From NCBI GenBank assembly GCA_027067555.1, contig JAMOVU010000070.1, positions 63,461 through 127,460 of the forward strand: 64,000 nt of DNA, given 5' to 3'. The translations under genes were made by a program, and so were the position numbers. Shown here piece by piece: positions 1-64,000 of the stretch. Under the pieces are notes generated by a model, which searched no databases, was not told where the DNA came from, and saw only the letters and a list, made by a program, of their open reading frames with translations. This DNA is from Candidatus Aminicenantes bacterium (lineage in GTDB: Bacteria; Acidobacteriota; Aminicenantia; JAMOAD01). Every line of letters begins with the position of its first letter. Position 1 is the first letter of the stretch.

Positions 1-1722
1 GATTATATAGCCTTCTTCGGTAGATACAATTATGATTATTATCTTCTTTTTTACTCCTCTATAGGTAAATTTTTAAAAAGGGTAAAACTTAAGAATTTAC
101 ACGAGCCGAGCGGAATAGAAATTTCACCGGATGATAAATATCTTGTTTTTTCAGCTATAAGAGATGCAAAAAGGGATCTCTTTCTCTACAGAATAAATGA
201 TGGAAAAATCACAAGGCTTACCAACTCCATAGATTATGAATTTTCAGCATCCTTTTCAAAAGATGGTAAATATATTGTTTTTGATAGAATGATAGGGAGG
301 TATCATCAGCTATTCCTTTTAAACCTTGAAACAAAAGAAGAAAAGCAGCTAACTTTTGAAAAAACATACCATATAAACCCTGTATTTAAAGATGAAAAGA
401 ATATTCTCTTCTCATACTATTATAAAGATGCATATAATTTGGCTATTTTGAACATAGAAACAGGAAAGATAAAAATTCTAACAAACCTTTCCACCGGAGT
501 ATTTTATCCTCAAATAAAAAACAATAATATCTATTACTTAGGGTATTCACACAATAACTTCAGTTTATATCGTGCAGATAAATTGAAAGAAATCATGGTT
601 ACTACAGAAAAAAATACTCTGGGAAGAAGAGAAGAGAAATTTATTATAAATAAAAATAAAATAAGAAAATATAAGAAATTCGAAGATATAGTGGTAAGTG
701 GTCTTCCCAGCGTGGGTTTTGCCGTAGCAACGGATGGAACAACTTACGGAGGAGCTTATTTAAACTTTAGTGATACTTTAAACAATGATAATATTACAAT
801 TCTTGCATATTCAGTAATGGGGTTTAAAAATTATACCTTAAGCTATGTTAATCTCGGACATAGATTAAATTATGGAGTCCAATTATTTTCAAATACATAT
901 TTTTATTATCTGCCTTATCAATACTGGGCTGCTGATTTTTACGGGTATTACTCTTATAAAAATGCATTGGCAACAAGAAAAATATTGGGCGCAACTCTCT
1001 CAGGGATATATCCATTTAGCAAATTTCACAGGTTATCTTTTGATACAGGGCTCTATTATCAGAAAGAAGATCTTTATTATTTTACAATGAATAGTCCCCG
1101 AAATCCATTTTTCAACGGTTATTCAATACCTTTTACTTTATCTTTGACCGGCGAAACAACTGCTTTCAGGGGATACGGCCCTTACGAAGGGTATACCTAT
1201 AATCTATCTTTTACAAAAACAATTCCTTTTTCAGATAGCTGGAGAGATGCCTATGCCTTTCAAATAGATCTAAGGAAATATCTTCCTTTAGGATATGATA
1301 CTCTATTTGCCTTCAGAGGGTTCGGGGCTTTCAGCGGAGGGAAAAATCCCTATATCTTCTATGGGGGCGGTAACAATGATATAAGATCAACTTATTATTT
1401 CTCGGTTGTTGGAAATAATTACTTTCACTTGAATGCTGAATTCAGATTTCCTCTTGTCCATATTGCTTTAACCCCTTTGGGCCTTTTAGGACCCGTAAGA
1501 GGAGTCTTTTTTGCAGATTTAGGAGGAGCGTGGTTTAATGATGAAAAATTTGAGTTCTGGGATTCATTTAAAAATGGATTAAAAGATCCTGTAGGCTCCA
1601 TTGGTTATGGTATAGAATTCTTTTTCGGAGGATATCCGATTCACATAGAATGGGTTTATAGAACAAATTTTGTAGATTATTCATCTCCTGAAGTCAGGAT
1701 GTGGATTGGATTTGATTTTTAA
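1..1722 (+). CDS. Outer-membrane protein, 5'-partial (continues upstream of the window): TolB-like PD40 beta-propeller repeats fused to an Omp85/D15 'bacterial surface antigen' C-terminal beta-barrel
   Basis: Frame 1 stays open from nt 1, so the M at 289 is internal. PD40-type repeats are present (SPDDKYLVFSAIRDAKRDLFLYRINDGKITRLTN; SKDGKYIVFDR). The C-terminal half is rich in alternating aromatic/Gly beta-strands and ends ...VRMWIGFDF with a terminal Phe, typical of Omp85-family barrels. Confidence 0.55.
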   Translation, partial: DYIAFFGRYNYDYYLLFYSSIGKFLKRVKLKNLHEPSGIEISPDDKYLVFSAIRDAKRDLFLYRINDGKITRLTNSIDYEFSASFSKDGKYIVFDRMIGRYHQLFLLNLETKEEKQLTFEKTYHINPVFKDEKNILFSYYYKDAYNLAILNIETGKIKILTNLSTGVFYPQIKNNNIYYLGYSHNNFSLYRADKLKEIMVTTEKNTLGRREEKFIINKNKIRKYKKFEDIVVSGLPSVGFAVATDGTTYGGAYLNFSDTLNNDNITILAYSVMGFKNYTLSYVNLGHRLNYGVQLFSNTYFYYLPYQYWAADFYGYYSYKNALATRKILGATLSGIYPFSKFHRLSFDTGLYYQKEDLYYFTMNSPRNPFFNGYSIPFTLSLTGETTAFRGYGPYEGYTYNLSFTKTIPFSDSWRDAYAFQIDLRKYLPLGYDTLFAFRGFGAFSGGKNPYIFYGGGNNDIRSTYYFSVVGNNYFHLNAEFRFPLVHIALTPLGLLGPVRGVFFADLGGAWFNDEKFEFWDSFKNGLKDPVGSIGYGIEFFFGGYPIHIEWVYRTNFVDYSSPEVRMWIGFDF

Positions 1723-2912
1723 TCTTCCTCTTCTTTTTTCAGCTCTCTTATAATAATTTTCTTGATACTCTTTTCTGAAACTTCCTTTATTTCAAACTCA
1801 TAATTATCAATCGTTATCTTCTCCCCTCTAACAGGAAACTTACCTAATATATAATTAATCATCCCTCCAATTGTAACAGCAGAGTGATCAACTTCAAATT
1901 CTGTATCCAACAAATCTTCTATCTCCTCTATCGGGGTCTCTCCCGAAACAATATAATATCCATCTCTCTTTTCTATTGTAATTTCCTCTTTTTCGTATTC
2001 ATCATAAATTTCCCCCACTATTTCTTCCAAAATATCTTCAACTGTTACAACTCCCGAGATTCCTCCGTACTCATCCGTAACTATTGCAAGTTTTTGCTTT
2101 TTTCTCTGAAGTAATTTCAAAAGATCTGAAATCCTCATATATTCTGTAATATACAATGGTTTTCTTATAAGTTCTCTTGTTTTTTTCAAAATTATTGTAT
2201 CCTGCCCCCAATATCTGAAAACATCTTTGGCAATAACAATTCCAACTATATTATCTATTCTCTCTCTATATACAATTATTCTGGATTTCTTTTTTTCTAT
2301 TATTAATTTTTTTAAATGCCCTAAACTCATTCCCTCTTCAATACCTATAATATTTATTCGTGGAGTCATGATTTCTCTCACTGTTCTCTCTTTAAAGTAA
2401 ATTATTTTCTCAACCATTTCCTCTTCTTCTTCTGTAATTATGTTCTTCTCCTTTCCTTCCAACAAAAAAGCTTCTATCCTTTCTTCTTTTTCTTCTTCAG
2501 AAGCTGGAAGATTTTCCTCTTCTTTTGGAAACACTTTTGATAGCACTGCCTGTAATGGAAGCAAAGCACTAACAAATTTATAGGCTCTTTCTTTTCTTAT
2601 AAGAAAAGGAGGTATGAGATATATAAAGAAAAAAGAGATAATTATGATAGCAACACTATCCTTGTAGGGAATTTTGGAAAAAGTGAAAAACATAAAACTT
2701 ACAAGGGACAATAGAAAGAAAAAGTTTTTTAAATTCTTTATTATAATAATGTAAAATTCAAGGTCAGAAAGATTCCTATACTTTTCTTCATCCTTTTCAA
2801 CAACAAGTTGAAGATATTTCCACTTCTTTATCTCTAAAAAAGATGACTCCCACAGGGAAAAGATAAAAGAAATCAGTAAAATCAAAGATTCAATAACCAA
2901 ATATTTATCCAT
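1719..2912 (-). CDS. CNNM/CorC-HlyC family membrane protein (DUF21 TM domain, tandem CBS, C-terminal CorC_HlyC transporter-associated domain); putative Mg/Co efflux or hemolysin-like
   Basis: N-terminal hydrophobic DUF21-like segment. CBS region reads TVREIMTPRINIIGI...RIIVYRERIDNIVGIVIAKDV. C-terminal CorC_HlyC-like region reads GYYIVSGETPIEEIEDLLDTEF...GGMINYILGKFP. It sits directly downstream of ybeY as in many genomes. Confidence 0.8.
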   Translation of the reverse strand: MDKYLVIESLILLISFIFSLWESSFLEIKKWKYLQLVVEKDEEKYRNLSDLEFYIIIIKNLKNFFFLLSLVSFMFFTFSKIPYKDSVAIIIISFFFIYLIPPFLIRKERAYKFVSALLPLQAVLSKVFPKEEENLPASEEEKEERIEAFLLEGKEKNIITEEEEEMVEKIIYFKERTVREIMTPRINIIGIEEGMSLGHLKKLIIEKKKSRIIVYRERIDNIVGIVIAKDVFRYWGQDTIILKKTRELIRKPLYITEYMRISDLLKLLQRKKQKLAIVTDEYGGISGVVTVEDILEEIVGEIYDEYEKEEITIEKRDGYYIVSGETPIEEIEDLLDTEFEVDHSAVTIGGMINYILGKFPVRGEKITIDNYEFEIKEVSEKSIKKIIIRELKKEEED

Positions 2913-3336
2913 CTCCTTCTATAAACTCCTTTAATAATTTTTCCTGAAGCTCTATCATTGGCGAATCTTTTTCTTTATGCTCATACCCTAAAAGATGCAA
3001 AAAACCGTGGATAATTACTCTCACGAGCTCCTCATTAAAAGGAACTTTCTCTCTTATTGAATTTTTATAAACATTTGGTATGGATATTATAAGATCTCCG
3101 AGATAATTATCTCCAAAGGCTTCAAAACTAAGGATATCAGTGGATTCATCTTTGTTTCTATACTTTTTATTATAATTTCTAATAAATTTTTCCCCGGAAA
3201 AAACAATGCTTAAATTTTTAACTTTGCTCCCCGTTTTTTCTACCAAAAATTTAATTAATCTTTTAATCTTGCTTTTATTTACCTTATATTTTCTGGTTCT
3301 ATTTATTATTATCATCTTTCTCCTTCTTAACTTCAT
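2905..3336 (-). CDS. ybeY: Endoribonuclease YbeY (rRNA maturation factor)
   Basis: Zinc-binding signature HGFLHLLGYEH (HxxxHxxGxxH). About 140 aa. Conserved position between the PhoH-side genes and corC. The start may instead be the internal M at residue 8, which would reduce the overlap with the upstream gene. Confidence 0.85.
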   Translation of the reverse strand: MKLRRRKMIIINRTRKYKVNKSKIKRLIKFLVEKTGSKVKNLSIVFSGEKFIRNYNKKYRNKDESTDILSFEAFGDNYLGDLIISIPNVYKNSIREKVPFNEELVRVIIHGFLHLLGYEHKEKDSPMIELQEKLLKEFIEGDG

Positions 3337-5596
3337 TAAAATTAAAACCGGGATAAGAGATTCTTCCGTGATAGATATTCTTCAGTGCCTCTAAAAATGA
3401 TTCAGAAATAATCTTTATGTCTTTCAAGCTAAGATCGGACTCATTTAATTGATCATCCTCAATTATTTTTGAAAAAATCTTTTTTATTAGATTACTAAAA
3501 GTCTCTTCATTTATTTCAGTCAAAGATTTAGCAGCAGCTTCCACAGAATCAGCTAACATAAGAATCGCTGTTTCTTTTGTTTGTGGTTTTGGTCCCGGGT
3601 ATCTGAAAAACTCTTCATCTATCTTTAGCTCTTCATTTTCTTTATCTCCTTTTTCACTATTTTCTTTTTTCTTTTTCTCAAGCTCTTTATTGTAAAAAAA
3701 AGTAATAAGAGAAGTTCCGTGATGCTGTTTTATCCCATCAATAATCATATCCGGAAGCCCATATTTTTTGGCAAGGGTCACTCCATCAGAGATATGGTTT
3801 TTTATATAAACAACACTTGTTGTAGGAGAAAGTTTATTATGTATATTTTCTTCATTTGATGGGATATTCTCAATAAAATAATTTGGTCTTAACATTTTCC
3901 CTATATCATGGTATAAAGCCTGACATCTAACCAAAGTAGGATTAATTCCAATATCCTTTGCAGCTTGCTCAGCTAAGGAAGCCACCATTAAAGAATGGTG
4001 ATATGTTCCGGGAGCCTTTAATGCCATCTCCCTGAAAATTGGAAGATCAAGGTTAGAGAGCTCAAGTAATTTTAAATCTGACACCACTTTAAAAACACTC
4101 TCTTCAAATGGAAGAAAAGCAGTAACAAATATTGCCACAAATATAGTATCAACTAAAAGAGCTATAGAGACAGAGAAAAGATTAAAATCAATAACAGAGG
4201 AAGCAATAATTTTACCAAAAAAAACTACAATTATACCTGTTGGTAAAATATAATACAGCGAAAGCTTAATCGGCATGCTTCTTTTACTTTCCCTGCTTAC
4301 TTTAATCTTCAAAATAGGAATAAAAGAAGTAATAAAGATAAAAAACAACAAATAATAGTTTTTCACAAGGAAAATTCCTACGAGAGCAACAAAAAGGAGG
4401 ATAAAAACCACCGCCACCTCAATTCCTACCAAAAAAGCAAGAATAATCCCCCCCGCTTGAAAAGGGACAAAAAAATGAACTATTTTTTGAGTAAACAAAA
4501 GGTTCGAAGCTCCTGATCTTTCCAAAACATCAACAAGCATCAAGATACTTCTATATAAAAGCACAAAAAATACAAGATTTGTAAAGGCTATGTGAATTAT
4601 CTTTTTTTCACTTAAATACCTTTTTTCAAAAAAAGTAAGGATAAAAGATGAAAGAAACAAAATAAGCAGAATAAAAAGAAAAGAAGTTCCTATCAGAGAA
4701 AAAGGCTTTCTTTTGTGCTCTTGAAGAGATCTCAATTTTTTTAATATATCGCATGTCTTTTTATCAACTTCATCTCCATTTCTAACTATAATTCTTCCTT
4801 TCTTAATAATATTGTACACCGGAGTTAAGTTTTTAGCTGTATTTTCCCTTAAAACTTTAGTTTTACTCTCATTTATAAGATACATAGGAGAATACACAGT
4901 GAGAATAATTTTTTCTATTAAGACACTTTCTTTTAAACTAAAACCCTTTTTTTTACTTATCCTCTTTACAAATGCTTTTATATCCCTTTCTCCCCATGTT
5001 TCTGAAAGTTTCAAAACACTTTTTGTGTTTCCCTTTGTAATAATAGCTTCCTCTTTTCCCTCTCCAATCAATTTATTTTTATCTCTTATAATATCTTTTG
5101 AATAAATGACATCAATTATTTCCTTAACAATATTTTTAATTTTTTCTCTTTTGCTTTTTCTTGAAAATAATCTTATATCCTCTTTACTAAGAGTTATTCC
5201 AAACTCCTCATCTATTTTTTTATAATTTTTCTTTGGAGCCCCTAAATATGAAAAAAGTCTGTTAACTCTTTCCAAGGCCGTCGCCTTTGAATTGGAAACA
5301 TAATCATAAACATAGGGAGCTTTTTTTAGCTCTCCTTCTTTTAATCTTTCAGTGGCCTCAACATTTATGACTTTAAAATCAAAAGGCGCCTTTATGTCCT
5401 TTTTGGCTATATCTCCCGGTTTATACTCTTTAATCTGAGGAGAATAATTAAAAAAGATAACAAATGTTAAAATTATAGAATAAAAGATGGAAAATGCGAA
5501 TTTGTAAGAAAAAATCAGATCTTTCAAATTTGTTTCTTTAGAAGAAATCTGCTCTCCTATTTCCTTAATCTTATCTTTTGCTTTCATATCTTTCAT
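3299..5596 (-). CDS. 7TM receptor with intracellular HD hydrolase domain (7TMR-HDED + 7TM + HD; PgpH/YqfF-like, candidate cyclic-di-AMP phosphodiesterase)
   Basis: It has a large N-terminal extracytoplasmic region and a central block of about 7 hydrophobic helices. The C-terminal HD domain reads [35 protein letters not shown]. It lies between phoH and ybeY, as yqfF/pgpH does in Firmicutes. Confidence 0.75.
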
Positions 5597-6530
5597 ATGC
5601 CTTTATAATATCTTTTACAAGGCGATGCCTTACAACATCCTTTTCTGTAAAATACACCATTTCTATTTTTTTAATCCCCTGTAAAATCTTAATAGCTTCA
5701 ACAAGACCGGATCTAACATTAGAGGGAAGATCAATCTGGGTAATATCGCCTGTAATTACAGCTTTTGAGCCAATCCCAAATCTTGTCAAAAACATTTTCA
5801 TCTGCTCGTGTGTGGTATTTTGAGCTTCATCCAAAATAACAAAAGCATCACTTAGTGTCCTTCCTCTCATATAGGCTAATGGAGCAATTTCTATGGTTTC
5901 ATCTTCCAGAAAATTTTTCGCTTTTACAGGATCTAATAAATCAAAGATTGCATCATAAAGAGGTCTCAAATAAGGGTTTACTTTCTGGGGTATATCACCC
6001 GGTAAAAAACCTAATTTTTCTCCCGCTTCAACCACAGGCCTTGTTAAAATAATTCTCTTAACCTGCTTTTTTCCAAGACAGGATAGAGCATAAGCCATTG
6101 CGAGATAGGTTTTTCCTGTTCCTGCAGGTCCTATAGAGAACACTATATCATTTTCTTTCATCGCTTTAATATAATGATGTTGATTAAAAGTTTTCGGTTT
6201 TACCTTTTTTCTATTAAAAGGAGAAAGTAAAGTTTCCTTTGATACAGAATCTAATCTGAAATTTTCATCATCAGGAAGATTGTCAAGCAATTTTAAAAAT
6301 TCTTCATCTTCCAAATCTTTACCTTCTTCAAAAAGTTCACTTATTCCTAAAAAGAAATTTTTAGCAAATTCTATGTCATCTCTATTTCCGGAAATTATAA
6401 TTTTTTCCTTATCTCCATTTCCTTCAAGCTTGATCTCAACTCTTAATCTATCTTTTATGTTTTTTTTATGTTTGGAGAGTATTGAATTAAACAGTTTCCT
6501 GTTTCTATACGGTAGGTCAACCTCGCTCAT
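5571..6530 (-). CDS. phoH: PhoH-like ATPase
   Basis: Walker [17 protein letters not shown], followed by conserved PhoH core ([30 protein letters not shown]). 319 aa. Confidence 0.85.
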
Positions 6531-6604
6531 CTCTATATTTCCTATTATTCTTCATTTTAAATAGTTTAACATTTTAGAAAAGTGTTTTCAAGAAAACATG
6601 CGCA

Positions 6605-7186
6605 TTACCACCAGGAATGCTCTTTTATTCCCTTCTGAGAAGAAAAGAAAATCATATTCCTCACAATTCTTTTAAGATACTCCTCCGTCTCTCTGTCTTC
6701 ATCTTTACCTGAGTAATAGGTCATTCCGAAAGGTAAAACAAAAAGCCCCATGTGAATCAAGGGCACTATAATATTCGTAATCGCACTCTGGCTTCCATCT
6801 TCAGCAGCTGCAGATATTACTGCAACAGGCTTTCCCTGAATTATCTTATTCCTCGTATTCTCTAATGAAGTCATCCTTTCAATTAAATTCCACATAAGAG
6901 CTGATGGAGCATACCAGTGAACAGGTGTAGCGAATATTAATCCATCAGAACCTTGCATCTTTTTTGCTATAAACTCAAAATCATCTCCCAAAGAATAGCA
7001 TCTTTCAGGAGTACATTTTTTAAGATCTTCCAAAAGACAGGCTTCACATGTTTTTATCTTATATTCCTTTAAAAGAAGGATGTCCAATAAATGACCACTT
7101 TTTTCAAACTCCGACTTAAGAATATCAATCATCTTAGAATTTAAGCCATTTTCTCTATAGGAACTGTTAATTGCGAGAAACTTCAT
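6605..7186 (-). CDS. Flavodoxin-like fold NADPH-dependent FMN reductase; possible iron-sulfur flavoprotein (Isf-like)
   Basis: N-terminus MKFLAINSSYRENGLNSKMI is typical of the NADPH-dependent FMN reductase fold. A Cys cluster CEACLLEDLKKCTPERC follows, reminiscent of the compact Cys motif of Isf proteins. A weak AT-rich hairpin TGTTTTCaaGAAAACA lies just downstream at about 6581-6596. Confidence 0.5.
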   Translation of the reverse strand: MKFLAINSSYRENGLNSKMIDILKSEFEKSGHLLDILLLKEYKIKTCEACLLEDLKKCTPERCYSLGDDFEFIAKKMQGSDGLIFATPVHWYAPSALMWNLIERMTSLENTRNKIIQGKPVAVISAAAEDGSQSAITNIIVPLIHMGLFVLPFGMTYYSGKDEDRETEEYLKRIVRNMIFFSSQKGIKEHSWW

Positions 7187-9351
7187 TTTCCTTTTTCCTC
7201 CTTTTTCTTTTTTCCTTTTTTCTTTTTCTTTTTTTTCTCCTTTTTCCCTATAAAATCAACAGGAAGAAAATAAATTTTTTGTCTGTAAATATCTACTGAA
7301 GCTATTAATACCTTTATTCTTTCTCCAATGCTAAATCCCTTTTTTGTTCTCGAACCTGTTATTTTCAGCCTTTCTTTGGTGGGAACATAAAAATCATCCG
7401 TAAGCTCATAGTATGGAATAGAGCCTTCAACAAAAAAATCCTCCAATTCAACAATAATTGCAGATTGGGTAAAATTCGTAATTCTTCCGTAAAGTTCTTC
7501 GCCCACCTTATCTTTCATAAATCTGATGATTCTCCATCTCACAAGCTCCTTTTCTGCTTCATCCGCTTTTCTCTCTGTTTTTGAAGTCCAGTTACCTATC
7601 TCCTCCAATTCTGCTTCAGAATAAAAAACCTTCTTTTTCTTCTTTCTGGTAATAGCCTCTTTCACTGTTCGATGAATGATAAGATCCGGATATCTTCTAA
7701 TAGGAGAAGTAAAGTGGCAGTAATTTTCTTTTTGCAGGCCAAAGTGCCCCTTGTTTACCGGACTATATTTTGCAAGTTTCATTGATTTAAGGATTAAAAG
7801 ACTTACAAAAGTCTCCTCTTTTTTTCCACTAACCTTATCAATAATCTTTTGAAGCTGCCGTGGGATATTACCTTCCTTAGGCTCAAATTCATATCCCAAT
7901 TTACTTAAAATTTCTTTAAGATGATTTAATTTAATAGGATCAGGCTCTTCATGAATCCTGAAAAGCACAGGCACATCTTGCTCCATTAAAAATTCAGCAA
8001 TTGTTTCATTTGCCACAAGCATGAACTCTTCTATAATCCTATGAGAAAAAAGCCTTATGGCAGCCGAAATTCCTACAAGATTATCCTTCTCATACAAAAG
8101 AATTGGCTCCGGAAGATCAAAATCCAGAGAACCTTTTTTTCTCCTTTTTTTAATAAGAATATTAGCAAGCTCTTTCATAATTAAAAGAGATTTTTTTATC
8201 TCTTTATCAACATCAGTTATCTGGCTATCAATAATCCCCTGAGCCTCCTTATAAGTAAGCCTTTTTTTACTTTTAATAATCGAAGGGAAAACCTTATAAT
8301 TGAGCACATCGCCTTTTTTATTTATCCTCATCTCAACAGAAAGAGTATATCTATCCACCCCCTCCTTTAAAGAGCATAGATCTGATGAAAGTTCATGCGG
8401 AAGCATTGGGATTACTAAGCCGGGAAAATAAACAGAATTTCCCCTCCTAAAAGCTTCCTTGTCAAGAGGAGAATTCCTTTTTACATAATGAGAAACATCA
8501 GCTATATGAACACCCAAAATATAATAACCATCATCTTTTTTTATTGAAACTGCATCATCAAAATCCTTTGCATCTTCTCCATCAATTGTAAATATAATCT
8601 CATTTCTTAAATCAGCTCTATCCTTGCTCTTTTTTACTTCTCTATTCAAATTTGAAACAAAACTATTAACTTTCTCAGGAAAACTTTCTTGCAAAGAATA
8701 CTTTGCCTTAATAACTTCAATATCAACGCCCTCTTCATCCGGGAAACCAAAAACTCTTGTTATTTTTTCAATATAAATTTCATTCCTTTTTTCTTTAAGC
8801 TCCCCTTCAATTAACATCCCAGGTAATACGGAGACACCTGCCAAACTCCTTATTTCAAACTCATCATCTATTTTTGTATCAAGAGGAATAAGATATGCTC
8901 TCAATCTTTCAAGATTAAAATAGCCTATCATTTTCTTATACTTTCTTTTGGAGATTGCTATGATTTCCCCTTCTCTTTTACCTCCTCTTTCGTAAAAAAG
9001 AGCTTCTACAATATCACCATTCATTGCGTTTTTTGTCTTACCGGGAGGAATAAAAACATCTTTACTTCCATCATCTGGTATAACAAACCCAAACCCTCCC
9101 TTTGCCGCTGAATATTCTCCTCTCAATAAATTCTTAGACCTCTTAACCAAATACCTATTTCTATCCCTATATATAGCCCCTTCTTTTAAAAGTTCCTTAA
9201 GGGTATCTTTCAAAACTTTTGAATGAAATGGAAGATTTCTTTCTTTCAACTCTTTAGAGATAGAAGAATATTTTATCCCCTTATCCCTTTCCCCAACAAT
9301 TTCAAGAACATTTTTAATTAAATTGCTCTTTTTTAAATTCTTTTCTTTCAT
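7183..9351 (-). CDS. rnr: Ribonuclease R (RNB-family 3'-5' exoribonuclease) with lysine-rich C-terminal tail
   Basis: N-terminal wHTH/cold-shock OB region. RNB catalytic core reads FTIDGEDAKDFDDAVS...RRGNSVYFP. Then an S1-like domain. C-terminus is ...KKEKKKKKKKGKKKKEEKGK. Confidence 0.85.
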   Translation of the reverse strand: MKEKNLKKSNLIKNVLEIVGERDKGIKYSSISKELKERNLPFHSKVLKDTLKELLKEGAIYRDRNRYLVKRSKNLLRGEYSAAKGGFGFVIPDDGSKDVFIPPGKTKNAMNGDIVEALFYERGGKREGEIIAISKRKYKKMIGYFNLERLRAYLIPLDTKIDDEFEIRSLAGVSVLPGMLIEGELKEKRNEIYIEKITRVFGFPDEEGVDIEVIKAKYSLQESFPEKVNSFVSNLNREVKKSKDRADLRNEIIFTIDGEDAKDFDDAVSIKKDDGYYILGVHIADVSHYVKRNSPLDKEAFRRGNSVYFPGLVIPMLPHELSSDLCSLKEGVDRYTLSVEMRINKKGDVLNYKVFPSIIKSKKRLTYKEAQGIIDSQITDVDKEIKKSLLIMKELANILIKKRRKKGSLDFDLPEPILLYEKDNLVGISAAIRLFSHRIIEEFMLVANETIAEFLMEQDVPVLFRIHEEPDPIKLNHLKEILSKLGYEFEPKEGNIPRQLQKIIDKVSGKKEETFVSLLILKSMKLAKYSPVNKGHFGLQKENYCHFTSPIRRYPDLIIHRTVKEAITRKKKKKVFYSEAELEEIGNWTSKTERKADEAEKELVRWRIIRFMKDKVGEELYGRITNFTQSAIIVELEDFFVEGSIPYYELTDDFYVPTKERLKITGSRTKKGFSIGERIKVLIASVDIYRQKIYFLPVDFIGKKEKKKKKKKGKKKKEEKGK

Positions 9352-9396
9352 TTGATATACTTTAGCACAAATTTCCTTGTTTTTCTATCTTAATAA

Positions 9397-10848
9397 TTAC
9401 TTGATACTCCCATAAATATCCCCTATATCAAAATTCCCTTTTTCTTTAATATTATTTTTTATTAAATAAAAATTTGGAACAATAAAAAGGGGAACAAAAT
9501 ATTTTGTTTCAAGGGCTTTTTTATGAGCTATCCTGTATTTTTCCTCTTTTAAATTAAGATTCTCTTCCTTTTCAGCTTCCTCTATTAATTTATCAAGTTC
9601 CTTATTTGAATAATCAAATAAATTTAAAATCCCTCTTCTTCCGTCATAGGAATGAAAAAATTTTAATAAAACATCATCAACTCCCGCAGAATCACTTCCA
9701 TATCCAAAAAGAGTCATATCAAGATCTTTCAGGAAAAAGAGCTTTCTTCTCCATTCTCTATCACTTAATGGAAGTAAAACTAAATTCGGAAAACATTTTT
9801 TCAGCTCCTTAAAAATAACATTTGAAGTGATTCTACTTATTTTATTTGTCTTTCTGAAAATAAAGATAATTCTATCAAGAACCTTTTTCTTGCATTCACT
9901 TTTTTCATTTTTTACTTCGTTTTCTTTTAAAGAATATCTTAACCATGGGGGAACCAATTGATTGATACGATAGGAATTGGGAATTTTAAGTTCGTTTAAT
10001 ATCTTTTCATATGGCAAAATCCTTGAAACCAAAGTTCTTAACTTTTTGTCAGAAAAAGGTTTCTTTCTAAGATTAAAAATCAAAAAATATATATAATTTG
10101 ACGGCTTTATAAGTAAATGGAAATTTTTATCAACCTTTTTGGGAAAAGTGAAAATCTCTGAAATATCATAATTTTTTGAATTAGCAGCATCTGTAACATT
10201 AAAATAGAACTGTATTTCTTCTATACGTGAGGGCTTTTTCCAATATTTCAAAAACCTTCGTAATATTACTTTATCTTTCCCAATTTCGTAAAAGTAAAAG
10301 GGTCCTGTCCCGAGAAAAATTCTTTTTTTATTATCAGAACTTTTTGAAAAAAGATTATTCCCCAAGTAAACAAGTTTAATATCTGAAAGAAGAATTAAAA
10401 AATTATCACTTCTTTTTTTCAACAAAAAAGAAATTTTGTAATGACTCAAAACTTTCACCCGATCTATTATTTTGGCAATATTTGAATATGGAGAATAAAG
10501 CTCTCTTGTAGAAATCCTCACAAAATTCTTTTTTACAATCTCTGCGGTAAGTTCTTCCCCATTGTGAAACTTTACCCCTTTTCTTAAATCAAAAATCCAC
10601 TCTCTCGGGCTGGGATTATACCATCTTTCTGCTAAGAAAGGTACAACTTCTAAATTCTGTTTAATCTTGACCAATGTTTCAAAAACATTTGAATTAACTT
10701 TACAATCGGTGGACCATCCAGTTTGATGGGGATCAAAAATAAACACTGTATTGGGAAAAGATATCTTTAAGATTTTTTTCTCTTTTCTGCATCCAATCAA
10801 ACTAAAAATAAAAAAGATTAACAAAAGGACAAAAAATCTTTTTTTCAT
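9397..10848 (-). CDS. Lipoprotein with solute-binding protein family 5 (oligopeptide/nickel-type SBP_bac_5) domain
   Basis: Lipobox MKKRFFVLLLIFFIFSLIGC. SBP5-like N-terminal lobe reads WSTDCKVNSNVFETLVKIK...VVPFLAERW...WIFDLRKGVKFHNGEELTAE. Its start overlaps the stop of the upstream histidine kinase by 4 nt, so the two are an operon. Confidence 0.6.
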   Translation of the reverse strand: MKKRFFVLLLIFFIFSLIGCRKEKKILKISFPNTVFIFDPHQTGWSTDCKVNSNVFETLVKIKQNLEVVPFLAERWYNPSPREWIFDLRKGVKFHNGEELTAEIVKKNFVRISTRELYSPYSNIAKIIDRVKVLSHYKISFLLKKRSDNFLILLSDIKLVYLGNNLFSKSSDNKKRIFLGTGPFYFYEIGKDKVILRRFLKYWKKPSRIEEIQFYFNVTDAANSKNYDISEIFTFPKKVDKNFHLLIKPSNYIYFLIFNLRKKPFSDKKLRTLVSRILPYEKILNELKIPNSYRINQLVPPWLRYSLKENEVKNEKSECKKKVLDRIIFIFRKTNKISRITSNVIFKELKKCFPNLVLLPLSDREWRRKLFFLKDLDMTLFGYGSDSAGVDDVLLKFFHSYDGRRGILNLFDYSNKELDKLIEEAEKEENLNLKEEKYRIAHKKALETKYFVPLFIVPNFYLIKNNIKEKGNFDIGDIYGSIK

Positions 10849-12557
10849 TCCACCCTCGGCATATAAACAATAAATTCAGCTCCTTTCCCCTCTTCAGATT
10901 TCACCTCCATAAAACCATTCTCATTCTGAACTATAATATAACTGGAGAAAAGACCCAGTCCGGTGCCTTTTTCTTTTGTTGTAAAAAAAGGTTCAAAAAT
11001 TTTATTCTTAACTTCATCAGGAATTCCCGGTCCATTGTCCTTTACAGAAATCATAATATACTTACCTTTTTTAAGAACCGGACTATCCTCTCCCAATAAA
11101 AAGTCTTCAACTTTAAGCCATATTATTTTTTCCTCATTCTTTTCTATTGCCTCTATTGCATTAAGAAAAATATTTATTAAGACTTGAACCATTTTTTCTT
11201 TATTACACTTGCAATAAGCATTCTTAGTTTTAATTTCTTCTCTCAAATCTATCTTTGTCAATCTTGCTGAAATCAATTCAAGTGTTTCTAAAATTATTTC
11301 ATCCACAAGATATATCTTTCTCTCTTCCTCTTTCGCATGAGAAAATTTAAGAAAATTATAAATAATTTCCTGAGTTTCTTTCAGAGCCTCTTTCATGTTT
11401 TCAACATACATTGAAAACTCAGAAGAGGCTTTTTCTTCTAAAATTTCAACATAACCTGCAACTACACCGAGCATATTCTTAATATCGTGAACAATACTTG
11501 CAATAAAAAAGCCCAAGCTCTCCATTTTTTGAGCTATTATTAATTTTTGCTGCAATTCTATTTCAGATGTAATGTCATCTATTATAATAACTTTAAAACC
11601 TCCTTCTACATCATAGGAAGATATGTTATAAGTTCTTCCCTCCAACTTAAGAATTTCATTTTCTTTAATCGACGGGAAAAGCTCGAAGATTTCCCATAAA
11701 AGCCTTTTGTTTCTCTCATACCTTTCCACAAAGACTTTGTTTTTAAACATTATCTTTAAATTTTTGTCAACAATAAAAATTCCCTTCGGAGAACTATTTA
11801 ACACGGACTCAAGAAATCTTCTAATTTCCTGCTCTCTCTTAAAGCTCTTTTCTATTTCCTGAGTCATCTCGCCAAGAGAGGTAGATAATCTTCTGATCTC
11901 ATAAGTACCTGAATTTGCCATATTTTTTAAAAGATCTTTTTCCCTGTTCCCTTCAACATAACTTAACAAGTTTTCTATTGACCTTGTGATTTTTTTCACC
12001 CTTCTATTAACAAAAACCAATAATAGAATAAAGAGAGGAACATTAATAAGTAGAATACCAAAAAAAGATTTTGAAAATACTTTCTTTAAAACGAAAAAAT
12101 CAAAATAATATACATAAGAATAACGATGGCTTCCATCCTCCTCAAAAACAGGAACTACTATAATTAAATAATTTTTATTTTCAATTACATGAGAAGAAAC
12201 ATCCCTAACATAATTTAAAGGGAACTTAATCATCATTTTTTTTTCTTTTTTAAAAAAATCCCTGTAAGAATAAATAAGATTAAAATACACGTCCACTATT
12301 TCAAAATTTTCAAAGCTTTTTTCTTCTCTCACAAGTTTTGATATGAAGGAATGAAATTTTATTGGAAAATGTTTAAGATATAATTTTCGCTGGTGGTTTA
12401 TATTATAAACGGTATTTGCAGTAAAAGAAAAATACCGTTCCTTTAGAGCACTTTGCTCATTTTTTGTAAATATGAAAGAAATGATAAGTGAATTTAAAAA
12501 GACAAAAACAAGAAAAAAAGAGAAAAATGAAAGAAATAATTTTTCTTTTAATTTCAT
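10845..12557 (-). CDS. Sensor histidine kinase (2 TM with periplasmic sensor, PAS-like, HisKA, HATPase_c)
   Basis: TM1 at the N-terminus and a second TM at about residues 165-185. H-box is IASIVHDIKNMLGVVAGYVEILE. N, G1 and G2 boxes are present (NIFLNAIEAI...DNGPGIP...GTGLGLFSSYIIVQ). No DNA-binding response regulator is adjacent. Confidence 0.8.
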   Translation of the reverse strand: MKLKEKLFLSFFSFFLVFVFLNSLIISFIFTKNEQSALKERYFSFTANTVYNINHQRKLYLKHFPIKFHSFISKLVREEKSFENFEIVDVYFNLIYSYRDFFKKEKKMMIKFPLNYVRDVSSHVIENKNYLIIVVPVFEEDGSHRYSYVYYFDFFVLKKVFSKSFFGILLINVPLFILLLVFVNRRVKKITRSIENLLSYVEGNREKDLLKNMANSGTYEIRRLSTSLGEMTQEIEKSFKREQEIRRFLESVLNSSPKGIFIVDKNLKIMFKNKVFVERYERNKRLLWEIFELFPSIKENEILKLEGRTYNISSYDVEGGFKVIIIDDITSEIELQQKLIIAQKMESLGFFIASIVHDIKNMLGVVAGYVEILEEKASSEFSMYVENMKEALKETQEIIYNFLKFSHAKEEERKIYLVDEIILETLELISARLTKIDLREEIKTKNAYCKCNKEKMVQVLINIFLNAIEAIEKNEEKIIWLKVEDFLLGEDSPVLKKGKYIMISVKDNGPGIPDEVKNKIFEPFFTTKEKGTGLGLFSSYIIVQNENGFMEVKSEEGKGAEFIVYMPRVE

Positions 12558-12593
12558 AATAAAAATCCGCTTCCCGTTGCGGGAAGCGGATTT
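12551..12593 (-). terminator. Rho-independent terminator after the OPT gene: perfect 14-bp stem, 3-nt loop, followed on the minus strand by a U-tract
   Basis: Plus strand reads AAATCCGCTTCCCG-TTG-CGGGAAGCGGATTT at 12563..12593. On the minus strand the stem is followed by TTATTATG, where that ATG is the annotated start of the histidine kinase gene. Confidence 0.6.
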
Positions 12594-12599
12594 ATCTAT

Positions 12600-14639
12600 T
12601 TATTCTGCTATTTGAGTTGCCGGTTCATCCGGGTCCCCTGCTTTTTTTAGAGGCAAAGCGACAAGATAAAAACCGATAAGGACCAAGAAAACCAATCCTA
12701 ACAAATAAGAAGCATGCTCAAAAATTGCCGGAATTGAAATATCAAAGAACTTTAAGGCAGCAATAATAAGGCCGGTTAAAGCTTCTCCTGCTATTAATCC
12801 CGAAGCAAGTAGAACTCCTGTATTCTCCACCCTTGCTTTTTGATTGTCATTGAGCTTATTTTTCTTAATTTTACTATCAACAATCCACTTTATCATACCA
12901 CCAACAAAAATCGCAAAAGTTGTTTCAAGGGGAAGATACATACCAACAGCCACCAGCATAGGTGACTTAACCTTTACCATTACAAAGGCAAGCCCCATCA
13001 ACATACCTACAACAACCAAAAGCCATGCCATGTTTCCACCAACAATTCCTTTCGTTAAGTCAGCCATAAGACCAGCCTGAGGTGCAGGCAATGCTTTACC
13101 GCCAAAACCTTCTCCTCCTCCTTTAATATCTCCTATATGTAAAACCAAAAGAGGAAAATACATAATTAAAGAACCAACAAGAACTCCTATTAAATCTCCT
13201 ACCTGCATCTTCCAGGGGGTTCCTCCAAGTATATGTCCGACCTTCAAATCCTGAAGCATTTCTCCTGCAACAGCAGAAGATACACAAACAACTGCCGCCA
13301 CTCCCAGAACCGCAGCAATTCCGGCAGTTCCTTTAGCACCGATTACAAGCATTAAAAGAGCGGCTATAATTAATGTAGATAGAGTTAACCCTGAGATCGG
13401 ATTATTGGAAGATCCTATTAAACCTACAAGGTTTCCTGAAACAGCTGCAAAAAAGAAACCAGCAACTGCCATTACAAGAGCAGCTGTTAACGCTGCATTC
13501 CAAGAATGAGTAAACACATAATAGATAATTGTCATTGCTATAAGTGTTAGGAAAAGGCCTATTGCCACGATCCTAAAATTAAGGTCTTTGTCTGTTCTCT
13601 TTGTTGAAGTTTCCTGTTTTGTAGCTTTCTTAACATCGCTTACAGCTCTTTTCATCCCAAGAGCAAGATTTTTTCTCATTTTATAGAGAGTGTAAACAGC
13701 TCCAACTAACATACCACCAACAGCAATAGGTCTTACAATTGATTTCCAAATCAATATTGCTGTCTTATACCACAATTCTGCACCTTCAACACCTCCTCCA
13801 ACAGGAAAATAGGTAGTCAGATTTGGGCCTGTAAAGAATATTACCAGTGGCACAAAGAGTCCCCATGCAAGAACACCACCGGCAAAGTTCAAAGCAGCTA
13901 ACTCCGGTCCTATTATATATCCAACTCCTATATAGGCAGGGCTTATAGCTGGTCCCGCAAAGGTGGCTTTTCCTCCTACTTTTATTTTAGGAAGGATTTC
14001 CTTACCGGCTAATTTTAATTTACCAATTGAAAGATTGAGAGTCTTTCCCAATCCAAAGATAAAATCTTTTGAAGCTGCAAAAAATTTAAAAACACCCAAA
14101 AGATAGATTAAACTACCAACACCCATAGCTTGAAAGAGATATTTCGCTCCTTCTCCTCCTCTCTGCCCAGCCTTATGAATTTCCGAAGCTGCGACAGACT
14201 CAGGAAAAGGCAATTCTGGATCTTCAACCATAACTTTTCTTAAAACAGTTACAAAGAGGATACCTAAAACACCTCCTACAAGCATCAATGCTGATGACTT
14301 CCAGTATGCTTCAACACTATCAAACTTTTTCCATACTCCAGAAATAACAAAAGCAGGAATAGTGAAAATTGCTCCTGCAGCTATAGATTCTCCGATGGAA
14401 CCTATCGTTCTGGCTATATTTTCTTCAAGGATTGAACCTTTAACCAATTTCAATATAGCCATTCCGATAACAGCAGCAGGATAAGTAGCTGCAATGGTCA
14501 TACCGGCTCTAAGTCCGAGGTATGCATTGGCAGCTCCAAGCACAACTGTCATAAATAGACCAAGTATAACAGCTCTTAATGTAAATTCTTTAAGATCTGT
14601 CTCATCGGGTACAAAAGGGGTAAATTTCTCCTTACTCAT
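12600..14639 (-). CDS. OPT-family oligopeptide transporter
   Basis: 679 aa and polytopic. The N-terminal region FTLRAVILGLFMTVVLGAANAYLGLRAGMTIAATYPAAVIGMAIL is characteristic of the bacterial OPT superfamily. It is Gly/Ala-rich throughout. Confidence 0.8.
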   Translation of the reverse strand: MSKEKFTPFVPDETDLKEFTLRAVILGLFMTVVLGAANAYLGLRAGMTIAATYPAAVIGMAILKLVKGSILEENIARTIGSIGESIAAGAIFTIPAFVISGVWKKFDSVEAYWKSSALMLVGGVLGILFVTVLRKVMVEDPELPFPESVAASEIHKAGQRGGEGAKYLFQAMGVGSLIYLLGVFKFFAASKDFIFGLGKTLNLSIGKLKLAGKEILPKIKVGGKATFAGPAISPAYIGVGYIIGPELAALNFAGGVLAWGLFVPLVIFFTGPNLTTYFPVGGGVEGAELWYKTAILIWKSIVRPIAVGGMLVGAVYTLYKMRKNLALGMKRAVSDVKKATKQETSTKRTDKDLNFRIVAIGLFLTLIAMTIIYYVFTHSWNAALTAALVMAVAGFFFAAVSGNLVGLIGSSNNPISGLTLSTLIIAALLMLVIGAKGTAGIAAVLGVAAVVCVSSAVAGEMLQDLKVGHILGGTPWKMQVGDLIGVLVGSLIMYFPLLVLHIGDIKGGGEGFGGKALPAPQAGLMADLTKGIVGGNMAWLLVVVGMLMGLAFVMVKVKSPMLVAVGMYLPLETTFAIFVGGMIKWIVDSKIKKNKLNDNQKARVENTGVLLASGLIAGEALTGLIIAALKFFDISIPAIFEHASYLLGLVFLVLIGFYLVALPLKKAGDPDEPATQIAE

Positions 14640-14648
14640 CTCTCCTCC

Positions 14649-15020
14649 TTAGTAGGATTTTTTTATTACTTCATAAATTGTCTTAATTAAAACATCCGGC
14701 TTTACTGGTTTTTTCAAATAAGCAGCAGCCCCCCTCTCCATTGCCTCTTTTATATCCTCTTCCCCCTGCTCTGTTGAAAGCATTATCACCGGAATTTCTT
14801 TAAAATCATCTGTCTCTTTAACTCTTGATAAAAACTCCATTCCATCCATGTTAGGCATATTTATATCACAGATAATTAAATCTATAGGGTTCATAGTTAA
14901 AACATTCAAGGCCTCAAGCCCATCACCCGCCTCTAAAATTTCTCCCTTGAAGACTTTTTTTAATGCTATTTTAACCATTTTTCTTATTATTGCAGAATCA
15001 TCAACCAATAAAAAATTCAT
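14649..15020 (-). CDS. CheY-like single-domain response regulator (receiver only)
   Basis: Acidic pocket LLVDDS, phospho-acceptor Asp in LIICDINMP, Thr in IMLST and Lys in YLKKP. 123 aa with no output domain. Confidence 0.8.
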   Translation of the reverse strand: MNFLLVDDSAIIRKMVKIALKKVFKGEILEAGDGLEALNVLTMNPIDLIICDINMPNMDGMEFLSRVKETDDFKEIPVIMLSTEQGEEDIKEAMERGAAAYLKKPVKPDVLIKTIYEVIKKSY

Positions 15021-15871
15021 TTAGCACCCCCTTCTGGTTTTCTGTAAACCATAACTCCCTTCAATGGTTTCAACAAAAATAAATTAGTAACTTTAAAAAG
15101 AGTATCAGACATCCCGAGAAACAGATAACCTCCCGGATTTAAAGAGTTGTAAAGATTGTTTGCAACTATCTTTTTAGATTCAAGGTCAAAATAAATCAAA
15201 ACATTTCTACAAAAAATCACATCAACATTCTTAATTGTAGCTGTTTGAGTCTTTGAGAAAAGATTTACTACACTAAATGTCACCATCTTCTTTATTTCAT
15301 TGTTGAGTTCATAAAAACTTCCCTTTTTTGTAAAATACTTTTTCTTCAATTCTTCCGGAGTATTTCTAAGATCAGGTTCCGAGAAAATTCCCGAACGGGC
15401 GGTATTAATAACCTCTGTGTTTATATCTGTACCATAAATATTTATCTTAACTCCCTTATCTGTAAAACCATGCTCCTTAAGCATAATAGCTATAGAATAG
15501 GGTTCCGCCCCATTCGAGCATGCAGCACTCCAGATTCTTATACTTTTAAGAATATCATTTTTTTTCTTTTCAAGAAGCTCCGGGATAACAACATCTACAA
15601 GAGCTTTAAGCTGAGGCATCTCCCTAAAAAAATAGGTCTCGTTTACAGTTAAAAGATTATATAAATCTTTAAGCTCATCCTTTCCCCTTCTATCAAATTT
15701 CAGAAAACTAAGATACTCTTTAAAAGAATTAAATTTTGATTCTTCCAATCTTTTTACTATTCTCTTCTTAAAAAAATTCCACTGACTTCCTTCAAAAGCA
15801 AGACCGGTCTGCTCATAAAGCAATTTTTTTATTAATAAAAGCTCATCCTCTTTTATTTGTTCAACCCTCAT
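15017..15871 (-). CDS. cheR: CheR-type protein-glutamate O-methyltransferase
   Basis: Motifs TYFFRE, IWSAACSNGAEPYSIAIML, ARSGIF, IFCRNVLIYFD and PGGYLFLG. It overlaps both neighbours by 4 nt. Confidence 0.85.
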   Translation of the reverse strand: MRVEQIKEDELLLIKKLLYEQTGLAFEGSQWNFFKKRIVKRLEESKFNSFKEYLSFLKFDRRGKDELKDLYNLLTVNETYFFREMPQLKALVDVVIPELLEKKKNDILKSIRIWSAACSNGAEPYSIAIMLKEHGFTDKGVKINIYGTDINTEVINTARSGIFSEPDLRNTPEELKKKYFTKKGSFYELNNEIKKMVTFSVVNLFSKTQTATIKNVDVIFCRNVLIYFDLESKKIVANNLYNSLNPGGYLFLGMSDTLFKVTNLFLLKPLKGVMVYRKPEGGAK

Positions 15872-18312
15872 TTTTTACTCCAATCAAATTCAAAGTTTAA
15901 AAGGAATGGATCTATTTTTTCTCTCTCAAGTTTTTCTATCATCTTTATTGAATCATCGCCTGTTTCTTTAAAAATAGAATAGAGATGAAGATAAGCAGTT
16001 CCCCTCACACTTACGGCTTTTTCTTTTAATGCTAACTTTAAATGATTTATAGATTCTTTATCTTTTATTCGTCTGTAAACAATCAGGAAAGCTCTTTTCT
16101 CACCATAAGATCTTAAATTCTCATATATTTTGATAACTTCATTTTTATGTGATTCAGAGATCCCCTCCAAATACTCAAAAAGCTCTGGTATAAATTTTTT
16201 ACGAGAAAACATATAGTAAATTAAATTTGTACAAAAAACATTCATATTTTTTAAAGCTTCCAATATGGAAGTTAAGAGAAAATCAGGATAATCTTCTTTT
16301 TGATTTTCAGTAAGTTTTTTTATAGATTCCACAGCAGGAAAATATTTAGAGTTTCCCAAAATTCTGATAGAAGAAGATAAAATATTATAATCATTCGAGT
16401 TTTCAAGTATTTCCTTAACCTTTTCCAAAACAGCCTCTTCTTCCACTTTAATTCCGCTTAAAGCTTCCAAAACAGCCGTTAAAAGAAATGAATCATCTGT
16501 ATTAAGAAGATTCTTCAACTCTTCATAATAATAGGCATCAGGTTTTTTACCTATACTCTCCACTGTAAGATAAATAAATTGCTCATTGTTGTTCTCTTTT
16601 AAAATTTCTTTAAACTTTTTCTTTATTCTATCATCTTCCAATTCTGAAAGAGTATAAAACAGGAGAGAAAAATTCACATCCATCTCAGGATCAATAAATT
16701 CCAAAAGATAATTAACAACCTCAGATGTTCCTATTCTTCCCAATGAAATAATGACCTCATCCTTAACTTCATCACTCTCATCATTAATAAGTGCTGCAAT
16801 CGCCGAAAGTTTGTCTTCATCCAGCTTATCTTTTTTTTCTTTGTAATAATAACCAAGACTTCTAAGAGTCATAGCTCTTACATTAGGGGATGCATCACCT
16901 AAAAATAATGCATAATTTTCATCTAAAAAATCTGATTTCATTATTCCCAATGCCTTTATTGCCATCTCCCTTAAAGTGGGATTTTCATCATTCGCATATG
17001 TTTTGATCTCCTCTTCAAGTTCAACATACCTGGATACAAGATGAATAGCTTCCCTTAGAACACTTTCATCGGTTTCATCTTTAATTATATCAATAAGGCT
17101 TTTAAGGTCTTCTCTTTCTAACCAATTTCCCCATTCTTTTATAGTAAATACCTTTATTATTGGGTCAAAAGAGGATTTCACACATTTAAAAAACCAATCC
17201 TTTTTCTTTTCCTTTTTTTTCTCCCCTATATATCTAATAATTGATTTTACCACAAACTTTCCATACTTTCCCGAAGAAAGAATCTCCCAAGGGTCAACAT
17301 CTTCAACAGAGTTTTCCAATAAAACTCTTTCCGCGCTTTCATTTATCTCTTCCCTTTCAAGATATGGCAATAAAGAGCTTAATGGGACCTTTGCTCCTAC
17401 CCAGATTATTGAATCAAAGACTTTAATTAATTGCTCATTGGTAAAATTTTTTACCAAGGAAAGAATTTTCCCGATAAATTGGCCCGCTACTCTTTCTCTC
17501 GTTTTTTCTTTAATCGCTTCAAGCACCCACTCTAAATTTTCTTCTTTCAATCTCTCCTTAATATTACTTAAAATTTCAGCCCTTGCAAGAACTGCCTGGG
17601 TAATAATATCCTTATCCTCGGTCTTTAAAAGTTTTAAAAGAGGGAAAAAAGCTCTTTCGTCTTTTATCTTACCCAAAGCTTCTATTGCAGGCAATTGCAA
17701 AATCTCAGAGTCAAGATACTCTATCAAATAAGGGACAGGATAAGAGTCTCCTATTTCTCCAAGGGTAACTATATATGGAATCTTTGACCATTCATCTTCT
17801 TCTTTTAACATTCTTTCTGTTAATATTTCAACTTCAAGCTCAGCTTTCAAAAGCCCTAAAGCCTCTATTGCACTTTCTCTGACATTTTGATCAGGATCGT
17901 CAAGCATCTTTACAATTGAATCAATTGCTTCTCTTGCCCTAACCATTCCCAATGTATTAAGAGAAAGAATTCTCACATCAACATCATCACTTTCAAGATT
18001 TTTTACAAGAAAGGGAATCACTATATCTCCCCTCTCTTTTAAAATAGATCTTGCTGCATTTCTTTCTCTTGCATCCTGTGATCTAATCTTTTCTACTAAA
18101 AGAGGAACATCCTCCTTTCCTATTACTTCTATCAAAGCTTCTACAATTGCATTCCTTACCTGCCATAGCGGATGATTTACCTTCTCTATCAGAATTTTTC
18201 TTGCTTCTCTATCAGGAATTTGAGCTAAAACCTGTACCCCCATTAATGCTTGTTCAAGATCTTCGGAATCCAACATTTCTCTATAATATTTCAATTCCTC
18301 ATTTTCACTCAT
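15868..18312 (-). CDS. Large HEAT / PBS-lyase HEAT-like repeat protein (814 aa)
   Basis: Repeated 30-40 aa units of the form ...VR.AA..ALG..., for example HPLWQVRNAIVEALIEVIG, DVDVRILSLNTLGMV, DQNVRESAIEALGLL and NVRAMTLRSLGYY. No enzymatic motif is recognised. Confidence 0.7.
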   Translation of the reverse strand: MSENEELKYYREMLDSEDLEQALMGVQVLAQIPDREARKILIEKVNHPLWQVRNAIVEALIEVIGKEDVPLLVEKIRSQDARERNAARSILKERGDIVIPFLVKNLESDDVDVRILSLNTLGMVRAREAIDSIVKMLDDPDQNVRESAIEALGLLKAELEVEILTERMLKEEDEWSKIPYIVTLGEIGDSYPVPYLIEYLDSEILQLPAIEALGKIKDERAFFPLLKLLKTEDKDIITQAVLARAEILSNIKERLKEENLEWVLEAIKEKTRERVAGQFIGKILSLVKNFTNEQLIKVFDSIIWVGAKVPLSSLLPYLEREEINESAERVLLENSVEDVDPWEILSSGKYGKFVVKSIIRYIGEKKKEKKKDWFFKCVKSSFDPIIKVFTIKEWGNWLEREDLKSLIDIIKDETDESVLREAIHLVSRYVELEEEIKTYANDENPTLREMAIKALGIMKSDFLDENYALFLGDASPNVRAMTLRSLGYYYKEKKDKLDEDKLSAIAALINDESDEVKDEVIISLGRIGTSEVVNYLLEFIDPEMDVNFSLLFYTLSELEDDRIKKKFKEILKENNNEQFIYLTVESIGKKPDAYYYEELKNLLNTDDSFLLTAVLEALSGIKVEEEAVLEKVKEILENSNDYNILSSSIRILGNSKYFPAVESIKKLTENQKEDYPDFLLTSILEALKNMNVFCTNLIYYMFSRKKFIPELFEYLEGISESHKNEVIKIYENLRSYGEKRAFLIVYRRIKDKESINHLKLALKEKAVSVRGTAYLHLYSIFKETGDDSIKMIEKLEREKIDPFLLNFEFDWSKK

Positions 18313-19514
18313 TTTACCTCCCTTTCAATTATTTCCCTTGTATCCCTTGCTATTACAAGCTCTTCATTGGTTGGCACCACTAAAATTCTGACCTTAGAAT
18401 CTTTATCCGAAATATCAACCTCCTTCTTTTTAGCTTTTTTATTCTTTTCCTTATCTAAAATTATACCAAAAAAATCCAATCCTTCAAGTGCCTTTTCTCT
18501 AATAAAAGATGAGTTTTCACCGATCCCCCCTGTAAAAACTATTATATCCGCTCCTCCCAAAACAGCTAAATATGCTCCTATGTATTTTTTTAAGCGATAA
18601 GCATAAATGGTAAGAGCGAGCTCTGCTCTCTTTTCTCCATTTAATGCGGCTTTTTCAAGATCTCTCATATCACTTGAAATTCCGGAAATTCCCAGAACTC
18701 CGCTTTTTTTGTTTAACAAATTATCTATTGAAGTGGCACTCATCTTTTTTTCTCTTAAAAGAGCTACGGGAATAGCAGGATCAAGATCCCCACTCCTTGT
18801 TCCCATCACAAGGCCTTCAAGAGGAGTATATCCCATAGAGGTATCCATTGATTTACCACCAGAAATAGCAGTTATAGAGGCTCCATTCCCAAGGTGAGCT
18901 GAAATAATTTTCACTTTATTATAATCCATTTTAACAAGCTGAGCGGCTCTTTTCGAAACATATCTATGGGAGGTTCCATGAAAGCCGTATCTTCTAATCT
19001 TCTGTTTTTCGTAAAGTTCATAGGGAAGAGCATAAAGAAAAGCATAATTTGGTATAGTCTGATGAAAGGAAGTATCAAAAACAGCCACCTGAGGAATTTC
19101 GGGTAAAATTTTTGACATCGCTTTTATTCCCATAATATTAGCTGGATTATGAAGAGGGGCTAATGGAATACACTCTTCCAATCTTTTCATCACTTCCTCT
19201 GTTATAAGAGATGATTCCGTAAAATACTCTCCACCATGAACAACCCTATGTCCCACCGCTTTAATCTCTTTTATATCATTAATCACACCATAATCTTCAT
19301 CCACAAGTACCTTTAATATTAATTCAACAGCTTCATCATGATCATTTATCTCTCTCTCAATAAAAAGATCTTTCCTTTCAGTTATATGCTTTAATCTCGA
19401 CCCATCAAGACCTATTCTTTCAACTATTCCTTTTGCTAAAACCTCTTCTTTATCAATATTAAAGAGTTGATACTTAACCGATGAAGAACCACTATTGAGG
19501 ACCATTATGATCAT
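18309..19514 (-). CDS. ackA: Acetate kinase
   Basis: N-terminus is MVLNSGSSSVKYQLF. Conserved acetate/propionate kinase core follows (RVVHGG, HLGNGASI, GLVMGTRSGDLDP, VFTGGIGENS). Its stop overlaps the HEAT-repeat gene start by 4 nt. Confidence 0.9.
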   Translation of the reverse strand: MIIMVLNSGSSSVKYQLFNIDKEEVLAKGIVERIGLDGSRLKHITERKDLFIEREINDHDEAVELILKVLVDEDYGVINDIKEIKAVGHRVVHGGEYFTESSLITEEVMKRLEECIPLAPLHNPANIMGIKAMSKILPEIPQVAVFDTSFHQTIPNYAFLYALPYELYEKQKIRRYGFHGTSHRYVSKRAAQLVKMDYNKVKIISAHLGNGASITAISGGKSMDTSMGYTPLEGLVMGTRSGDLDPAIPVALLREKKMSATSIDNLLNKKSGVLGISGISSDMRDLEKAALNGEKRAELALTIYAYRLKKYIGAYLAVLGGADIIVFTGGIGENSSFIREKALEGLDFFGIILDKEKNKKAKKKEVDISDKDSKVRILVVPTNEELVIARDTREIIEREVK

Positions 19515-19536
19515 TCTTTCCTCCTATTTTTCATTA

Positions 19537-19564
19537 ATTATAATTCTAACAAAAATCCGAACAA
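19537..19564 (-). promoter_or_regulatory. Candidate sigma70-type promoter for ackA (minus strand: TTGTTC, 16-nt spacer, TATAAT)
   Basis: Minus-strand reading is TTGTTCggatttttgttagaatTATAAT. It lies about 20 nt upstream of the AGGAGG RBS and the ackA ATG. Confidence 0.35.
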
Positions 19565-19614
19565 TTTTCTATTATCAAAGTAGATTTAGACCCCCTATAA
19601 AAAATAATCTATAT

Positions 19615-19947
19615 TTAATTAAAAAAAATCGAATATGGTCTTTTTATATAATTCTCCAATTCTTTAATTCCTATATACCTACTTTTTCTAAAAAATTCTT
19701 TACCCTCAAAAAACACAAGGATCGTAGGTATGGTAAAAATCGACAGATTGGCTGCAAGTTCTTTTGCTTTTTCAACATCAATATAATAAAATTCTATTTC
19801 CCCAAAATTTTCCTTCAACATATTTTTAACTTTCGGTTTAAGAACTTTACACACATTACAGGTAGGTGTTGAAAAATAAAAGAGAACACCCTGTTTTTCT
19901 TCCAAAATCCTATTAAAATCATCCATTCTCTCAACAACCTTTTCCAT
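19615..19947 (-). CDS. Thioredoxin-fold protein (CxxC)
   Basis: 110 aa. Active-site-like TPTCNVCK motif in a thioredoxin-length protein. Confidence 0.6.
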   Translation of the reverse strand: MEKVVERMDDFNRILEEKQGVLFYFSTPTCNVCKVLKPKVKNMLKENFGEIEFYYIDVEKAKELAANLSIFTIPTILVFFEGKEFFRKSRYIGIKELENYIKRPYSIFFN

Positions 19948-19995
19948 CTTTTACTCCTTTTTTTGGGGTATTATAGCAAAAAAAATGCAAAATTT

Positions 19996-20796
19996 TTAAG
20001 AATGTCTCTCTTTTTTCTTTATCCTAATCCAGAAATACAAGCCGCCAAAAAAACCAATTAATGAAATAAATTGAGGAACAGAAAGTGAAGAGAAGGGGTG
20101 ATCTATTCCTCCGAAAATATATCCTCTGTCAGGATCTCCTCTGAAAAATTCAAGAACAAATCTTATTACCGCATAATTCATAACATAAAGAATAAAGACA
20201 GTACCATCATATTTCTTTTTCCTATAAAAAATAAAAAGAACAACAAAGTTTACAAAATTTAAGATTGATTCCATAAGCTGGGTAGGGTAAATCTTGGTGA
20301 AAAGAGGAACTCCCGTGTTTTGATGGGCAATCGGATTTTTAAAAATAACTCCGATTGGAGAATCGGTTGGTCTTCCATAGCAACATCCGGCCGAAAAACA
20401 CCCCAATCTCCCAAAACCATGCCCCAATGCAATATAGGGAGCAATTATATCAGCAAGTTTTAAAAGAGGTAATTTTTTTCTTTTTGCATAAAAGATTGCA
20501 AAAGGTAATCCAAAAACTATCCCTCCATAAAAAGTACCACCGGATCTTAGAATATCAGAAAAAAAAGTGGGAGATTTTAACATTTGAGGATTTGTAATTA
20601 CCAACAAAAGCTTTGCTCCCAAAATACCAATAACTACACTCCAAAAAATAAGATCTGAAAATTTATCTGTATCTATACCCTCTTTCTTTGCTGTCCAAAG
20701 AGAGAGAAAAATTCCCGAGCCTATTCCAAGAGCAAACATAAAACCATAAGTATAAATTGTAATTCCAAATATTTTAATCAGTACCGGGTGCATCAT
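19996..20796 (-). CDS. lgt: Prolipoprotein diacylglyceryl transferase
   Basis: Lgt signature GHGFGRLGCFSAGCCYGRPT. Polytopic, 266 aa. Confidence 0.85.
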   Translation of the reverse strand: MMHPVLIKIFGITIYTYGFMFALGIGSGIFLSLWTAKKEGIDTDKFSDLIFWSVVIGILGAKLLLVITNPQMLKSPTFFSDILRSGGTFYGGIVFGLPFAIFYAKRKKLPLLKLADIIAPYIALGHGFGRLGCFSAGCCYGRPTDSPIGVIFKNPIAHQNTGVPLFTKIYPTQLMESILNFVNFVVLFIFYRKKKYDGTVFILYVMNYAVIRFVLEFFRGDPDRGYIFGGIDHPFSSLSVPQFISLIGFFGGLYFWIRIKKKERHS

Positions 20797-21262
20797 CCCT
20801 CCTAAAAATCTCTATAATTATTAAAACAATGACCCCAACAGTAATAAAAGAATCCGCCACATTAAAAACAGGCCAGCTCCAACTCCTGTAATAAACTTCA
20901 ATAAAATCCACCACTCTTCCTCTTACCACTCTATCAAATATATTCCCGAGCGCTCCTGCAATAATAAAAACCATAAAAATTTCGGATAAAAAATGATTTT
21001 CTGATTTGTAAAACAAAACAATTAACACAATAAGAGCTGTAATTGAAATTATTGTTATAATTGTAGTAATAAAGGGGCTCTTGTGAGAGGATAAAAAACC
21101 AAACACAACTCCCTTGTTATAAGTTTTTGTTATTCTCAAAAAACCGGGGATAATCTCCACATATTGGTATAAAGCAATTTTTTTATCAATCAAATACTTT
21201 GTTATTTGGTCGAGAACAAAAATAAAAATACCTATCGGTAAATATGTGTAAAACTTTTTCAT
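20774..21262 (-). CDS. lspA: Lipoprotein signal peptidase II
   Basis: Motifs NKGVVFGF and FNVADSFITVGV. Four TM segments. It sits immediately downstream of ileS, the classic ileS-lspA pairing. Confidence 0.85.
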   Translation of the reverse strand: MKKFYTYLPIGIFIFVLDQITKYLIDKKIALYQYVEIIPGFLRITKTYNKGVVFGFLSSHKSPFITTIITIISITALIVLIVLFYKSENHFLSEIFMVFIIAGALGNIFDRVVRGRVVDFIEVYYRSWSWPVFNVADSFITVGVIVLIIIEIFRRDDAPGTD

Positions 21263-24027
21263 TAAGAATCAAGCTCCCTTACGACAACAGCACATCTCGG
21301 GCAGAGTTCAGGATAATCTTTATCCTCCCCTATATGAAGAGAATAATTCCAGCATCTTGGGCATTTCTTAGCTTCAAATTTTTCAGCCTTTATCTCAATT
21401 TTATCATTCTTTTGAATTTCAACATCAGAAACAACAAGAATCTCTTTAACTATATCTTCATACTTTTTGACTATCAAATAATCTTTCTCTGGTAAGCCTA
21501 TAATAACTTTTGCTTCAAGAGAGTCTTTTATTATCTTATCTGTTCTTTTATTTTCAAGCTCTTTTAACACAAGTTCTCTTATTTCCATTATCTTCTCAAA
21601 TTCCTCTCTATCTACATCAGATAAAAAGGCTTTTCCTCCCTCCTCTATCTTTTCAAGATGGATTGAATCTTTTTTTCCTTTAAAAATGGGAAGATAAGAG
21701 TAAGCCTCTTCTGTAGTAAAAGGTAAGATAGGAGCCATAAGAATAAGTGTACCTTTTAAAATTTCAAACATAACATATTGAGCAGCTTTTCTCTTGGAAT
21801 CATTAGGAAGATTGCAATAAAGTACATCTTTTTTAATATTCAAATAAAAAGAGCTTAAATCAACAACAAAAAAATTATAAATAAGATGATAGATCTTGTA
21901 AAATTGAAAGTTTTCATAGGCCTTTATTATATTTTCCTTTAACTCATAGTATTTTTCAAGTATGTATTTATCCACTACAGAAAGAGCTTCTTTTCCTTCT
22001 TCCTTGTCGGGCTCATAATCATTGAGATTTCCAAGCATAAATCTCCATGTATTTCTCATCTTTTTATAAGCTTCGGTTAACCCAGCAAGAATTTTCTTCC
22101 CTAATTTCAAATCTTCCTGATAATTTACCATAGCAACCCAAAGCCTGATTATCTCAGCCCCTTTATCTTTAATAATTTCCTGAGGCTCAATAACATTTCC
22201 CATTGATTTTGACATTGCTCTTCCCTTTTCATCCAAAACCCATCCGTGAGTAATTACTGTTTTATAAGGGGAAGAATCTTTCGCAGAAACGCCGACCAAA
22301 AGGGAACTCTGAAACCATCCTCTGTACTGGTCATTTCCTTCAATATAAATATCCGCCGGATATCGGTGTCCCTCTCTGTATTCAAGAACCGAATGGCTTG
22401 CACCTGATTCAAACCAAACATCTAAGATATCTTCCTCTTTTTTTAAGTTTGTTGAACCACAGTGAGGGCACTTATAGCCCTCCGGTAAAAACTCCTTTTC
22501 ATCAAGTTCAAACCAGGAATTGGACCCCTTCTCTTTAAAAACTTCAGCAACCTTTAAAGCTATATCTTTATCTATTATGGTATTTCCACAGTCTTTACAA
22601 TAAAAAGCAGGTATAGGAACACCCCATGCACGCTGTCTTGAAATACACCAATCTGGCCTATTTTCCACCATGTTTTTTATTCTTTCCTCACCCCATTCTG
22701 GAAGCCATCTTACCTTAGTGATTTCTTCTTTAGCCTTATCCCTTAACTCACCCTTATCAAGAGAGATAAACCATTGCTCGGTTGCTCTGAAAATTATAGG
22801 GTTCTTACATCTCCAGCAATGGGGATAGGAATGCTCTATATCTTCGGATAAAATTAGCTTTCCCTCCTTTTTCAAATCTTCCACTATTAAAGGATTTGCT
22901 TCAAAAACATGAATACCTTTATATTTCTCAACAGTATTATCAAATTTTCCTTCATCATCAACAGGAGCATATATTTCAAGATCATATTTTAAACCAGTTA
23001 AATAGTCTTCCTCTCCATGTCCGGGAGCAGTATGGACACAACCGGTTCCCTGCTCAAGGGTAACATAGTCAGCAAGGACAAAGACAGAATCCTTATTATC
23101 AAAAATAGGATGCTCTGCTTTTAAACCTTCAAAAATCTCTCCTTTTACCCTTTCAAGCGTTTTGTATTCTTCCCATCCGAACTTTTCAGTAATAACAGGT
23201 ACAAGCCTTGAAGCAGCTATATAAAGCTCTCCATTATATTCAAAAACATCATACTCAAAATCAGGATGAAGAGCTACTGCAAGGTTTGCAGGAAGAGTCC
23301 AGGGTGTGGTTGTCCATATTATTACATAAGAAATTTTGCCTTTGTATTGAGGAAATTTTTCCTCAAAATTTTTAATCTTAAATCTTACATATACAGAAGG
23401 ACTTTTGTGATCATGATATTCAATCTCAGCCTCAGCAAGGGCGGTTTTACATGAAGCACACCAATAAATAGGTTTCTTTTTTCTGTAAACATTACCTTTT
23501 TCAATAAAGGAGGCAAAGTATTTAATAATATAATATTCATATTCTTTATCTATTGTAAGATAAGGATTGCCCCAATCACCGAAAACACCCAATCTTTTAA
23601 AATCTTCCCTTTGAATATTTATATATTTTCTTGCGTAATCTTCACAGGCCTTTCTTATCTCAATTTTCTTCATTCCCTTTTTCTTTTCCCCCAATTCTGT
23701 ATCAACTTTCTTTTCAATAGGAAGACCATGACAATCCCAACCGGGGACATAGGGAGCTCTGTAACCTCTCATACTTTTATATTTAATTATAAAATCCTTC
23801 AATATCTTATTTAAAGCATGACCTAAATGTATTCGACCATTTGCATATGGCGGTCCATCATGCAAAATAAAAAGAGGAGAATCCTTTCTCTCTTCAAGAA
23901 TCTTGTTGTAAATATCCATCTCTTCCCATTTTGCAAGAAATTCAGGCTCTCTCTGATTAAGCTTTGCTTTCATAGGAAACTCAGTTTTTGGTAGATTTAA
24001 AGTTTCAACCCATTTTCTATCACCCAT
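21262..24027 (-). CDS. ileS: Isoleucyl-tRNA synthetase
   Basis: HIGH motif (GRIHLGHALNKILKD), KMSKS motif (KMSKSMGN) and a C-terminal zinc knuckle (CPRCWNY...CPRCAVV). 921 aa. Confidence 0.95.
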   Translation of the reverse strand: MGDRKWVETLNLPKTEFPMKAKLNQREPEFLAKWEEMDIYNKILEERKDSPLFILHDGPPYANGRIHLGHALNKILKDFIIKYKSMRGYRAPYVPGWDCHGLPIEKKVDTELGEKKKGMKKIEIRKACEDYARKYINIQREDFKRLGVFGDWGNPYLTIDKEYEYYIIKYFASFIEKGNVYRKKKPIYWCASCKTALAEAEIEYHDHKSPSVYVRFKIKNFEEKFPQYKGKISYVIIWTTTPWTLPANLAVALHPDFEYDVFEYNGELYIAASRLVPVITEKFGWEEYKTLERVKGEIFEGLKAEHPIFDNKDSVFVLADYVTLEQGTGCVHTAPGHGEEDYLTGLKYDLEIYAPVDDEGKFDNTVEKYKGIHVFEANPLIVEDLKKEGKLILSEDIEHSYPHCWRCKNPIIFRATEQWFISLDKGELRDKAKEEITKVRWLPEWGEERIKNMVENRPDWCISRQRAWGVPIPAFYCKDCGNTIIDKDIALKVAEVFKEKGSNSWFELDEKEFLPEGYKCPHCGSTNLKKEEDILDVWFESGASHSVLEYREGHRYPADIYIEGNDQYRGWFQSSLLVGVSAKDSSPYKTVITHGWVLDEKGRAMSKSMGNVIEPQEIIKDKGAEIIRLWVAMVNYQEDLKLGKKILAGLTEAYKKMRNTWRFMLGNLNDYEPDKEEGKEALSVVDKYILEKYYELKENIIKAYENFQFYKIYHLIYNFFVVDLSSFYLNIKKDVLYCNLPNDSKRKAAQYVMFEILKGTLILMAPILPFTTEEAYSYLPIFKGKKDSIHLEKIEEGGKAFLSDVDREEFEKIMEIRELVLKELENKRTDKIIKDSLEAKVIIGLPEKDYLIVKKYEDIVKEILVVSDVEIQKNDKIEIKAEKFEAKKCPRCWNYSLHIGEDKDYPELCPRCAVVVRELDS

Positions 24028-24049
24028 AATTCACCTCCGACAAATGACT

Positions 24050-24078
24050 ATTGTAAACTATTATAGGGCTTTATGCAA
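24050..24078 (-). promoter_or_regulatory. Candidate sigma70 promoter for the ileS operon (minus strand: TTGCAT, 17-nt spacer, TACAAT)
   Basis: Minus-strand reading is TTGCATaaagccctataatagttTACAAT. RBS GGAGGTG lies 4 nt before the ATG. Confidence 0.4.
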
Positions 24079-24104
24079 TAAAGCGTTGAAGGGAAACAGA
24101 AAAA

Positions 24105-25061
24105 TTATTTAACAGTTATTAATTCAATAAAAGAGTAAAGAAGTTTCTCATCAAACCCTTCTCTATGCTCCAACATAAATTTGGCAGCTTCAATGGGCTC
24201 TTTTGCTTTCGAATAAGACCTTGTAGTTGTTATTGCATCAAAAACATCAACGATTGTACCAATCCTTCCAAAAAGAGAGATCTGCCTACCTTTCAAACCC
24301 TGAGGATAACCAGTCCCATTGAATTTTTCATGATGCTGGCCAATAATAAGCATACTCTGTTCGGATACAAGCCCGCTTTGCTTTGCAAGCTCAACTCCGT
24401 ACTCAGGATGCTTTTTCATTTCCTCCCATTCCGCAGGAGTAAGTTTACCGGGTTTATTAATTATTTTTGGATCAACCATTGATTTTCCCAGATCATGCAA
24501 AAGCGCTCCCACTCCCAACTCTCGTAAGGTTTTATCATCAAATGCTCCTATCTTATTCCCTAAAGCCACTGCAAATGTACAAACATTTACCGAATGTGTA
24601 AATGTATAATAATCATGAGCTCTTATCTGAAGGAGGTTTACAAAAGCATCAGGTCCACTTAAAATAAAGTCAACCGTATGATTAACAACTTCCTTTGATC
24701 TCTTTACAACCTCTCCCCTTTTCGGATGCTCAAAAATATCTTCCACAACATTAACAGCAGCTTCGTAAAGATATGTAGCTTTTACACGCTGATCTACATT
24801 TGGATCTTTTAAAATTCCATCAAGGTTTTTCTCCATATATTCTCTGTATTTTTTCCTGTCTTCTTTTTTTATGTATAAAAACTTTACCCCGCTTGCTTTT
24901 AAATTTTCAATATCATCCGCTGTTATTATTATATTTTTATCTCTGTACAAAACAAGCTTATCCTTTACTTTCATATAGAGACTAAAATTTACTATTGAAT
25001 CAGGTCTGAATTTCTCAAGACTTATCGGCATATAGTACAACTCGTATCTCGGACCAGTCAT
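24105..25061 (-). CDS. HD-GYP domain protein (candidate cyclic-di-GMP phosphodiesterase) with an uncharacterised roughly 130-aa N-terminal domain
   Basis: Motifs HDLGK and HHEKFNGTGYPQGLKG (the HD plus GYP signature). Confidence 0.8.
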   Translation of the reverse strand: MTGPRYELYYMPISLEKFRPDSIVNFSLYMKVKDKLVLYRDKNIIITADDIENLKASGVKFLYIKKEDRKKYREYMEKNLDGILKDPNVDQRVKATYLYEAAVNVVEDIFEHPKRGEVVKRSKEVVNHTVDFILSGPDAFVNLLQIRAHDYYTFTHSVNVCTFAVALGNKIGAFDDKTLRELGVGALLHDLGKSMVDPKIINKPGKLTPAEWEEMKKHPEYGVELAKQSGLVSEQSMLIIGQHHEKFNGTGYPQGLKGRQISLFGRIGTIVDVFDAITTTRSYSKAKEPIEAAKFMLEHREGFDEKLLYSFIELITVK

Positions 25062-25213
25062 TATACATTTTACTATAATAAAAAGAGGGATTCAATACAA
25101 AAAATCATTTTAATAATAAAAATGTTTCATTTGTTCTCTTTTGGCTCTTCTAAATAATCATCAAACTTTTTTAAAAAGCCTCAGTATGATAGAATTAGCC
25201 CACTGGAGTTATT

Positions 25214-26713
25214 ATGAAACCAAAATTTCAAATTTTTGTACCACCTCAGGGATATGTTGCTCAAAGATGGGAAGAGGGAAGTTCCATGCCACCTCTCGGA
25301 ATTCTTTTCCTTGCAGCTGTTTTAGAAAAAGAAGGATATGAAATTGAAATAGTTCCCGCTGATATTTTACGACTAAGCTGGAATGATATTGCAAAAAAGA
25401 TTGATGATTTTAAACCTGATGTTGTCGGTATAACGACAACAACAGAAAACAGATTTGAAAGTTTCAAACTTGCAAGGATAGCCAAAGAGACAAATCCAAA
25501 GATAATAACTCTTTTAGGCGGCCCCCATATTTCAATGGCAAGAGAAGATACTATAAAATATAGAAAAGAGGTTGATATTGTTTCAATCGGTGAAGGAGAA
25601 AACACTATAAAAGAGTTAGCAAAAGCTCTGGAAACACAGGATTCCCTTTATAAAGTAAAAGGACTGATTTTCAGAGATAATAATGAAATAATATTTACTG
25701 GAGAAAGACCAAGGATAGAGGATTTAGACACACTACCCTTTCCCGCAAGACATTTAATTCCAATGGAAAAATACAATTTTTATGTTGAAACGAGAGATGG
25801 GAAAAAGAGAAAAGCTCAGAATATAATGACTTCAAGAGGATGCCCCTTTAACTGTTATTTTTGTGCAACACCTGTGAATTGGGGTAGAAGGATGAGAGGA
25901 CATAGTCCTGAAAGAGTTATAAAGGAAATTGAAATTTTAGTAGAAAAGTATGGAGCAGAGTTTATCTGGTTTTATGATGATACCTTAAACTATAATAAAA
26001 AGAGACTTCACAAAATAATGGATATGATAATAGAAAGAAAATTCAATATTAAATTTGCAAATGAATTCAGAATAGATGTAGTAGATAAACCGCTTTTGGA
26101 AAAAATGAAAGAGGCCGGACTTGAACAGGGTTTTTTTGGCATTGAAGCTGGTTCTCCACGAGTTAGAAAAAACATTATTAGAAAAAATTTTGATATTGAA
26201 AAGGCTTATCAATTTTTGGAATGGTCAAAAGAATTGGATTTTATTCCCGGGCCATTTTTTATCTTTTCCCATCACACAGAAACATGGGAAGAGGCACAGG
26301 AAACATTAAGAATAATAGAAAAGGTAAAAGATATAAACCCAAATGCAGATATTTCAGTTGCAATTCTTCATATTTATCCCGGAACCCCTCTTGAGTACAT
26401 AGCAAAAGAGGAGGGAATTTTGCCAAAGGATTTTTCCTGGTCAAAAGAGGAAGACATGAAAAGGGTGGAAACTCTCCCCGCTGCTCAGGGAGAAGTTCCA
26501 CTTTTTAAAGATAAACTCTCCTGGTGGCAAATTGCGAATTTGGTGTTCAGATGGTCAGCTGTAAGCAAAAAAAGAATATCAAAATCAAAGATAAAAAAGG
26601 CAATAAAAGATATAAAAAAGCCAAAAGATCTTTTTGTCTATGGAATTTTCTTTTTAGCTCTTTTAAAGTATAAAATAATAAATCTTTTCAAAAAGAAACA
26701 GAGTCAAAAATAA
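25214..26713 (+). CDS. B12-binding-domain radical SAM enzyme (class B rSAM) with a C-terminal hydrophobic anchor
   Basis: N-terminal cobalamin-binding-like Rossmann region (LGILFLAAVLEKEGYEIEIV...VVGITT). Radical-SAM cluster motif RGCPFNCYFC. The C-terminal segment LFVYGIFFLALLKYKIINLF is hydrophobic. Confidence 0.8.
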   Translation: MKPKFQIFVPPQGYVAQRWEEGSSMPPLGILFLAAVLEKEGYEIEIVPADILRLSWNDIAKKIDDFKPDVVGITTTTENRFESFKLARIAKETNPKIITLLGGPHISMAREDTIKYRKEVDIVSIGEGENTIKELAKALETQDSLYKVKGLIFRDNNEIIFTGERPRIEDLDTLPFPARHLIPMEKYNFYVETRDGKKRKAQNIMTSRGCPFNCYFCATPVNWGRRMRGHSPERVIKEIEILVEKYGAEFIWFYDDTLNYNKKRLHKIMDMIIERKFNIKFANEFRIDVVDKPLLEKMKEAGLEQGFFGIEAGSPRVRKNIIRKNFDIEKAYQFLEWSKELDFIPGPFFIFSHHTETWEEAQETLRIIEKVKDINPNADISVAILHIYPGTPLEYIAKEEGILPKDFSWSKEEDMKRVETLPAAQGEVPLFKDKLSWWQIANLVFRWSAVSKKRISKSKIKKAIKDIKKPKDLFVYGIFFLALLKYKIINLFKKKQSQK

Positions 26714-28697
26714 TAACAAAAGGGAAGGTTCTTAAATCTTTCCTACTCTTTAATTTAATCTTTAAATAATAATAATATTTATCTCCCTTTTTATACACTT
26801 TTGGAGAATTAACAATTAAAATTTTTTCACTTATCGATCTAAACAAAAACTTTTTATCTCCAAAAAACACATAAGTATCGAATATATTGGTTGCTCCTCC
26901 GATTTTTAAACTAATTTTTTTAAGCTTTGAATATGAAGAAAATAAAAGTTTAAACCCTTTTTCCCTGTTGTGAACAATAAAAAATCCTTTTCCATTGTAC
27001 AAGAGTCTTAAATCCTTACTCAAATTGTAAAAGACAATTCCTTTAACTCTCCTCAACTTTAAAGGATTTTTTGCCTGTGGATACGGGAAAAGTACCCTTG
27101 AAATAAGAAAAAACAAAACTACCACATAAAAGATTATATTAACAAATAACTCTTTCTTTTTTAAATAATAAAAAAGGAGAGCCCCTGCCATTATACCAAA
27201 AATCCAGATAATATTTGGTAAATAGAAAAGATTGTTCGCAGCTCCCTTTATAAAGGAAGGAAGATAATTTGGAAAATATATATTCATATTACTGAGATAT
27301 ATAAAAAGAGCCGAAGCTCTCTCCTTAACCCCCGATGTAGTTGGTTGGTATAAAAAAAGAGGGTTGAATAATAGAATGAGAAATATGCCCAAAGAAATTG
27401 TTCCCAAAAGATAAAATAGTTTTTTGTTTGCCCGGTTTTCTTTAAAAAATTCATAAAGAATAATAAAAACAATCCACAAGACAGGAACAAGAGGTCTTGC
27501 CGGCGGAGAATAAGCTCCTCTTGATGTTAAAAAGGCATAGTAAAGAGAATAGGGTAAAAAAATAGTAAGAAAAAGCAATAATAATTTTCTGTTTCTTTTT
27601 AAGATATTAAAAGACAAGAATAGAAGAAAAAAATAAGGGGCATATAGTAAGAGACCGTCCCTTTGATCAAGAAAATAATCAAAAAAACTTTCCACCCTTA
27701 CATTAAAAGGAATTGAAAATATTATTCGAATCCATTTTTTACTATCGATTCCCTCATACACAAGAGTGGGAGAAAAACTTCCATAAATTAATTTAAGATA
27801 AATTGAATGTAAAATAAAAGTAAAAAAAGAAGGAAGAGCAAAAAGCCATATTTTTCTGCTTTTTTTATAGGTAAGATAAAAGAGGATAAATCCCAGTTCT
27901 ACAATCAAAAATTTAGTGTGGAAAAATATAAGGACTGATATCAATATCCCACTTAATAAAATCTTTTCTTTTTCTAACAAAAGATATGCCGAAAAACTTA
28001 TCAAAAGGGCAAATAATTCTGGATAAAGATGAATAGAATAAAAAAAGATAGGAGAAGAAAAATAAAAAATAGGCAAAAGAACAAATAAAGCATGCGGTTT
28101 CTCTTTACTATAAAGTTTAAAGAAGATAAAAATAAAAGCTAATCCAAAAATAGAGACGTAAGACCTTAAGATAAAGGTAGAAAGAAAATAATTCCTGTAT
28201 GCTAAAGCTTTTATCAAAAGATAAGAAGGAATAAGAAAAACAGAAAGAGCCGGCGAGTGAAAAGGGTACCATCCTTTCTCTTTTCTTCCAAAGTGTGTGT
28301 GAGGAGAAAGTTTTACAGGATGAAAAATATCGTATGATCTCTTTTTATAATTATCATAAAGATCAATATCACCATCTTCCACCAAAGACTGTGCGATAAT
28401 AAGATAGTGAGGTTCATCCCCTCCTAAATAAGGAAATCTTTTTGCAAAAAGAAGAATAAATATAAAGTTTAAACAAAAAAAACCAATAAAAAAAATTTTC
28501 TTTTTCTTAACTATTAATTTTAAAAAATCATTAAACAAACCCACAAAAAATGAAAAATTTTCAAAAACAAAGGAAAAGAGAATCAAAATAAAAAGAGCCA
28601 GAAGTCTTTCAAGGCAATCCTCTCTGAAAAAATACAAAAAATGCAAAAAAGGAGTTAAAAAAACAAAAAAAAGAGACTTATACTTTAACCGTGCCAT
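26688..28697 (-). CDS. Large polytopic membrane protein, GT-C-like (putative glycosyltransferase), with a C-terminal soluble domain
   Basis: At least 12 predicted TM helices. The first loop carries an acidic motif GGDEPHY...EDGDIDLYDNY. About 170 aa of soluble C-terminal tail. The family assignment is tentative. Confidence 0.35.
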   Translation of the reverse strand: MARLKYKSLFFVFLTPFLHFLYFFREDCLERLLALFILILFSFVFENFSFFVGLFNDFLKLIVKKKKIFFIGFFCLNFIFILLFAKRFPYLGGDEPHYLIIAQSLVEDGDIDLYDNYKKRSYDIFHPVKLSPHTHFGRKEKGWYPFHSPALSVFLIPSYLLIKALAYRNYFLSTFILRSYVSIFGLAFIFIFFKLYSKEKPHALFVLLPIFYFSSPIFFYSIHLYPELFALLISFSAYLLLEKEKILLSGILISVLIFFHTKFLIVELGFILFYLTYKKSRKIWLFALPSFFTFILHSIYLKLIYGSFSPTLVYEGIDSKKWIRIIFSIPFNVRVESFFDYFLDQRDGLLLYAPYFFLLFLSFNILKRNRKLLLLFLTIFLPYSLYYAFLTSRGAYSPPARPLVPVLWIVFIILYEFFKENRANKKLFYLLGTISLGIFLILLFNPLFLYQPTTSGVKERASALFIYLSNMNIYFPNYLPSFIKGAANNLFYLPNIIWIFGIMAGALLFYYLKKKELFVNIIFYVVVLFFLISRVLFPYPQAKNPLKLRRVKGIVFYNLSKDLRLLYNGKGFFIVHNREKGFKLLFSSYSKLKKISLKIGGATNIFDTYVFFGDKKFLFRSISEKILIVNSPKVYKKGDKYYYYLKIKLKSRKDLRTFPFVIIFDSVSF

Positions 28698-31060
28698 CCT
28701 TCCTCATCAAAATAAATTTTGCCAGATTCAAAAATAGCAAATCCAATATTACTTAAAAACTTTTTAAAAGTCAGCTGACCTGAAATCCTTTCTTCTATCA
28801 AAAAAAGTCTTTTTTTATTATTCTCAAACCATTTATAATCAGAGGAATACTTTTTAATTAATTCGATATCATAAACTTTATCAAACTCACTTCTATAAAT
28901 ACCCGCAAAGGGATACCAGAATTTTTTAAGAAAAAATAGGAGATTCGCATTTTTCTTTTTACAATTAATATCACATTTCCTAAAAAAACCTACTAATCTT
29001 CTATCAATCTCAGATTTAAAGTTTTTAGGAAGAAAGAAAGAGAACTTTCTTAGTGTTCTTGGAGAAATATCCCAAAGAATACCGTATTTTGTATGAGCAA
29101 TGCTATTCCAGATTTTGAAAGGAGTTGCACCAAAAGTTAACTTTCTATATTCGAGATAAGCGAAAGGAGCCATTTTCTCATGACCGGGTCTCCTTCTTTT
29201 TCTAATTTTTACTCTTGAAACAATGGGATCAGTTAATCCCAATTTATCTACAATATAAACATTTTCCCCTGCATAAAAACCTAAAAAACCTATATTCTTG
29301 TATGCAATTTTTAATCTAATACCTGACTTTTCAGACAATCTTTTATAATCCTGTCCCATTGTTTTCCACATGAAAATAATATCCTCTTTGAAAAGATCCC
29401 CGATCTCTTCTAATTTTTTATTTTTATAATAAGCAAACCTTTCATCAGAAATACCTCCTTTATTGTAAAACCTACCTCTTTTTTGCACAGGCTTTATGTA
29501 AAGAGCAATAGCAAAAATAAGAATAGAAAGAGCGACTCCAATGGCTTTCCTAAAAGTGTTTTTTTCAAAAAGAAAATCAAAAGCACCTATACTTGAAGAG
29601 GATATCAAAAGAAAAGCGGGAAGAAGAAATCTTCCGTGCATAAAATCTCCTCCGCCGCGTACAACAAAAAAGCCATGAATAAAACCCGAAAAAAAGATTA
29701 ATAACCTTGCTTTAAAGGAGTAATTTTTCCTTGTAATAATCAAAGCAAGGACTCCCAATAAAAAAGCTACTAAAAAAAGACTTCCTTCAACTAAATCTTT
29801 TAAATAAAGGATTCCTTGAGAAAAATATGAGCCAGCTCCACTTTTTGTATAAAAAGGATTCGGGAAAAAGCTTGCAAAGTATCCCATCCTGAAAATTTGA
29901 TACCCCCCTAAAAAGAGGAAAACAGGAATCAAAAATTCAACTAAAATTTTTGTTTGTATCTGTTTTTTTATTAATTTATAAGAAAATATTAATAACAAAA
30001 GGATTAAAAAGACTCCAAAATCAGGCCTATTCAAAACCAAAAGAGAAAGCAATAATCCGAAAAGCAATGGCTTTTTAATAAATAAATTTTCAGAAATAAA
30101 ATAAGCGTAGAGAGAAAGTAAGAGAAAAGATAAAGAGGTTTCCAGGCCACTTGTTCCAAAATCAATAAAAGCACTCGAACCAATTAGCATAATTCCTGCA
30201 AAATTTAATTTAAATGATTTCTCTCCAAACCTTATTTTAAAAAAAAGAAAATACAAGGTAAGCAAAGAAAAAAGTAAAGCTGGTAAGATCGCAGCGCCTT
30301 TATAACTTACTCCCAACACCTTAACACCCGACACTACAAAAAACCAGAGAGCATGTGTAAACCCCTCAACCCTCTCTCCTATATTATACACCAGCCCGTG
30401 TCCAGAAAGAAAATTTCTTATTATTCTCAAGGTAATAAAGGCATCCTCAGAAATCCAGCTTCTTATAAAAATAGCATAAAAGCCTCCGGAAACAAAAAAT
30501 AGTGCCAACCACTTTTTCCAGCCTTCCCCGCTTTTAACATTTAAAAAAGAAAAAATTACAATGGAAAGAAAGATAAAGATTAAGATACTTTTATAAAAAA
30601 CGACAAAAGGAGAAATATAAAAAGAAGTTCTAATTAGCTCAACTTTATCAAGATATATCCACCCCTTTCTATCTCTGATTCTTACTCTCGGCTCCAATTC
30701 TACCGTTTCTCCTAATTTAACCCTCAAGATTACCTGTCCATCATTATCTGAAATTTTTATTGGTTTTTGTACTTTTATTTTCTTTCCCCTTTTATAAGCA
30801 ATCTCAAATATGTAAGTCCCCCCTTTTAAAGCATTTTTATAATGAAAAACAGCGTCATATTTTCCCGGTTCAACTGTTTTGTACACTCCATAAGCTAAAA
30901 TCTCCCCCTTAGAAGAGACATTCTTTTCTATTAAAACCTTATTGTGAATAAAATTAGAAAACATCCATCTCTTTTCCCCGCTATAATGAATAAAAAAACT
31001 AAGAAGTACAGTGGAAAGAACAATCAAGTACAGGCTAAGAAAGAAAAGTTTCTTTTTCAT
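28685..31060 (-). CDS. Polytopic membrane protein of the GT-C (ArnT/PMT_2-like) type, with an N-terminal secreted beta-rich domain and a C-terminal soluble domain
   Basis: Signal/TM, then a roughly 140-aa extracytoplasmic domain, then a GT-C first-loop-like motif SEDAFITLRIIRNFLSGHGLVYNIGERVEGFTHALWFF (compare DE-x-aromatic...R..N.L..G.G in ArnT/PMT families). At least 10 TM helices. A roughly 250-aa C-terminal domain follows. Confidence 0.45.
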   Translation of the reverse strand: MKKKLFFLSLYLIVLSTVLLSFFIHYSGEKRWMFSNFIHNKVLIEKNVSSKGEILAYGVYKTVEPGKYDAVFHYKNALKGGTYIFEIAYKRGKKIKVQKPIKISDNDGQVILRVKLGETVELEPRVRIRDRKGWIYLDKVELIRTSFYISPFVVFYKSILIFIFLSIVIFSFLNVKSGEGWKKWLALFFVSGGFYAIFIRSWISEDAFITLRIIRNFLSGHGLVYNIGERVEGFTHALWFFVVSGVKVLGVSYKGAAILPALLFSLLTLYFLFFKIRFGEKSFKLNFAGIMLIGSSAFIDFGTSGLETSLSFLLLSLYAYFISENLFIKKPLLFGLLLSLLVLNRPDFGVFLILLLLIFSYKLIKKQIQTKILVEFLIPVFLFLGGYQIFRMGYFASFFPNPFYTKSGAGSYFSQGILYLKDLVEGSLFLVAFLLGVLALIITRKNYSFKARLLIFFSGFIHGFFVVRGGGDFMHGRFLLPAFLLISSSSIGAFDFLFEKNTFRKAIGVALSILIFAIALYIKPVQKRGRFYNKGGISDERFAYYKNKKLEEIGDLFKEDIIFMWKTMGQDYKRLSEKSGIRLKIAYKNIGFLGFYAGENVYIVDKLGLTDPIVSRVKIRKRRRPGHEKMAPFAYLEYRKLTFGATPFKIWNSIAHTKYGILWDISPRTLRKFSFFLPKNFKSEIDRRLVGFFRKCDINCKKKNANLLFFLKKFWYPFAGIYRSEFDKVYDIELIKKYSSDYKWFENNKKRLFLIEERISGQLTFKKFLSNIGFAIFESGKIYFDEEGWHG

Positions 31061-31159
31061 CTTTATTCACCTATTATATTAAATTAAATTACTTTTTAAA
31101 ACATAGAGATAGAAAAATCCAAAATTTGACAAAAAATTTAGGATATTATAAAAAATGGT

Positions 31160-31795
31160 ATGGAAGTAAAAAAGATATATCTTCTAAGAAAGCTTATTTT
31201 GGAAAGAATTCACACCCGGAGGGATATTGATTTTGTAAAAATAGATGAGAATTTAACAAAAGAGATAGAAGATTACTTTTCTCAAGCAGAAGAAAAGGAA
31301 GAAGTTCTTTTATCCCTAAGAAAAGAGCAACAAATGGACCCCAATGCTTCATTAAAATATTTTAGAGCGATAGAAAGAATTGAAATAAGAAGGAAAGTTC
31401 TTCAACTACTCTTAGCCATAGCTTTAAACAAAGTCCCAAATAAAAAAGGGACTTTGCTTTTCAAACAACTTTATGATTCTGTAATGGATATGGTAAAATT
31501 ATTTGAAGAAAAAGATGTATTTGAAGGGAGTAAAAGGGAGGTGCTTAAATCAGAATTCCTTACCACCTATATAGATGATTTTGAATTTTTCTATAAATTT
31601 AATAAAGATGAAATAGAGAACCATTTAAAACAGGCAAAAGAAAATAAAGATTTTATCCTTATATTTGAAGCTCTTTTTCTCATGGCTCTTTTTTGGTTTA
31701 CCATAAGGGAGGGGAATATTGAGAAGATAAGAAAAAGTGATTTATTTATCTATTTGTTATCTAAAAAATTAAAGGAAGAATATCAAAAGGTTTAG
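31160..31795 (+). CDS. Hypothetical cytoplasmic protein (211 aa, Glu/Lys-rich), no recognisable motif
   Basis: Clean ORF sitting in its own intergenic context with AT-rich upstream sequence. Confidence 0.4.
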   Translation: MEVKKIYLLRKLILERIHTRRDIDFVKIDENLTKEIEDYFSQAEEKEEVLLSLRKEQQMDPNASLKYFRAIERIEIRRKVLQLLLAIALNKVPNKKGTLLFKQLYDSVMDMVKLFEEKDVFEGSKREVLKSEFLTTYIDDFEFFYKFNKDEIENHLKQAKENKDFILIFEALFLMALFWFTIREGNIEKIRKSDLFIYLLSKKLKEEYQKV

Positions 31796-31799
31796 GAAC

Positions 31800-34688
31800 T
31801 CAGGAGTTTAAAATCCTTATTCTACTTAAAGCCACTTTAGCAAGTTGTGTACGAGGATTTGCTTTAATTGATTCTCTATAACCTCTCAAAGCCTCCTTTT
31901 TATCCCCAATTCTTTCCATAATAACCCCATAAAGGAAAGAATCATAAAAAAGCCACAATCTTGTCCTAAAGGAAGTTTTCTTTTCTTTTTCAAGAAAGTC
32001 CATAGTTTCTTTAGCCAATTTAATAGCTTCTTCCAGTTCACCTCTTTTTAAAAGTACATAGGCATAGGACATAGCAGCAAATTTTCTTTTATAGGGTGAG
32101 TTAATATACAAATCCTCAACATAAAAACTCGCCAAATCCACCAAATCTTTTCCATTTTTAATCCCACTTAAACCTAAAATATCATAAGTAAAGGCACTTC
32201 TTGAAAAGAATAATCTATACTCTGCAATAGTAAAAGATGATGGATCTCTTCCCAAAAGTTCTGATAAAATACTAAGAGATGATAAATACTCCCCACTAAA
32301 CAATTTAACAACCCCTCTCATAATTTTTTTCTGTCCATCTTTAACATTCATTTTTTTTGCAATTTCTTGAGCATTGAAAAACTTTCCTTCCTGAAGATTA
32401 ATATAATAACTAAAAAGATTTTTTCCTATCACATGGGTTAACCCCCAAAAATCTCCTATATCCTTATATTTTTTCTCACTCAAATCCAGAGCTTTTTTTA
32501 AATTCCCTTTTAAAAACTCAATCTCGCAAAGTTTCTGAATAGCATCAGAGTTTAAAGGATAGAAAAATACAGATTTTTGAAAGCTTTTCTCTGCATTTTT
32601 ATAATCCATCAACTTTAATTCAACCAAACCTTTTAAATAATAAAAAGCTGCTCTTAAATACGGGTTTTTAACATCTTTTTTTATAACTTCCTTTATTATC
32701 TTATAAGCGCTTTCATAATCCTTATCCTTTAAAAAAGCATAATAAAAATCATTTACAAGAAATAAAACTTTCTTTAAAGTAGGTTTAAAATCCTGATATA
32801 CCCTCTTTTTCTTCTCATTAAAAACAGTTAAGATAACCTTCTTTCCACTTATTTGAAGAATCATGCTTTCGCCCGTCTTAATACTTAGAAATTTGAATTG
32901 ATTAATCCCTATGGCTCCAATAAAAGAAGTATGACTTGGAAAAAAATAGATGAAATTATTGAAGAGAGTTTCTCTAGAAGGGTTTAATTGGGGGATTATG
33001 GTAATTTTATATGCAGCGGAAGTATCTCCTCTCTTCAAACTAAAAGGAATAAAATAGGACAAATGAGAGAAAATATTATTTTTCCCTAAAATCAAAAGCT
33101 TTGGAAATGAATTTTTTATTTTAAGTAATCTATATGAAAAAATCATTCCCGGACTATATAATTCATAAGCTCTGCCATTTTCACTAAATAAAAAAAATGC
33201 TGATGGATACATACCCAAAAAATGCTTTAAATTTGCTCCAAAAAATTTACCTTTTCCTAAATCAAACTCTTTAAACTCTCCAAAATAAAAATTCTTGGCA
33301 AACTCATAAGAATAATAATTCATTAAATTGTTAATGCTAAATACTTTATTCCCACTATTATCAAGAAAAACAATTTTAGCATTCCTTTTATTGGAAAGGA
33401 TACTTTCCCTAATCGGGAAAAATTTATAATCTTTATGATTTAGAAAAACCAAAATTTCACTCTTAGAGCTTCCTATCTTATTTAATCTCTCTAGCCTTTC
33501 AATATTTTTTTCATTTAATTTAACAGCTCTGAAAACATTGTAAGGGGAAAAATCCTTTCTAAAAACTTTTATCCCAAAAGTATTGTACCCTTCTAAAAGA
33601 GGCCCCTTGTAAGATAAATAAGAAACTGTTTTTTTGTTAATCACAACAAAATAAAAAGATAATAAAAATAAAATAAAGCTTATAAAAACTCCCACTCTTC
33701 TTAAAACTTTTTTATTCTGGCAAATAGAATTGATAAGTCTATCTTTAATAGTTAGTTTCTCTTTAAGTAAAAATTTTTCTAATTCATTTATATTCTTAAA
33801 TCTATTTCTATAATCAACAGCCATAGCTTTCTTTATTGCAAAGCTTAAAAAATCGGGAAAAGTTCCGATTTCCGAACAATTATCAAAATAATTTACACTC
33901 ACTTTCTTGTAAAGAAGCTCTACAGTTGAAGTGTGCTCTTCAAAAGGGAATTTTCCTGTTAATACTCTGAAAAGCATAACCCCAAGCTGGTATACATCAG
34001 AGTAAAAACCCATCTTTTCTCCAATTACCTGCTCGGGTGTTATGTAATACGGAGTTCCTGTTATTTCTCCTATAGAAGAAGTTTTTGTCTCATCTTCAAG
34101 ATCTTTGGAAAGACCAAAATCAACTATCTTTACCTTTTTATTCTTGGTAATAAGTATATTGGAAGGTTTAAGGTCTCTATGGATAATATTTTTCTCATGC
34201 AGAGCTTTCACCCCTTTTAAAATCTCGAAAAATATAGGTCTAAATTCATCCCACTTTAACTTTTTCTTTTTTAGCAAATAAGATTTCAAGCTTTCCCCTT
34301 CAATGTACTCCATTACATTAAAATAAATATCATTCCAGTTTTCAAGAGAAAATATTTTTACAATCCTTGGGTCACTTATTTCCCGGGAAATTCTAACCTC
34401 TCTTTTTATCCTATAAAGCTTTCGTGAATTAGAGGTAACCATGGGATTTATAAATTTTAGAGCAACAGTTTGACTTAAGAATCTATCATAGGCCTTATAG
34501 ACAAAGCCCACTCCGCCTTCCCCTACTTTTTCTATTATTTCGTATCTATCATTAACCAATTCCCCTTTTTTTAAATTTGATAACAAAAGGAGATAAGCGG
34601 TTATATTCACATCTGAAAACTCAGATTCTTTGTTTTTTGATAAATCAACAGATTCTGTTTCGTTCATTGTATTATATCTTATATCCAT
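31800..34688 (-). CDS. Hanks-type Ser/Thr protein kinase with single TM, large extracytoplasmic region and C-terminal TPR repeats
   Basis: Kinase subdomains are present: G-loop VGEGGVGFVYKA, VAIK-like VALKF, catalytic loop HRDLKPSNILI, DFG as DFGLS, and APE-like TPYYITPEQ. A TM segment lies at about aa 335-357. The C-terminal third has TPR-like AxxYxxAG repeats. Confidence 0.8.
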   Translation of the reverse strand: MDIRYNTMNETESVDLSKNKESEFSDVNITAYLLLLSNLKKGELVNDRYEIIEKVGEGGVGFVYKAYDRFLSQTVALKFINPMVTSNSRKLYRIKREVRISREISDPRIVKIFSLENWNDIYFNVMEYIEGESLKSYLLKKKKLKWDEFRPIFFEILKGVKALHEKNIIHRDLKPSNILITKNKKVKIVDFGLSKDLEDETKTSSIGEITGTPYYITPEQVIGEKMGFYSDVYQLGVMLFRVLTGKFPFEEHTSTVELLYKKVSVNYFDNCSEIGTFPDFLSFAIKKAMAVDYRNRFKNINELEKFLLKEKLTIKDRLINSICQNKKVLRRVGVFISFILFLLSFYFVVINKKTVSYLSYKGPLLEGYNTFGIKVFRKDFSPYNVFRAVKLNEKNIERLERLNKIGSSKSEILVFLNHKDYKFFPIRESILSNKRNAKIVFLDNSGNKVFSINNLMNYYSYEFAKNFYFGEFKEFDLGKGKFFGANLKHFLGMYPSAFFLFSENGRAYELYSPGMIFSYRLLKIKNSFPKLLILGKNNIFSHLSYFIPFSLKRGDTSAAYKITIIPQLNPSRETLFNNFIYFFPSHTSFIGAIGINQFKFLSIKTGESMILQISGKKVILTVFNEKKKRVYQDFKPTLKKVLFLVNDFYYAFLKDKDYESAYKIIKEVIKKDVKNPYLRAAFYYLKGLVELKLMDYKNAEKSFQKSVFFYPLNSDAIQKLCEIEFLKGNLKKALDLSEKKYKDIGDFWGLTHVIGKNLFSYYINLQEGKFFNAQEIAKKMNVKDGQKKIMRGVVKLFSGEYLSSLSILSELLGRDPSSFTIAEYRLFFSRSAFTYDILGLSGIKNGKDLVDLASFYVEDLYINSPYKRKFAAMSYAYVLLKRGELEEAIKLAKETMDFLEKEKKTSFRTRLWLFYDSFLYGVIMERIGDKKEALRGYRESIKANPRTQLAKVALSRIRILNS

Positions 34689-34777
34689 TAAAAAATTTTC
34701 TCAAGAGTAATTTTTTTTAACAGATCAAACATAAAGGGAATATTGACTGGTATTTCTTTTTAATATATACTTTTTCA

Positions 34778-36892
34778 ATGAAAAAAAGACTTATTATTAT
34801 TCTACTTTTTGCGTTAAGTTTAAGTTTATTTTCTATCCCATCTTACTCCAAAACAAAAAAAACAAAACTATCCACCAAAGAACTAATAAAAAGATTACCA
34901 AAAAAGTACAAAGATTGGCTGGATCTTGTTTATTACATTATTACCCCGATTGAAAAAAAGGTCTTTTTACAGTTAACCAACAACAGAGATAGAGATGCTT
35001 TTATTAAATTATTCTGGCAACATAGAGATCCCACACCTGGAACCCCCGAAAATGAATTCAAAGAGGAACATATAAGAAGATTTAAATATGCAAACAAACA
35101 CTTTAAAACAACACGTCCAGGCTGGATGACAGATATGGGGAAAATTTACATAATTTTAGGACCTCCAAATACTCACAATAATTATGATAATGAATTCGGA
35201 ATTTACCCTTTGAAAATATGGGGCTATTATGGAGACAAAAAGTTAGGCCTCCCGGCTTATTTTAGAATAATTTTCTTTAAAAGAAACGGAATAGGTGAAT
35301 ATGTTTTGTATGATCCAGCCTTTGATGGTCCCGCTTCTATTTTAAGAGATACAGAAGGAGTTGACATAACAGATATAAATTCCATCTATAGAAAATTAAA
35401 GGAGATAGCCCCCTCCATAGCAAAATCAGTTTTATCCCTGATTCCGGGAGAAGAATCCTTTTTTTCTATGCCAACCACAAGAGGTACTGTTCTCTTGAGC
35501 CAAATTTTTGAACTTCCTAAAAAGAGAGTAAAAGTTAATTATGCAAGACAATTCCTGGATTTTAAAGGGATTGTGAAAGTAGATTATGCCATGAATTATG
35601 TTGAAAATGATTTTCTCTATACCCTTAATTATGACCCTTCAACAGGATTAAATTTTCTTCACTTTTCCATAAAACCCCATAGAATATCATTAGCTTATTC
35701 TTCTGAAAAAGATAAATATTATTTTGCCTTAAAGCTTGATGTGAGCTTAAAAAAAGGAGATTTAATTGTATATCATTATTCAAAGAGATATTCTTTTTAT
35801 TTCACAGAAGATGAAGTGAACACAAGACTCAAACCATCGGGGTTAGCAATAAATGACATGTTTCCAATTATACCGGGAGATTATCAATTAATCGTCCTCT
35901 TGCAAAATTCTGTAAAGAGAGAATTTACATACTCAAAGAATGAAATTAAGGTCCCCCTCTCACCTAAATCACCTCATTTAGTAGGTCCTATCCCGACATA
36001 TAAAGTTGATAGAGCAGCTCTCGATGTGGTCTACAGACCCTTTAAATTCGGCTATTTTCTTTTGAATATTGAGCCTAAAAAGTTCTTTTCTCTTGCGGAT
36101 AAAATCAAGATATTCGTAGGAGCAAATAATTGTGAAAAATTAAAAAATGGAAAGATAGAGGTAATAGTTAAGAATAGACCGGGATATCCAAAGTTCTCAA
36201 AAACTTTTGAAGTACAAACCCCAAAAGATAAGAATACTTTTTATAAAAGCTTTTTACTTTCAGGGGAGCTTCCTTCTGCTGTGTTCGATGTAACCGCAAG
36301 ATTATATAGTGCCAATATTCCCATAGATACAAAAGAAAGCAATTTTACGATTTCTCCAATAAGAAATGTATCTCACCCAATGGAAGCTTTCAAAGTAATG
36401 GACAAGAGAAATAAAGCTTTACACTATTACAGAATTGCAAATGAATACGAAAATCTTGGAAATCTGAAGAAAGCAGAATATTATTATGAACTTGGCTTTT
36501 CAAAGATAAAAGATTTCTACGAAGGAATAATTCGTTATACAAAACTTTTAATTAAACAAAATAAATATGAAAAAGCCCTTAGTGTTGTGGAAAGTTTAAA
36601 AGGAGTCAAAAAATTTGACTTTGAATACTATGCTCTCAAAGGAGAAGCTCAGTTCTACCTGAATGATTTTGAAAATGCCCTGAACAATTTGCTTAAAGCC
36701 AACAAAATCTATGATAGTGATGTCCATGTGATAAATCTTTTGGGGTTAACCTTCCTCAGAATGGAAAATTTTGATCAGGCACTGAAAGCATTTAAGGCAT
36801 CTCTCTCAATAAATGAAGATCAACAGGAGATAAAAAATCTTATTAAAAGAATAAAATCCATTCAGAAAAAGAAAGCTGATAAGAAGAATTAA
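34778..36892 (+). CDS. Secreted GWxTD-domain protein with C-terminal TPR repeats
   Basis: Signal peptide MKKRLIIILLFALSLSLFSIPSYS. Core motif RPGWMTDMGKIYIILGPP matches the GWxTD signature. The C-terminus has TPR-like repeats (ANEYENLGNLKKAEYYY...). Confidence 0.55.
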   Translation: MKKRLIIILLFALSLSLFSIPSYSKTKKTKLSTKELIKRLPKKYKDWLDLVYYIITPIEKKVFLQLTNNRDRDAFIKLFWQHRDPTPGTPENEFKEEHIRRFKYANKHFKTTRPGWMTDMGKIYIILGPPNTHNNYDNEFGIYPLKIWGYYGDKKLGLPAYFRIIFFKRNGIGEYVLYDPAFDGPASILRDTEGVDITDINSIYRKLKEIAPSIAKSVLSLIPGEESFFSMPTTRGTVLLSQIFELPKKRVKVNYARQFLDFKGIVKVDYAMNYVENDFLYTLNYDPSTGLNFLHFSIKPHRISLAYSSEKDKYYFALKLDVSLKKGDLIVYHYSKRYSFYFTEDEVNTRLKPSGLAINDMFPIIPGDYQLIVLLQNSVKREFTYSKNEIKVPLSPKSPHLVGPIPTYKVDRAALDVVYRPFKFGYFLLNIEPKKFFSLADKIKIFVGANNCEKLKNGKIEVIVKNRPGYPKFSKTFEVQTPKDKNTFYKSFLLSGELPSAVFDVTARLYSANIPIDTKESNFTISPIRNVSHPMEAFKVMDKRNKALHYYRIANEYENLGNLKKAEYYYELGFSKIKDFYEGIIRYTKLLIKQNKYEKALSVVESLKGVKKFDFEYYALKGEAQFYLNDFENALNNLLKANKIYDSDVHVINLLGLTFLRMENFDQALKAFKASLSINEDQQEIKNLIKRIKSIQKKKADKKN

Positions 36893-36938
36893 AAAGTTTG
36901 CTTTGATATCTTTTTTAATCAGTATGATAAAATAAGAA

Positions 36939-38600
36939 ATGCATTGGGGAAATATTTATAATGGCCTGTGGGTATTTGTCCTTATGATTCTTATAATCAC
37001 CTCATTTTTTTCCAAAAAAAAGACAATAAAAAAACTGAACAAATTCAGAAAACTTCCTTTGATGGTCGAAAAAAATTCAAAATTAATTTTCATAAGAAAT
37101 CTGCTCTTTTACATTGGTGTACTATTTATCATAATAGCATTAATGAAACCACAATGGGGGATTAAGGAAAAAAACGTAAAGCTAAAGGGTGTTGATACAA
37201 TCTTTGCAGTAGATGTCTCAAACTCCATGTTGTCGCAGGATATTCTTCCTTCACGCTTGGAAAGAGTAAAAAATGCATTGAGCAAAATTTTAGACGACTA
37301 TTACGGAGGATTTATCGGATTAATCGCTTTTGCTGGAGAAAGTAAGGTTATTGTTCCTTTGACCCTTGATTATAAATTTGTAAAGTACAATGTAAAAAAT
37401 CTAACTCCAACAACAGTCTTAATTCAAGGGACAAACTTCAAAGAATTACTCTCTCTTGTATCTCTCCTTTTTAAAAGCAGAGAGACAAAAAGGAAACTTA
37501 TAATCATTTCAGATGGAGAAGATACCGAGGGAAATCTAAGAGAATCTTTGAAAATAGCAAAGAATAGCGGAATTAAAATCTTTACAATAGGGGTTGGAAC
37601 TCTGAGAGGATCAAGAATTCCTATTTTGGATAAAAATGGAAAAATAATAGGCTTCAAAAAAGATAAAGACGGCAATTATGTTATTTCAAAACTAAATCCA
37701 GAATTTTTAAAAAAACTTGCTGAAGAGAGCGGAGGGAAATTTTATCTATCATCCGATATATATAAAAGCATAAAACAAGCTATAAAATATCAGGAAGCAC
37801 TTTCAGAAAAAGGAATAAGTGTTTCTGTAGTAGATTATAAAGAAAAATATTATTACTTTGCATTAATCGGTTTCCTGTTTCTTTTATTATCATTCTCTTT
37901 ACCAATAGGTAAGAAAGAGCTAAAAAAATTCTCCCTTCTTTTAATCATTCTAATTTTTAATCTTAATTTTACTATTATTGACAAAGGAAATCATTATAAT
38001 AAAAGAGGTATAAAGAAGTATAAAGAAAAAAAATTCGGAGAAGCTCTATCCCAATTCCAAAAAGCAAAAGAGTATGCATATTATGATAAAAAGTTAGATT
38101 TTAATATAGGAGATTCTCTTTACAAATTAAAAAAATATAAAGAGGCGGAAAAGTATTTTAAAAGCGGAACAGAAAGCAAAGACAAGGAAACAAAGAAATT
38201 TTCATATTATAATCTCGGAAATCTTTATTATAATAAGGGAGAGCTTGGAAAAGCCATTAAAAATTATATTAATTCATTAAAAATAGACCCGAATTTTAAA
38301 AAAGCAAAAAATAATCTGGAAATTGCGCTAAAAAAGTTAAAAAAACAAAAGCAAAAACAGTCTTCAAAAAAGCAAGAGAATAAAGAAAATAAGAAAAATA
38401 ATAATAAATCCCCAAAAAACAATAATAAAGATGAAACAAAAAAAAGGGAAAAAAAGGAAAAGGAAAACCTGAAAAAAGAACTACTAAACAATTTACTTGA
38501 AAACTTAAAGAAAAAGGAGACAAAGAGAAGAGATAAGATGATGAAAGTTTTAAACAGGAGAAAAAATCATGGGAAAAAGCAGAGCGAAAAGGATTGGTAA
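36939..38600 (+). CDS. BatB-like membrane protein: 2 TM + von Willebrand factor A domain + TM + TPR + lysine-rich tail
   Basis: vWA MIDAS motif is FAVDVSNSM. TPR reads YNLGNLYYNKGELGKAIKNYINSLKIDPN. The low-complexity C-terminus is KKQKQKQSSKKQENKENKKNNNK.... The architecture matches the Bacteroides aerotolerance protein BatB. Confidence 0.7.
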   Translation: MHWGNIYNGLWVFVLMILIITSFFSKKKTIKKLNKFRKLPLMVEKNSKLIFIRNLLFYIGVLFIIIALMKPQWGIKEKNVKLKGVDTIFAVDVSNSMLSQDILPSRLERVKNALSKILDDYYGGFIGLIAFAGESKVIVPLTLDYKFVKYNVKNLTPTTVLIQGTNFKELLSLVSLLFKSRETKRKLIIISDGEDTEGNLRESLKIAKNSGIKIFTIGVGTLRGSRIPILDKNGKIIGFKKDKDGNYVISKLNPEFLKKLAEESGGKFYLSSDIYKSIKQAIKYQEALSEKGISVSVVDYKEKYYYFALIGFLFLLLSFSLPIGKKELKKFSLLLIILIFNLNFTIIDKGNHYNKRGIKKYKEKKFGEALSQFQKAKEYAYYDKKLDFNIGDSLYKLKKYKEAEKYFKSGTESKDKETKKFSYYNLGNLYYNKGELGKAIKNYINSLKIDPNFKKAKNNLEIALKKLKKQKQKQSSKKQENKENKKNNNKSPKNNNKDETKKREKKEKENLKKELLNNLLENLKKKETKRRDKMMKVLNRRKNHGKKQSEKDW

Positions 38601-40344
38601 ACTTTTACTATTATTTACTATCTTTCATCTCCTTGGATTAGCTCTTTTTTCAGAAATAATAGTTACTGCGGACACAGATAGAGATATTATTAATTCAGGA
38701 GAATCCTTTTCATTTATTTTAACAATAGAGGCAAAAAACGAGAAATTGAAAACTAATCCCACTGATGTAAAATTCCCGAAAATAGATGGACTAAAAATTC
38801 TCAACACATATACCTCATCAACCCATTCCTATTCCTTTATAAACGGAAAAATGTCAAGTTCGGATATTCTGAAAATATTTTTTCAATTAGCATATTTAGG
38901 AAATAAAAAGAAAATAAAAATTCCGGGAATAAAAGTAATCGTAAACAATAAATCATATTTTTCAAACCCTGTTGAAATTTCTGTAGGCGGAGGAAATAGA
39001 GGAATAAATAATAAATTAGAAAAGGATTATTTCATAAGCACGGATATCTCAAAACAAAAAGTATATGAATTTGAGCCATTTACCCTATCTTTTTCCCTCT
39101 ATGTTAAAGCCAACCTCAGAATATCCAATATAAATCTTACAGGTAAAGAAAATCCGAACAATTTTTTTATCCATTCCCTTTATGATATTTTCAAGCAAAG
39201 GCCTCAGGATATAATAAGCTCCATAAAAATAATCAATGGAAAAAAATATAGAAAAATTCTTTTATTCAAATATGAAATCGCAGCTTCAAAAAGCGGTGTT
39301 TTAAAATTACCGGTCTTTACGCTTGAAGGAATTATAAGCAAGCCTGATAATTTTTTTGAAGATGATTTCTTTGGATTTGGTAAAAGCTTTGTCCCTCAAA
39401 GAGTAATATTATTTCCGGGAAAAAAGACTGTAAAAGTTAAACCCCTTCCTCCAATTAAAAAAGAAAATTTTTCAGGAATTGTTTCAAATTCTTTAAAAAT
39501 AAAAAGTTCAATAAGTAAAAGAGAGGTGAAAGCAGGAGAAGGGATAACATATACCTTAACACTTCAAGGGAAAATATTTAAGGATCTGGTAAAAGCTCCT
39601 GCTTTTAAAAAATCTAATTTGTTTGAGTTTTACGAGCCTGAAGTGGAAGAATTACCCACCGGAATAAGTTTTAAATATTTGATAATCCCAAAAGTTTCAG
39701 GCGAGCTTGAGATCCCGGAAGTTTCTCTTACTTATTTTGATATAACCAAAGAAAAATACATAACCCTTAAAACCAAAAAGATAAAAATTAAAGTTTTAAA
39801 ATCAGATAATTATATTTACATATCTTCGGAAAAGAGAGAGTTAATAAAAATCAAAACAGGAGATATTTACTTTCTAAAACCGGTAAACACGATAAATGGA
39901 AAATTCAGGCCTGTTTACAAACAATTATGGTTCTGGACAATTTTCTTACTTTCAATTATTATGCTTTTAATAAAAATAGTCATTCTCATAAGAAAAAGAA
40001 AAGTTGAAAGAAACCAAAGACTCAAGAGAAATATCCTCGCTTCAAAAAGGGCAAGAAAGTGGAAGAAAAAGGCAAAAAAGATAGAGGAAAAGGAATTTTT
40101 TGCTTTTGCTTATAACTTTTTATTTGACTATCTGATTAACAAATTAAATATAGAGAATACTGCTATCACAGTGGAAAAACTCACTGAGATAATAAAAAAA
40201 GAGAAAGGAGATGAGATTTCAAGCAGAGTTAAAAATATTTTTAGCCATATTGAAATGGCAAAATTCTCTCCTGAAAAAAGAGCAAATATCAAGGAAATTA
40301 TCGATGAGATAGGGAAATTAATAGATATAATGGAGAAAGGATAA
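38569..40344 (+). CDS. BatD-like protein (secreted or periplasmic beta-rich domain, C-terminal TM anchor, short cytoplasmic tail)
   Basis: N-terminal signal or TM, a roughly 440-aa beta-rich region, a TM segment LWFWTIFLLSIIMLLIKIVILI, and a basic cytoplasmic tail. It lies immediately downstream of BatB-like and its start overlaps that gene by 32 nt. Confidence 0.45.
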   Translation: MGKSRAKRIGKLLLLFTIFHLLGLALFSEIIVTADTDRDIINSGESFSFILTIEAKNEKLKTNPTDVKFPKIDGLKILNTYTSSTHSYSFINGKMSSSDILKIFFQLAYLGNKKKIKIPGIKVIVNNKSYFSNPVEISVGGGNRGINNKLEKDYFISTDISKQKVYEFEPFTLSFSLYVKANLRISNINLTGKENPNNFFIHSLYDIFKQRPQDIISSIKIINGKKYRKILLFKYEIAASKSGVLKLPVFTLEGIISKPDNFFEDDFFGFGKSFVPQRVILFPGKKTVKVKPLPPIKKENFSGIVSNSLKIKSSISKREVKAGEGITYTLTLQGKIFKDLVKAPAFKKSNLFEFYEPEVEELPTGISFKYLIIPKVSGELEIPEVSLTYFDITKEKYITLKTKKIKIKVLKSDNYIYISSEKRELIKIKTGDIYFLKPVNTINGKFRPVYKQLWFWTIFLLSIIMLLIKIVILIRKRKVERNQRLKRNILASKRARKWKKKAKKIEEKEFFAFAYNFLFDYLINKLNIENTAITVEKLTEIIKKEKGDEISSRVKNIFSHIEMAKFSPEKRANIKEIIDEIGKLIDIMEKG

Positions 40345-40593
40345 ATGGAGATAAAGGATTGGGAAGACAAACTTTATAGGGAAATCTATGAAAGCATATT
40401 ATCCAAACTCGAGTTCAGGAAAAAACGAGATCCCAACTTTTCATTAAAAAGGATAAAGGGAGAGTTGGAGACAATGTATATTAATCAGGATAATTCATGG
40501 GCAGGAAGAAGCGCTGCTGAGGAGATTAAGATTTCCGCCACTATCTCTGCTTTTGAATTTTTCATAGCAAAAGAGGAAAAAGAAGAAAGCTAA
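40345..40593 (+). CDS. Small hypothetical protein (82 aa)
   Basis: Its ATG directly abuts the BatD-like stop (TAAATG). It is acidic with no motif and may be spurious. Confidence 0.3.
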   Translation: MEIKDWEDKLYREIYESILSKLEFRKKRDPNFSLKRIKGELETMYINQDNSWAGRSAAEEIKISATISAFEFFIAKEEKEES

Positions 40594-40609
40594 GCAGATA
40601 CAAGCCTCA

Positions 40610-40683
40610 AGCTGAGCAGCAATTTTTGTCTTGTGTCTGGTGTCTTGTCATAAAATAGCTTTTTGCTGCTCCGCTGCTCAGCT
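40610..40683. repeat. Inverted repeat: 11-bp perfect arms AGCTGAGCAGC / GCTGCTCAGCT enclosing a roughly 52-nt loop that contains direct repeats GTCTTGTGTCTGGTGTCTTGTC
   Basis: Arms at 40610..40620 and 40673..40683. Located between the end of the Bat-like cluster and the promoter of the next gene. Confidence 0.4.
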
Positions 40684-40704
40684 GTTCGGCTTTCTAAAGC
40701 TTTC

Positions 40705-40733
40705 TTGTCCCTATTTAAAAACCTAAGTATAAT
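40705..40733 (+). promoter_or_regulatory. Candidate sigma70 promoter (TTGTCC, 17-nt spacer, TATAAT) for the ICMT-family gene
   Basis: TTGTCC at 40705..40710 and TATAAT at 40728..40733, about 45 nt upstream of the ATG at 40777. Confidence 0.4.
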
Positions 40734-40776
40734 TGTATTTATATGAAAAAAAATTAATGTTATACTCTATTCTGAA

Positions 40777-41463
40777 ATGAGAGAAGATAGGAAAGTAAAA
40801 ATTGGAAATTTTCTTTTTAAACACAGAGGGATTTTACCTGCTCCATTTATTATTTTGCTTTTGGTTTTTGGCTCATCCCCAATTTCATTGAAATCAAACC
40901 TGCTAAAAATCTCAGGAATTTTAATTTCAATTTTAGGAGAAATAATCAGAATGTTTGTTGCCGGTTTTGCCAAGGAGAAAACAAGCGGACGTGGAATGAC
41001 AATAGAGGCATCAACTCTTGTTAACTATGGATTATATTCAATTGTAAGAAATCCCCTTTACATAGGAAATTTTCTCATATTTTTCGGATTCCTTCTATTC
41101 TCAGAAAACCTTCTTATGATACTTTTTGGCTCTATTATATTCTGGATCTACTATTACTATATTGTAGTAGCAGAAGAGAATTTTTTAAGGAAAAAATTCG
41201 GAAAAGAATATGATGATTTTTTAAAAAATGTACCCCGCTTTATTCCAAAAGGATTCAAAATAAAACTACCAAAAGATAAATATGATCTGAAAAAAGCAAT
41301 TTTTCGCGAAAAAGACACAATTTTCATATGGATTGTTGCATTCTCTTTCTTAAAAGAAAGATTATGCAATTTTTGCAAACCAAAACTATCTTTTATTCTT
41401 ATAGTAAGCATCTCATTAATTTTCTGGATTACAATAAACTTATACAAAAGGATGAAAAAATGA
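40777..41463 (+). CDS. ICMT/PEMT-family membrane methyltransferase (isoprenylcysteine carboxyl methyltransferase-like)
   Basis: Multi-TM protein. The C-terminal conserved block NPLYIGNFLIFFGFLLFSENLL...EENFLRKKFGKEYDDFLKNVPRF matches the ICMT/phospholipid-methyltransferase family. Confidence 0.7.
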   Translation: MREDRKVKIGNFLFKHRGILPAPFIILLLVFGSSPISLKSNLLKISGILISILGEIIRMFVAGFAKEKTSGRGMTIEASTLVNYGLYSIVRNPLYIGNFLIFFGFLLFSENLLMILFGSIIFWIYYYYIVVAEENFLRKKFGKEYDDFLKNVPRFIPKGFKIKLPKDKYDLKKAIFREKDTIFIWIVAFSFLKERLCNFCKPKLSFILIVSISLIFWITINLYKRMKK

Positions 41464-42224
41464 GATTCAAAAATGCAATTCTCAAAAGACCAGCAAAATC
41501 CTTTGTAAATGGATTAACCACTCAAAACTTAGGAAAACCGGAGTATGAACTTGCTTTAAAGCAACATGATGAATACATCAATGCTTTTAAAAATTTAGGC
41601 GTAAAGGCTATTATTTTAGAGCCTGATGAAAAATTTCCCGATTCATGCTTTGTTGAAGATACTGCAATAGTAACAGAAAAAGCAGCGATAATTACAAATC
41701 CCGGTACGGACACCAGAAAGGGAGAAATTCACGCAATTGAAAATGTGCTTAAAAACTTTTACTCAAATTTATATCACATAAAAGATCCCGGAACATTGGA
41801 AGGAGGAGATGTCCTAAGGGTAGATAATAAATTTTACATAGGACTATCAAAAAGAACAAACAGGGAGGGAGCAGAACAATTAAAACAAATCCTTGAAGAT
41901 CTTGGATACAAAGTATTTTTTGTACAATTAAAAAAATATCTTCATCTTAAAACAGGGATTGCATATTTAGGAAATAATACTCTTTTGATTGCCGGAGAAT
42001 TAAAGGAAAATCAGGCTTTCATAGAATATAAAAAGATTTTCGTTCCTGATGAGGAAGAGTATGTGGCAAACAGTATAATGGTAAACGAAACCCTCTTTAT
42101 TGCAAAAGGATTTCCCAAAACAAAAAAAAGACTTGAAGTTGAAGGTTATAAATTAGTGGAGCTTGATATGTCTGAATTTAGAAAGATAGATGGTGGCTTA
42201 AGCTGCCTTTCCTTAAGATTCTAA
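41460..42224 (+). CDS. Amidinotransferase-fold hydrolase, DDAH-like (N(G),N(G)-dimethylarginine dimethylaminohydrolase family)
   Basis: True start is ATG at 41460, overlapping the upstream stop as ATGA. The ORF-track start at 41328 is an in-frame upstream extension. Motifs DSCFVEDTAIV and C-terminal GGLSCLSLRF (catalytic Cys in a GG..C context near the C-terminus, as in DDAH). Confidence 0.65.
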   Translation: MRFKNAILKRPAKSFVNGLTTQNLGKPEYELALKQHDEYINAFKNLGVKAIILEPDEKFPDSCFVEDTAIVTEKAAIITNPGTDTRKGEIHAIENVLKNFYSNLYHIKDPGTLEGGDVLRVDNKFYIGLSKRTNREGAEQLKQILEDLGYKVFFVQLKKYLHLKTGIAYLGNNTLLIAGELKENQAFIEYKKIFVPDEEEYVANSIMVNETLFIAKGFPKTKKRLEVEGYKLVELDMSEFRKIDGGLSCLSLRF

Positions 42225-42227
42225 AAA

Positions 42228-43136
42228 ATGAGAAAAGAGACACTCGGGGCAATTTATGTTACCTCTGCTTATATAATTTGGGGAGTTTTACCCCTATACT
42301 GGAATCTTTTAAAAAGGATAAATTCAGCTGAAATCTTGGCTCACAGAGTTTTATGGGCTTTTTTATTCTTTTTATTTGTCAATTTTCTTAAAGGAAATAC
42401 AGAGCAAATAAAAAAAGTTTTAAAGGAGAAAGATAAATTAAAGCTTATTGCTATGTCATCTTTTCTTCTGGGATTTAACTGGTTTTTGTATGTCTGGGCT
42501 GTGACACACGGAAAGGTAATTGAAGCAAGCATGGGATATTATATAAACCCTATTTTCAGTATAATTTTAGGAGTGTTTTTTTTAAAAGAAAAATTAAACA
42601 AACTTCAGCTTTTTGCATTTTTCCTTGCTCTTACCGGTGTATTTGTTATGATAATAGGCTATGGAAAGGTACCCTGGGTGGCAATAGGGTTAATGCTTTT
42701 ATTTGGCTTTTACGGTCTTACAAAAAAAGTCTCGAAAATTGATTCTCTTGTAAGTTTAAATCTTGAAACATTGTTCATTTTACCATTTATCCTCTATCTT
42801 TTAATAATATTCAGAGTAAGGCAAATGCAAGCAACCCCATTCAATTCATTATATTATCTTTTACTACTTATTATCGGAGGAATATTAACAGCTATTCCTA
42901 TTTATCTATTCTCCGCAGGTGTAAAATTAATCAAGCTTTCTTATGTTGGTTTTTTTCAATACATATCACCTTCATTAAACTTGATTGTTGGTGTTTTTAT
43001 TTTAAAGGAAAGGTTTGGAACTGTGCATTTTATAAGCTTCTCTTTTATATGGGTATCTCTAATTCTCTTCATATTCTCAAATCTTAAAAAGAAAAATCAA
43101 GCGGAAATTATAAAAGAGGAGTTTTTTATTGAATAA
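42228..43136 (+). CDS. rarD: EamA/DMT-superfamily transporter, RarD-like
   Basis: N-terminus GAIYVTSAYIIWGVLPLYWNLL...EILAHRVLWAFLFF matches the RarD pattern (IWG..P.Y.......EIL.HRV.WS). Ten TM segments, 302 aa. Confidence 0.7.
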   Translation: MRKETLGAIYVTSAYIIWGVLPLYWNLLKRINSAEILAHRVLWAFLFFLFVNFLKGNTEQIKKVLKEKDKLKLIAMSSFLLGFNWFLYVWAVTHGKVIEASMGYYINPIFSIILGVFFLKEKLNKLQLFAFFLALTGVFVMIIGYGKVPWVAIGLMLLFGFYGLTKKVSKIDSLVSLNLETLFILPFILYLLIIFRVRQMQATPFNSLYYLLLLIIGGILTAIPIYLFSAGVKLIKLSYVGFFQYISPSLNLIVGVFILKERFGTVHFISFSFIWVSLILFIFSNLKKKNQAEIIKEEFFIE

Positions 43137-43830
43137 GGAAAAATTAATCATAGCTCACAGAGGTGCCAGAGGCTTAACTTTAACTGAAAACAGCTATGAA
43201 GCTTTTGATAAAACACTCGATTTGGGAGGCGAATGGGTTGAACTTGATGTAAGAAAAACAAAAGATGGAAAATTCATTGTATTTCATGATGAAAGCATAG
43301 ATGGGAAACCCATTTCTTCAATGAGCTTCGATGAAATCAAGAAAAAAAGAAAAGAGGTTGAAACACTTGAGGACATTCTATCAAAATATAAAAACAAGTT
43401 AAAATTTGACATTGAAATAAAAGAGGAAGGGGATGAGGAGAAAATTCTTAAAATTATAAAAAAGTATCTCTCCCCTAAAGATTTTTTCATCTCATCTTTT
43501 TCCGAGAAAACTATTTCAAAAATTAAGGAATTTGATCCTGAGATAAAAACAGGGCTTTTAATAGATAAAAATAAAAATATAATAAAAAAATTTTTTAGTT
43601 TTTTCCCGGAAAAAAGATTAAAAAGAGTAAAAGCGGATTTTGTTATCGCCCATTATTCAACTATTAAATTTTTCTTTTTTCAAAGAATGAAGCGTATAAA
43701 AATACCTGTATTTGTATGGACAGTTAACACTGAAAAAAGTTTGAAAAAATTAATGAAGAAACCATTAAATGGAATAATCACAGACAGACCTGACAGAGGT
43801 TTAGAGATTAACAGAAAAGTAAAAAAGTAG
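43129..43830 (+). CDS. Glycerophosphodiester phosphodiesterase (GDPD family)
   Basis: Motifs IIAHRGARG...ENSYEAF and ELDVRKTKDGKFIVFHDESID (the HR...E...E/D...H GDPD catalytic signature). Confidence 0.8.
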   Translation: MNKEKLIIAHRGARGLTLTENSYEAFDKTLDLGGEWVELDVRKTKDGKFIVFHDESIDGKPISSMSFDEIKKKRKEVETLEDILSKYKNKLKFDIEIKEEGDEEKILKIIKKYLSPKDFFISSFSEKTISKIKEFDPEIKTGLLIDKNKNIIKKFFSFFPEKRLKRVKADFVIAHYSTIKFFFFQRMKRIKIPVFVWTVNTEKSLKKLMKKPLNGIITDRPDRGLEINRKVKK

Positions 43831-43866
43831 CTTTACAAAGAGGATTATTTTAAATATAATTTTCCA

Positions 43867-44598
43867 ATGTATGTTGAAACAAAGACAAGATCCCTTCTGA
43901 AGGCAATATCGTGGAGGTTTTTAGCAACCACAACCACTACAATTATTGTTTACATTTTTTTCAAAAGACTTGACCTTGCAATTGCAGCAGGTGTGGTTGA
44001 AAGTATTACAAAAATTATAATTTATTTCATCCATGAAAGAATCTGGCAAAAGATAAAAATAGGAAAGAAAAAGATTGAACCATTTGTCCTGTGGTTTACA
44101 GGACTTCCTAAATCCGGAAAAACAACAATTGCTGATATTGTTTTTGAAAAGCTGAAAAAATACGATTATATTCCTCTGGAAAGAATAGACAGCAAGGACA
44201 TAAGAGATTTGATTCCTGAGATAGGATTTGACCGGGAGAGCAGAAAAATCCATCTTAAGAGAGTGGGAATTCTCATCAAAAGATTACAAAAAAATTCTAC
44301 ATCTGTTGTAGCATCTTTTGTTTCTCCCTACAAAGAGACAAGGGATTGCATAAGAGATATGACAGAAAATTTTATTGAGGTGTATGTAAAGGCCTCTCTT
44401 GAAACATGTATGAAAAGAGATAAAAAAGGTGTTTATAAAGAGGCAATGGAAGGCAAGAGAAAAAATTTTACCGGCGTATCCGATGCTTACAATGAACCTG
44501 AGAATCCGGAAATAGTACTTGATACAGAGACCCTTTCAGCGGAGGAGGCCGCTGAAAAGGTCTTAAATTATGTCAAAAAAAGATTTATAAAAAATTAA
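43867..44598 (+). CDS. Adenylyl-sulfate (APS) kinase-like protein fused to an N-terminal 2-TM membrane domain
   Basis: N-terminal 60 aa are two hydrophobic helices. Then LWFTGLPKSGKTTIA (P-loop, compare canonical WFTGLSGSGKST), and downstream KGVYKEAMEGKRKNFTGVSDAYNEPENPEIVLDT (compare the conserved KGLYKKAR..I.GFTGIDDPYE.P..PE block). Confidence 0.7.
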   Translation: MYVETKTRSLLKAISWRFLATTTTTIIVYIFFKRLDLAIAAGVVESITKIIIYFIHERIWQKIKIGKKKIEPFVLWFTGLPKSGKTTIADIVFEKLKKYDYIPLERIDSKDIRDLIPEIGFDRESRKIHLKRVGILIKRLQKNSTSVVASFVSPYKETRDCIRDMTENFIEVYVKASLETCMKRDKKGVYKEAMEGKRKNFTGVSDAYNEPENPEIVLDTETLSAEEAAEKVLNYVKKRFIKN

Positions 44599-46004
44599 AA
44601 ATCAATCTTCATTGAGACAAAAACAATCCTATCTTTCTTAAATTCTCCGAATTTTGTTTTCTTTTCATCTCCCGAAAGTACAAAAAAGCCTCCTGTGCTC
44701 AACTTTAGCCCATCAGCCACTCTGAATTCTATCATGGGGGTTAAAACAAATGAGCTCTCCTCCGAAAATTCCGCAATTCCGGAGAAAACTATCTTAATCT
44801 CATCATTATGAAACTTATATTCAAGATCAGGGATAAAATAGTCAGATACTTCACCGAAAAATTCCCCTTTTCTCTTTAAAAAGTATTTTTCAGCCTCTTT
44901 CGTAAAATCATATTCATCAAAAAACCCGTGAAGATACTGAAGATTTACATAAAAACCACCGGAAAAAGTATAATCTCCCCCTATTACATATTTAAAAAAA
45001 CCTTTCTTAAAAAGAGGAAAATCTATATTGGTAATACCAATAGGAATGTTGTTTACAATAACAGGGACCTGTATAAAAGCCTTTGTATCTTCCGGAATAT
45101 GATAAGCAATTTCACCCCAGAGGGTAACCCCGGAGATAACAGTTGAAAAATCAAACCCGATTATACTCTCTTTTCCGTAAAAGAAATCACCCTCTTTTGA
45201 AGGGTAAATTTTATACGCTTCTAAAAACGGAAGAGAGATATTCCCTTTGTAAAAGCTTACTCCGAAATCAGTGTTAAAAAGATTGGTGGTAAACCTTATA
45301 CCAAAATTCATATATTTAACTCTGCTCTCCCAATTTTTTTCAATTGAAATATTTTCAACTTGCATAGCTCTTTTTGTAAGAAAAGAATAACCGTAGGGAA
45401 GAGGAGCAATTTGATGCTGAAGCAAAAGGACAAACTGCATTTTTGAAGCATCACCTATATAATATTCAAAATTGAGAGCTGTCTGAGGCCTTTTTTCAAA
45501 TGAATAATCAGGGTCAAAGGTAAAAAAATTGGCAAAATCCATCGGATTAAGATTATCCACAACACCTATTTTATCAGAAGTCCCCCATGAAATTCTCTGC
45601 TTACCAATCGTAAGATCAAGGTTTTTTATAAGAAAATCGGATACGATAATATTCGCTTCATAAAGGTTAAGTTCAAAATACTCAGTTGAGTATGGTGTGC
45701 TTAAAATTCCGGATTCAGGAAAATTGGTACCACTGAAAATGGTTCCTGCATTTGAAAAAGCATCAAATCTTAAATTATAAGATATTCTATCATTTAAACT
45801 TCCGCTGAATTTTATTCTTGTTTCAAGTCTTTTAAGAGCAAACTCTCCACTTTCATGGGAAAAATATTTTCCGTTCCCATTTTCACTTACAAAAGCTGAT
45901 GTAAACAGCTTTATTCTTCCGGAAATATCAATATCCTTTCCAAAGGAGGATAATGAGCCGATAAATAAAATTATAGTAAGAAACAAAATAACTCTTTTTC
46001 TCAT
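44595..46004 (-). CDS. Secreted outer-membrane beta-barrel protein (uncharacterised)
   Basis: Signal peptide, alternating amphipathic beta-strand pattern rich in Y/F/G, and a C-terminal ...VFVSMKIDF with terminal Phe. It is the last gene of the tetR-RND operon. Confidence 0.45.
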   Translation of the reverse strand: MRKRVILFLTIILFIGSLSSFGKDIDISGRIKLFTSAFVSENGNGKYFSHESGEFALKRLETRIKFSGSLNDRISYNLRFDAFSNAGTIFSGTNFPESGILSTPYSTEYFELNLYEANIIVSDFLIKNLDLTIGKQRISWGTSDKIGVVDNLNPMDFANFFTFDPDYSFEKRPQTALNFEYYIGDASKMQFVLLLQHQIAPLPYGYSFLTKRAMQVENISIEKNWESRVKYMNFGIRFTTNLFNTDFGVSFYKGNISLPFLEAYKIYPSKEGDFFYGKESIIGFDFSTVISGVTLWGEIAYHIPEDTKAFIQVPVIVNNIPIGITNIDFPLFKKGFFKYVIGGDYTFSGGFYVNLQYLHGFFDEYDFTKEAEKYFLKRKGEFFGEVSDYFIPDLEYKFHNDEIKIVFSGIAEFSEESSFVLTPMIEFRVADGLKLSTGGFFVLSGDEKKTKFGEFKKDRIVFVSMKIDF

Positions 46005-46014
46005 CTTTTTCCTC

Positions 46015-46770
46015 CTATTTTACTCTTTTTTTAAGAAATCTCTTTGTAAAGATTCTTTTACCTAAATTAGAATCAACTTTAATATCTTCCATTTTCAAAA
46101 TAGTAAATGAATTATTCTTTTTATCAGTCATCTTAATATAAAAAATAATTTCATAATTTTTTACCTTTTTAAACTTTTGCTCTGCCACTTTCCACAGATT
46201 TCCGGAATTATCATAAAGCTCCATTTTAACAGGCATATAGCTTTTTTTATCAACAGTTAACACAATCTCCTTATAAGGTTTTTTAATGCCGGCTTTTTTC
46301 TTTAGTTTAAGAATCCAAAAATCACTATTCTCTTTTATAATTTCAGGAGTATAATTTTTGGAAAAAGCTGAGGCTCCCAGATCCTCATATGAAAAATCAG
46401 AACCCATAAATGAATCTTTTTTATTAGAGCTTGCTATCCTTCTAATCCTGTGAAATTCCGGAAGATAAAGATACATATCTTTTTCGGAAAGGGAAAGAAG
46501 CCCTACATTTTTTACATCAGAAGGACTGATGAATTTCATAACTCTCCAATCATCATCCCCTTTTACATTCTTTGTCCAAACCTTTAGTTTTCTGACTTTA
46601 ACAGAATCTCCTCTGTGAATTTCCATTGTCATTATTGCCTCAATATCTCTGGGTGCTTTTTCTCCTATGGTTTTCTCCTCAATTTTTTTTAAAATAGAAT
46701 CAGCTGTTTCACCGTAACCAAAATAAAAAACCAATGTAAAAAGAACTAAAAAAAATATTCTCTTTTTCAT
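46015..46770 (-). CDS. LolA-fold outer membrane lipoprotein-sorting-like protein
   Basis: Signal peptide followed by a roughly 230-aa domain (MTMEIHRGDSVKVRKLKVWTKNVKGDDDWRVMKFISPSDVKNVGLLSL...YLYLPEF...GSDFSYEDL) that resembles the LolA-like family frequently encoded next to RND/MMPL exporters. Confidence 0.55.
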   Translation of the reverse strand: MKKRIFFLVLFTLVFYFGYGETADSILKKIEEKTIGEKAPRDIEAIMTMEIHRGDSVKVRKLKVWTKNVKGDDDWRVMKFISPSDVKNVGLLSLSEKDMYLYLPEFHRIRRIASSNKKDSFMGSDFSYEDLGASAFSKNYTPEIIKENSDFWILKLKKKAGIKKPYKEIVLTVDKKSYMPVKMELYDNSGNLWKVAEQKFKKVKNYEIIFYIKMTDKKNNSFTILKMEDIKVDSNLGKRIFTKRFLKKRVK

Positions 46771-46771
46771 A

Positions 46772-49609
46772 TTATTCCTCCTTATTCTTTATTTTAATCT
46801 TAAAAATTAAAATCGCTGAGGGCAAAAGTGAAAGAGTTGAAAAGGCAGATAAAAACATAGCTCCAACCATCGTTCCCCCAAAGTTTCTAAGAGGAAGCAT
46901 TGAAGAGAACAAAAGAACGGCAAAACCTATCATTACAGCAAAAGTATTTGTCAGAATAGCCTTTCCCTTTTCGGAAAATGCTTCATAAACAGCATCTTCA
47001 AGAGATTTTTTTTCCTCCAGTCCATTCACAACACCATGGATAAAGTGAATTGAATAATCAATACCAACACCTATTGAAATTCCCCCTATCATCATGGTCG
47101 CATAATCAAGGGGTATCCCGAAAAAGCCTAAGAAACCATACATTAAAGATACTGTAAAAAGAATGGGAAGGGTTGAAATTATCCCGAGGAAAATACTTTT
47201 TCTCATAAAAATCATAAGAAATAAAGTTACAAGATAAGCAATAATAAGTGATTGAACCTGAGACGAGAATAGAGATTCATCCAAGGCAGTTATAAGGGAT
47301 GGATTCCCTGTCTGCCTTATTTTAAAATCTATAAGTTTACCATTTAGGTTTCCGACTTTTTTTGCCTTTAAAATCGCAAGATTATCAAAAAGATCAAAAC
47401 CCACTGATTTAAGCTTTTTTTCAAGATCAGGATTATTAAAAACAACTATCTTTTTAAGACTATTAATAAAATGTTCAACTTTTTTTCTTAATGAGAAATC
47501 ATTTAGTTTAAAGAATATTGTCTCAGAAGAATCTCGAGCAGTTTCAAGATCAAATTCATCATGGGGAAGGATTCTTTTAAACAATTCAATAATATTTTCT
47601 TTATTTAAGCTTTCTTTTTCAACAAGGTTTCTAACTCCTCTTAAAAGAAGTCTTTTCTCTCTTTCATTAACATCAAAATCAAACTCATCACTTTTAATAT
47701 AATTCGCTATCAGATTAAACTTCTCTTCAGAGGTCAAACTCTCTTTTCTAAGTACGAAGGTTTTCATTAAAATAGCAATTTTTTCCTTTTGCTCCTTTTG
47801 AAGATTGATACCATAATGTTTAAAAATTCCGAAAAGCTCTGTTTTAAGTTCCTCAGACTCTTTTTCTCTTATCAATTCTTCATCACTAAAATTAATTCCT
47901 TTCAAATAATAAGAATAATAGTTTTCGCTGAAATTATCCTTTAGAAAATTATTGATTTTTCTGAATAGCTCTTTATTAAAACCTGTGGAAGATTCGGATG
48001 TTTTGGAAAAAACAATTGCCTTTTTATTGTCAGAAGAGATAATCTGTTTTAATTCCTCCCTTCCTTCCATAAAAAACCAGAGATTTCCAACTGAAGAATC
48101 CTCATCAGGCAATGAATATTCATCATTGAGTTTATAATTGAGCTCCTGAATAACATTTACAATTGAAAAGGGAGAGGCAAGTTCCCTTTCAGCATAAAGA
48201 AAATTCTCTGCTTTTCTCATTAATCGCAATGCTTCAGAAGATTTTACATTATTTGATTCCACATAAAACAGAACCGGATAGGCACCTTGAAATTTTTCCT
48301 TAACAAGCTTTTGTCCCAGTCTTGGTTGTGAGTTTACAGGATAATACTCTGAAAAATTAACTTCCCGCTTAACTTTTAAAAAGCCCAAGGAAAAAAGTAA
48401 CATAAGAATAATTGAAAAAAAGAATACAAAAAATCTTCTCTTTACAACAAATTCGGAAATTTTTTTTAGAAAAAACCATTCTTTTTCTTCTTTTTTTTGT
48501 GGTTTTTTCTCATCCTTTACAAATGAATAAGAAGCTGGAATAAGCGTAAGAGAAATCATAAGAGCAAAAAGAATACCCACACCGGAGAAAACACCGAAGT
48601 CAGCTATTAATTTGAGCTTTGCACTAATAAAAGACATAAAACCCACAAGAGTTGTTATTCCTGCTAAAACCACAGGTATGAATATATCAGATGTGGCCTC
48701 AGAGAGAGTTGAGAGTTCAGAAATATTTTCCGTATGCAAATATTTATTAATAATGTGAATACCGTACGCTGAACCAAGTGCAACCAAAAGAACAGGAATT
48801 GCCGGTGATATAATTGTTAGAGGTTTTCCGAGAAAACCTAAGAGCCCGAAAAGCCAGACAACAGAGATAATAACAACAAGGGCAGGTAAAATTACCCCTT
48901 CCCATCTTCTAAAACTAAAATAGAGGACCAGAACAATTAACAAAATTATAATTGGAGTTAGAAGTTTCATATCCTTTATTGTGAATTTGTTAGCAAAATA
49001 GCTATCTGATGGAATTCCACTGTACAAAATCTGAGAACTTTCTCCAAATATTTTTTTTGCCTCCGGTATTAGAATTTTCCCTGTAACAGCAACAGGATCA
49101 AATTTATCTTTAATAAAGACAGAAAATGCAACCCACTTTCCATCATCAGAAACAATATTTCCCCTGTAATTCTCTTTGGAAAGCACATACTTTTTTAAAT
49201 TTTCAAGCTCTTTTTTAGTAGACGGAATCTCCTCAACCAAATCCTTTACTTCAATACCATCCGAAGTTTTTCTTATATCACTTGTATTTGAAAGTGAAGT
49301 TATTATGTAAATTTCCTTTTTTTCCTTCAAATCCTCCGTAAAAAGCTTCACTTTCCTAAGAAAATCTTCCGAAAAAACCTCTCCATTTTCAGGTTTCACC
49401 ATTATAAGAACCAGATTGTTAATTGCAAAATCCTTAGAAGCTTTTATAAATAGAGAAAGCCTCGGATCCTTTTTGGAAAGCCACGAAATCATCTTATTGG
49501 AAAATTTTATATCTTTAATTCCAAAGAGGCTTAGTAAAGTTATTAAAATAATTAAACCGATAACTAAAAACCTGTATCTAATAACAAAATCAGATACCTT
49601 TTTATTCAT
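46772..49609 (-). CDS. RND-superfamily exporter (MMPL/COG1033-type, 12 TM with two periplasmic loops)
   Basis: 945 aa with two repeated 6-TM bundles (sterol-sensing-like), each preceded by a large hydrophilic domain. The GxxxD/E-rich TM4-like segments are typical of RND/MMPL. Confidence 0.8.
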   Translation of the reverse strand: MNKKVSDFVIRYRFLVIGLIILITLLSLFGIKDIKFSNKMISWLSKKDPRLSLFIKASKDFAINNLVLIMVKPENGEVFSEDFLRKVKLFTEDLKEKKEIYIITSLSNTSDIRKTSDGIEVKDLVEEIPSTKKELENLKKYVLSKENYRGNIVSDDGKWVAFSVFIKDKFDPVAVTGKILIPEAKKIFGESSQILYSGIPSDSYFANKFTIKDMKLLTPIIILLIVLVLYFSFRRWEGVILPALVVIISVVWLFGLLGFLGKPLTIISPAIPVLLVALGSAYGIHIINKYLHTENISELSTLSEATSDIFIPVVLAGITTLVGFMSFISAKLKLIADFGVFSGVGILFALMISLTLIPASYSFVKDEKKPQKKEEKEWFFLKKISEFVVKRRFFVFFFSIILMLLFSLGFLKVKREVNFSEYYPVNSQPRLGQKLVKEKFQGAYPVLFYVESNNVKSSEALRLMRKAENFLYAERELASPFSIVNVIQELNYKLNDEYSLPDEDSSVGNLWFFMEGREELKQIISSDNKKAIVFSKTSESSTGFNKELFRKINNFLKDNFSENYYSYYLKGINFSDEELIREKESEELKTELFGIFKHYGINLQKEQKEKIAILMKTFVLRKESLTSEEKFNLIANYIKSDEFDFDVNEREKRLLLRGVRNLVEKESLNKENIIELFKRILPHDEFDLETARDSSETIFFKLNDFSLRKKVEHFINSLKKIVVFNNPDLEKKLKSVGFDLFDNLAILKAKKVGNLNGKLIDFKIRQTGNPSLITALDESLFSSQVQSLIIAYLVTLFLMIFMRKSIFLGIISTLPILFTVSLMYGFLGFFGIPLDYATMMIGGISIGVGIDYSIHFIHGVVNGLEEKKSLEDAVYEAFSEKGKAILTNTFAVMIGFAVLLFSSMLPLRNFGGTMVGAMFLSAFSTLSLLPSAILIFKIKIKNKEE

Positions 49610-50252
49610 CCTCTTTTCCTCCAGAAATTGTTCTTAAATACTCTGATAAAATAGGAAGAGCTATCTCTCCGTACTTTTTCTTTCTCTCCTCAAAAACACT
49701 CCACAGAGTAAAGGATGTGTGAATTATCCCCAGGTATCTTATGGCAGCTATTTTAGGATCAATATCCCGCCTGAATTCTCCGCTTTTTATACCTTTTTCT
49801 ATAATCTTTTGAAAATTTTTCACCAATTTTTCAATAATGGATTTGAATCTCTCAAAGAGGATGGGATCATCGATGTAAAGTTCATCTGTAAAAATAATTC
49901 TATATATACCCGGGAAATCCTCAAGATAATCTATTGCAAAATAAAACCATTCCTGAAGGCTTCTCATCGGAGAATGCTTTTCTTTTTTTATCTGTTTGAA
50001 TTTTTCATCCAGAAGCTTTTCCGAGATATCAAGAATCATTACAAATATATCACTCTTTGACTTTATATGTTTGTAAAGCGCGCCCTCTCTGAAACCAATC
50101 TCCTCAGCTAAGTTTTTCGTTGTTATCCCTCTTAGTCCGAACTTATCAGCCAATTTAAGAGCTGCCGTAAAAATATCAAGCTTTCTTTTGTCAAGAAAAC
50201 TGACAATCTTTTTTCTCATATCTTTCTTCTCCTTTAGATTTATTATTAACAA
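49602..50252 (-). CDS. TetR/AcrR-family transcriptional regulator
   Basis: N-terminal HTH region ALKLADKFGLRGITTKNLAEEIGFREGALYKHIKSKSDIF. Its stop overlaps the RND gene start by 8 nt. Confidence 0.85.
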   Translation of the reverse strand: MLIINLKEKKDMRKKIVSFLDKRKLDIFTAALKLADKFGLRGITTKNLAEEIGFREGALYKHIKSKSDIFVMILDISEKLLDEKFKQIKKEKHSPMRSLQEWFYFAIDYLEDFPGIYRIIFTDELYIDDPILFERFKSIIEKLVKNFQKIIEKGIKSGEFRRDIDPKIAAIRYLGIIHTSFTLWSVFEERKKKYGEIALPILSEYLRTISGGKEDE

Positions 50253-50464
50253 CAGATAAATTTGATATGCCCAAATTGAGTCTCTCCATTAAATTTCTTG
50301 CCTTAATTTTCTTCATACCTCCCACCGGTTGCAGAGCACGAAAGTTTTTCTCTGAAAATACAGACGGTCCAAAAAACTGATATAATGGCTTTGAGGCTAA
50401 GAATTTTGGTTCTTCCAATAATTCCTTCATTCCTTCACTTTTCATTTCTAAATTTTTTCTCCAC

Positions 50465-50491
50465 ACTCACCTATGGTGAGTAAATACTCAC
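50465..50491. promoter_or_regulatory. Composite palindrome (candidate TetR operator): ACTCACC-TAT-GGTGAGTA-AA-TACTCAC
   Basis: Two overlapping inverted repeats share the central GGTGAGT half-site. They sit in the 330-nt intergenic region upstream of the tetR-RND operon, about 215 nt from the tetR ATG. Confidence 0.35.
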
Positions 50492-50581
50492 TCTCCAATT
50501 ATAGCAAAAAATTTTTCTCTGTCAAGATCTCTAAAAGAAGAAAGAAGATAATAATAAAATAATAATTAATACATTAAACCA

Positions 50582-51604
50582 TTAAGCCATCAACAATAAC
50601 CCCTTATTCGAAAACCCTTTTACTTCCTCAGGCCAAGCACTTACCTGAACCTCTCCTATGTGTTTTCTTCTAAGCAGAAACATAGCTACTCTTGATTGTC
50701 CAATTCCTCCGCCTATACTGAGAGGTAATTCCCCCTTCATTAGCAATCTATGCCATGGAAACAAAAGCCTTTTTTCCAACCCCTGCATCTTTAATTGAGT
50801 TCTTAAAGAATCTTTATCAACTCTTATTCCCATTGAAGAAATTTCAAAAGCATCATCTAAAACAGGATTCCATACAATAATATCTCCGTTTAAACCTCTC
50901 TTACCTTCCTCTCCAACAGTGCTCCAGTCATCATAATCCGGCGCTCTTCCATCATGAGGCTTGCCATCAGGCAAAGGATACCCAATTCCAATAATAAAAA
51001 CCGCGCCATATCTTTTCACTATTTCTCTCTCCCTCTCTTTAGGAGAAAGATCGGGAAACTCTTTATAAAGATCCTCACTGTAAATAAATTTAATATCTTT
51101 TGGGAGAACACTTTCATAATTTAGCACTTTTGAAAAATAAAGCTCTGATTCTTTTAAACAACCATATATTTTCCTAACAGTCTTTTTTAAAAAATTAATA
51201 TTTCTTTCCTCCTTGCTTATAACCCTCTCCCAATCCCATTGATCAACAAGAACAGAATGAATAGAGGAATTCTTAATATCTTCCTCCGGACGAATTGCTA
51301 ACATATCAGTTATTATTCCTTCTCCCACCTCCAACTGCATTTCTTTTAATGCAAGTCTTTTCCACTTTGCAAGAGAATGAACAATCTGAAATTTTTTTTC
51401 TCCGATAGAGGCAATTTTAAACTCAACAGCTTTTTCTATTCCATTCAAATCATCCTGGATCCCGCTTTCAGCTTCCACAAAAAGAGGAGCCGGGATTTTC
51501 TTCAGATTCAGCTTTTTTATGAGACAGTTTTCAAATTTTCTTTTTACCTCCAAAACAAGTTCCATTCTTTTTCCTAAAGAGAACCCTAAAAAATCTTTCA
51601 TCAC
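50582..51604 (-). CDS. asnA: Aspartate--ammonia ligase (asparagine synthetase A)
   Basis: Conserved blocks match AsnA (HSLAKWKR, VDQWDWERVI, RAPDYDDWS, NGDIIVWNPVLDDAFE, GGGIGQSR). 340 aa. Confidence 0.9.
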   Translation of the reverse strand: MMKDFLGFSLGKRMELVLEVKRKFENCLIKKLNLKKIPAPLFVEAESGIQDDLNGIEKAVEFKIASIGEKKFQIVHSLAKWKRLALKEMQLEVGEGIITDMLAIRPEEDIKNSSIHSVLVDQWDWERVISKEERNINFLKKTVRKIYGCLKESELYFSKVLNYESVLPKDIKFIYSEDLYKEFPDLSPKEREREIVKRYGAVFIIGIGYPLPDGKPHDGRAPDYDDWSTVGEEGKRGLNGDIIVWNPVLDDAFEISSMGIRVDKDSLRTQLKMQGLEKRLLFPWHRLLMKGELPLSIGGGIGQSRVAMFLLRRKHIGEVQVSAWPEEVKGFSNKGLLLMA

Positions 51605-51666
51605 ACACCTCTCAATATTAATTTAATAATGTATTTTAGTAAAAAAAATTATATTATCTTAATAAT

Positions 51667-51695
51667 TGACAAATTTTTGTTAATTTATTAATATT
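51667..51695 (+). promoter_or_regulatory. Candidate sigma70 promoter for asnC (TTGACA, 17-nt spacer, TAATAT)
   Basis: Perfect -35 TTGACA at 51667..51672 and -10 TAATAT at 51690..51695, about 40 nt upstream of the asnC ATG, within the divergent asnA/asnC intergenic region. Confidence 0.5.
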
Positions 51696-51736
51696 TAATG
51701 TGATTTTTAAAAATTTACAAAAAAAGGTGCTTTAAA

Positions 51737-52213
51737 ATGAGAGAAAATTATAAACTTGATAAAATTGACAAAAAAATATTATCTTTTCTCATTGAGGATG
51801 CAAGACAACCCTTTCTTGATATAGCAAAAACTATTTATGTTTCAGGCGGAACCATTCATGTAAGATTCAGAAAAATGGTAGAAAAAGGCATAATAAAAGG
51901 CTCAACTCTTATAGTAGACCCAGAAAAAATAGGCTTTGATATCTTCGCTTTTGTGGGAATCAATCTTCACAATGCGAAAGATTATAAAACAGTCATAGAA
52001 AAGATAAAAAAGATTCCGGAAATAATGGAAGCATATTATACCACTGGAAAATACAATATATTCGTAAAGCTTTTTGCAAAAAACACAAAAGATTTGTACA
52101 ATATTTTAATAAAAAAAATTCAGGAAATTCCGGAAATTCAATCAACTGAAACACTTCTTTCCCTTGAAACAGCTTTTGAGAAAAAAATAAGCACCCTTAT
52201 AGAAATAGCATAA
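51737..52213 (+). CDS. asnC: Lrp/AsnC-family transcriptional regulator
   Basis: N-terminal HTH (LDKIDKKILSFLIEDARQPFLDIAKTIYVSGGTIHVRFRKM) plus C-terminal RAM/ACT-like domain. It is divergent from asnA. Confidence 0.85.
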   Translation: MRENYKLDKIDKKILSFLIEDARQPFLDIAKTIYVSGGTIHVRFRKMVEKGIIKGSTLIVDPEKIGFDIFAFVGINLHNAKDYKTVIEKIKKIPEIMEAYYTTGKYNIFVKLFAKNTKDLYNILIKKIQEIPEIQSTETLLSLETAFEKKISTLIEIA

Positions 52214-52312
52214 GATAATCTCACCTTCCTTTATTCAACTTATACGCAGTGTTTGACAAAACCCACAAAATATAATATTTTAGGAAATTCACAAAAAGTT
52301 TGGAGGTTTTCT

Positions 52313-53455
52313 ATGAACTATTTTTTAACAGAAGAAGAACAAATGGTTAGAGAAATTGCAAGAAAAATTGCTCTGGAAAAAATCGTCCCGGTAAGACAAA
52401 AATACGATGAAGAGGGAACTTTTCCCCACGATATAGTGGAAGTAATGGCACAGAGTGATCTCTTCAGAGTTTTTATTCCAGAGGAGTACGATGGAATGGG
52501 ACTTTCAACTCTTGCAATGCTTCTTGCGGTTGAAGAACTATCTTACGGATGCGCTGGAATCGCCCTTGCTTATGCAGGCACGGCACTTGGCATAACACCC
52601 ATTATTTTATACGGAAATGAAGAGCAAAAGAAAAAATATCTCCCCATGGTTGCAAACGGAGCTCTTGCAGCTTTCGGGCTTACGGAAAGTGAAGCCGGAA
52701 GTGATGCCGGAAATATAAAAACAAGAGCTGAAAAGGACGGAGATTATTATATAATAAATGGAACAAAGCAATTCATAACAAACGGAGGGGAAGCAGATGT
52801 TTATGTAATAATTGCCCTAACCGATCCTTCGAGAGGAACAAGAGGAGCCACAGCATTTATTCTTGAAAAGGGAATGGAAGGATTTGAATTCGGTAAAAAA
52901 GAGGACAAGATGGGGATAAGAGCCTCTGTTACAAGAGAGCTTATTTTCAGAGATCTCAGAGTCCATAAAAGCCAGATTTTAGGAAGGGAAGGCGGCGGTT
53001 TTCTTATGACAATGAAAACATTTGACAGAACAAGACTCGGTGTTGCAGCCCAGGCAGTTGGCATTGCTCAGGCAGCACTTGATGCAGCCGTATCCTATGC
53101 AAAAAAAAGACACCAGTTCGGAAAACCAATTGCTTCTTTTGAAGGATTACAGTATATGATGGCTGATATGGCTATTAAAGTGGAATCAGCAAGAGCTTTG
53201 ACCTATATGGCAGCAAGAAATGTTGATGCAGGGGAAAAGGTTGCTGATATAACCGCAATGGCAAAAGCCTATGCTTCTGATGTTGCAATGCAGGTCACAA
53301 CAGATGCTGTGCAAATTTTCGGTGGATACGGATATATGAAGGAGTATCCTGTTGAAAAAATGATGAGAGATGCAAAAATCACTCAGATCTACGAAGGAAC
53401 AAATCAAATTATGAGAAATATAATAGCATCTCAATTAATTAAGAGGATAAAATGA
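52313..53455 (+). CDS. Acyl-CoA dehydrogenase (short-chain/butyryl-CoA dehydrogenase-like)
   Basis: Start at ATG 52313, which has a GGAGG RBS 7 nt upstream. The ORF-track start at 52253 is an extension. ACAD motifs are present (GLTESEAGSDAG, QIFGGYGY, IYEGTNQI). Confidence 0.9.
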   Translation: MNYFLTEEEQMVREIARKIALEKIVPVRQKYDEEGTFPHDIVEVMAQSDLFRVFIPEEYDGMGLSTLAMLLAVEELSYGCAGIALAYAGTALGITPIILYGNEEQKKKYLPMVANGALAAFGLTESEAGSDAGNIKTRAEKDGDYYIINGTKQFITNGGEADVYVIIALTDPSRGTRGATAFILEKGMEGFEFGKKEDKMGIRASVTRELIFRDLRVHKSQILGREGGGFLMTMKTFDRTRLGVAAQAVGIAQAALDAAVSYAKKRHQFGKPIASFEGLQYMMADMAIKVESARALTYMAARNVDAGEKVADITAMAKAYASDVAMQVTTDAVQIFGGYGYMKEYPVEKMMRDAKITQIYEGTNQIMRNIIASQLIKRIK

Positions 53456-54240
53456 ACATCTTTGTATGTATAAAGCAGGTACCAAATACTACAGAGGTCA
53501 AATGGGATCTTGAAAAGGGAACTCTAATAAGAGAGGGAGTCGAATCAATAGTTAATCCCTTTGACCTCTATGCTGTTGAGGAAGGGTTAAGAATTAAGGA
53601 AAGACTTGGAGAAGGAAAAGTCATAGCAATTACAATGGGACCTCCTCAGGCAAAAGAGGCTTTAAGAGATGTTATTGCAATGGGAGTTGACGAAGGGATT
53701 TTGGTATCGGATAGAGCCTTTGCAGGGGCTGACACACTTGCAACTTCTTACTCTCTTTACAAAGCAATAGAAAAAATCGGAGACATAGGTATCATAATAG
53801 CAGGTAAACAGGCTATCGACGGAGATACCGGACAGGTAGGTCCGGGGATAGCTTCATGGTTCGGATATCCTCAGGTAACCTATGTAAGAAAGATAGTGGA
53901 AATTAACAAAGAAAAAGCTGTAGTTGAAAGATTAACAGATTATGGATATGATGTGGTTGAAATCGGACTTCCTGCGGTAATTACAGTTGTTAAAGAGATA
54001 AATGAACCAAGACTCCCCTCTTTAAGAGGAAAGATGAAAGCAAAGAAGTTTGAACCTACTGTTTTCACTTCAAAAGACATTGAAGCTGATGAAACAAAAA
54101 TAGGACTTCAGGGGTCTCCGACTCAGGTTAAAAAGGTGTTTTCACCACCTAAAAGAACCGGTGGAGAAAAGTTTGAAGGTGAAGCTGAAGAGTTAGCCGA
54201 AATTCTTTTCGGTAAATTAAAAGAATTAAAAGTAGTGTAG
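53452..54240 (+). CDS. etfB: Electron transfer flavoprotein beta subunit
   Basis: N-terminus MNIFVCIKQVPNTTEVKWD is EtfB-like, with AIDGDTGQVGP. It overlaps the ACAD gene by 4 nt. Confidence 0.85.
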   Translation: MNIFVCIKQVPNTTEVKWDLEKGTLIREGVESIVNPFDLYAVEEGLRIKERLGEGKVIAITMGPPQAKEALRDVIAMGVDEGILVSDRAFAGADTLATSYSLYKAIEKIGDIGIIIAGKQAIDGDTGQVGPGIASWFGYPQVTYVRKIVEINKEKAVVERLTDYGYDVVEIGLPAVITVVKEINEPRLPSLRGKMKAKKFEPTVFTSKDIEADETKIGLQGSPTQVKKVFSPPKRTGGEKFEGEAEELAEILFGKLKELKVV

Positions 54241-54248
54241 GTGAAAAA

Positions 54249-55442
54249 ATGGGAGTTACAGGAATTTGGGTTTTAGAAGAACAATGCACAGGTTGTAGTG
54301 TTTGCGTTGATTCCTGCCCCTTTGATGCAATAAGAATCAATGAGGAAGGAATCGCAGAAATAGATGAGGAAAAGTGTACTCTCTGCGGTGCATGTGTTGA
54401 TGCCTGCCCCTTTGATGCAATTGAAATGAAAAGGGGAGAGAGTGCAATTGAAATAGATAAAAGTGAATATAAAGGAATTTTAACATTTGCTGAAGTTAAT
54501 GAGGGAGAGCTGGCAAAAGTTGCGCTTGAGATGCTTTCTGTAGGAAGAGAGATAGCAGATAAAAGAGGGACAAAGTTGGCTTCTGTTTTGATAGGTGGAA
54601 AGGGTGTCAACAAACATGCTCAAACACTAATTAATCACGGAGCAGATATAGTTTACTACATTGAGCATGACGAGCTATTCCACTTTCACGATGAACTTTA
54701 CTCCGAAGCTTTGAAAAAGCTTATGGAAGAGGTAAAACCCGAAGTTTTTATCGGAGGGGCATCCGCAGTAGGAAGAGCACTTTTGCCAAGACTTGCAGCA
54801 AATATTGAAACAGGGCTTACCGCTGATTGTACTGAGCTTGATATTGATACTGAAACAGGAAATCTCCTTCAAACAAGACCTGCCTTTGGCGGAAATATAA
54901 TGGCAACAATACTCACTCCTAATCATAGACCTCAAATAGCAACAATAAGGCCAAGAGTAATGCCTGTTCCTCCGGAAAAAGAAAAAAGCGGAGAGATAAA
55001 AAAGATAGATTTTGATCCAACAGCTTTTAAAATATCCAAAATAATAAAAGAAGCAGTAATTTTATCCGAAGAAGAGGTAAACCTCCATGAAGCTGAAGTT
55101 ATAGTTTCAGCCGGAAGAGGAGTAGGAAGCAAAGAGAATATGCAGCTTATTTATGATTTTGCAAAAAAGCTCGGCGCTGCGGTTGGAGCCTCAAGAGCTG
55201 TGGTTGATGCAGGCTGGATATCATATCCCCATCAGGTCGGACAAACAGGAACAACGGTAGCACCGAAAGTTTATATTGCCTGTGGAATTTCGGGCGCAAT
55301 TCAGCATCAGGTCGGTATGAGATCAAGTGATGTCATAATTGCTATTAATTCTGACCCTGAAGCTCCCATCTTTGACATAGCCACATATGGCTTTGTTGGA
55401 GATCTTCACAAGATTATCCCGGAATTAATGAAAAAACTCTGA
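54249..55442 (+). CDS. etfA: Electron transfer flavoprotein alpha subunit with N-terminal 2x[4Fe-4S] ferredoxin domain
   Basis: Two CxxCxxCxxxCP motifs (CTGCSVCVDSCP and CTLCGACVDACP). These are followed by the EtfA FAD-binding core (IYIACGISGAIQHQVGM, SDVIIAINSDPEAPIF). Confidence 0.85.
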   Translation: MGVTGIWVLEEQCTGCSVCVDSCPFDAIRINEEGIAEIDEEKCTLCGACVDACPFDAIEMKRGESAIEIDKSEYKGILTFAEVNEGELAKVALEMLSVGREIADKRGTKLASVLIGGKGVNKHAQTLINHGADIVYYIEHDELFHFHDELYSEALKKLMEEVKPEVFIGGASAVGRALLPRLAANIETGLTADCTELDIDTETGNLLQTRPAFGGNIMATILTPNHRPQIATIRPRVMPVPPEKEKSGEIKKIDFDPTAFKISKIIKEAVILSEEEVNLHEAEVIVSAGRGVGSKENMQLIYDFAKKLGAAVGASRAVVDAGWISYPHQVGQTGTTVAPKVYIACGISGAIQHQVGMRSSDVIIAINSDPEAPIFDIATYGFVGDLHKIIPELMKKL

Positions 55443-55443
55443 T

Positions 55444-56337
55444 TTATTTTATTAAAAATTCAGGCTCTTTTTCTTTTTCCTTAATATATTTTTTTATAAT
55501 TAAAAGGGCCTTTTCTACATCTCCTTCTCCTATAATAATAGCTGAAGGTCCCGGAGGAGATAAAGTCTCAACAAAAGTATGATTTAACTCTTTATTATAA
55601 AGAGACTCTAATTTTTCATTTTCCTCTTTGTTTCTTCCGACTATTAAAACCGCTCTATCATTGAGAGTAAAGAATCTTCCGTACCTCAGGATTTCTACAT
55701 TTGTCTTATTTATAAGCTCTCTTTCCAAAAGCTCCTTTGTCCTTTTTGCAAAATCAGGTACAGTTAAAAGGCATCCTCCTGCAGGTGTCGGGATATGGGA
55801 TAATGAAAACTTTTTTGCAAGTTCAAGCTGTATCTGCCTATTTCTTCCTGAAAGTCCCAAAAGCTTTTCCCTTTCAACCCAGCCCTTCTTTTCAGCTATT
55901 GTTTCAGGCATATTCTTTTGAGTTAATGGCCTTAAAACAAGACCTGAAACACCAGCCTCTTTTTCAATGGTATTGATGGCTTCTCTTCTCTGGGAAAATG
56001 GCCTTTGACCTATAATTTCCCCGCTAATCAGAAAATTTGCTCCGATTTTTTCCATATATTCCTTTGCCTTTTTAAAATACAAAATCCTACAATCCATACA
56101 GGGATTAAGATTTTTTCCGTATCCAAACTTAGGTTTTTTTAATACCTTGAAGAAATCTTCCGAAATATCAATAATCTCAGGCTCTCTTTTAAAATCTTTA
56201 AAATTTCTTCTGTCAATTTCACCGAAAAATGGATGATAAAAGCTTACCGGATATACATCAATTCCCAATCCTTCAACAATTTTTATCGCAAGGATACTAT
56301 CAAGCCCTCCTGAATAGAGAGCCACGGCTTTTATCAT
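55444..56337 (-). CDS. PP-loop ATP-pyrophosphatase of the ThiI-like sulfurtransferase type, lacking THUMP/N-terminal domains
   Basis: PP-loop SGGLDS at residue 9. Downstream block NPCMDCRILYFKKAKEYMEKIGANFLISGEIIGQRPFSQR...LVLRPL resembles the ThiI PP-loop domain (PCxxCK.....A.....GA..I.TGE.LGQ..SQ.....VLRPL). 297 aa. Its start overlaps the nadA stop by 4 nt. Confidence 0.55.
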   Translation of the reverse strand: MIKAVALYSGGLDSILAIKIVEGLGIDVYPVSFYHPFFGEIDRRNFKDFKREPEIIDISEDFFKVLKKPKFGYGKNLNPCMDCRILYFKKAKEYMEKIGANFLISGEIIGQRPFSQRREAINTIEKEAGVSGLVLRPLTQKNMPETIAEKKGWVEREKLLGLSGRNRQIQLELAKKFSLSHIPTPAGGCLLTVPDFAKRTKELLERELINKTNVEILRYGRFFTLNDRAVLIVGRNKEENEKLESLYNKELNHTFVETLSPPGPSAIIIGEGDVEKALLIIKKYIKEKEKEPEFLIK

Positions 56338-57239
56338 TTAACTTTTAACATTCTTTCAATGGGAATTTTAGCCTTTTCCATCACTTCCTTATCAAGAACT
56401 ATTTCATATCTATCATACTTCAGTGAATTTAAAATTGACTCCAGGGTAATTTCCTTCATCCCTCTACACCTTGCTCTCATTGTTAGAGGAATAAAATTCT
56501 TATCCGGAAAATCCCTTTTCAACCTGTCCACCATTCCTATTTCCGTACCAACGATAATTGTTTTCTCTTTAATCTTTCCCGCCTGTTTTATCATCTGTCC
56601 TGTGGACAGGATTGAATCAGCCATCTCCTGAATCTCTTCCGGAGTTTCAGGATGCACCATGATATGAGCATCCGGATATTCCTCTCTTATTTTTTCAATA
56701 TCCTTTTTCATTATAAGTTTATGGTGAACATAACAAAAGCCGTCGTAAAGAATAATCTCCTTTTTTGTTCTCTTTTTTACATAGGTTCCTAAGTTTTTAT
56801 CCGGAACAAAAATTATTTTGTTTTGAGGAACACTTTCCACAATTTTAACAGCATTTGCCGAAGTACAAACAATATCGGTCAATGTTTTCGTCTCTGCTGT
56901 TGTGTTTATATATGATACGACCGCTGCATCAGGATACTTTTCCCTGAGTTTTTTAAGCTCTTTAACATCCACCATCTCAGCCATTTCACAGTAAGCGCTC
57001 TCTTCAGGTAGAAGAACTTTTTTATCAGGGTTTAATATTTTTGCGGTTTCAGCCATAAAGGAGACACCGGCAAAAATTATGACATCCGCTGAAAGACTTG
57101 CAGCTTTTCTTGCAAGCTCAAGAGAATCTCCCAAAAAATCAGCTATCTCCTGAACCTCTTTCCTCTGATAATTGTGTGCCAGAATAATAGCATTTTTTTC
57201 TTTCTTAAGTTTTTCTATCTCTTTTATCATTTCCTTCAT
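56334..57239 (-). CDS. nadA: Quinolinate synthase A
   Basis: ILAHNYQ motif and ADFLGDSLELA. Three spaced Cys (SAYCEMA, GFCYVHH, ARCRGM) are consistent with the [4Fe-4S] ligands. 301 aa. Confidence 0.8.
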   Translation of the reverse strand: MKEMIKEIEKLKKEKNAIILAHNYQRKEVQEIADFLGDSLELARKAASLSADVIIFAGVSFMAETAKILNPDKKVLLPEESAYCEMAEMVDVKELKKLREKYPDAAVVSYINTTAETKTLTDIVCTSANAVKIVESVPQNKIIFVPDKNLGTYVKKRTKKEIILYDGFCYVHHKLIMKKDIEKIREEYPDAHIMVHPETPEEIQEMADSILSTGQMIKQAGKIKEKTIIVGTEIGMVDRLKRDFPDKNFIPLTMRARCRGMKEITLESILNSLKYDRYEIVLDKEVMEKAKIPIERMLKVK

Positions 57240-57445
57240 GCAAAACTATATCATTAATAGACCTTCTTTTTCAAGAGAATTTTAAGCAGGCAATTTTTAA
57301 AACTTGCGCATCCTTCAGCCATGCAGCTTAACAGCAAAAGTAAGTGTTTGTCCATATTAATTACTGAGATTCTTCTCTTATTCAAGTTTTTTGGTGAGAA
57401 AGGTCTTCTTGCTATTTATCGCTCTTTTATAATATAATTTTAGAG

Positions 57446-59155
57446 ATGACAGAAAAGGATGAATTTAAAATTGAGCCTTTAACAATAAAGGCTCTGATTG
57501 AACAAAGTATAAAGAAGCACAAAGAAAGGCCCGCACTTGGCTTTTTTGACTCCGAACCTATAACCTACGGAGAACTTGCTAAAAAAATCAAAGCAGTTTC
57601 AAAACTTCTTTATGATAAAGGAATAAGAAAGGGAGATAAGGTAGCATTGATAGGGGAAAATTCTCCCAACTGGGGAATTGCTTATCTCGGAATAGTAACG
57701 ATAGGCGCGATTGCAGTTCCCATCCTTCCCGATTTTCCCGGAGAGGATATAATAAATATTTTAAAACACTCTGACTCAAAACTTCTCTTTGCCACAAGAA
57801 AACATGTTGACAAAATAATCAATGATGAGTGCAAAAACATAAAAACAATTATAAGTCTTGATGATTTTTCCGATGAAACCGAATTCTACAAAATAGAATC
57901 AATATCTTCGGTAATAGAGGAAACTATTCAGAAAGCTTCCCAATTTTTCCATGATCTGGGAGAAAAGGTCGGGTTATTTGATGAGAATGTAAAAGAGGAT
58001 GATCTTGCTGCAATAATTTACACATCAGGAACGACAGGAATGTCAAAGGGAGTTATGTTAACCCATAAAAACATAGTTACAAACATAATAGCCACAAAAA
58101 AATTCATTATTATAGATGAAAAGGACAGATTCCTTTCGGTTCTCCCTATGTCCCATGTGTATGAAGGAACACTTGGCTTTCTAATGCCTCTTGCAAGTGG
58201 TTCTTCAATATACTACTTAGGAAAAGCTCCCACTCCAACAGTTCTTAAAAAAGCCTGCTCAAAGGTTCACCCGACAATAATGGCCTGGGTTCCCCTAATT
58301 ATGGAAAAAATCTACAAAAAGAAAGTAAAAGCCCTTATAGAGAAAAACTTTCTTTTTAAAGGCTTAACCCGTGTTCCCGGCCTTAGAAAAACTTTTTATA
58401 AAAAAGCAGTAAAAAGTCTTATTGAATTTTTAGGTGGAAAAATAAAAGTCATTGCCTTCGGAGGAGCTCCTCTCAGCCCTGAAGTTGAAAAATTCCTGAA
58501 AACAGGGGGTTTCCCTTATGTAGTTGGATATGGTCTTACCGAAACAGCACCTCTTTTGACTGGTGAAAAACCAAACGAAACAAGGATTGGCTCCTGTGGA
58601 TACCCGATAGAGCATGTTCAAATAAAAATTGTAGACCCTGACCCCAAAACCGGTATAGGAGAAATTTATGCCAAAGGGCCCAATATTATGAAAGGATACT
58701 ATAAAAACAAAAAATTGACTGAAGAGGTTTTGAGCAAAGATGGCTGGTTTAAAACAGGCGACAGAGGATACATGGATAAAGATAGTTTTCTTTACATAAG
58801 AGGAAGGTCAAAAAATATGTTTTTAGGTCCCAATGGAGAAAATATTTATCCTGAGGTGATAGAGGAAAAACTTTTAAGCTTTTTAATTGTCCAGGAAGCC
58901 ATAGTGATTGACAACAGAGGAGAAATTGAAGCTCTTGTTTATCTGGATCCTGCCTATCTTGAAGAAAAATTGGAAGGAAAAGGTGAAGAGGAGCAAATGC
59001 AAATAATCAGAGAAATCCTTGAAAATCTAAGAAAAGAGGTAAATCAAAAATTACCCTCTTTTTCAAGAATAAAAAGATGCCTCTATCAAAGGGAGCCATT
59101 TGTAAAAACAGCAACCCAAAAAATAAAGAGATTTCTGTACTATCATCCTGAATAA
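57446..59155 (+). CDS. Long-chain fatty-acid--CoA ligase (AMP-dependent synthetase/ligase)
   Basis: AMP-binding signature IYTSGTTGMSKGV. Motifs GYGLTET and a DGWFKTGD-like hinge. 569 aa. Confidence 0.8.
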   Translation: MTEKDEFKIEPLTIKALIEQSIKKHKERPALGFFDSEPITYGELAKKIKAVSKLLYDKGIRKGDKVALIGENSPNWGIAYLGIVTIGAIAVPILPDFPGEDIINILKHSDSKLLFATRKHVDKIINDECKNIKTIISLDDFSDETEFYKIESISSVIEETIQKASQFFHDLGEKVGLFDENVKEDDLAAIIYTSGTTGMSKGVMLTHKNIVTNIIATKKFIIIDEKDRFLSVLPMSHVYEGTLGFLMPLASGSSIYYLGKAPTPTVLKKACSKVHPTIMAWVPLIMEKIYKKKVKALIEKNFLFKGLTRVPGLRKTFYKKAVKSLIEFLGGKIKVIAFGGAPLSPEVEKFLKTGGFPYVVGYGLTETAPLLTGEKPNETRIGSCGYPIEHVQIKIVDPDPKTGIGEIYAKGPNIMKGYYKNKKLTEEVLSKDGWFKTGDRGYMDKDSFLYIRGRSKNMFLGPNGENIYPEVIEEKLLSFLIVQEAIVIDNRGEIEALVYLDPAYLEEKLEGKGEEEQMQIIREILENLRKEVNQKLPSFSRIKRCLYQREPFVKTATQKIKRFLYYHPE

Positions 59156-59156
59156 A

Positions 59157-60491
59157 ATGAAAAAAGCCCTTGATTTTTCCCCTTCTTTATTACTGATTCT
59201 AAGCTTTGCAGGAGCTATTTTAGTGGGAACCTTCCTTTTAATGCTTCCCTTTTCCACTGTTTCGGGAAAGATCTCCTTTGTCAATGCTCTCTTTACAGCA
59301 ACCTCTGCCGTATGCGTTACAGGACTGATTGTCGTTAACACTGCAACATATTTTACGACTTTTGGTCAAACTATTATTTTACTCTTATTTCAATTGGGTG
59401 GACTCGGGATAATGACTTTTACATCTCTTGTAATTTTACTTGCAAGAGGGGATATTTCTTTTTCGGAAAAAAGCGTTATTGAAGATAGCTTTCTTTCAAA
59501 GGGAGGAATTGATCTTAGAAAATTTATAAAAGACATTTTTATTTTCACTTTTTTAATAGAATTTTCGGGAATGATGCTTCTTTATCTAAATGTCTTCTCA
59601 AAACATTTCAAAGGAGGAAAAGCTCTTTTTCACTCATTATTTCATTCTGTTTCCGCATTTAATAATGCCGGGTTTTCAACATTTTCGGATTCATTGGTGA
59701 AATATCAAAGCAGTGTAAGTTTAAATCTTGTTATTGTCTTTGAAATCATAATCGGTGGCCTTGGGTTTTTTGTAGTAAGGGACATCTATTATTTCGTAAA
59801 AGAGAGAGGTAAGAATAAGCTTTCGCTTCATTCCAAGCTTGTAATAGTGACAACCTTTATTCTCATAGTAATCGGATTCGGAATATTTTTATTCCTTGAA
59901 AACAATCATTCTCTTGCAGGGAAGGATAAGATTACAAAGATTCTGATTTCCCTTTTTCAATCGGTCACCCCACGAACAGCAGGGTTTAATACAGTGGACT
60001 TAACTTTGATTACCCATGCTTCAGCCTTTCTTCTTATCCTTCTCATGGTAATAGGGGCATCTCCCGGCTCAACCGGTGGGGGGATGAAAACAACAACATG
60101 GGCAGCTCTCTTGCTCTTTTTAAGAACAAAATTAAAGGGGAAAAACAATGTTCAGGCCTTCGGAAGAAATATAGCATGGGAGATTGTTGATAAAGCCCAT
60201 CTCATACTCTTATTTTCAATAATAGTTATATTTTCAGGGGTTTTTCTAATATCCTTTTTCGAAGGGGATAGGTTCTCCCTTCTTCAGGTATTTTTTGAAG
60301 AGGTTTCAGCTTATGGGACCGTTGGACTTTCTCTCGGAATAACTTCAAAGATAAATCCTTACAGCAAACTTGTCTTAATAGCCACAATGTTTGTCGGAAG
60401 AGTAGGTATTTTAAATATAATATATGCTTTTGTTTCAGAAAAGAGGGGTGCTAATTATGAGTATCCCGAAGAAAAAATCATAGTGGGGTGA
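59157..60491 (+). CDS. Potassium uptake membrane subunit (TrkH/KtrB family)
   Basis: 444 aa with four MPM repeats carrying conserved Gly selectivity-filter residues (TATSAVCVTG, NAGFS, GASPGSTGGG, GLSLG). Confidence 0.85.
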   Translation: MKKALDFSPSLLLILSFAGAILVGTFLLMLPFSTVSGKISFVNALFTATSAVCVTGLIVVNTATYFTTFGQTIILLLFQLGGLGIMTFTSLVILLARGDISFSEKSVIEDSFLSKGGIDLRKFIKDIFIFTFLIEFSGMMLLYLNVFSKHFKGGKALFHSLFHSVSAFNNAGFSTFSDSLVKYQSSVSLNLVIVFEIIIGGLGFFVVRDIYYFVKERGKNKLSLHSKLVIVTTFILIVIGFGIFLFLENNHSLAGKDKITKILISLFQSVTPRTAGFNTVDLTLITHASAFLLILLMVIGASPGSTGGGMKTTTWAALLLFLRTKLKGKNNVQAFGRNIAWEIVDKAHLILLFSIIVIFSGVFLISFFEGDRFSLLQVFFEEVSAYGTVGLSLGITSKINPYSKLVLIATMFVGRVGILNIIYAFVSEKRGANYEYPEEKIIVG

Positions 60492-60495
60492 GAAA

Positions 60496-61170
60496 ATGAA
60501 ATATGCAGTAGTTATAGGTGTCGGAAGTTTCGGTCTTTATGTAATTAAAACTCTTGCTGAAAAGGGAGTAAAAGTTGTTGTACTTGATAAAGATCCTGAT
60601 AAGATAGAAATGGTAAAAAACATAGCGGCAAAGGCTGCTATTGCCGAAAGCACAAACAAAGAAATCTTGGAAAATTTTGGAGTAAAAGATGCTGATGCTG
60701 TTGTTGTGGCGGTCGGACCAAAGATGGAGGATAGTATTCTTATAGTGCATCATCTTATGACACTGGGAGTTAAAAGAATAATAGCAAAGGCAAACTCTGA
60801 GGAACACGGCAAAATCCTTGAAATAATAGGAGTCCCAAAGGAAAATGTAATATTTGCAGAAAGATATGCTGCCATCAGAGTTGCAAATAAACTTTTAAGC
60901 AATAATATTCTTGATTTTATCCCTTTAAGTGAAGAATTCAGCATAAGGGAAATCGCTCCGCCTGAAATTTTTGTGGGGAAAAGCTTAAAGGAGCTTGATT
61001 TAAGAAATAAGTACAATATTCATGTGATTGCAGTAAAAGAGTTTATTCCAACCTCCGGTGTTTCAGAAGGAAGGGTCATAATCCCGAAAGCAGACTTTGT
61101 TATAAAGGATAGTGATAGCCTTATAGTTGCAGGAGATGAGGAAGCTTTAAGCAAAATCCCAGAAATTTAA
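60496..61170 (+). CDS. K+ uptake regulatory subunit (TrkA/KtrA; RCK_N NAD-binding + RCK_C)
   Basis: Rossmann N-terminus MKYAVVIGVGSFGLYVIKTLAEKGVKVVVLDKD. C-terminal TrkA_C region follows. Confidence 0.85.
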   Translation: MKYAVVIGVGSFGLYVIKTLAEKGVKVVVLDKDPDKIEMVKNIAAKAAIAESTNKEILENFGVKDADAVVVAVGPKMEDSILIVHHLMTLGVKRIIAKANSEEHGKILEIIGVPKENVIFAERYAAIRVANKLLSNNILDFIPLSEEFSIREIAPPEIFVGKSLKELDLRNKYNIHVIAVKEFIPTSGVSEGRVIIPKADFVIKDSDSLIVAGDEEALSKIPEI

Positions 61171-61763
61171 TGCTGAAAATAGGACTTACAGGTGGTCTTG
61201 CAACAGGAAAATCCTTTGTCCTGAATCTCTTTAAAGAGGAAGGATTTTTTACCCTGAAAGCAGATGAAATTGCAAAAAAATTTTACACTGAAAACACAGA
61301 AATAAAAAAAGAGCTAATAGAAAGATTTGGAAAAAATATTTACAAAGATAAAAATATAAACAGGACAAAGCTTGAGGAGATTTTATTTACAACAAGGGAA
61401 AAAAGAAGAGAATTTGAAAAAATTTTCTACTCTCACTTTATCCCCTTTCAAAAAAAACTGTTTGCTTCGCTTTCCTCCAGACATAAAGCCTTAGTATATG
61501 AATCCGCCCTTCTTTTTGAAGCGGGAACATTTAAAAATTTTGATATTTTAATTCTTACATACTGCTCAAAAGAGGCACAAATAGAAAGAGCGGTAAAAAG
61601 AGGGCTTAAAAGAGAAAAAGTTGAGAAAATATTAAAATTTCAAACTCCTTATGAAAAATTATTGGATAAAGTAAACTTTTCAATAAATACAGAAAAATCC
61701 ATGGGATTTACAAAAAAACAGACAAAAAAAATCATAGATGAAATAAGAAAAGAGCTTATTTAA
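61170..61763 (+). CDS. coaE: Dephospho-CoA kinase
   Basis: P-loop IGLTGGLATGKSFV at the N-terminus (compare GLTGGIGSGKS). 197 aa. Confidence 0.8.
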   Translation: MLKIGLTGGLATGKSFVLNLFKEEGFFTLKADEIAKKFYTENTEIKKELIERFGKNIYKDKNINRTKLEEILFTTREKRREFEKIFYSHFIPFQKKLFASLSSRHKALVYESALLFEAGTFKNFDILILTYCSKEAQIERAVKRGLKREKVEKILKFQTPYEKLLDKVNFSINTEKSMGFTKKQTKKIIDEIRKELI

Positions 61764-61768
61764 TTGTT

Positions 61769-63304
61769 CTACCATAAAAATTCTCTGTAGGGATCCCAGC
61801 CCTCTTTCACCTTTTGAAAATCAAACCAAGCCTCTGCTCCTCTCATCTCTTTTAACTTTGAAAGGGCTTCTTTTAGCTCCTTTTTTCTCTTTTTCTTTTT
61901 TAAAATCTCAATTTTAATTTGAAGAAGATTATCATTTAAAAAGCCATTATTCTCCGCTTCCTTAATAACCTCGAGGGCTTTTTGATACTTTTTAATTCTT
62001 TTCAAAAGCTCGGCTTTAACCACATAATACTCAAGATACTTTTCCGAAAAATATATATCATCAAGAACTTTTAACTTATCCTTTATTGAATCCATCTTAC
62101 TGCTACTCAACAAAAATAGAGAATACTTTTTTTCCTGATAAGTAAGAGCCCCTTTAGAATAAATCTTTCCTCTTATCCTTCCACTAAAAAAATCCCTTAA
62201 TGTAAAAATGATTTTTTCTCTGTTCGGAGAATAGTTTGAGCCAGCAGAAAATATAACTCTATTTCGATTAATAAGAATTGACTGAACAGTAAAGTCATTG
62301 TTAACACTATCCCTCAAAACATTTTTTCCGCCTGTGGAAATATCCACCTGATCATTTAATATGTATTCAGGCAAAACTCTTTTTTCTACAAGCTCTTTAA
62401 TCCTCAAATACCTCTTTGCAGAGGATCTATAAGGGAGAGGCAGTCCCTTTTTCAAATCAGAAACAAAATGGTTTGTGGAAACTATAAAACCATTCTTTAA
62501 TCCCCTTTTTTTCACCTTATTATAACCAACCTCAAAAACAGCAGCTTTTCTTTCTCTAATTGAAAGAACAGTAAAATTTACCCCTATGTGAATTTTGTGC
62601 TTTCTTATTATATCTTCAACTTCTTTTATATTATTTGAGTATTGCAAAATCATTTTCATTAAATAAAGAGGAGGAAACCCATCGTATCCTTTGCCTTTGG
62701 AAGGAACTTCATTCATCTCTACGACAATCCCCTTTTCATTAACACCTGTAAGAGGAGTATTTAAACCTAAAAAAGAAAATGCTATGTATTTATTCCCTTC
62801 GGTAGGTTCAAAAATAATTATCAGATTTTTGTTTCCAAGATCAAGTTTTGGTAAGGCATAATCAAGATTTCTTCCGAACGTTAACCCCCTTTTTGTTTTT
62901 ACCACAAAAGAGGAACAAGCAGGATGAGCAAAATCATATAAAAAATTTAAAAATAAAAGATCCTTTAACTTCAAATTTGAGGAGAGTGAAATTCCCTTAA
63001 GCTCTTTTATATACTCAACCGGAACCATCCTGGATTTTTTCTTGATTTTACCGTTGAAGACTGTTTTAACTATTGGCCTGAAAAGAAAAAAGGTCTTTCC
63101 TATTGCAAGAGCTCTAAGCTCTTTTATCTTATTCTTTTCCTTTTCAAGTTCTTTTCTCATAAGCTTCCCATAAGAAAGACCTATTTCATAAGGAGAACCG
63201 CTCAGCCTCAAAACCTTATACCCCCCGATATTATAAATTTCACCTGCGGAAAACAAAAAGCCGATAAAAACAAAAAAAATGATTAAAAAAGCCCCTTTTC
63301 TCAT
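61769..63304 (-). CDS. Secreted Ntn-hydrolase-like protein (peptidase C45 / acyl-CoA:6-APA acyltransferase-like) with C-terminal TPR-like helical repeats
   Basis: Signal peptide present. Candidate autoprocessing and nucleophile site ...FAHPACSSFVVK (Cys followed by small residues and Phe, as in C45/choloylglycine-type Ntn hydrolases). The C-terminal 120 aa are helical and TPR-like (YYVVKAELLKRIKKYQKALEVI). Confidence 0.45.
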   Translation of the reverse strand: MRKGAFLIIFFVFIGFLFSAGEIYNIGGYKVLRLSGSPYEIGLSYGKLMRKELEKEKNKIKELRALAIGKTFFLFRPIVKTVFNGKIKKKSRMVPVEYIKELKGISLSSNLKLKDLLFLNFLYDFAHPACSSFVVKTKRGLTFGRNLDYALPKLDLGNKNLIIIFEPTEGNKYIAFSFLGLNTPLTGVNEKGIVVEMNEVPSKGKGYDGFPPLYLMKMILQYSNNIKEVEDIIRKHKIHIGVNFTVLSIRERKAAVFEVGYNKVKKRGLKNGFIVSTNHFVSDLKKGLPLPYRSSAKRYLRIKELVEKRVLPEYILNDQVDISTGGKNVLRDSVNNDFTVQSILINRNRVIFSAGSNYSPNREKIIFTLRDFFSGRIRGKIYSKGALTYQEKKYSLFLLSSSKMDSIKDKLKVLDDIYFSEKYLEYYVVKAELLKRIKKYQKALEVIKEAENNGFLNDNLLQIKIEILKKKKRKKELKEALSKLKEMRGAEAWFDFQKVKEGWDPYREFLW

Positions 63305-64000
63305 GCCTTCCCTCCAAAATAGGAAAAAATTTGTTTTTTAAATTTTTGTACCATTTTTTCTTCAGGTTTTATATCTTCGTAAACCTTTCTTATCCACCAA
63401 ATACCCTCCTTCTCAAAAATTTGCCTTTCATTAAAATTTTCATTATTGACAGATAAAACCATTCTTCCGCTAACTTCAAAACTTGCCAATGCTCCGCTCT
63501 TACCATTGCCTCTTAGCTTTTTTTTATCCCTCAAAAAAATAAAAAGATAAAACTCTCTGTCTTTCCCCATCATCATAAGATTCTCAGTATTATTTTCGGA
63601 AATACTCTCCCACTCTTTAATTATATAGGTGGAAACTTCTTTTATTCTCCGTCTGCTTTTACCTTTTACGATAAAAAGTGGCACATAGTAAACAGGAGAA
63701 AAGAGCTCAAAATCTCTATCTTTTATAATAGCCTCACCCTTATTGACACTCTCCACAGGAAAGCTTTCACTTGTAGCCTGTAGGTGCTCGTGCTCCTTTA
63801 TTGAAGCTCCGGCAAGCCCATTATAGATAATTCTGAAAAAACTGTTTGTCTTTTCAACAAAAGAGAGCATAAAATTAATAATCTCAGCTCTGAAAATTTG
63901 AGGCCTATGCTTTGAGTTCATAATAGTAAAATGATTGTTAGTTATATATGCAAAATTTGAGCCAATGTAAAAAAACTCATCAGCCAATTTTACTTTAAGA
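63301..64000 (-). CDS. HIT-superfamily GalT/Apa-branch-like protein (HxHxQ motif), 5'-partial (ORF open to the window edge)
   Basis: Contains KEHEHLQA (the H-x-H-x-Q nucleotidyl-transfer motif). The reading frame stays open upstream of the TTG/Leu at 63987, through nt 64000. Its stop overlaps the start of the downstream gene by 4 nt. Confidence 0.35.
   Translation of the reverse strand, partial: LKVKLADEFFYIGSNFAYITNNHFTIMNSKHRPQIFRAEIINFMLSFVEKTNSFFRIIYNGLAGASIKEHEHLQATSESFPVESVNKGEAIIKDRDFELFSPVYYVPLFIVKGKSRRRIKEVSTYIIKEWESISENNTENLMMMGKDREFYLFIFLRDKKKLRGNGKSGALASFEVSGRMVLSVNNENFNERQIFEKEGIWWIRKVYEDIKPEEKMVQKFKKQIFSYFGGKA

Follow-up and report, generated by a model that had tools for sequence, protein, structure and literature searches.

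A conserved, predicted operon of Candidatus Aminicenantes in which a HEAT-CheR-CheY trio of probable Che7-type origin lies between acetate kinase and an oligopeptide transporter

The Che7 system of Myxococcus xanthus, with its CheY7-Cpc7 pair, was reportedly described by Darnell et al. in 2014 (J Bacteriol 196:3160). Like the operon analysed in this work, it has a HEAT gene immediately upstream of a short TPR-less CheR gene, and a single-domain CheY in the cluster. The M. xanthus che7 locus tags 6965 to 6959 give the order CheY-CheA-CheW-MCP-HEAT-CheR-CheB (PMC3945109), and the output target of CheY7 is reported to be the HEAT protein Cpc7, to which it binds (PMC11514114; PMC9040617). Another HEAT-type repeat protein, the haloarchaeal HEAT_PBS protein OE2401F, is encoded in the che region, interacts with Che proteins and is needed for Che output, as cells with its gene deleted no longer switch (PMC2666748). 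It differs from our case in being archaeal, in working with CheF and the archaellum, in binding CheD and CheF, and in belonging to full CheA-containing systems, and no link to CheR has been reported for it (PMC2666748). The CheR-TPR fusions (WspC, FrzF) likewise couple CheR to an alpha-solenoid protein-interaction module, but the module is TPR rather than HEAT, it is C-terminal of CheR, and the pathways are complete, with CheA and MCP (PMC3447774).

As for the phosphoryl source, the nearest precedent is the activation of response regulators by acetyl-phosphate, where a receiver is phosphorylated without its kinase and the ackA/pta flux sets the pool. In vitro, E. coli CheY autophosphorylates with acetyl-phosphate (as reportedly shown by Lukat et al. 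1992). In the known cases, acetyl-phosphate supplements a cognate kinase as a secondary input, and we know of none in which ackA is co-operonic with the regulator. In S. pneumoniae, for example, acetyl-phosphate activates the response regulator CiaR without its kinase (PMC4295557). In the literature searched, we have found no earlier account of HEAT-CheR-CheY operons that are ackA-linked or kinase-less, the nearest being the papers on Che7/Cpc7, OE2401F, the CheR-TPR fusions and acetyl-phosphate with response regulators.

We have analysed a 64-kb stretch of Candidatus Aminicenantes DNA (referred to as the window). Its minus strand carries a chain of five genes, i.e., ackA (18309..19514, 401 aa), a HEAT-repeat gene (15868..18312, 814 aa), cheR (15017..15871), a CheY-type receiver gene (REC, 14649..15020, 123 aa), and an OPT-family oligopeptide transporter gene (12600..14639, 679 aa), which comes last. 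According to the ORF coordinates, three of the junctions are overlaps of 4 nt and the fourth is a 9-nt gap. Directly 3' of OPT, and only there within the operon, we have found an intrinsic-terminator-like hairpin of 14 bp with 8 G-C pairs, followed by a T-run (12563..12593, minus strand). At the other end, the 100 nt that separate ackA from the thioredoxin gene hold a promoter-like site, TAGAAA-17-TAGAAT with TG in front (19543..19571, minus strand), which is a candidate operon promoter only, as the call is a match to consensus and no proof of function. An Rfam scan of the whole window gave no leaders or riboswitches. The chained minus-strand genes and the strong terminator at their end, which the initial annotation had pointed out, are confirmed by the coordinates and the hairpin. 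Considering the overlapping or near-overlapping junctions, the terminator after OPT and the promoter-like site 5' of ackA, the five genes are most likely one operon.

Downstream of the terminator, on the same strand, follow an orphan membrane histidine kinase (HK, 10845..12557, 570 aa) with two predicted TM segments and HisKA and HATPase_c domains (Pfam), and a solute-binding lipoprotein of the peptide/nickel-type SBP_bac_5 family (9397..10848; Pfam, NCBIfam, lipobox signal ending ...SLIGC). The HK start codon is 4 nt from the T-run of the terminator, and the HK and SBP genes share 4 nt. The lipoprotein is probably the extracytoplasmic co-sensor of the kinase.

The domain identities proposed for the five products have all been borne out by profile search (Acetate_kinase, HEAT_2, CheR_N with CheR, Response_reg, OPT), with NCBIfam in agreement. 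AckA matches PF00871 at 1e-157 and TIGR00016 with 528 bits against a cutoff of 293, its residues 2-398 align full-length to T. maritima AckA 2IIR (E 2e-160), and the motifs NSGSSS, GHRVVHGG, FHGTSH, GTRSGD, and PTNEE were all read by eye. Its homologues shade smoothly into Thermotogae AckA at 60-62% identity. From its sequence, it should be an ordinary housekeeping-type enzyme; the idea of a specialised signalling paralogue was ruled out by this canonical, gradually diverging sequence. OPT matches PF03169 at 8e-93 and TIGR00733 with 396 bits against a cutoff of 182, and is polytopic, with ~15 hydrophobic segments predicted by hydropathy. CheR is a full-length protein-glutamate methyltransferase with CheR_N and SAM-binding domains (6e-60, Pfam); when aligned with P. 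aeruginosa CheR1 5XLY and Salmonella CheR 1AF7, it shows intact NETxxFR, RIWSAACSxGxEPYS, and FCRNVLIYF motifs. The single-domain receiver matches Response_reg at 5e-28, and its best NCBIfam match is CheY, under the equivalog cutoff. In the alignment, all its active-site and switch residues are present (D7, D8, D52, T83, Y101, and K104), and it bears the CheY-like motif DINMPNMDG. Across Aminicenantes lineages, CheR is 62-93% and REC 72-98% identical.

The HEAT protein matches HEAT_2 at 3e-59 over six stretches (Pfam). It is acidic and cytoplasmic, with no TM segment predicted. Its first ~230 residues are conserved across phyla; in its C-terminal tail, DPFL is the sole invariant motif. The AF2 model (pLDDT 91, pTM 0.79, ~52 helices) is a continuous HEAT solenoid whose longest helices have 23-24 residues, with no long coiled coil of the antiparallel signalling/adaptation hairpin kind. 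Foldseek with this model has returned scaffolds only, e.g., CAND1, SF3B1, and karyopherin, and no enzymatic or MCP-like domain. We have also searched for methylation motifs by three regular expressions, with MCPs as positive controls. The initial annotation had suggested a Glu-rich methyl-accepting consensus, [AS]-x-x-E-E-x-[AST], as a mark of methylation by CheR; neither it nor [ASTG]2-x2-[EQ]2-x2-[ASTG]2 occurs in any of the eight Aminicenantes HEAT orthologues, while the control MCPs of two other clusters carry four (L070) and one (L022) strict methylation sites. An MCP-type motif is therefore rejected as support for HEAT methylation, though sites of other kinds are possible. The aromatic C-terminal tail (NF.F.W) was considered as an analogue of the CheR-tethering NWETF and discarded, as it misfits xWxxF and is gone in the orthologues of 41-45% identity. 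Overall, the HEAT protein is a predicted docking partner of CheR and the CheY-like receiver.

The remaining parts of a chemosensory pathway are missing around the operon. Pfam scans covered every plausible ORF of 100 aa or more in the 64 kb (49 in total) and found no CheA, CheW, MCPsignal or CheB_methylest domain; tblastn found no CheA, CheW, MCP, CheB, STAS or ODP in the window. The absence of CheA, CheW, MCP and CheB noted at the outset is thus seen by both methods, and the operon itself encodes none of them. Nor did any Che component turn up within 10 kb on either side of the block in seven relatives. At the locus, the Aminicenantes form has most likely lost CheA, CheW, MCP, CheB, and STAS.

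We have further scanned metagenomes with the HEAT protein as the seed. Among the 47 loci that extend far enough past the HEAT gene, CheR follows it at a distance of at most 1.5 kb in 44; CheB was found for 31 of 37 loci and CheA, on the upstream side, for 16 of 28. These loci are usually within full clusters of the order CheY–CheA–CheW–MCP–HEAT–CheR–CheB, and one of them (L070) has the gene order of M. xanthus che7. The closest non-Aminicenantes relatives of CheR, at 46-53% identity, every one follow a HEAT gene of ~800 aa. Another locus (L020) encodes a REC with a HEAT::CheR fusion, which is the HEAT counterpart of the CheR-TPR fusions. Because CheR is directly downstream in 44 of the 47 loci and because this fusion exists, a functional link between HEAT and CheR is strongly supported by gene context. 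A HEAT gene upstream of cheR thus appears to be a widespread and strongly conserved signature, seen in full Che7-like clusters, in kinase-less remnants and as a fusion, and it points to a direct CheR-HEAT partnership. To our knowledge, no biochemical study has addressed this partnership so far.

The closest relatives of all three proteins of the trio are in clusters from Nitrospinota and other uncultured bacteria (L021-L023, L027, L028). These clusters have a STAS protein and, in most cases, CheB; an ODP di-iron sensor is frequent, CheA and CheW occur in some, and ackA and OPT in none. We have located no description of clusters of this type in the literature. The closest outgroup (L021) is arranged PilZ-STAS-HEAT-CheR-CheB-CheY-CheA-CheW-CheW, with flagellar genes close by. 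Two clusters (L022, L023) read HEAT-STAS-CheR-CheB-CheY-ODP, where CheA is missing at the locus and CheB is kept, and L027 is a second kinase-less form, with both CheB and CheA absent at the locus. The window REC shares 52-55% identity with CheY from the L021-L023 and L027 clusters, and the window HEAT protein can be aligned collinearly with its CheR-linked counterparts in L021-L023, although similarity between HEAT repeats is inherently noisy. The HEAT proteins of Che7-type clusters are merely 21-25% identical to it, and its likeness to Cpc7 (MXAN_6961) is one of gene order. Compared with Che7, the window operon lacks CheA, CheW, a cytoplasmic MCP and CheB, and has ackA and OPT instead.

From these comparisons, the HEAT-CheR-CheY trio is most likely a portable signalling cassette derived from HEAT-containing Che7-type chemosensory clusters. 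We hold the operon status and this evolutionary origin, taken jointly, with high confidence. The initial annotation had not recognised the locus as a described system. This does not stand for the HEAT-CheR-CheY core, which is the signature of Che7-type clusters (CheY7-Cpc7 in M. xanthus), with HEAT_PBS also found in haloarchaeal chemotaxis. The operon is real and conserved, a reduced version of a system that is known in part, and the trio itself is not new as a kind.

The five-gene block is whole in seven non-identical Candidatus Aminicenantes relatives, with HEAT identities of 92, 77, 75, 54, 45, 45, and 41%. The genes flanking it are different in every relative lineage among the seven, while the junctions within it stay between -14 and +23 nt. 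Since the same block recurs in seven relatives amid unlike flanks, the arrangement is more than chance, and the neighbourhood of ackA-HEAT-cheR-cheY has thereby proved conserved. In particular, the ackA-HEAT junction is kept at every HEAT orthologue locus, so that this adjacency is no peculiarity of the window. All operon-bearing genomes are from this one candidate phylum. For the first four operon genes, dN/dS is 0.02-0.07 (against L011; ackA 0.05, cheR 0.05-0.07, REC 0.02), and for OPT it is 0.026 (against L009). Synonymous sites between lineages are saturated. Purifying selection is strong on every gene tested.

On the other hand, ackA and OPT also occur together without the trio. In a close relative nested among the trio-bearing lineages (L104), ackA adjoins OPT with a 63-nt spacer and the trio is absent; its OPT and AckA are 77% and 67% identical to those of the window. 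As the two genes are still adjacent in this trio-less locus, the position of ackA appears independent of the cassette, and a metabolic ackA-OPT pairing seems to explain it at least as well. This weakens the idea that AckA stands in for CheA. In peptide fermentation, an oligopeptide transporter serves the entry step and acetate kinase the exit step. In fermenters, AckA mainly drains acetyl-phosphate rather than producing it.

The best explanation overall, which we put forward tentatively, would be a Che7-derived HEAT-CheR-CheY cassette inside an ackA-OPT metabolic pair, working as follows. The CheY-like receiver would be phosphorylated on D52 and, in one phosphorylation state, would dock onto the HEAT solenoid, like CheY7 on Cpc7 in Myxococcus. 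CheR would bind the same HEAT scaffold (cf. the HEAT::CheR fusion), where it may methylate glutamates that are not of the MCP type or may simply be positioned by the scaffold. Contacts of CheY and of CheR with HEAT are the part that we consider somewhat probable. The output would be a post-translational tuning of peptide uptake or of acetate-forming fermentation. Acetyl-phosphate, with its pool set by AckA/Pta flux, is a plausible donor and the leading candidate for the main one, in which role we regard it as possible, with less confidence than the explanation as a whole; if it is the donor, the cassette would be a kinase-independent reader of the fermentative state. The strongest form, in which the trio is self-sufficient without kinase or receptor, REC reading the acetyl-phosphate set by AckA, CheR methylating HEAT and HEAT gating peptide import or fermentation, appears unlikely.

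The neighbouring histidine kinase is a candidate alternative phosphodonor for REC, as viable as acetyl-phosphate in principle, as would be a CheA encoded elsewhere, and the SBP-linked kinase as the actual source is rather doubtful. It belongs to a wider reading, also rather unlikely, in which the SBP_bac_5 lipoprotein senses peptides (or nickel) and signals through HK to REC and on to HEAT as an ordinary two-component input, ackA being there through its pairing with OPT, which occurs without the trio, and acetyl-phosphate signalling playing no part. HK and REC lie 2 kb apart and are the sole HATPase_c kinase and the sole receiver of the 64 kb, neither with another partner nearby; both an SBP_bac_5 sensor and an OPT transporter point to peptides; and, as the HK start abuts the operon terminator, expression of HK-SBP probably depends on read-through. 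The HK-SBP pair follows OPT only in the clade of the window (75-92%) and in the 54% clade. It is gone from the locus in the 45% (L005, L008) and 41% (L007, L015, L026) lineages, where a CDP-alcohol phosphatidyltransferase or a nitroreductase gene comes after OPT, yet the trio is fully kept. Moreover, HK (42-68% identity) and SBP (40-58%) evolve much faster than REC (89-94%), and a strong hairpin separates the operon from the downstream unit in every lineage, GC-rich hairpins of differing sequence being found 3' of OPT in L009, L013, L003, L005, and L104.

Che genes are commonly split across the genome, and the trio could be the adaptation and output part of a full chemosensory pathway, with CheA, CheW, MCP, and possibly CheB encoded elsewhere, CheR methylating conventional MCPs and HEAT being accessory as in Che7. 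That CheR keeps all canonical motifs and both domains, and that HEAT is without methylation motifs, would fit a conventional MCP substrate elsewhere; in the outgroup L021, CheA and a pair of CheW genes come straight after the orthologous CheY, near flagellar genes, and the CheA-less L022 and L023 loci that keep CheB indicate that split clusters occur. We nevertheless judge this reading improbable, and an unlinked CheA as the phosphoryl source is improbable to a similar degree, as the window and the surroundings of the block in the seven relatives are free of Che components and the cassette is fixed in a metabolic operon rather than by motility genes. Together with CheA, CheW and STAS, the cassette has lost CheB, which depends on CheA. 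Chemotaxis or motility is not described for Aminicenantes in the literature searched, which is a weak negative. Finally, ackA, HEAT-cheR-REC and OPT might be three unrelated, uncoupled units whose adjacency is fortuitous or purely inherited. The restriction of the operon to one candidate phylum and the persistence of ackA-OPT where the trio is absent would agree with this, but the block stays intact amid lineage-specific flanks, the short junctions leave no room for separate promoters, the saturated synonymous sites imply ample time for rearrangement, and the only terminator is that after OPT, so that this reading is very improbable.

If the strongest form, with a self-sufficient trio, is true, parts of chemotaxis would have been repurposed as a sensor of metabolic state in a non-chemotactic uncultured lineage, and HEAT, CheR and CheY together would be the minimal conserved core of a widespread and largely unstudied Che-like branch. 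The operon lets the role of orphan CheR and CheY at loci or in genomes lacking CheA and MCP be tested on a small gene set. It also bears on what HEAT proteins do in the Che clusters where they repeatedly occur (Myxococcus, haloarchaea and many uncultured bacteria), and on whether acetyl-phosphate is ever the primary physiological donor for a CheY-type protein. Aminicenantes, abundant uncultured bacteria of the subsurface, have been described as peptide scavengers (PMC6736579), and in these bacteria the operon links signalling with both ends of peptide fermentation, its entry and its exit step.

The five minus-strand genes form a tight chain, as the initial annotation had proposed, with 4-nt overlaps at three junctions and a 9-nt gap at one. 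In order of transcription, they encode acetate kinase (ackA, 18309-19514; Acetate_kinase, 1e-157), an 814-aa HEAT protein (15868-18312; HEAT_2, 3e-59), CheR (15017-15871; CheR_N + CheR, 6e-60), a 123-aa single-domain CheY-type receiver, REC (14649-15020; Response_reg, 5e-28), and an OPT transporter (12600-14639; OPT, 8e-93). The domains are unambiguous, and NCBIfam agrees. The strong terminator described at the end of the chain corresponds to a GC-rich, terminator-like hairpin of 14 bp with a T-run (12563-12593, minus strand) 3' of OPT, and the spacer 5' of ackA holds a promoter-like candidate site, recognized by consensus match only.

We have surveyed the window with Pfam, covering each of its 49 plausible ORFs of 100 aa or more, and with tblastn using CheA, CheW, MCP, CheB, STAS and ODP queries. 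Neither search detected CheA, CheW, MCP or CheB in the 64 kb, just as had been claimed. The operon REC is the sole receiver there, and the adjacent histidine kinase (HK, 10845-12557) is the sole HATPase_c kinase. Elsewhere in the window, at 26688-31795, Pfam gives no match at E <= 1e-5 for a pair of large minus-strand ORFs that overlap (669 and 791 aa), nor for a plus-strand ORF of 211 aa. At 31800-40344, a TPR-containing Ser/Thr protein kinase of 962 aa adjoins a GWxTD/TPR protein along with a Bat-like gene set, VWA-TPR-BatD. At 52253-55442, an acyl-CoA dehydrogenase gene is followed by EtfB and then by EtfA with an N-terminal 2x[4Fe-4S] ferredoxin domain, a gene content that makes an electron-bifurcating Bcd/Etf-type module possible.

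The HEAT orthologue family is narrow, with identities of 100, 92, 75-78, 53-54, 45 and 41%, followed by a sharp drop to ~24%. In every orthologue locus the order ackA-HEAT-cheR-REC-OPT is unbroken, including at the ackA-HEAT boundary, its junctions ranging from -14 to +23 nt, and no CheA, CheW or MCP gene lies in the window operon. The flanks are wholly different among loci (thioredoxin/lgt/ileS; a REC-HD_5 regulator and ftsK; a nuo operon; fakA/degV). Identities to the window proteins are 72-98% for REC, 62-93% for CheR, 60-95% for OPT, 62-94% for AckA and 41-92% for HEAT. Against the closest relative (dS ~0.5-0.66), dN/dS is 0.05 for AckA, 0.055 for HEAT, 0.066 for CheR and 0.021 for REC. 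As OPT lies past the contig end of that relative, its value of 0.026 was taken against the 77% relative L009 (dS ~1.5). Since the block stays unbroken while its flanks change, dN/dS is low, and a GC-rich hairpin of differing sequence follows OPT in the other lineages too, the five genes are an operon under selection and not chance neighbours. In the 54% lineage (L003, 7557-8639), a divergent REC-HD_5 (HD-GYP-like) response regulator gene lies directly upstream of ackA; the window itself encodes, at 24105-25061, an HD_5 protein in which no receiver was detected.

The window AckA matches Thermotoga maritima AckA (2IIR) over its full length (E 2e-160), and its homologues form an unbroken gradient from the operon-linked proteins (62-94%) to the Thermotogae AckA (60-62%). 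This indicates an ordinary housekeeping-type enzyme and rules out a diverged signalling paralogue. The initial annotation had taken acetate kinase as a producer of acetyl-phosphate. This holds only when the enzyme runs from acetate; in a fermenter, AckA drains acetyl-phosphate, so that the premise depends on direction.

We further inspected two AckA homologues of similar identity, chosen with their context not known beforehand. In one (L105) ackA stands alone. In the other (L104, 31% GC, 8001-11303) it lies directly beside OPT with a 63-nt spacer, at 67% (AckA) and 77% (OPT) identity to the window, and no HEAT, CheR or REC is found at this ackA-OPT pair. The OPT of L104 is closer to that of the window than those of the trio-bearing L005 (75%), L007 (64%) and L003 (62%). 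On the simplest reading of these sequences, L104 would have cleanly lost exactly the three signalling genes, and the trio would thus behave as one functional cassette. Because ackA and OPT remain together without it, metabolic pairing accounts at least as well for where ackA sits, with OPT importing peptides and AckA converting acetyl-phosphate to acetate and ATP. Such pairing fits the peptide scavenging proposed as the Aminicenantes lifestyle (PMC6736579).

The closest CheR relatives beyond Aminicenantes (46-53% identity) are all encoded directly after a ~800-aa HEAT gene. Their clusters read PilZ-STAS-HEAT-CheR-CheB-CheY-CheA-CheW-CheW in L021 and HEAT-STAS-CheR-CheB-CheY-ODP in L022 (a Nitrospinota MAG) and L023. 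The window HEAT is collinear with the HEAT proteins of all three (against L022, residues 6-718 with 3-716, E 1e-47), the conserved core in the alignment with the outgroup proteins being the N-terminal ~230 residues, and REC shares 52-55% identity with the CheY proteins of these clusters. A metagenome scan seeded with the HEAT alignment alone gave 80 loci. CheR follows within 1.5 kb on the same strand in 44 of the 47 with enough downstream sequence, CheB is present in 31/37, and CheA lies upstream in 16/28; only the three Aminicenantes-type loci have AckA directly upstream of HEAT. Reduced forms also exist. L027 reads integrase-HEAT-STAS-CheR-CheY-ODP, without CheB or CheA, and in L020 (8611-12099) a 128-aa REC precedes a HEAT::CheR fusion of 1032 aa whose CheR domain is C-terminal, with no CheA or MCP within 9 kb upstream. 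As HEAT, CheR and CheY are shared by full clusters and reduced forms, they are a recurrent core, and the fusion is evidence, of the Rosetta-stone kind, that HEAT and CheR are direct partners. Overall, the cassette derives from HEAT-containing Che clusters, with CheA, CheW, MCP, CheB and STAS lost locally.

Among these outgroup clusters, L021 is the one with CheA and two CheW, and flagellar rod genes adjoin it; a YcgR-like PilZ protein (PilZNR + PilZ) and a STAS protein, at 6651-7636, precede its HEAT gene. PDB 5Y4R, a CheR1-PilZ (MapZ) complex, is among the CheR1 matches of the window CheR. An ODP-family di-iron protein directly follows CheY in L022 (12623-13414), L023 (12391-13185) and L027 (14189-14977). 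Pfam ODP is an oxygen- or iron-sensor family, and its presence there may point to a redox or O2 signal feeding into the HEAT-STAS-CheR branch.

The initial annotation did not recognize a described system, and here we differ. According to the tables in PMC3945109, Myxococcus xanthus che7 comprises CheY7 (6965), CheA7 (6964), CheW7 (6963), cytoplasmic Mcp7 (6962), CheR7 (6960) and CheB7 (6959), with 6961 unlisted. The dominant soil type in our scan, e.g., L070, reads CheY-CheA-CheW-MCP(707 aa)-HEAT(719 aa)-CheR-CheB-REC-hybrid HK, and its order from CheY to CheB is that of che7 by locus tag. We take slot 6961 to encode the HEAT protein Cpc7. CheY7 reportedly binds Cpc7 as its target (Darnell et al. 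2014, cited by PMC11514114 and PMC9040617), and haloarchaeal Che output needs HEAT_PBS proteins (PMC2666748), a related theme. The HEAT-CheR-CheY core belongs to a known kind, that of the Che7-type systems. In the searchable literature we found no description of the kinase-, receptor- and esterase-less trio inside an ackA-OPT operon, of the breadth of the HEAT-upstream-of-cheR signature, or of the HEAT::CheR fusion.

In an alignment that includes E. coli CheY, REC carries D7, D8, D52, T83, Y101 and K104 and a CheY-like DINMPNMDG motif. Both domains are present in CheR, together with the SAM and catalytic motifs of CheR1 (5XLY). The HEAT protein is acidic and soluble, and its high-confidence model is a continuous solenoid of ~52 helices (pLDDT 91, pTM 0.79) with no long coiled coil, whose fold neighbours are partner-wrapping scaffolds, among them CAND1, SF3B1 and karyopherin-beta. 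MCP-type methylation motifs are absent from all eight HEAT orthologues inspected, and the control MCPs of L070 and L022 do carry such motifs. At the HEAT C-terminus (15868-15920), D801-P802-F803-L804 is invariant in 15/15 Aminicenantes orthologues but lacking in their L021-L023 counterparts, with an aromatic tail NF.F.W after it in closer orthologues. DPFL may be a docking motif; its sequence does not match an NWETF-type CheR-tethering pentapeptide.

As to what phosphorylates REC, acetyl-phosphate is an attractive though tentative candidate, possible if somewhat doubtful: REC is co-expressed with AckA in the operon, CheA and the CheA-dependent CheB are lost, and CheY-type receivers are known to react with the compound. 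The adjacent kinase, only slightly less likely in our judgement, is the sole kinase near the sole receiver in 64 kb. It has two predicted TM helices, and its gene overlaps by 4 nt that of an SBP_bac_5 protein with a lipoprotein signal; together the two resemble a pair that senses peptides or nickel outside the cytoplasm. HK begins just 4 nt past the T-run of the OPT hairpin (12557-12600, minus), too close for HK-SBP to have a separate promoter, and the HK ribosome-binding region would fall within the hairpin's 3' arm. This layout, found with another hairpin sequence in L009 and L013, suggests expression via terminator read-through or hairpin-controlled translation, and read-through would link the pair to the operon. 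In the 41-45% lineages, on the other hand, the locus lacks the pair. A CheA encoded elsewhere in the genome is the donor we hold improbable.

The initial interpretation, with a receiver phosphorylated through AckA and a HEAT protein methylated by CheR, is partly supported: the conserved operon stands, whereas the kinship with Che7-type systems, the direction of AckA and the missing MCP motif weaken the rest. By analogy with CheY7 on Cpc7, REC phosphorylated on D52 would dock on the HEAT scaffold. CheR would bind the same scaffold, and either methylate non-canonical sites on it or be positioned by it. The output of this cassette would be to modulate peptide uptake or fermentation.

Follow-up and report, generated by a model that had tools for sequence, protein, structure and literature searches.

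Two predicted GT-C glycosyltransferases and an orphan class-B-type radical SAM enzyme as neighbors in a Candidatus Aminicenantes genome

In a genome of Candidatus Aminicenantes, a radical SAM gene (called rSAM here) lies next to two genes for large membrane proteins, M669 and M791, and the question is whether the three belong together. The sequence-only reading of this DNA had proposed a dedicated pathway, in which rSAM and the two membrane proteins, taken to be GT-C glycosyltransferases, build or modify a membrane-bound glycoconjugate or lipid, e.g. a C-methylated sugar or polyprenyl carrier. In the present work, we examine this proposal by establishing the domains, folds, conserved catalytic residues and gene-neighborhood statistics of the locus. 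The whole stretch of DNA analyzed, 64,000 nucleotides, is called the window. We consider it reasonably probable, for the explanation as a whole, that the locus contains two functionally independent units: an operon of the GT-C genes M791 and M669, which would serve pentofuranose transfer, and an unlinked rSAM.

The reading frames and the convergent, 3′-overlapping layout reported earlier were reproduced exactly (Table 1). From the ORF coordinates, rSAM and M669 are convergent and their 3′ ends overlap by 26 nt (26688–26713). M791 and M669 run in the same direction with a 13-nt overlap (28685–28697), and they therefore constitute an operon-like pair.

Table 1. Features of the locus, with positions counted from the first nucleotide of the window.
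Feature	Position	Strand	Remarks
HD-GYP-type phosphodiesterase gene	24105-25061	-	318 aa; Pfam HD_5 PF13487, E 2.3e-27; HD, E 4.7e-17
HD-GYP/rSAM intergenic region	25062-25213	.	152 nt, between divergent genes
rSAM gene	25214-26713	+	499 aa; class-B-type radical SAM, apparently an orphan
rSAM N-terminal B12-binding-type Rossmann domain	25280-25618	+	residues 23-135; PF02310
rSAM CxxxCxxC [4Fe-4S] motif	25841-25864	+	C210, C214, C217; from the translation
rSAM C-terminal hydrophobic/basic tail	26627-26689	+	residues ~472-492; hydropathy, alignment of ortholog C-termini
M669 gene	26688-28697	-	669 aa; predicted GT-C-fold glycosyltransferase, second in the M791-M669 pair
M669 C-terminal beta-sandwich, CBM-like	26691-27065	-	residues ~545-669
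M669 G93-D94-E95-P96 motif	28410-28421	-	start of first extracytoplasmic helix; candidate catalytic acid pair
M791 gene	28685-31060	-	791 aa; predicted AftB-family GT-C glycosyltransferase, first in the pair
M791 C-terminal periplasmic alpha/beta domain	28721-29443	-	residues ~540-780; HMM alignment, AF2 model
M791 catalytic loop W202-I-S-E-D206-A-F-I-T-L-R212	30425-30457	-	HMM alignment to 9dlf
M791 N-terminal extracytoplasmic beta-sandwich, CBM-like	30623-30970	-	residues 31-146
p211	31160-31795	+	211-aa ORF, divergent from M791; no Pfam or NCBIfam match

The radical SAM enzyme

rSAM matches the Pfam families B12-binding (PF02310, E = 1.7e-24) and Radical_SAM (PF04055, E = 3.4e-21). It has both the N-terminal B12-binding-type domain and the CxxxCxxC core that mark class B, and the three cysteines of the core are invariant among 15 aligned orthologs. 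Profile matches to QCMT (9ccb, E = 3e-20), TokK, CysS, OxsB and TsrM confirm the class. The best PDB matches are AprD4 (top), QCMT and TokK. On the basis of its sequence, rSAM is thus a class-B-type radical SAM enzyme, predicted to be of the cobalamin type; AprD4, which falls in the same similarity cluster, does not bind B12 (PMC12931638).

The sequence-only reading had described a class-B enzyme with a C-terminal hydrophobic anchor. The architecture and the conserved tail both stand, but the tail does not look like a canonical transmembrane (TM) helix. The hydrophobic stretch (residues ~473–491) comprises just about 12–13 apolar residues, followed by Lys/Arg, and is kept in the orthologs; being so short, it resembles a tail or in-plane anchor. 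Its conservation suggests that rSAM works at the membrane, an association that we infer from the tail.

At the level of subfamilies, rSAM falls far below the cut-offs of all 28 NCBIfam models that it matched. The best score is to BchE (175 vs 481 bits), and others are ApyD (RiPP, 172), P-methyltransferases (143–151), HpnJ (149), TIGR04072 (124) and HpnR (115). By NCBIfam, the enzyme is hence not an equivalog of the characterized subfamilies (BchE, HpnJ, HpnR, PhpK, ApyD, BzaD, etc.). It shares the B12-binding-type domain and the CxxxCxxC core with BchE, HpnJ, PhpK, TokK, QCMT and TsrM, but differs from them in having its own conserved C-terminal domain (LPAAQGxVPLFKxxLSWWQIA) and the hydrophobic tail, and in lacking a pathway context. 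Orthologs with 50–95% identity occur in at least 80 species, where the recurrent neighbors are smc, an SSF symporter, PBP1A, tmk, degP and dapF. rSAM is an orphan enzyme, lineage-wide in Aminicenantes, and its gene appears to be monocistronic.

One specific role to be considered is that of a membrane-lipid modifier, i.e. a methylase, cyclase or C–C coupling enzyme with fatty-acyl, isoprenoid or tetraether-type lipids as substrates. Such a function would account for both the lineage-wide conservation and the hydrophobic tail. The C-terminal domain and the hydrophobic/basic tail are kept in all orthologs, the similarity to HpnJ, to TIGR04072 (“lipid biosynthesis B12-binding/rSAM”) and to HpnR is moderate, and class B contains many lipid-modifying members (PMC13459092). 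However, the scores to BchE, ApyD and the P-methyltransferases given above are equal or higher, the best PDB matches listed above point elsewhere, and the rSAM orthologs have no conserved lipid-biosynthesis neighbor. A literature search found no link between Aminicenantes and a lipid-modifying enzyme of this kind. We regard this role as rather doubtful; it is compatible with the two-unit explanation, to which it would add a specific task for rSAM.

The two GT-C proteins

M791 is homologous to AftB, in both sequence and fold, across the TM and periplasmic domains. In the HMM alignment to 9dlf, D206, R345 and R477 correspond to D62, R221 and R372 of AftB. All three of these AftB residues are essential, the two arginines stabilizing the phosphate (PMC12041299). 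Their M791 counterparts are invariant in 24 orthologs, as are S204, E205 and A207 next to D206. In the second HMM domain, GLTDP..RPGHEK is aligned with GLANP..RIGHDK of AftB, and PF26371 (AftB_C) is present in M791 homologs. M791 is thus, as judged from these alignments, an AftB-family GT-C glycosyltransferase with predicted activity.

The differences from mycobacterial AftB (the Rv3805c family, a terminal beta-(1->2)-arabinofuranosyltransferase; PDB 9dlf/9dlh) are considerable. The identity is only 21%, and the first Asp of the D-D motif is a Glu (E205) in M791. In addition, M791 has a CBM-like N-terminal beta-sandwich that in the AF2 model sits behind a signal-anchor helix and that AftB does not have. 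The host, moreover, is an anaerobic lineage with no known arabinogalactan. Against the AftB equivalog NF041481, M791 scores 107 bits vs a cut-off of 1050, which makes it a homolog and not an equivalog, so that the linkage and acceptor of AftB cannot be assumed. With the E-D motif and this low score, the sugar and linkage specificity may be other than those of AftB.

M669 is a GT-C-fold protein and predicted glycosyltransferase of a large, uncharacterized family with an invariant GDEP motif. It is polytopic, as expected for the GT-C fold with its 7–13 TM helices, and the acidic pair D94/E95 is located at the predicted tip of the first extracytoplasmic helix. This predicted helix (residues 95–108) comes right after the TM helix 66–87, with GDEP at its N-terminus. 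The motif shows no variation at G93, D94 and P96 in the alignment (A2), where E95 reaches at least 90% conservation, and G-D-E-P is invariant in 24 distant family members.

The family comprises ca 5000 sequence clusters, and no Pfam or CAZy-style model was found for it. A search with 24 members gave no Pfam match at E ≤ 1, and M669 does not belong by sequence to a curated GT-C family (PMT, PMT_2, Glyco_transf_22, STT3, etc.); among 24 distant relatives, PF02366 was touched weakly by two. NF047440, the family of Leptospira LA_3751/LA_3752, is the sole curated sequence family touched, by nine of 24 members (best E 1.5e-8) and by M669 itself at E = 1.3e-3, or 17.7 vs the cut-off of 200 bits. This Leptospira family is itself only a putative glycosyltransferase family. 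The closest fold match of M669 is a Dol-P-Man mannosyltransferase. Compared with the GT-C(A) enzymes ALG12/ALG9 (GT22), ArnT (GT83) and PMT (GT39), M669 has no Pfam match to Glyco_transf_22, PMT_2 or PMT, carries a C-terminal beta-sandwich domain, and is bacterial.

The GT-C hallmarks proposed earlier for the two proteins can now be judged. For M669, the polytopic topology, the acidic first-loop motif (GDEP) and the C-terminal soluble domain are all borne out, and by sequence it lies outside the PMT_2/GT39/GT83-type families. M791 likewise has a polytopic topology, the acidic motif S204-E205-D206 in the first loop, the C-terminal soluble domain and the N-terminal beta-sandwich. By their scores, the two proteins fall into neither YfhO nor O-antigen ligase, the examples of non-GT families named in advance as evidence against the assignment.

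A pentofuranose donor pathway in related genomes

The donor pathway was sought in the window and at the loci of M791 orthologs. No homolog of UbiA, DUF362, SDR or sulfatase is encoded within the 64-kb window. A gene for a UbiA-type polyprenyl-phosphate phosphoribosyltransferase (PPPRS), which would serve the synthesis of a decaprenyl/polyprenyl-P-arabinofuranose donor and which is missing from the window, lies beside M791 orthologs in at least six related loci. The AftB-like gene abuts UbiA and DUF362 genes, with or without SDR, in L086, L088, L089, L090, L097 and L106, and likewise in the more distantly related L118 and L124. With 309 bits vs a cut-off of 234, the UbiA protein of L086 scores as an NCBIfam equivalog of decaprenyl-phosphate phosphoribosyltransferase. 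The recurrent PPPRS, DUF362 and SDR genes point to lipid-linked pentofuranose glycosylation in Aminicenantes, and the most likely place of M791 and M669 is in an arabinan-like (pentofuranose) pathway for cell-envelope sugars.

Another option is that M669 uses a polyprenyl-phosphate hexose donor in the manner of PMT, ArnT or ALG12, e.g. as a protein or glycan mannosyltransferase independent of M791, the pairing then being loose clustering in a glycan locus. M669-like genes do occur without a nearby AftB-like or UbiA gene, e.g. as two paralogs among GT2/GT4 genes in L163, and M669 may for this reason use another lipid-linked donor. On the other hand, an M669-like gene directly adjoins the M791 ortholog, with overlapping or tightly spaced ORFs, in nine of the 21 loci that have 2 kb or more of downstream sequence. 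Moreover, a long-form M669-like gene is co-transcribed with the UbiA/DUF362/SDR module, with gaps of 2–33 nt, and M669 is by sequence outside the Pfam families of GT22, GT39 and GT83. A hexose donor is therefore unlikely.

The preferred scheme for the pair is that of pentofuranose transfer. The donor would be a polyprenyl-phosphate-linked ribofuranose or arabinofuranose made by a PPPRS encoded elsewhere in the genome, and M791 and M669 would transfer the pentofuranose to a cell-envelope glycan at the outer face of the cytoplasmic membrane. D206 of M791 would act as the nucleophile or base, with R345 and R477 stabilizing the phosphate as in AftB, and the extra N-terminal CBM-like module probably holds the glycan acceptor. 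We infer the donor sugar, the acceptor and the joint action of the two proteins. Such a system would be akin to mycobacterial arabinan capping or to the enterobacterial three-component pentofuranose systems.

The latter consist of a PPPRS, a flippase and a GT-C of family GT136, as in Citrobacter youngae O1/O2. A UbiA-like phosphoribosyltransferase supplies polyprenyl-P-Ribf, which epimerases, where present, turn into further donors, and the CBM-bearing periplasmic GT-C transfers the pentofuranose (PMC11127046). Of the three components, the window holds the GT-Cs alone, while the relatives have the PPPRS and one or more GT-Cs. In keeping with this logic, the relatives carry a PPPRS, an SDR and GT-C(s) with CBM-like domains. 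As differences, the GT-Cs, one AftB-like and one of the unnamed GDEP group, are from other sequence families and are two instead of one, DUF362 stands in the relatives’ loci in place of the expected epimerase or oxidase, and neither a flippase (MATE or SMR) nor a phosphatase domain was recognized in an unsystematic look at the loci.

A DprE1-like gene was not seen at the examined loci. It is possible, and we propose this only tentatively, that Aminicenantes, a lineage of Acidobacteriota that is anaerobic and uncultured, builds an arabinan- or ribofuranan-like extracytoplasmic glycan by means of UbiA, DUF362, SDR, the AftB-like GT-C and the GDEP GT-C family. DUF362 would then be an oxygen-independent stand-in for the FAD oxidase DprE1 in the conversion of polyprenyl-P-ribose into polyprenyl-P-arabinose, and M791 and M669 would be the transferases.

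rSAM and its neighbors

The link between rSAM and the GT-C genes was examined from both sides. Of 80 species-level loci centered on rSAM orthologs (50–95% identical), only those of the two closest relatives, L004 and L005 (95% and 86% rSAM identity), have a homolog of M791 or M669 within ±10 kb; none was found at the 62 other loci that have 3 kb or more of downstream sequence. Conversely, an rSAM ortholog is absent from all 20 M791-ortholog (AftB-like) loci whose flank extends for at least 5 kb. In the complete chromosome OY969696.1, the rSAM ortholog is ca 1.77 Mb away from an M669-like gene. The proximity is confined to one narrow, genus-level clade of Aminicenantes, and even in the 86% relative M669 is missing from between rSAM and M791. 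Furthermore, the convergent layout with its 26-nt overlap means that rSAM and the GT-C genes are not co-transcribed, and a shared promoter is impossible.

The sequence-only reading had made its proposal hinge on conservation of the adjacency in related genomes, and it is here that it fails: neither conserved adjacency nor co-transcription or shared regulation, as a dedicated pathway calls for, was found. rSAM adjoins the GT-C genes here and in L004 and L005, its conserved tail would fit a membrane-bound substrate, and in the distant contig L118 another B12-rSAM (29% identity) lies within a glycan cluster whose co-directional genes include UbiA, DUF362 and an AftB-like GT-C, which tells that such gene combinations can exist. 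But the L118 enzyme is not orthologous to rSAM, whose usual neighbors are housekeeping genes, and with the adjacency missing at 78 of 80 and 20 of 20 loci and the genes convergent, a dedicated pathway is highly improbable. rSAM is a chance neighbor of the glycosyltransferases, without demonstrable link. In the two-unit explanation it would be a separate, monocistronic unit, placed at the membrane by its tail. Non-conserved synteny does leave room for a functional link specific to this clade.

The gene on the other side of rSAM has the HD domain and the GYP signature of HD-GYP phosphodiesterases, with ‘LLHDLGK’ and ‘HHEKFNGTGYPQGL’ in the translation (pattern HD...HHExxxGxGYP). The divergent arrangement and the gap of about 150 nt noted earlier were found again, but the pair is kept only in L004, the relative with 95% rSAM identity. 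The intergenic region has no match to any Rfam family, and its 37 promoter-like matches are not above the expectation from shuffled sequence (30 ± 5.5). The HD-GYP gene is a mere neighbor, outside the glycosyltransferase unit. At the other end of the locus, p211 is conserved beside M791 only among the closest relatives; its copies in L004 and L087 show 92% identity, and it is missing next to more distant M791 orthologs.

Gene layout and the radical SAM–glycosyltransferase adjacency

A six-frame ORF list of the window reproduced exactly the coordinates reported earlier for rSAM, M669, M791 and the HD gene, which are given in the table. The radical SAM gene (rSAM) is convergent with M669, the second gene of a pair encoding polytopic membrane proteins, and overlaps it by 26 nt. 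The first gene of the pair, M791, is co-directional with M669, and the 13-nt overlap between the two is an operon signature. The base composition of the window is uniform (~30% GC), all three proteins have their nearest homologs in MAGs of Candidatus Aminicenantes or Acidobacteriota, and proteins 100% identical to M669 and M791 are found on one NCBI/JGI contig of 154 kb. Rfam models gave no riboswitch or RNA match anywhere in the window, with no cobalamin or c-di-GMP riboswitch between the HD-GYP-type gene and rSAM, and a promoter and terminator scan did not rise above the shuffled background.

Features of the window and of related loci
Feature	Location	Strand	Description
lgt	window 19996-20796	-	lipoprotein maturation
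lspA	window 20774-21262	-	lipoprotein maturation
ileS	window 21262-24027	-	clustered with lgt and lspA (19996-24027), overlapping ends
HD gene	window 24105-25061	-	HD-GYP-type; 152 nt upstream of rSAM, divergent
rSAM	window 25214-26713	+	499 aa
M669	window 26688-28697	-	669 aa
M791	window 28685-31060	-	791 aa
p211	window 31160-31795	+	211 aa, divergent from M791
Envelope/signalling run	window 31800-40344		the four genes that follow
Ser/Thr kinase	window 31800-34688	-	962 aa, C-terminal TPRs
GWxTD-domain TPR protein	window 34778-36892	+	
BatB-like protein	window 36939-38600	+	VWA + TPR
BatD protein	window 38569-40344	+	
Gap between rSAM and M791 homolog	L005:11495-12249		755 bp
SDR, UbiA, DUF362 module	L086:2562-7686	-	in this order, sometimes followed by a long-form M669-like gene; beside AftB-like gene
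UbiA/DUF362 module, distant lineage	L118:7125-9081		beside AftB-like gene
UbiA/DUF362 module, distant lineage	L124:1872-3831		beside AftB-like gene
Glycan cluster	L118:5358-21342	+	metagenome contig, co-directional

Among the flanking genes, p211 encodes a single hydrophobic segment, at the C-terminus, and matches nothing in Pfam or NCBIfam. Beside M791 it is conserved at 92% in L004 and L087, and it was not found beside more distant M791 orthologs. The BatB-like and BatD genes look like a Bat-like (aerotolerance-type) operon.

The sequence-only reading had proposed that the rSAM and the two membrane proteins are functionally coupled, and had tied this beforehand to conservation of the adjacency in related genomes. 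The adjacency is not conserved (2 of 80 rSAM loci and 0 of 20 M791 loci), and the proposal falls. The first number comes from a search, with all neighbour proteins of the window, of 80 loci (L004-L083). Each locus stands for one GTDB species and consists of an rSAM ortholog of 50-95% identity and as much as 10 kb of sequence to either side of it. An M791 homolog was found only in L004 (95% rSAM identity), where the synteny lspA-ileS-HD-rSAM-M669-M791-p211-STK is complete, and in L005 (86%), where M669 is missing and only an ORF-free gap separates rSAM from the M791 homolog; this gap holds no ORF of at least 100 aa and no detectable M669 remnant. M669 has thus been gained or lost even inside the narrow clade that retains the rSAM-M791 synteny. 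Counting only the 64 rSAM loci with at least 3 kb downstream, neither GT-C gene occurs in the other 62.

The reverse comparison used 79 loci centred on M791 relatives, 34 of them orthologs at 38% identity or more. None of the 34 has an rSAM ortholog nearby, and this includes all 20 whose flank reaches 5 kb or more. OY969696.1, a complete chromosome, carries its rSAM ortholog at ~2.06 Mb, far from an M669-like gene at 0.286 Mb. The adjacency is a local synteny of one narrow clade.

The commonest context of rSAM is instead smc, rSAM and an SSF (sodium:solute) symporter, in this order, the three being co-directional in ~28-30 of the 80 species. By ORF clustering, the recurrent neighbours are SMC (44 loci), the SSF symporter (39), DUF6600/FecR (34), PBP1A (32), an HDAC-like protein (32), Tmk (27), DegP (24) and DapF (16). 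A search of the nearest-neighbour clusters for RiPP-type or other operon partners returned as recurrent only smc upstream and the symporter downstream.

A joint pathway of rSAM and GT-C enzymes for a C-methylated lipid-linked glycan, which if real would have been new biosynthetic logic, is accordingly rejected as a gene-order coincidence. The idea as such is not absurd, as one distant contig (L118) has a different B12-binding rSAM, 29% identical, inside a co-directional UbiA/DUF362/AftB-like cluster, but this is a single case with a non-orthologous rSAM. The L118 cluster comprises NDP-sugar epimerases/dehydratases, UbiA, DUF362, GT2, an AftB-like GT-C, GT4 and an AsnB-like gene, together with two SAM methyltransferases, a 590-aa protein, the B12-binding rSAM (525 aa) and another GT4.

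The two GT-C proteins

The assignment of both membrane proteins to the GT-C class was right, for M791 by homology to AftB, the mycobacterial GT-C arabinofuranosyltransferase, and for M669 by its fold and a GDEP motif. M791 matches the AftB NCBIfam model with E 6e-31 and 107 bits, compared to a cutoff of 1050, and a 24-sequence M791 profile matches the AftB structure 9dlf with E 2.2e-46. In the latter alignment, W-I-S-E-D-A-F-I-T-L-R of M791 stands opposite W-I-A-D-D-G-L-I-V-L-R of AftB, NRPDF opposite VRPEL, GGGDFMHGRFLLP opposite QGGDFMHGRVLLT, and, at the C-terminal end, GLTDP...RPGHEK opposite GLANP...RIGHDK. In AftB, D62 is catalytic and R221 and R372 are essential (PMC12041299). By residue counting they correspond to D206, R345 and R477 of M791, all three of which are invariant in 24 orthologs. 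Within the AftB family, M791 is a new member from outside Actinobacteria, with an extended domain set; in the literature we found nothing specific linking Aminicenantes and arabinofuranosyltransferases.

M791 would bind a polyprenyl-P-pentofuranose via R345 and R477. D206 would act as a base or, in a retaining reaction like that proposed for AftB, as the nucleophile. The glycan acceptor would be held at the outer face of the cytoplasmic membrane by the N-terminal module, a beta-sandwich resembling a carbohydrate-binding module (CBM), and the C-terminal cap.

M669 has no Pfam match, and its profile gave nothing significant against PDB sequences; it was therefore assigned by fold comparison. Its first extracytoplasmic helix opens with G93-D94-E95-P96, a motif that is invariant even among relatives of ~20% identity, and residues ~545-669 form a CBM-like beta-sandwich. 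The family is unnamed and clearly GT-C, with 5033 cluster representatives (50% identity) at E <= 1e-3 and 1055 at E <= 1e-30. It touches only NF047440, a putative Leptospira GT, in 9 of 24 members (best E 1.5e-8), and marginally PF02366 (PMT), in 2 of 24 distant relatives. M669 and its relatives (P0361-P0503) have no Pfam model and share an invariant G-D-E-P ... D-G-D signature, and they seem to form a GT-C family that has not been described before.

M669 and M791 are not recent paralogs, BLASTP giving no similarity between them. With hhalign a weak match is obtained (probability 32%), which pairs R393/R401 of M669 with R468/R477 of M791. M669 may carry out a second transfer onto the same glycan as M791, using D94/E95. 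Its donor could differ from the pentofuranose, because two M669-like paralogs in L163 are found among GT2/GT4 genes with neither an AftB-like nor a UbiA gene. Members of the family are often multi-copy, those of L163 being both of 794 aa.

Gene neighbourhoods in relatives and proposed pentofuranose transfer

Of the 21 loci that extend 2 kb or more downstream, 9 have an M669-like gene directly adjoining the M791 ortholog. Short-form genes (36-78% identity; L084, L087, L107, L108, L110) are co-directional as in the window, and long-form genes (~800 aa, 31-34% identity; L086, L088, L090, L095, L099, L100) are convergent to the AftB-like gene, i.e. the M791 homolog. In three of these loci, L086, L088 and L090, the long form is the first gene of an operon that continues with UbiA and SDR and, in L086 and L090, also includes DUF362; the intergenic gaps in L086 are 2-33 nt. 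L099 and L100 are truncated after DUF362/UbiA, and L095 has none of UbiA, DUF362 and SDR. Directly beside the AftB-like gene, a UbiA + DUF362 (+ SDR) module occurs in L086, L088, L089, L090, L097 and L106, and likewise in two more distant lineages, L118 and L124. The L086 UbiA scores above the equivalog cutoffs of two NCBIfam models for decaprenyl-phosphate phosphoribosyltransferase (309 bits against 234, and 229 against 207). The module loci showed no DprE1-like FAD oxidase.

A sulfatase-family membrane protein also recurs, in 7 of 20 loci, as a neighbour of M791 orthologs. In a second subgroup (L085, L096, L098, L103, L112, L113) this protein (PF00884, ~600 aa, of the LtaS/EptA-like phospho-transferase type) lies upstream, and downstream of the M791 ortholog there is often a conserved protein of 337 aa in place of M669 or UbiA.

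The UbiA + SDR/DUF362 + GT-C gene set of the relatives corresponds in its architecture to lipid-linked pentofuranose glycosylation. Kelly et al. 2024 (PMC11127046) describe three-component systems with the same logic, leading from a UbiA-type polyprenyl-phosphate phosphoribosyltransferase to a CBM-bearing GT-C, and mycobacterial arabinan synthesis follows it as well. The UbiA-type enzyme would make polyprenyl-P-ribose(-5-P), redox enzymes may epimerise this product, and periplasmic GT-Cs with CBMs would transfer the pentofuranose. DUF362 may replace DprE1 in an oxygen-independent manner, because it occupies the position expected for the oxidase/epimerase.

For M791 and M669, the analysis shows the folds, the conservation of catalytic residues, the operon structure and the statistics of the gene neighbourhoods. 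The main gap in the pentofuranose argument is that the window shows no donor genes: tblastn with the UbiA, DUF362, SDR, sulfatase, GT2, GT4 and HAD proteins of related loci found none there, and the donor genes would thus lie elsewhere in this genome. A tentative and somewhat doubtful reading is that the Aminicenantes have an arabinan/ribofuranan-type glycan pathway that includes a new GT-C family and in which DUF362 takes the place of DprE1 under anaerobic conditions. As a whole, the system is of a known kind.

The cell walls of mycobacteria provide the best-known case of AftB-type glycosylation dependent on polyprenyl-phosphate-pentofuranose, and the pathway is a drug target in them. An uncultured anaerobic phylum seems to use this glycosylation widely, in partnership with a large GT-C family for which no curated model exists and with DUF362, a possible stand-in for DprE1 that would need neither oxygen nor FAD. 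Beside the failed rSAM-GT-C pathway, this result is more modest but useful.

The radical SAM protein

The class-B typing of the rSAM is supported by a B12-binding domain at residues 23-135 (Pfam, E 1.7e-24), a Radical_SAM core at residues 206-366 (E 3.4e-21) and the CxxxCxxC cysteines C210, C214 and C217, invariant in 15 orthologs. It matches 28 class-B-type NCBIfam families (BchE 175 bits, ApyD 172, P-methyltransferases 143-151, HpnJ 149, TIGR04072 124, HpnR 115), and since every score is far below its cutoff, no equivalog can be assigned. Its profile matches in the PDB only AprD4 (rSAM core only), QCMT (9ccb), TokK, CysS, OxsB and TsrM, with no Tes-like structure among them. AprD4-like proteins, which fall in the same similarity space, do not bind cobalamin (PMC12931638), and the cobalamin dependence of the rSAM is therefore only inferred.

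The orthologs have in common a distinctive C-terminal domain (LPAAQGxVPLFKxxLSWWQIA...) and end in ~12 hydrophobic residues followed by basic ones, which fits better with a membrane-associating tail than with a full TM helix. The rSAM is probably an independent, membrane-associated enzyme. That it modifies lipids is a reasonable guess but an unlikely one. Our literature search gave nothing specific connecting Aminicenantes with B12-rSAMs or with brGDGT/tetraether/Mss enzymes. As a well-conserved, lineage-wide orphan enzyme it is worth separate study.

The orthologs are almost only from Aminicenantes, apart from many TPA 'binchicken'/SRP MAG records that bear the title 'uncultured Clostridia/Eubacteriales bacterium' (L004, L010, L014, L020 etc.), several of which share the same neighbourhoods. 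The taxonomy labels of these records look unreliable; L004, for example, is fully syntenic with the window, at 95% identity.
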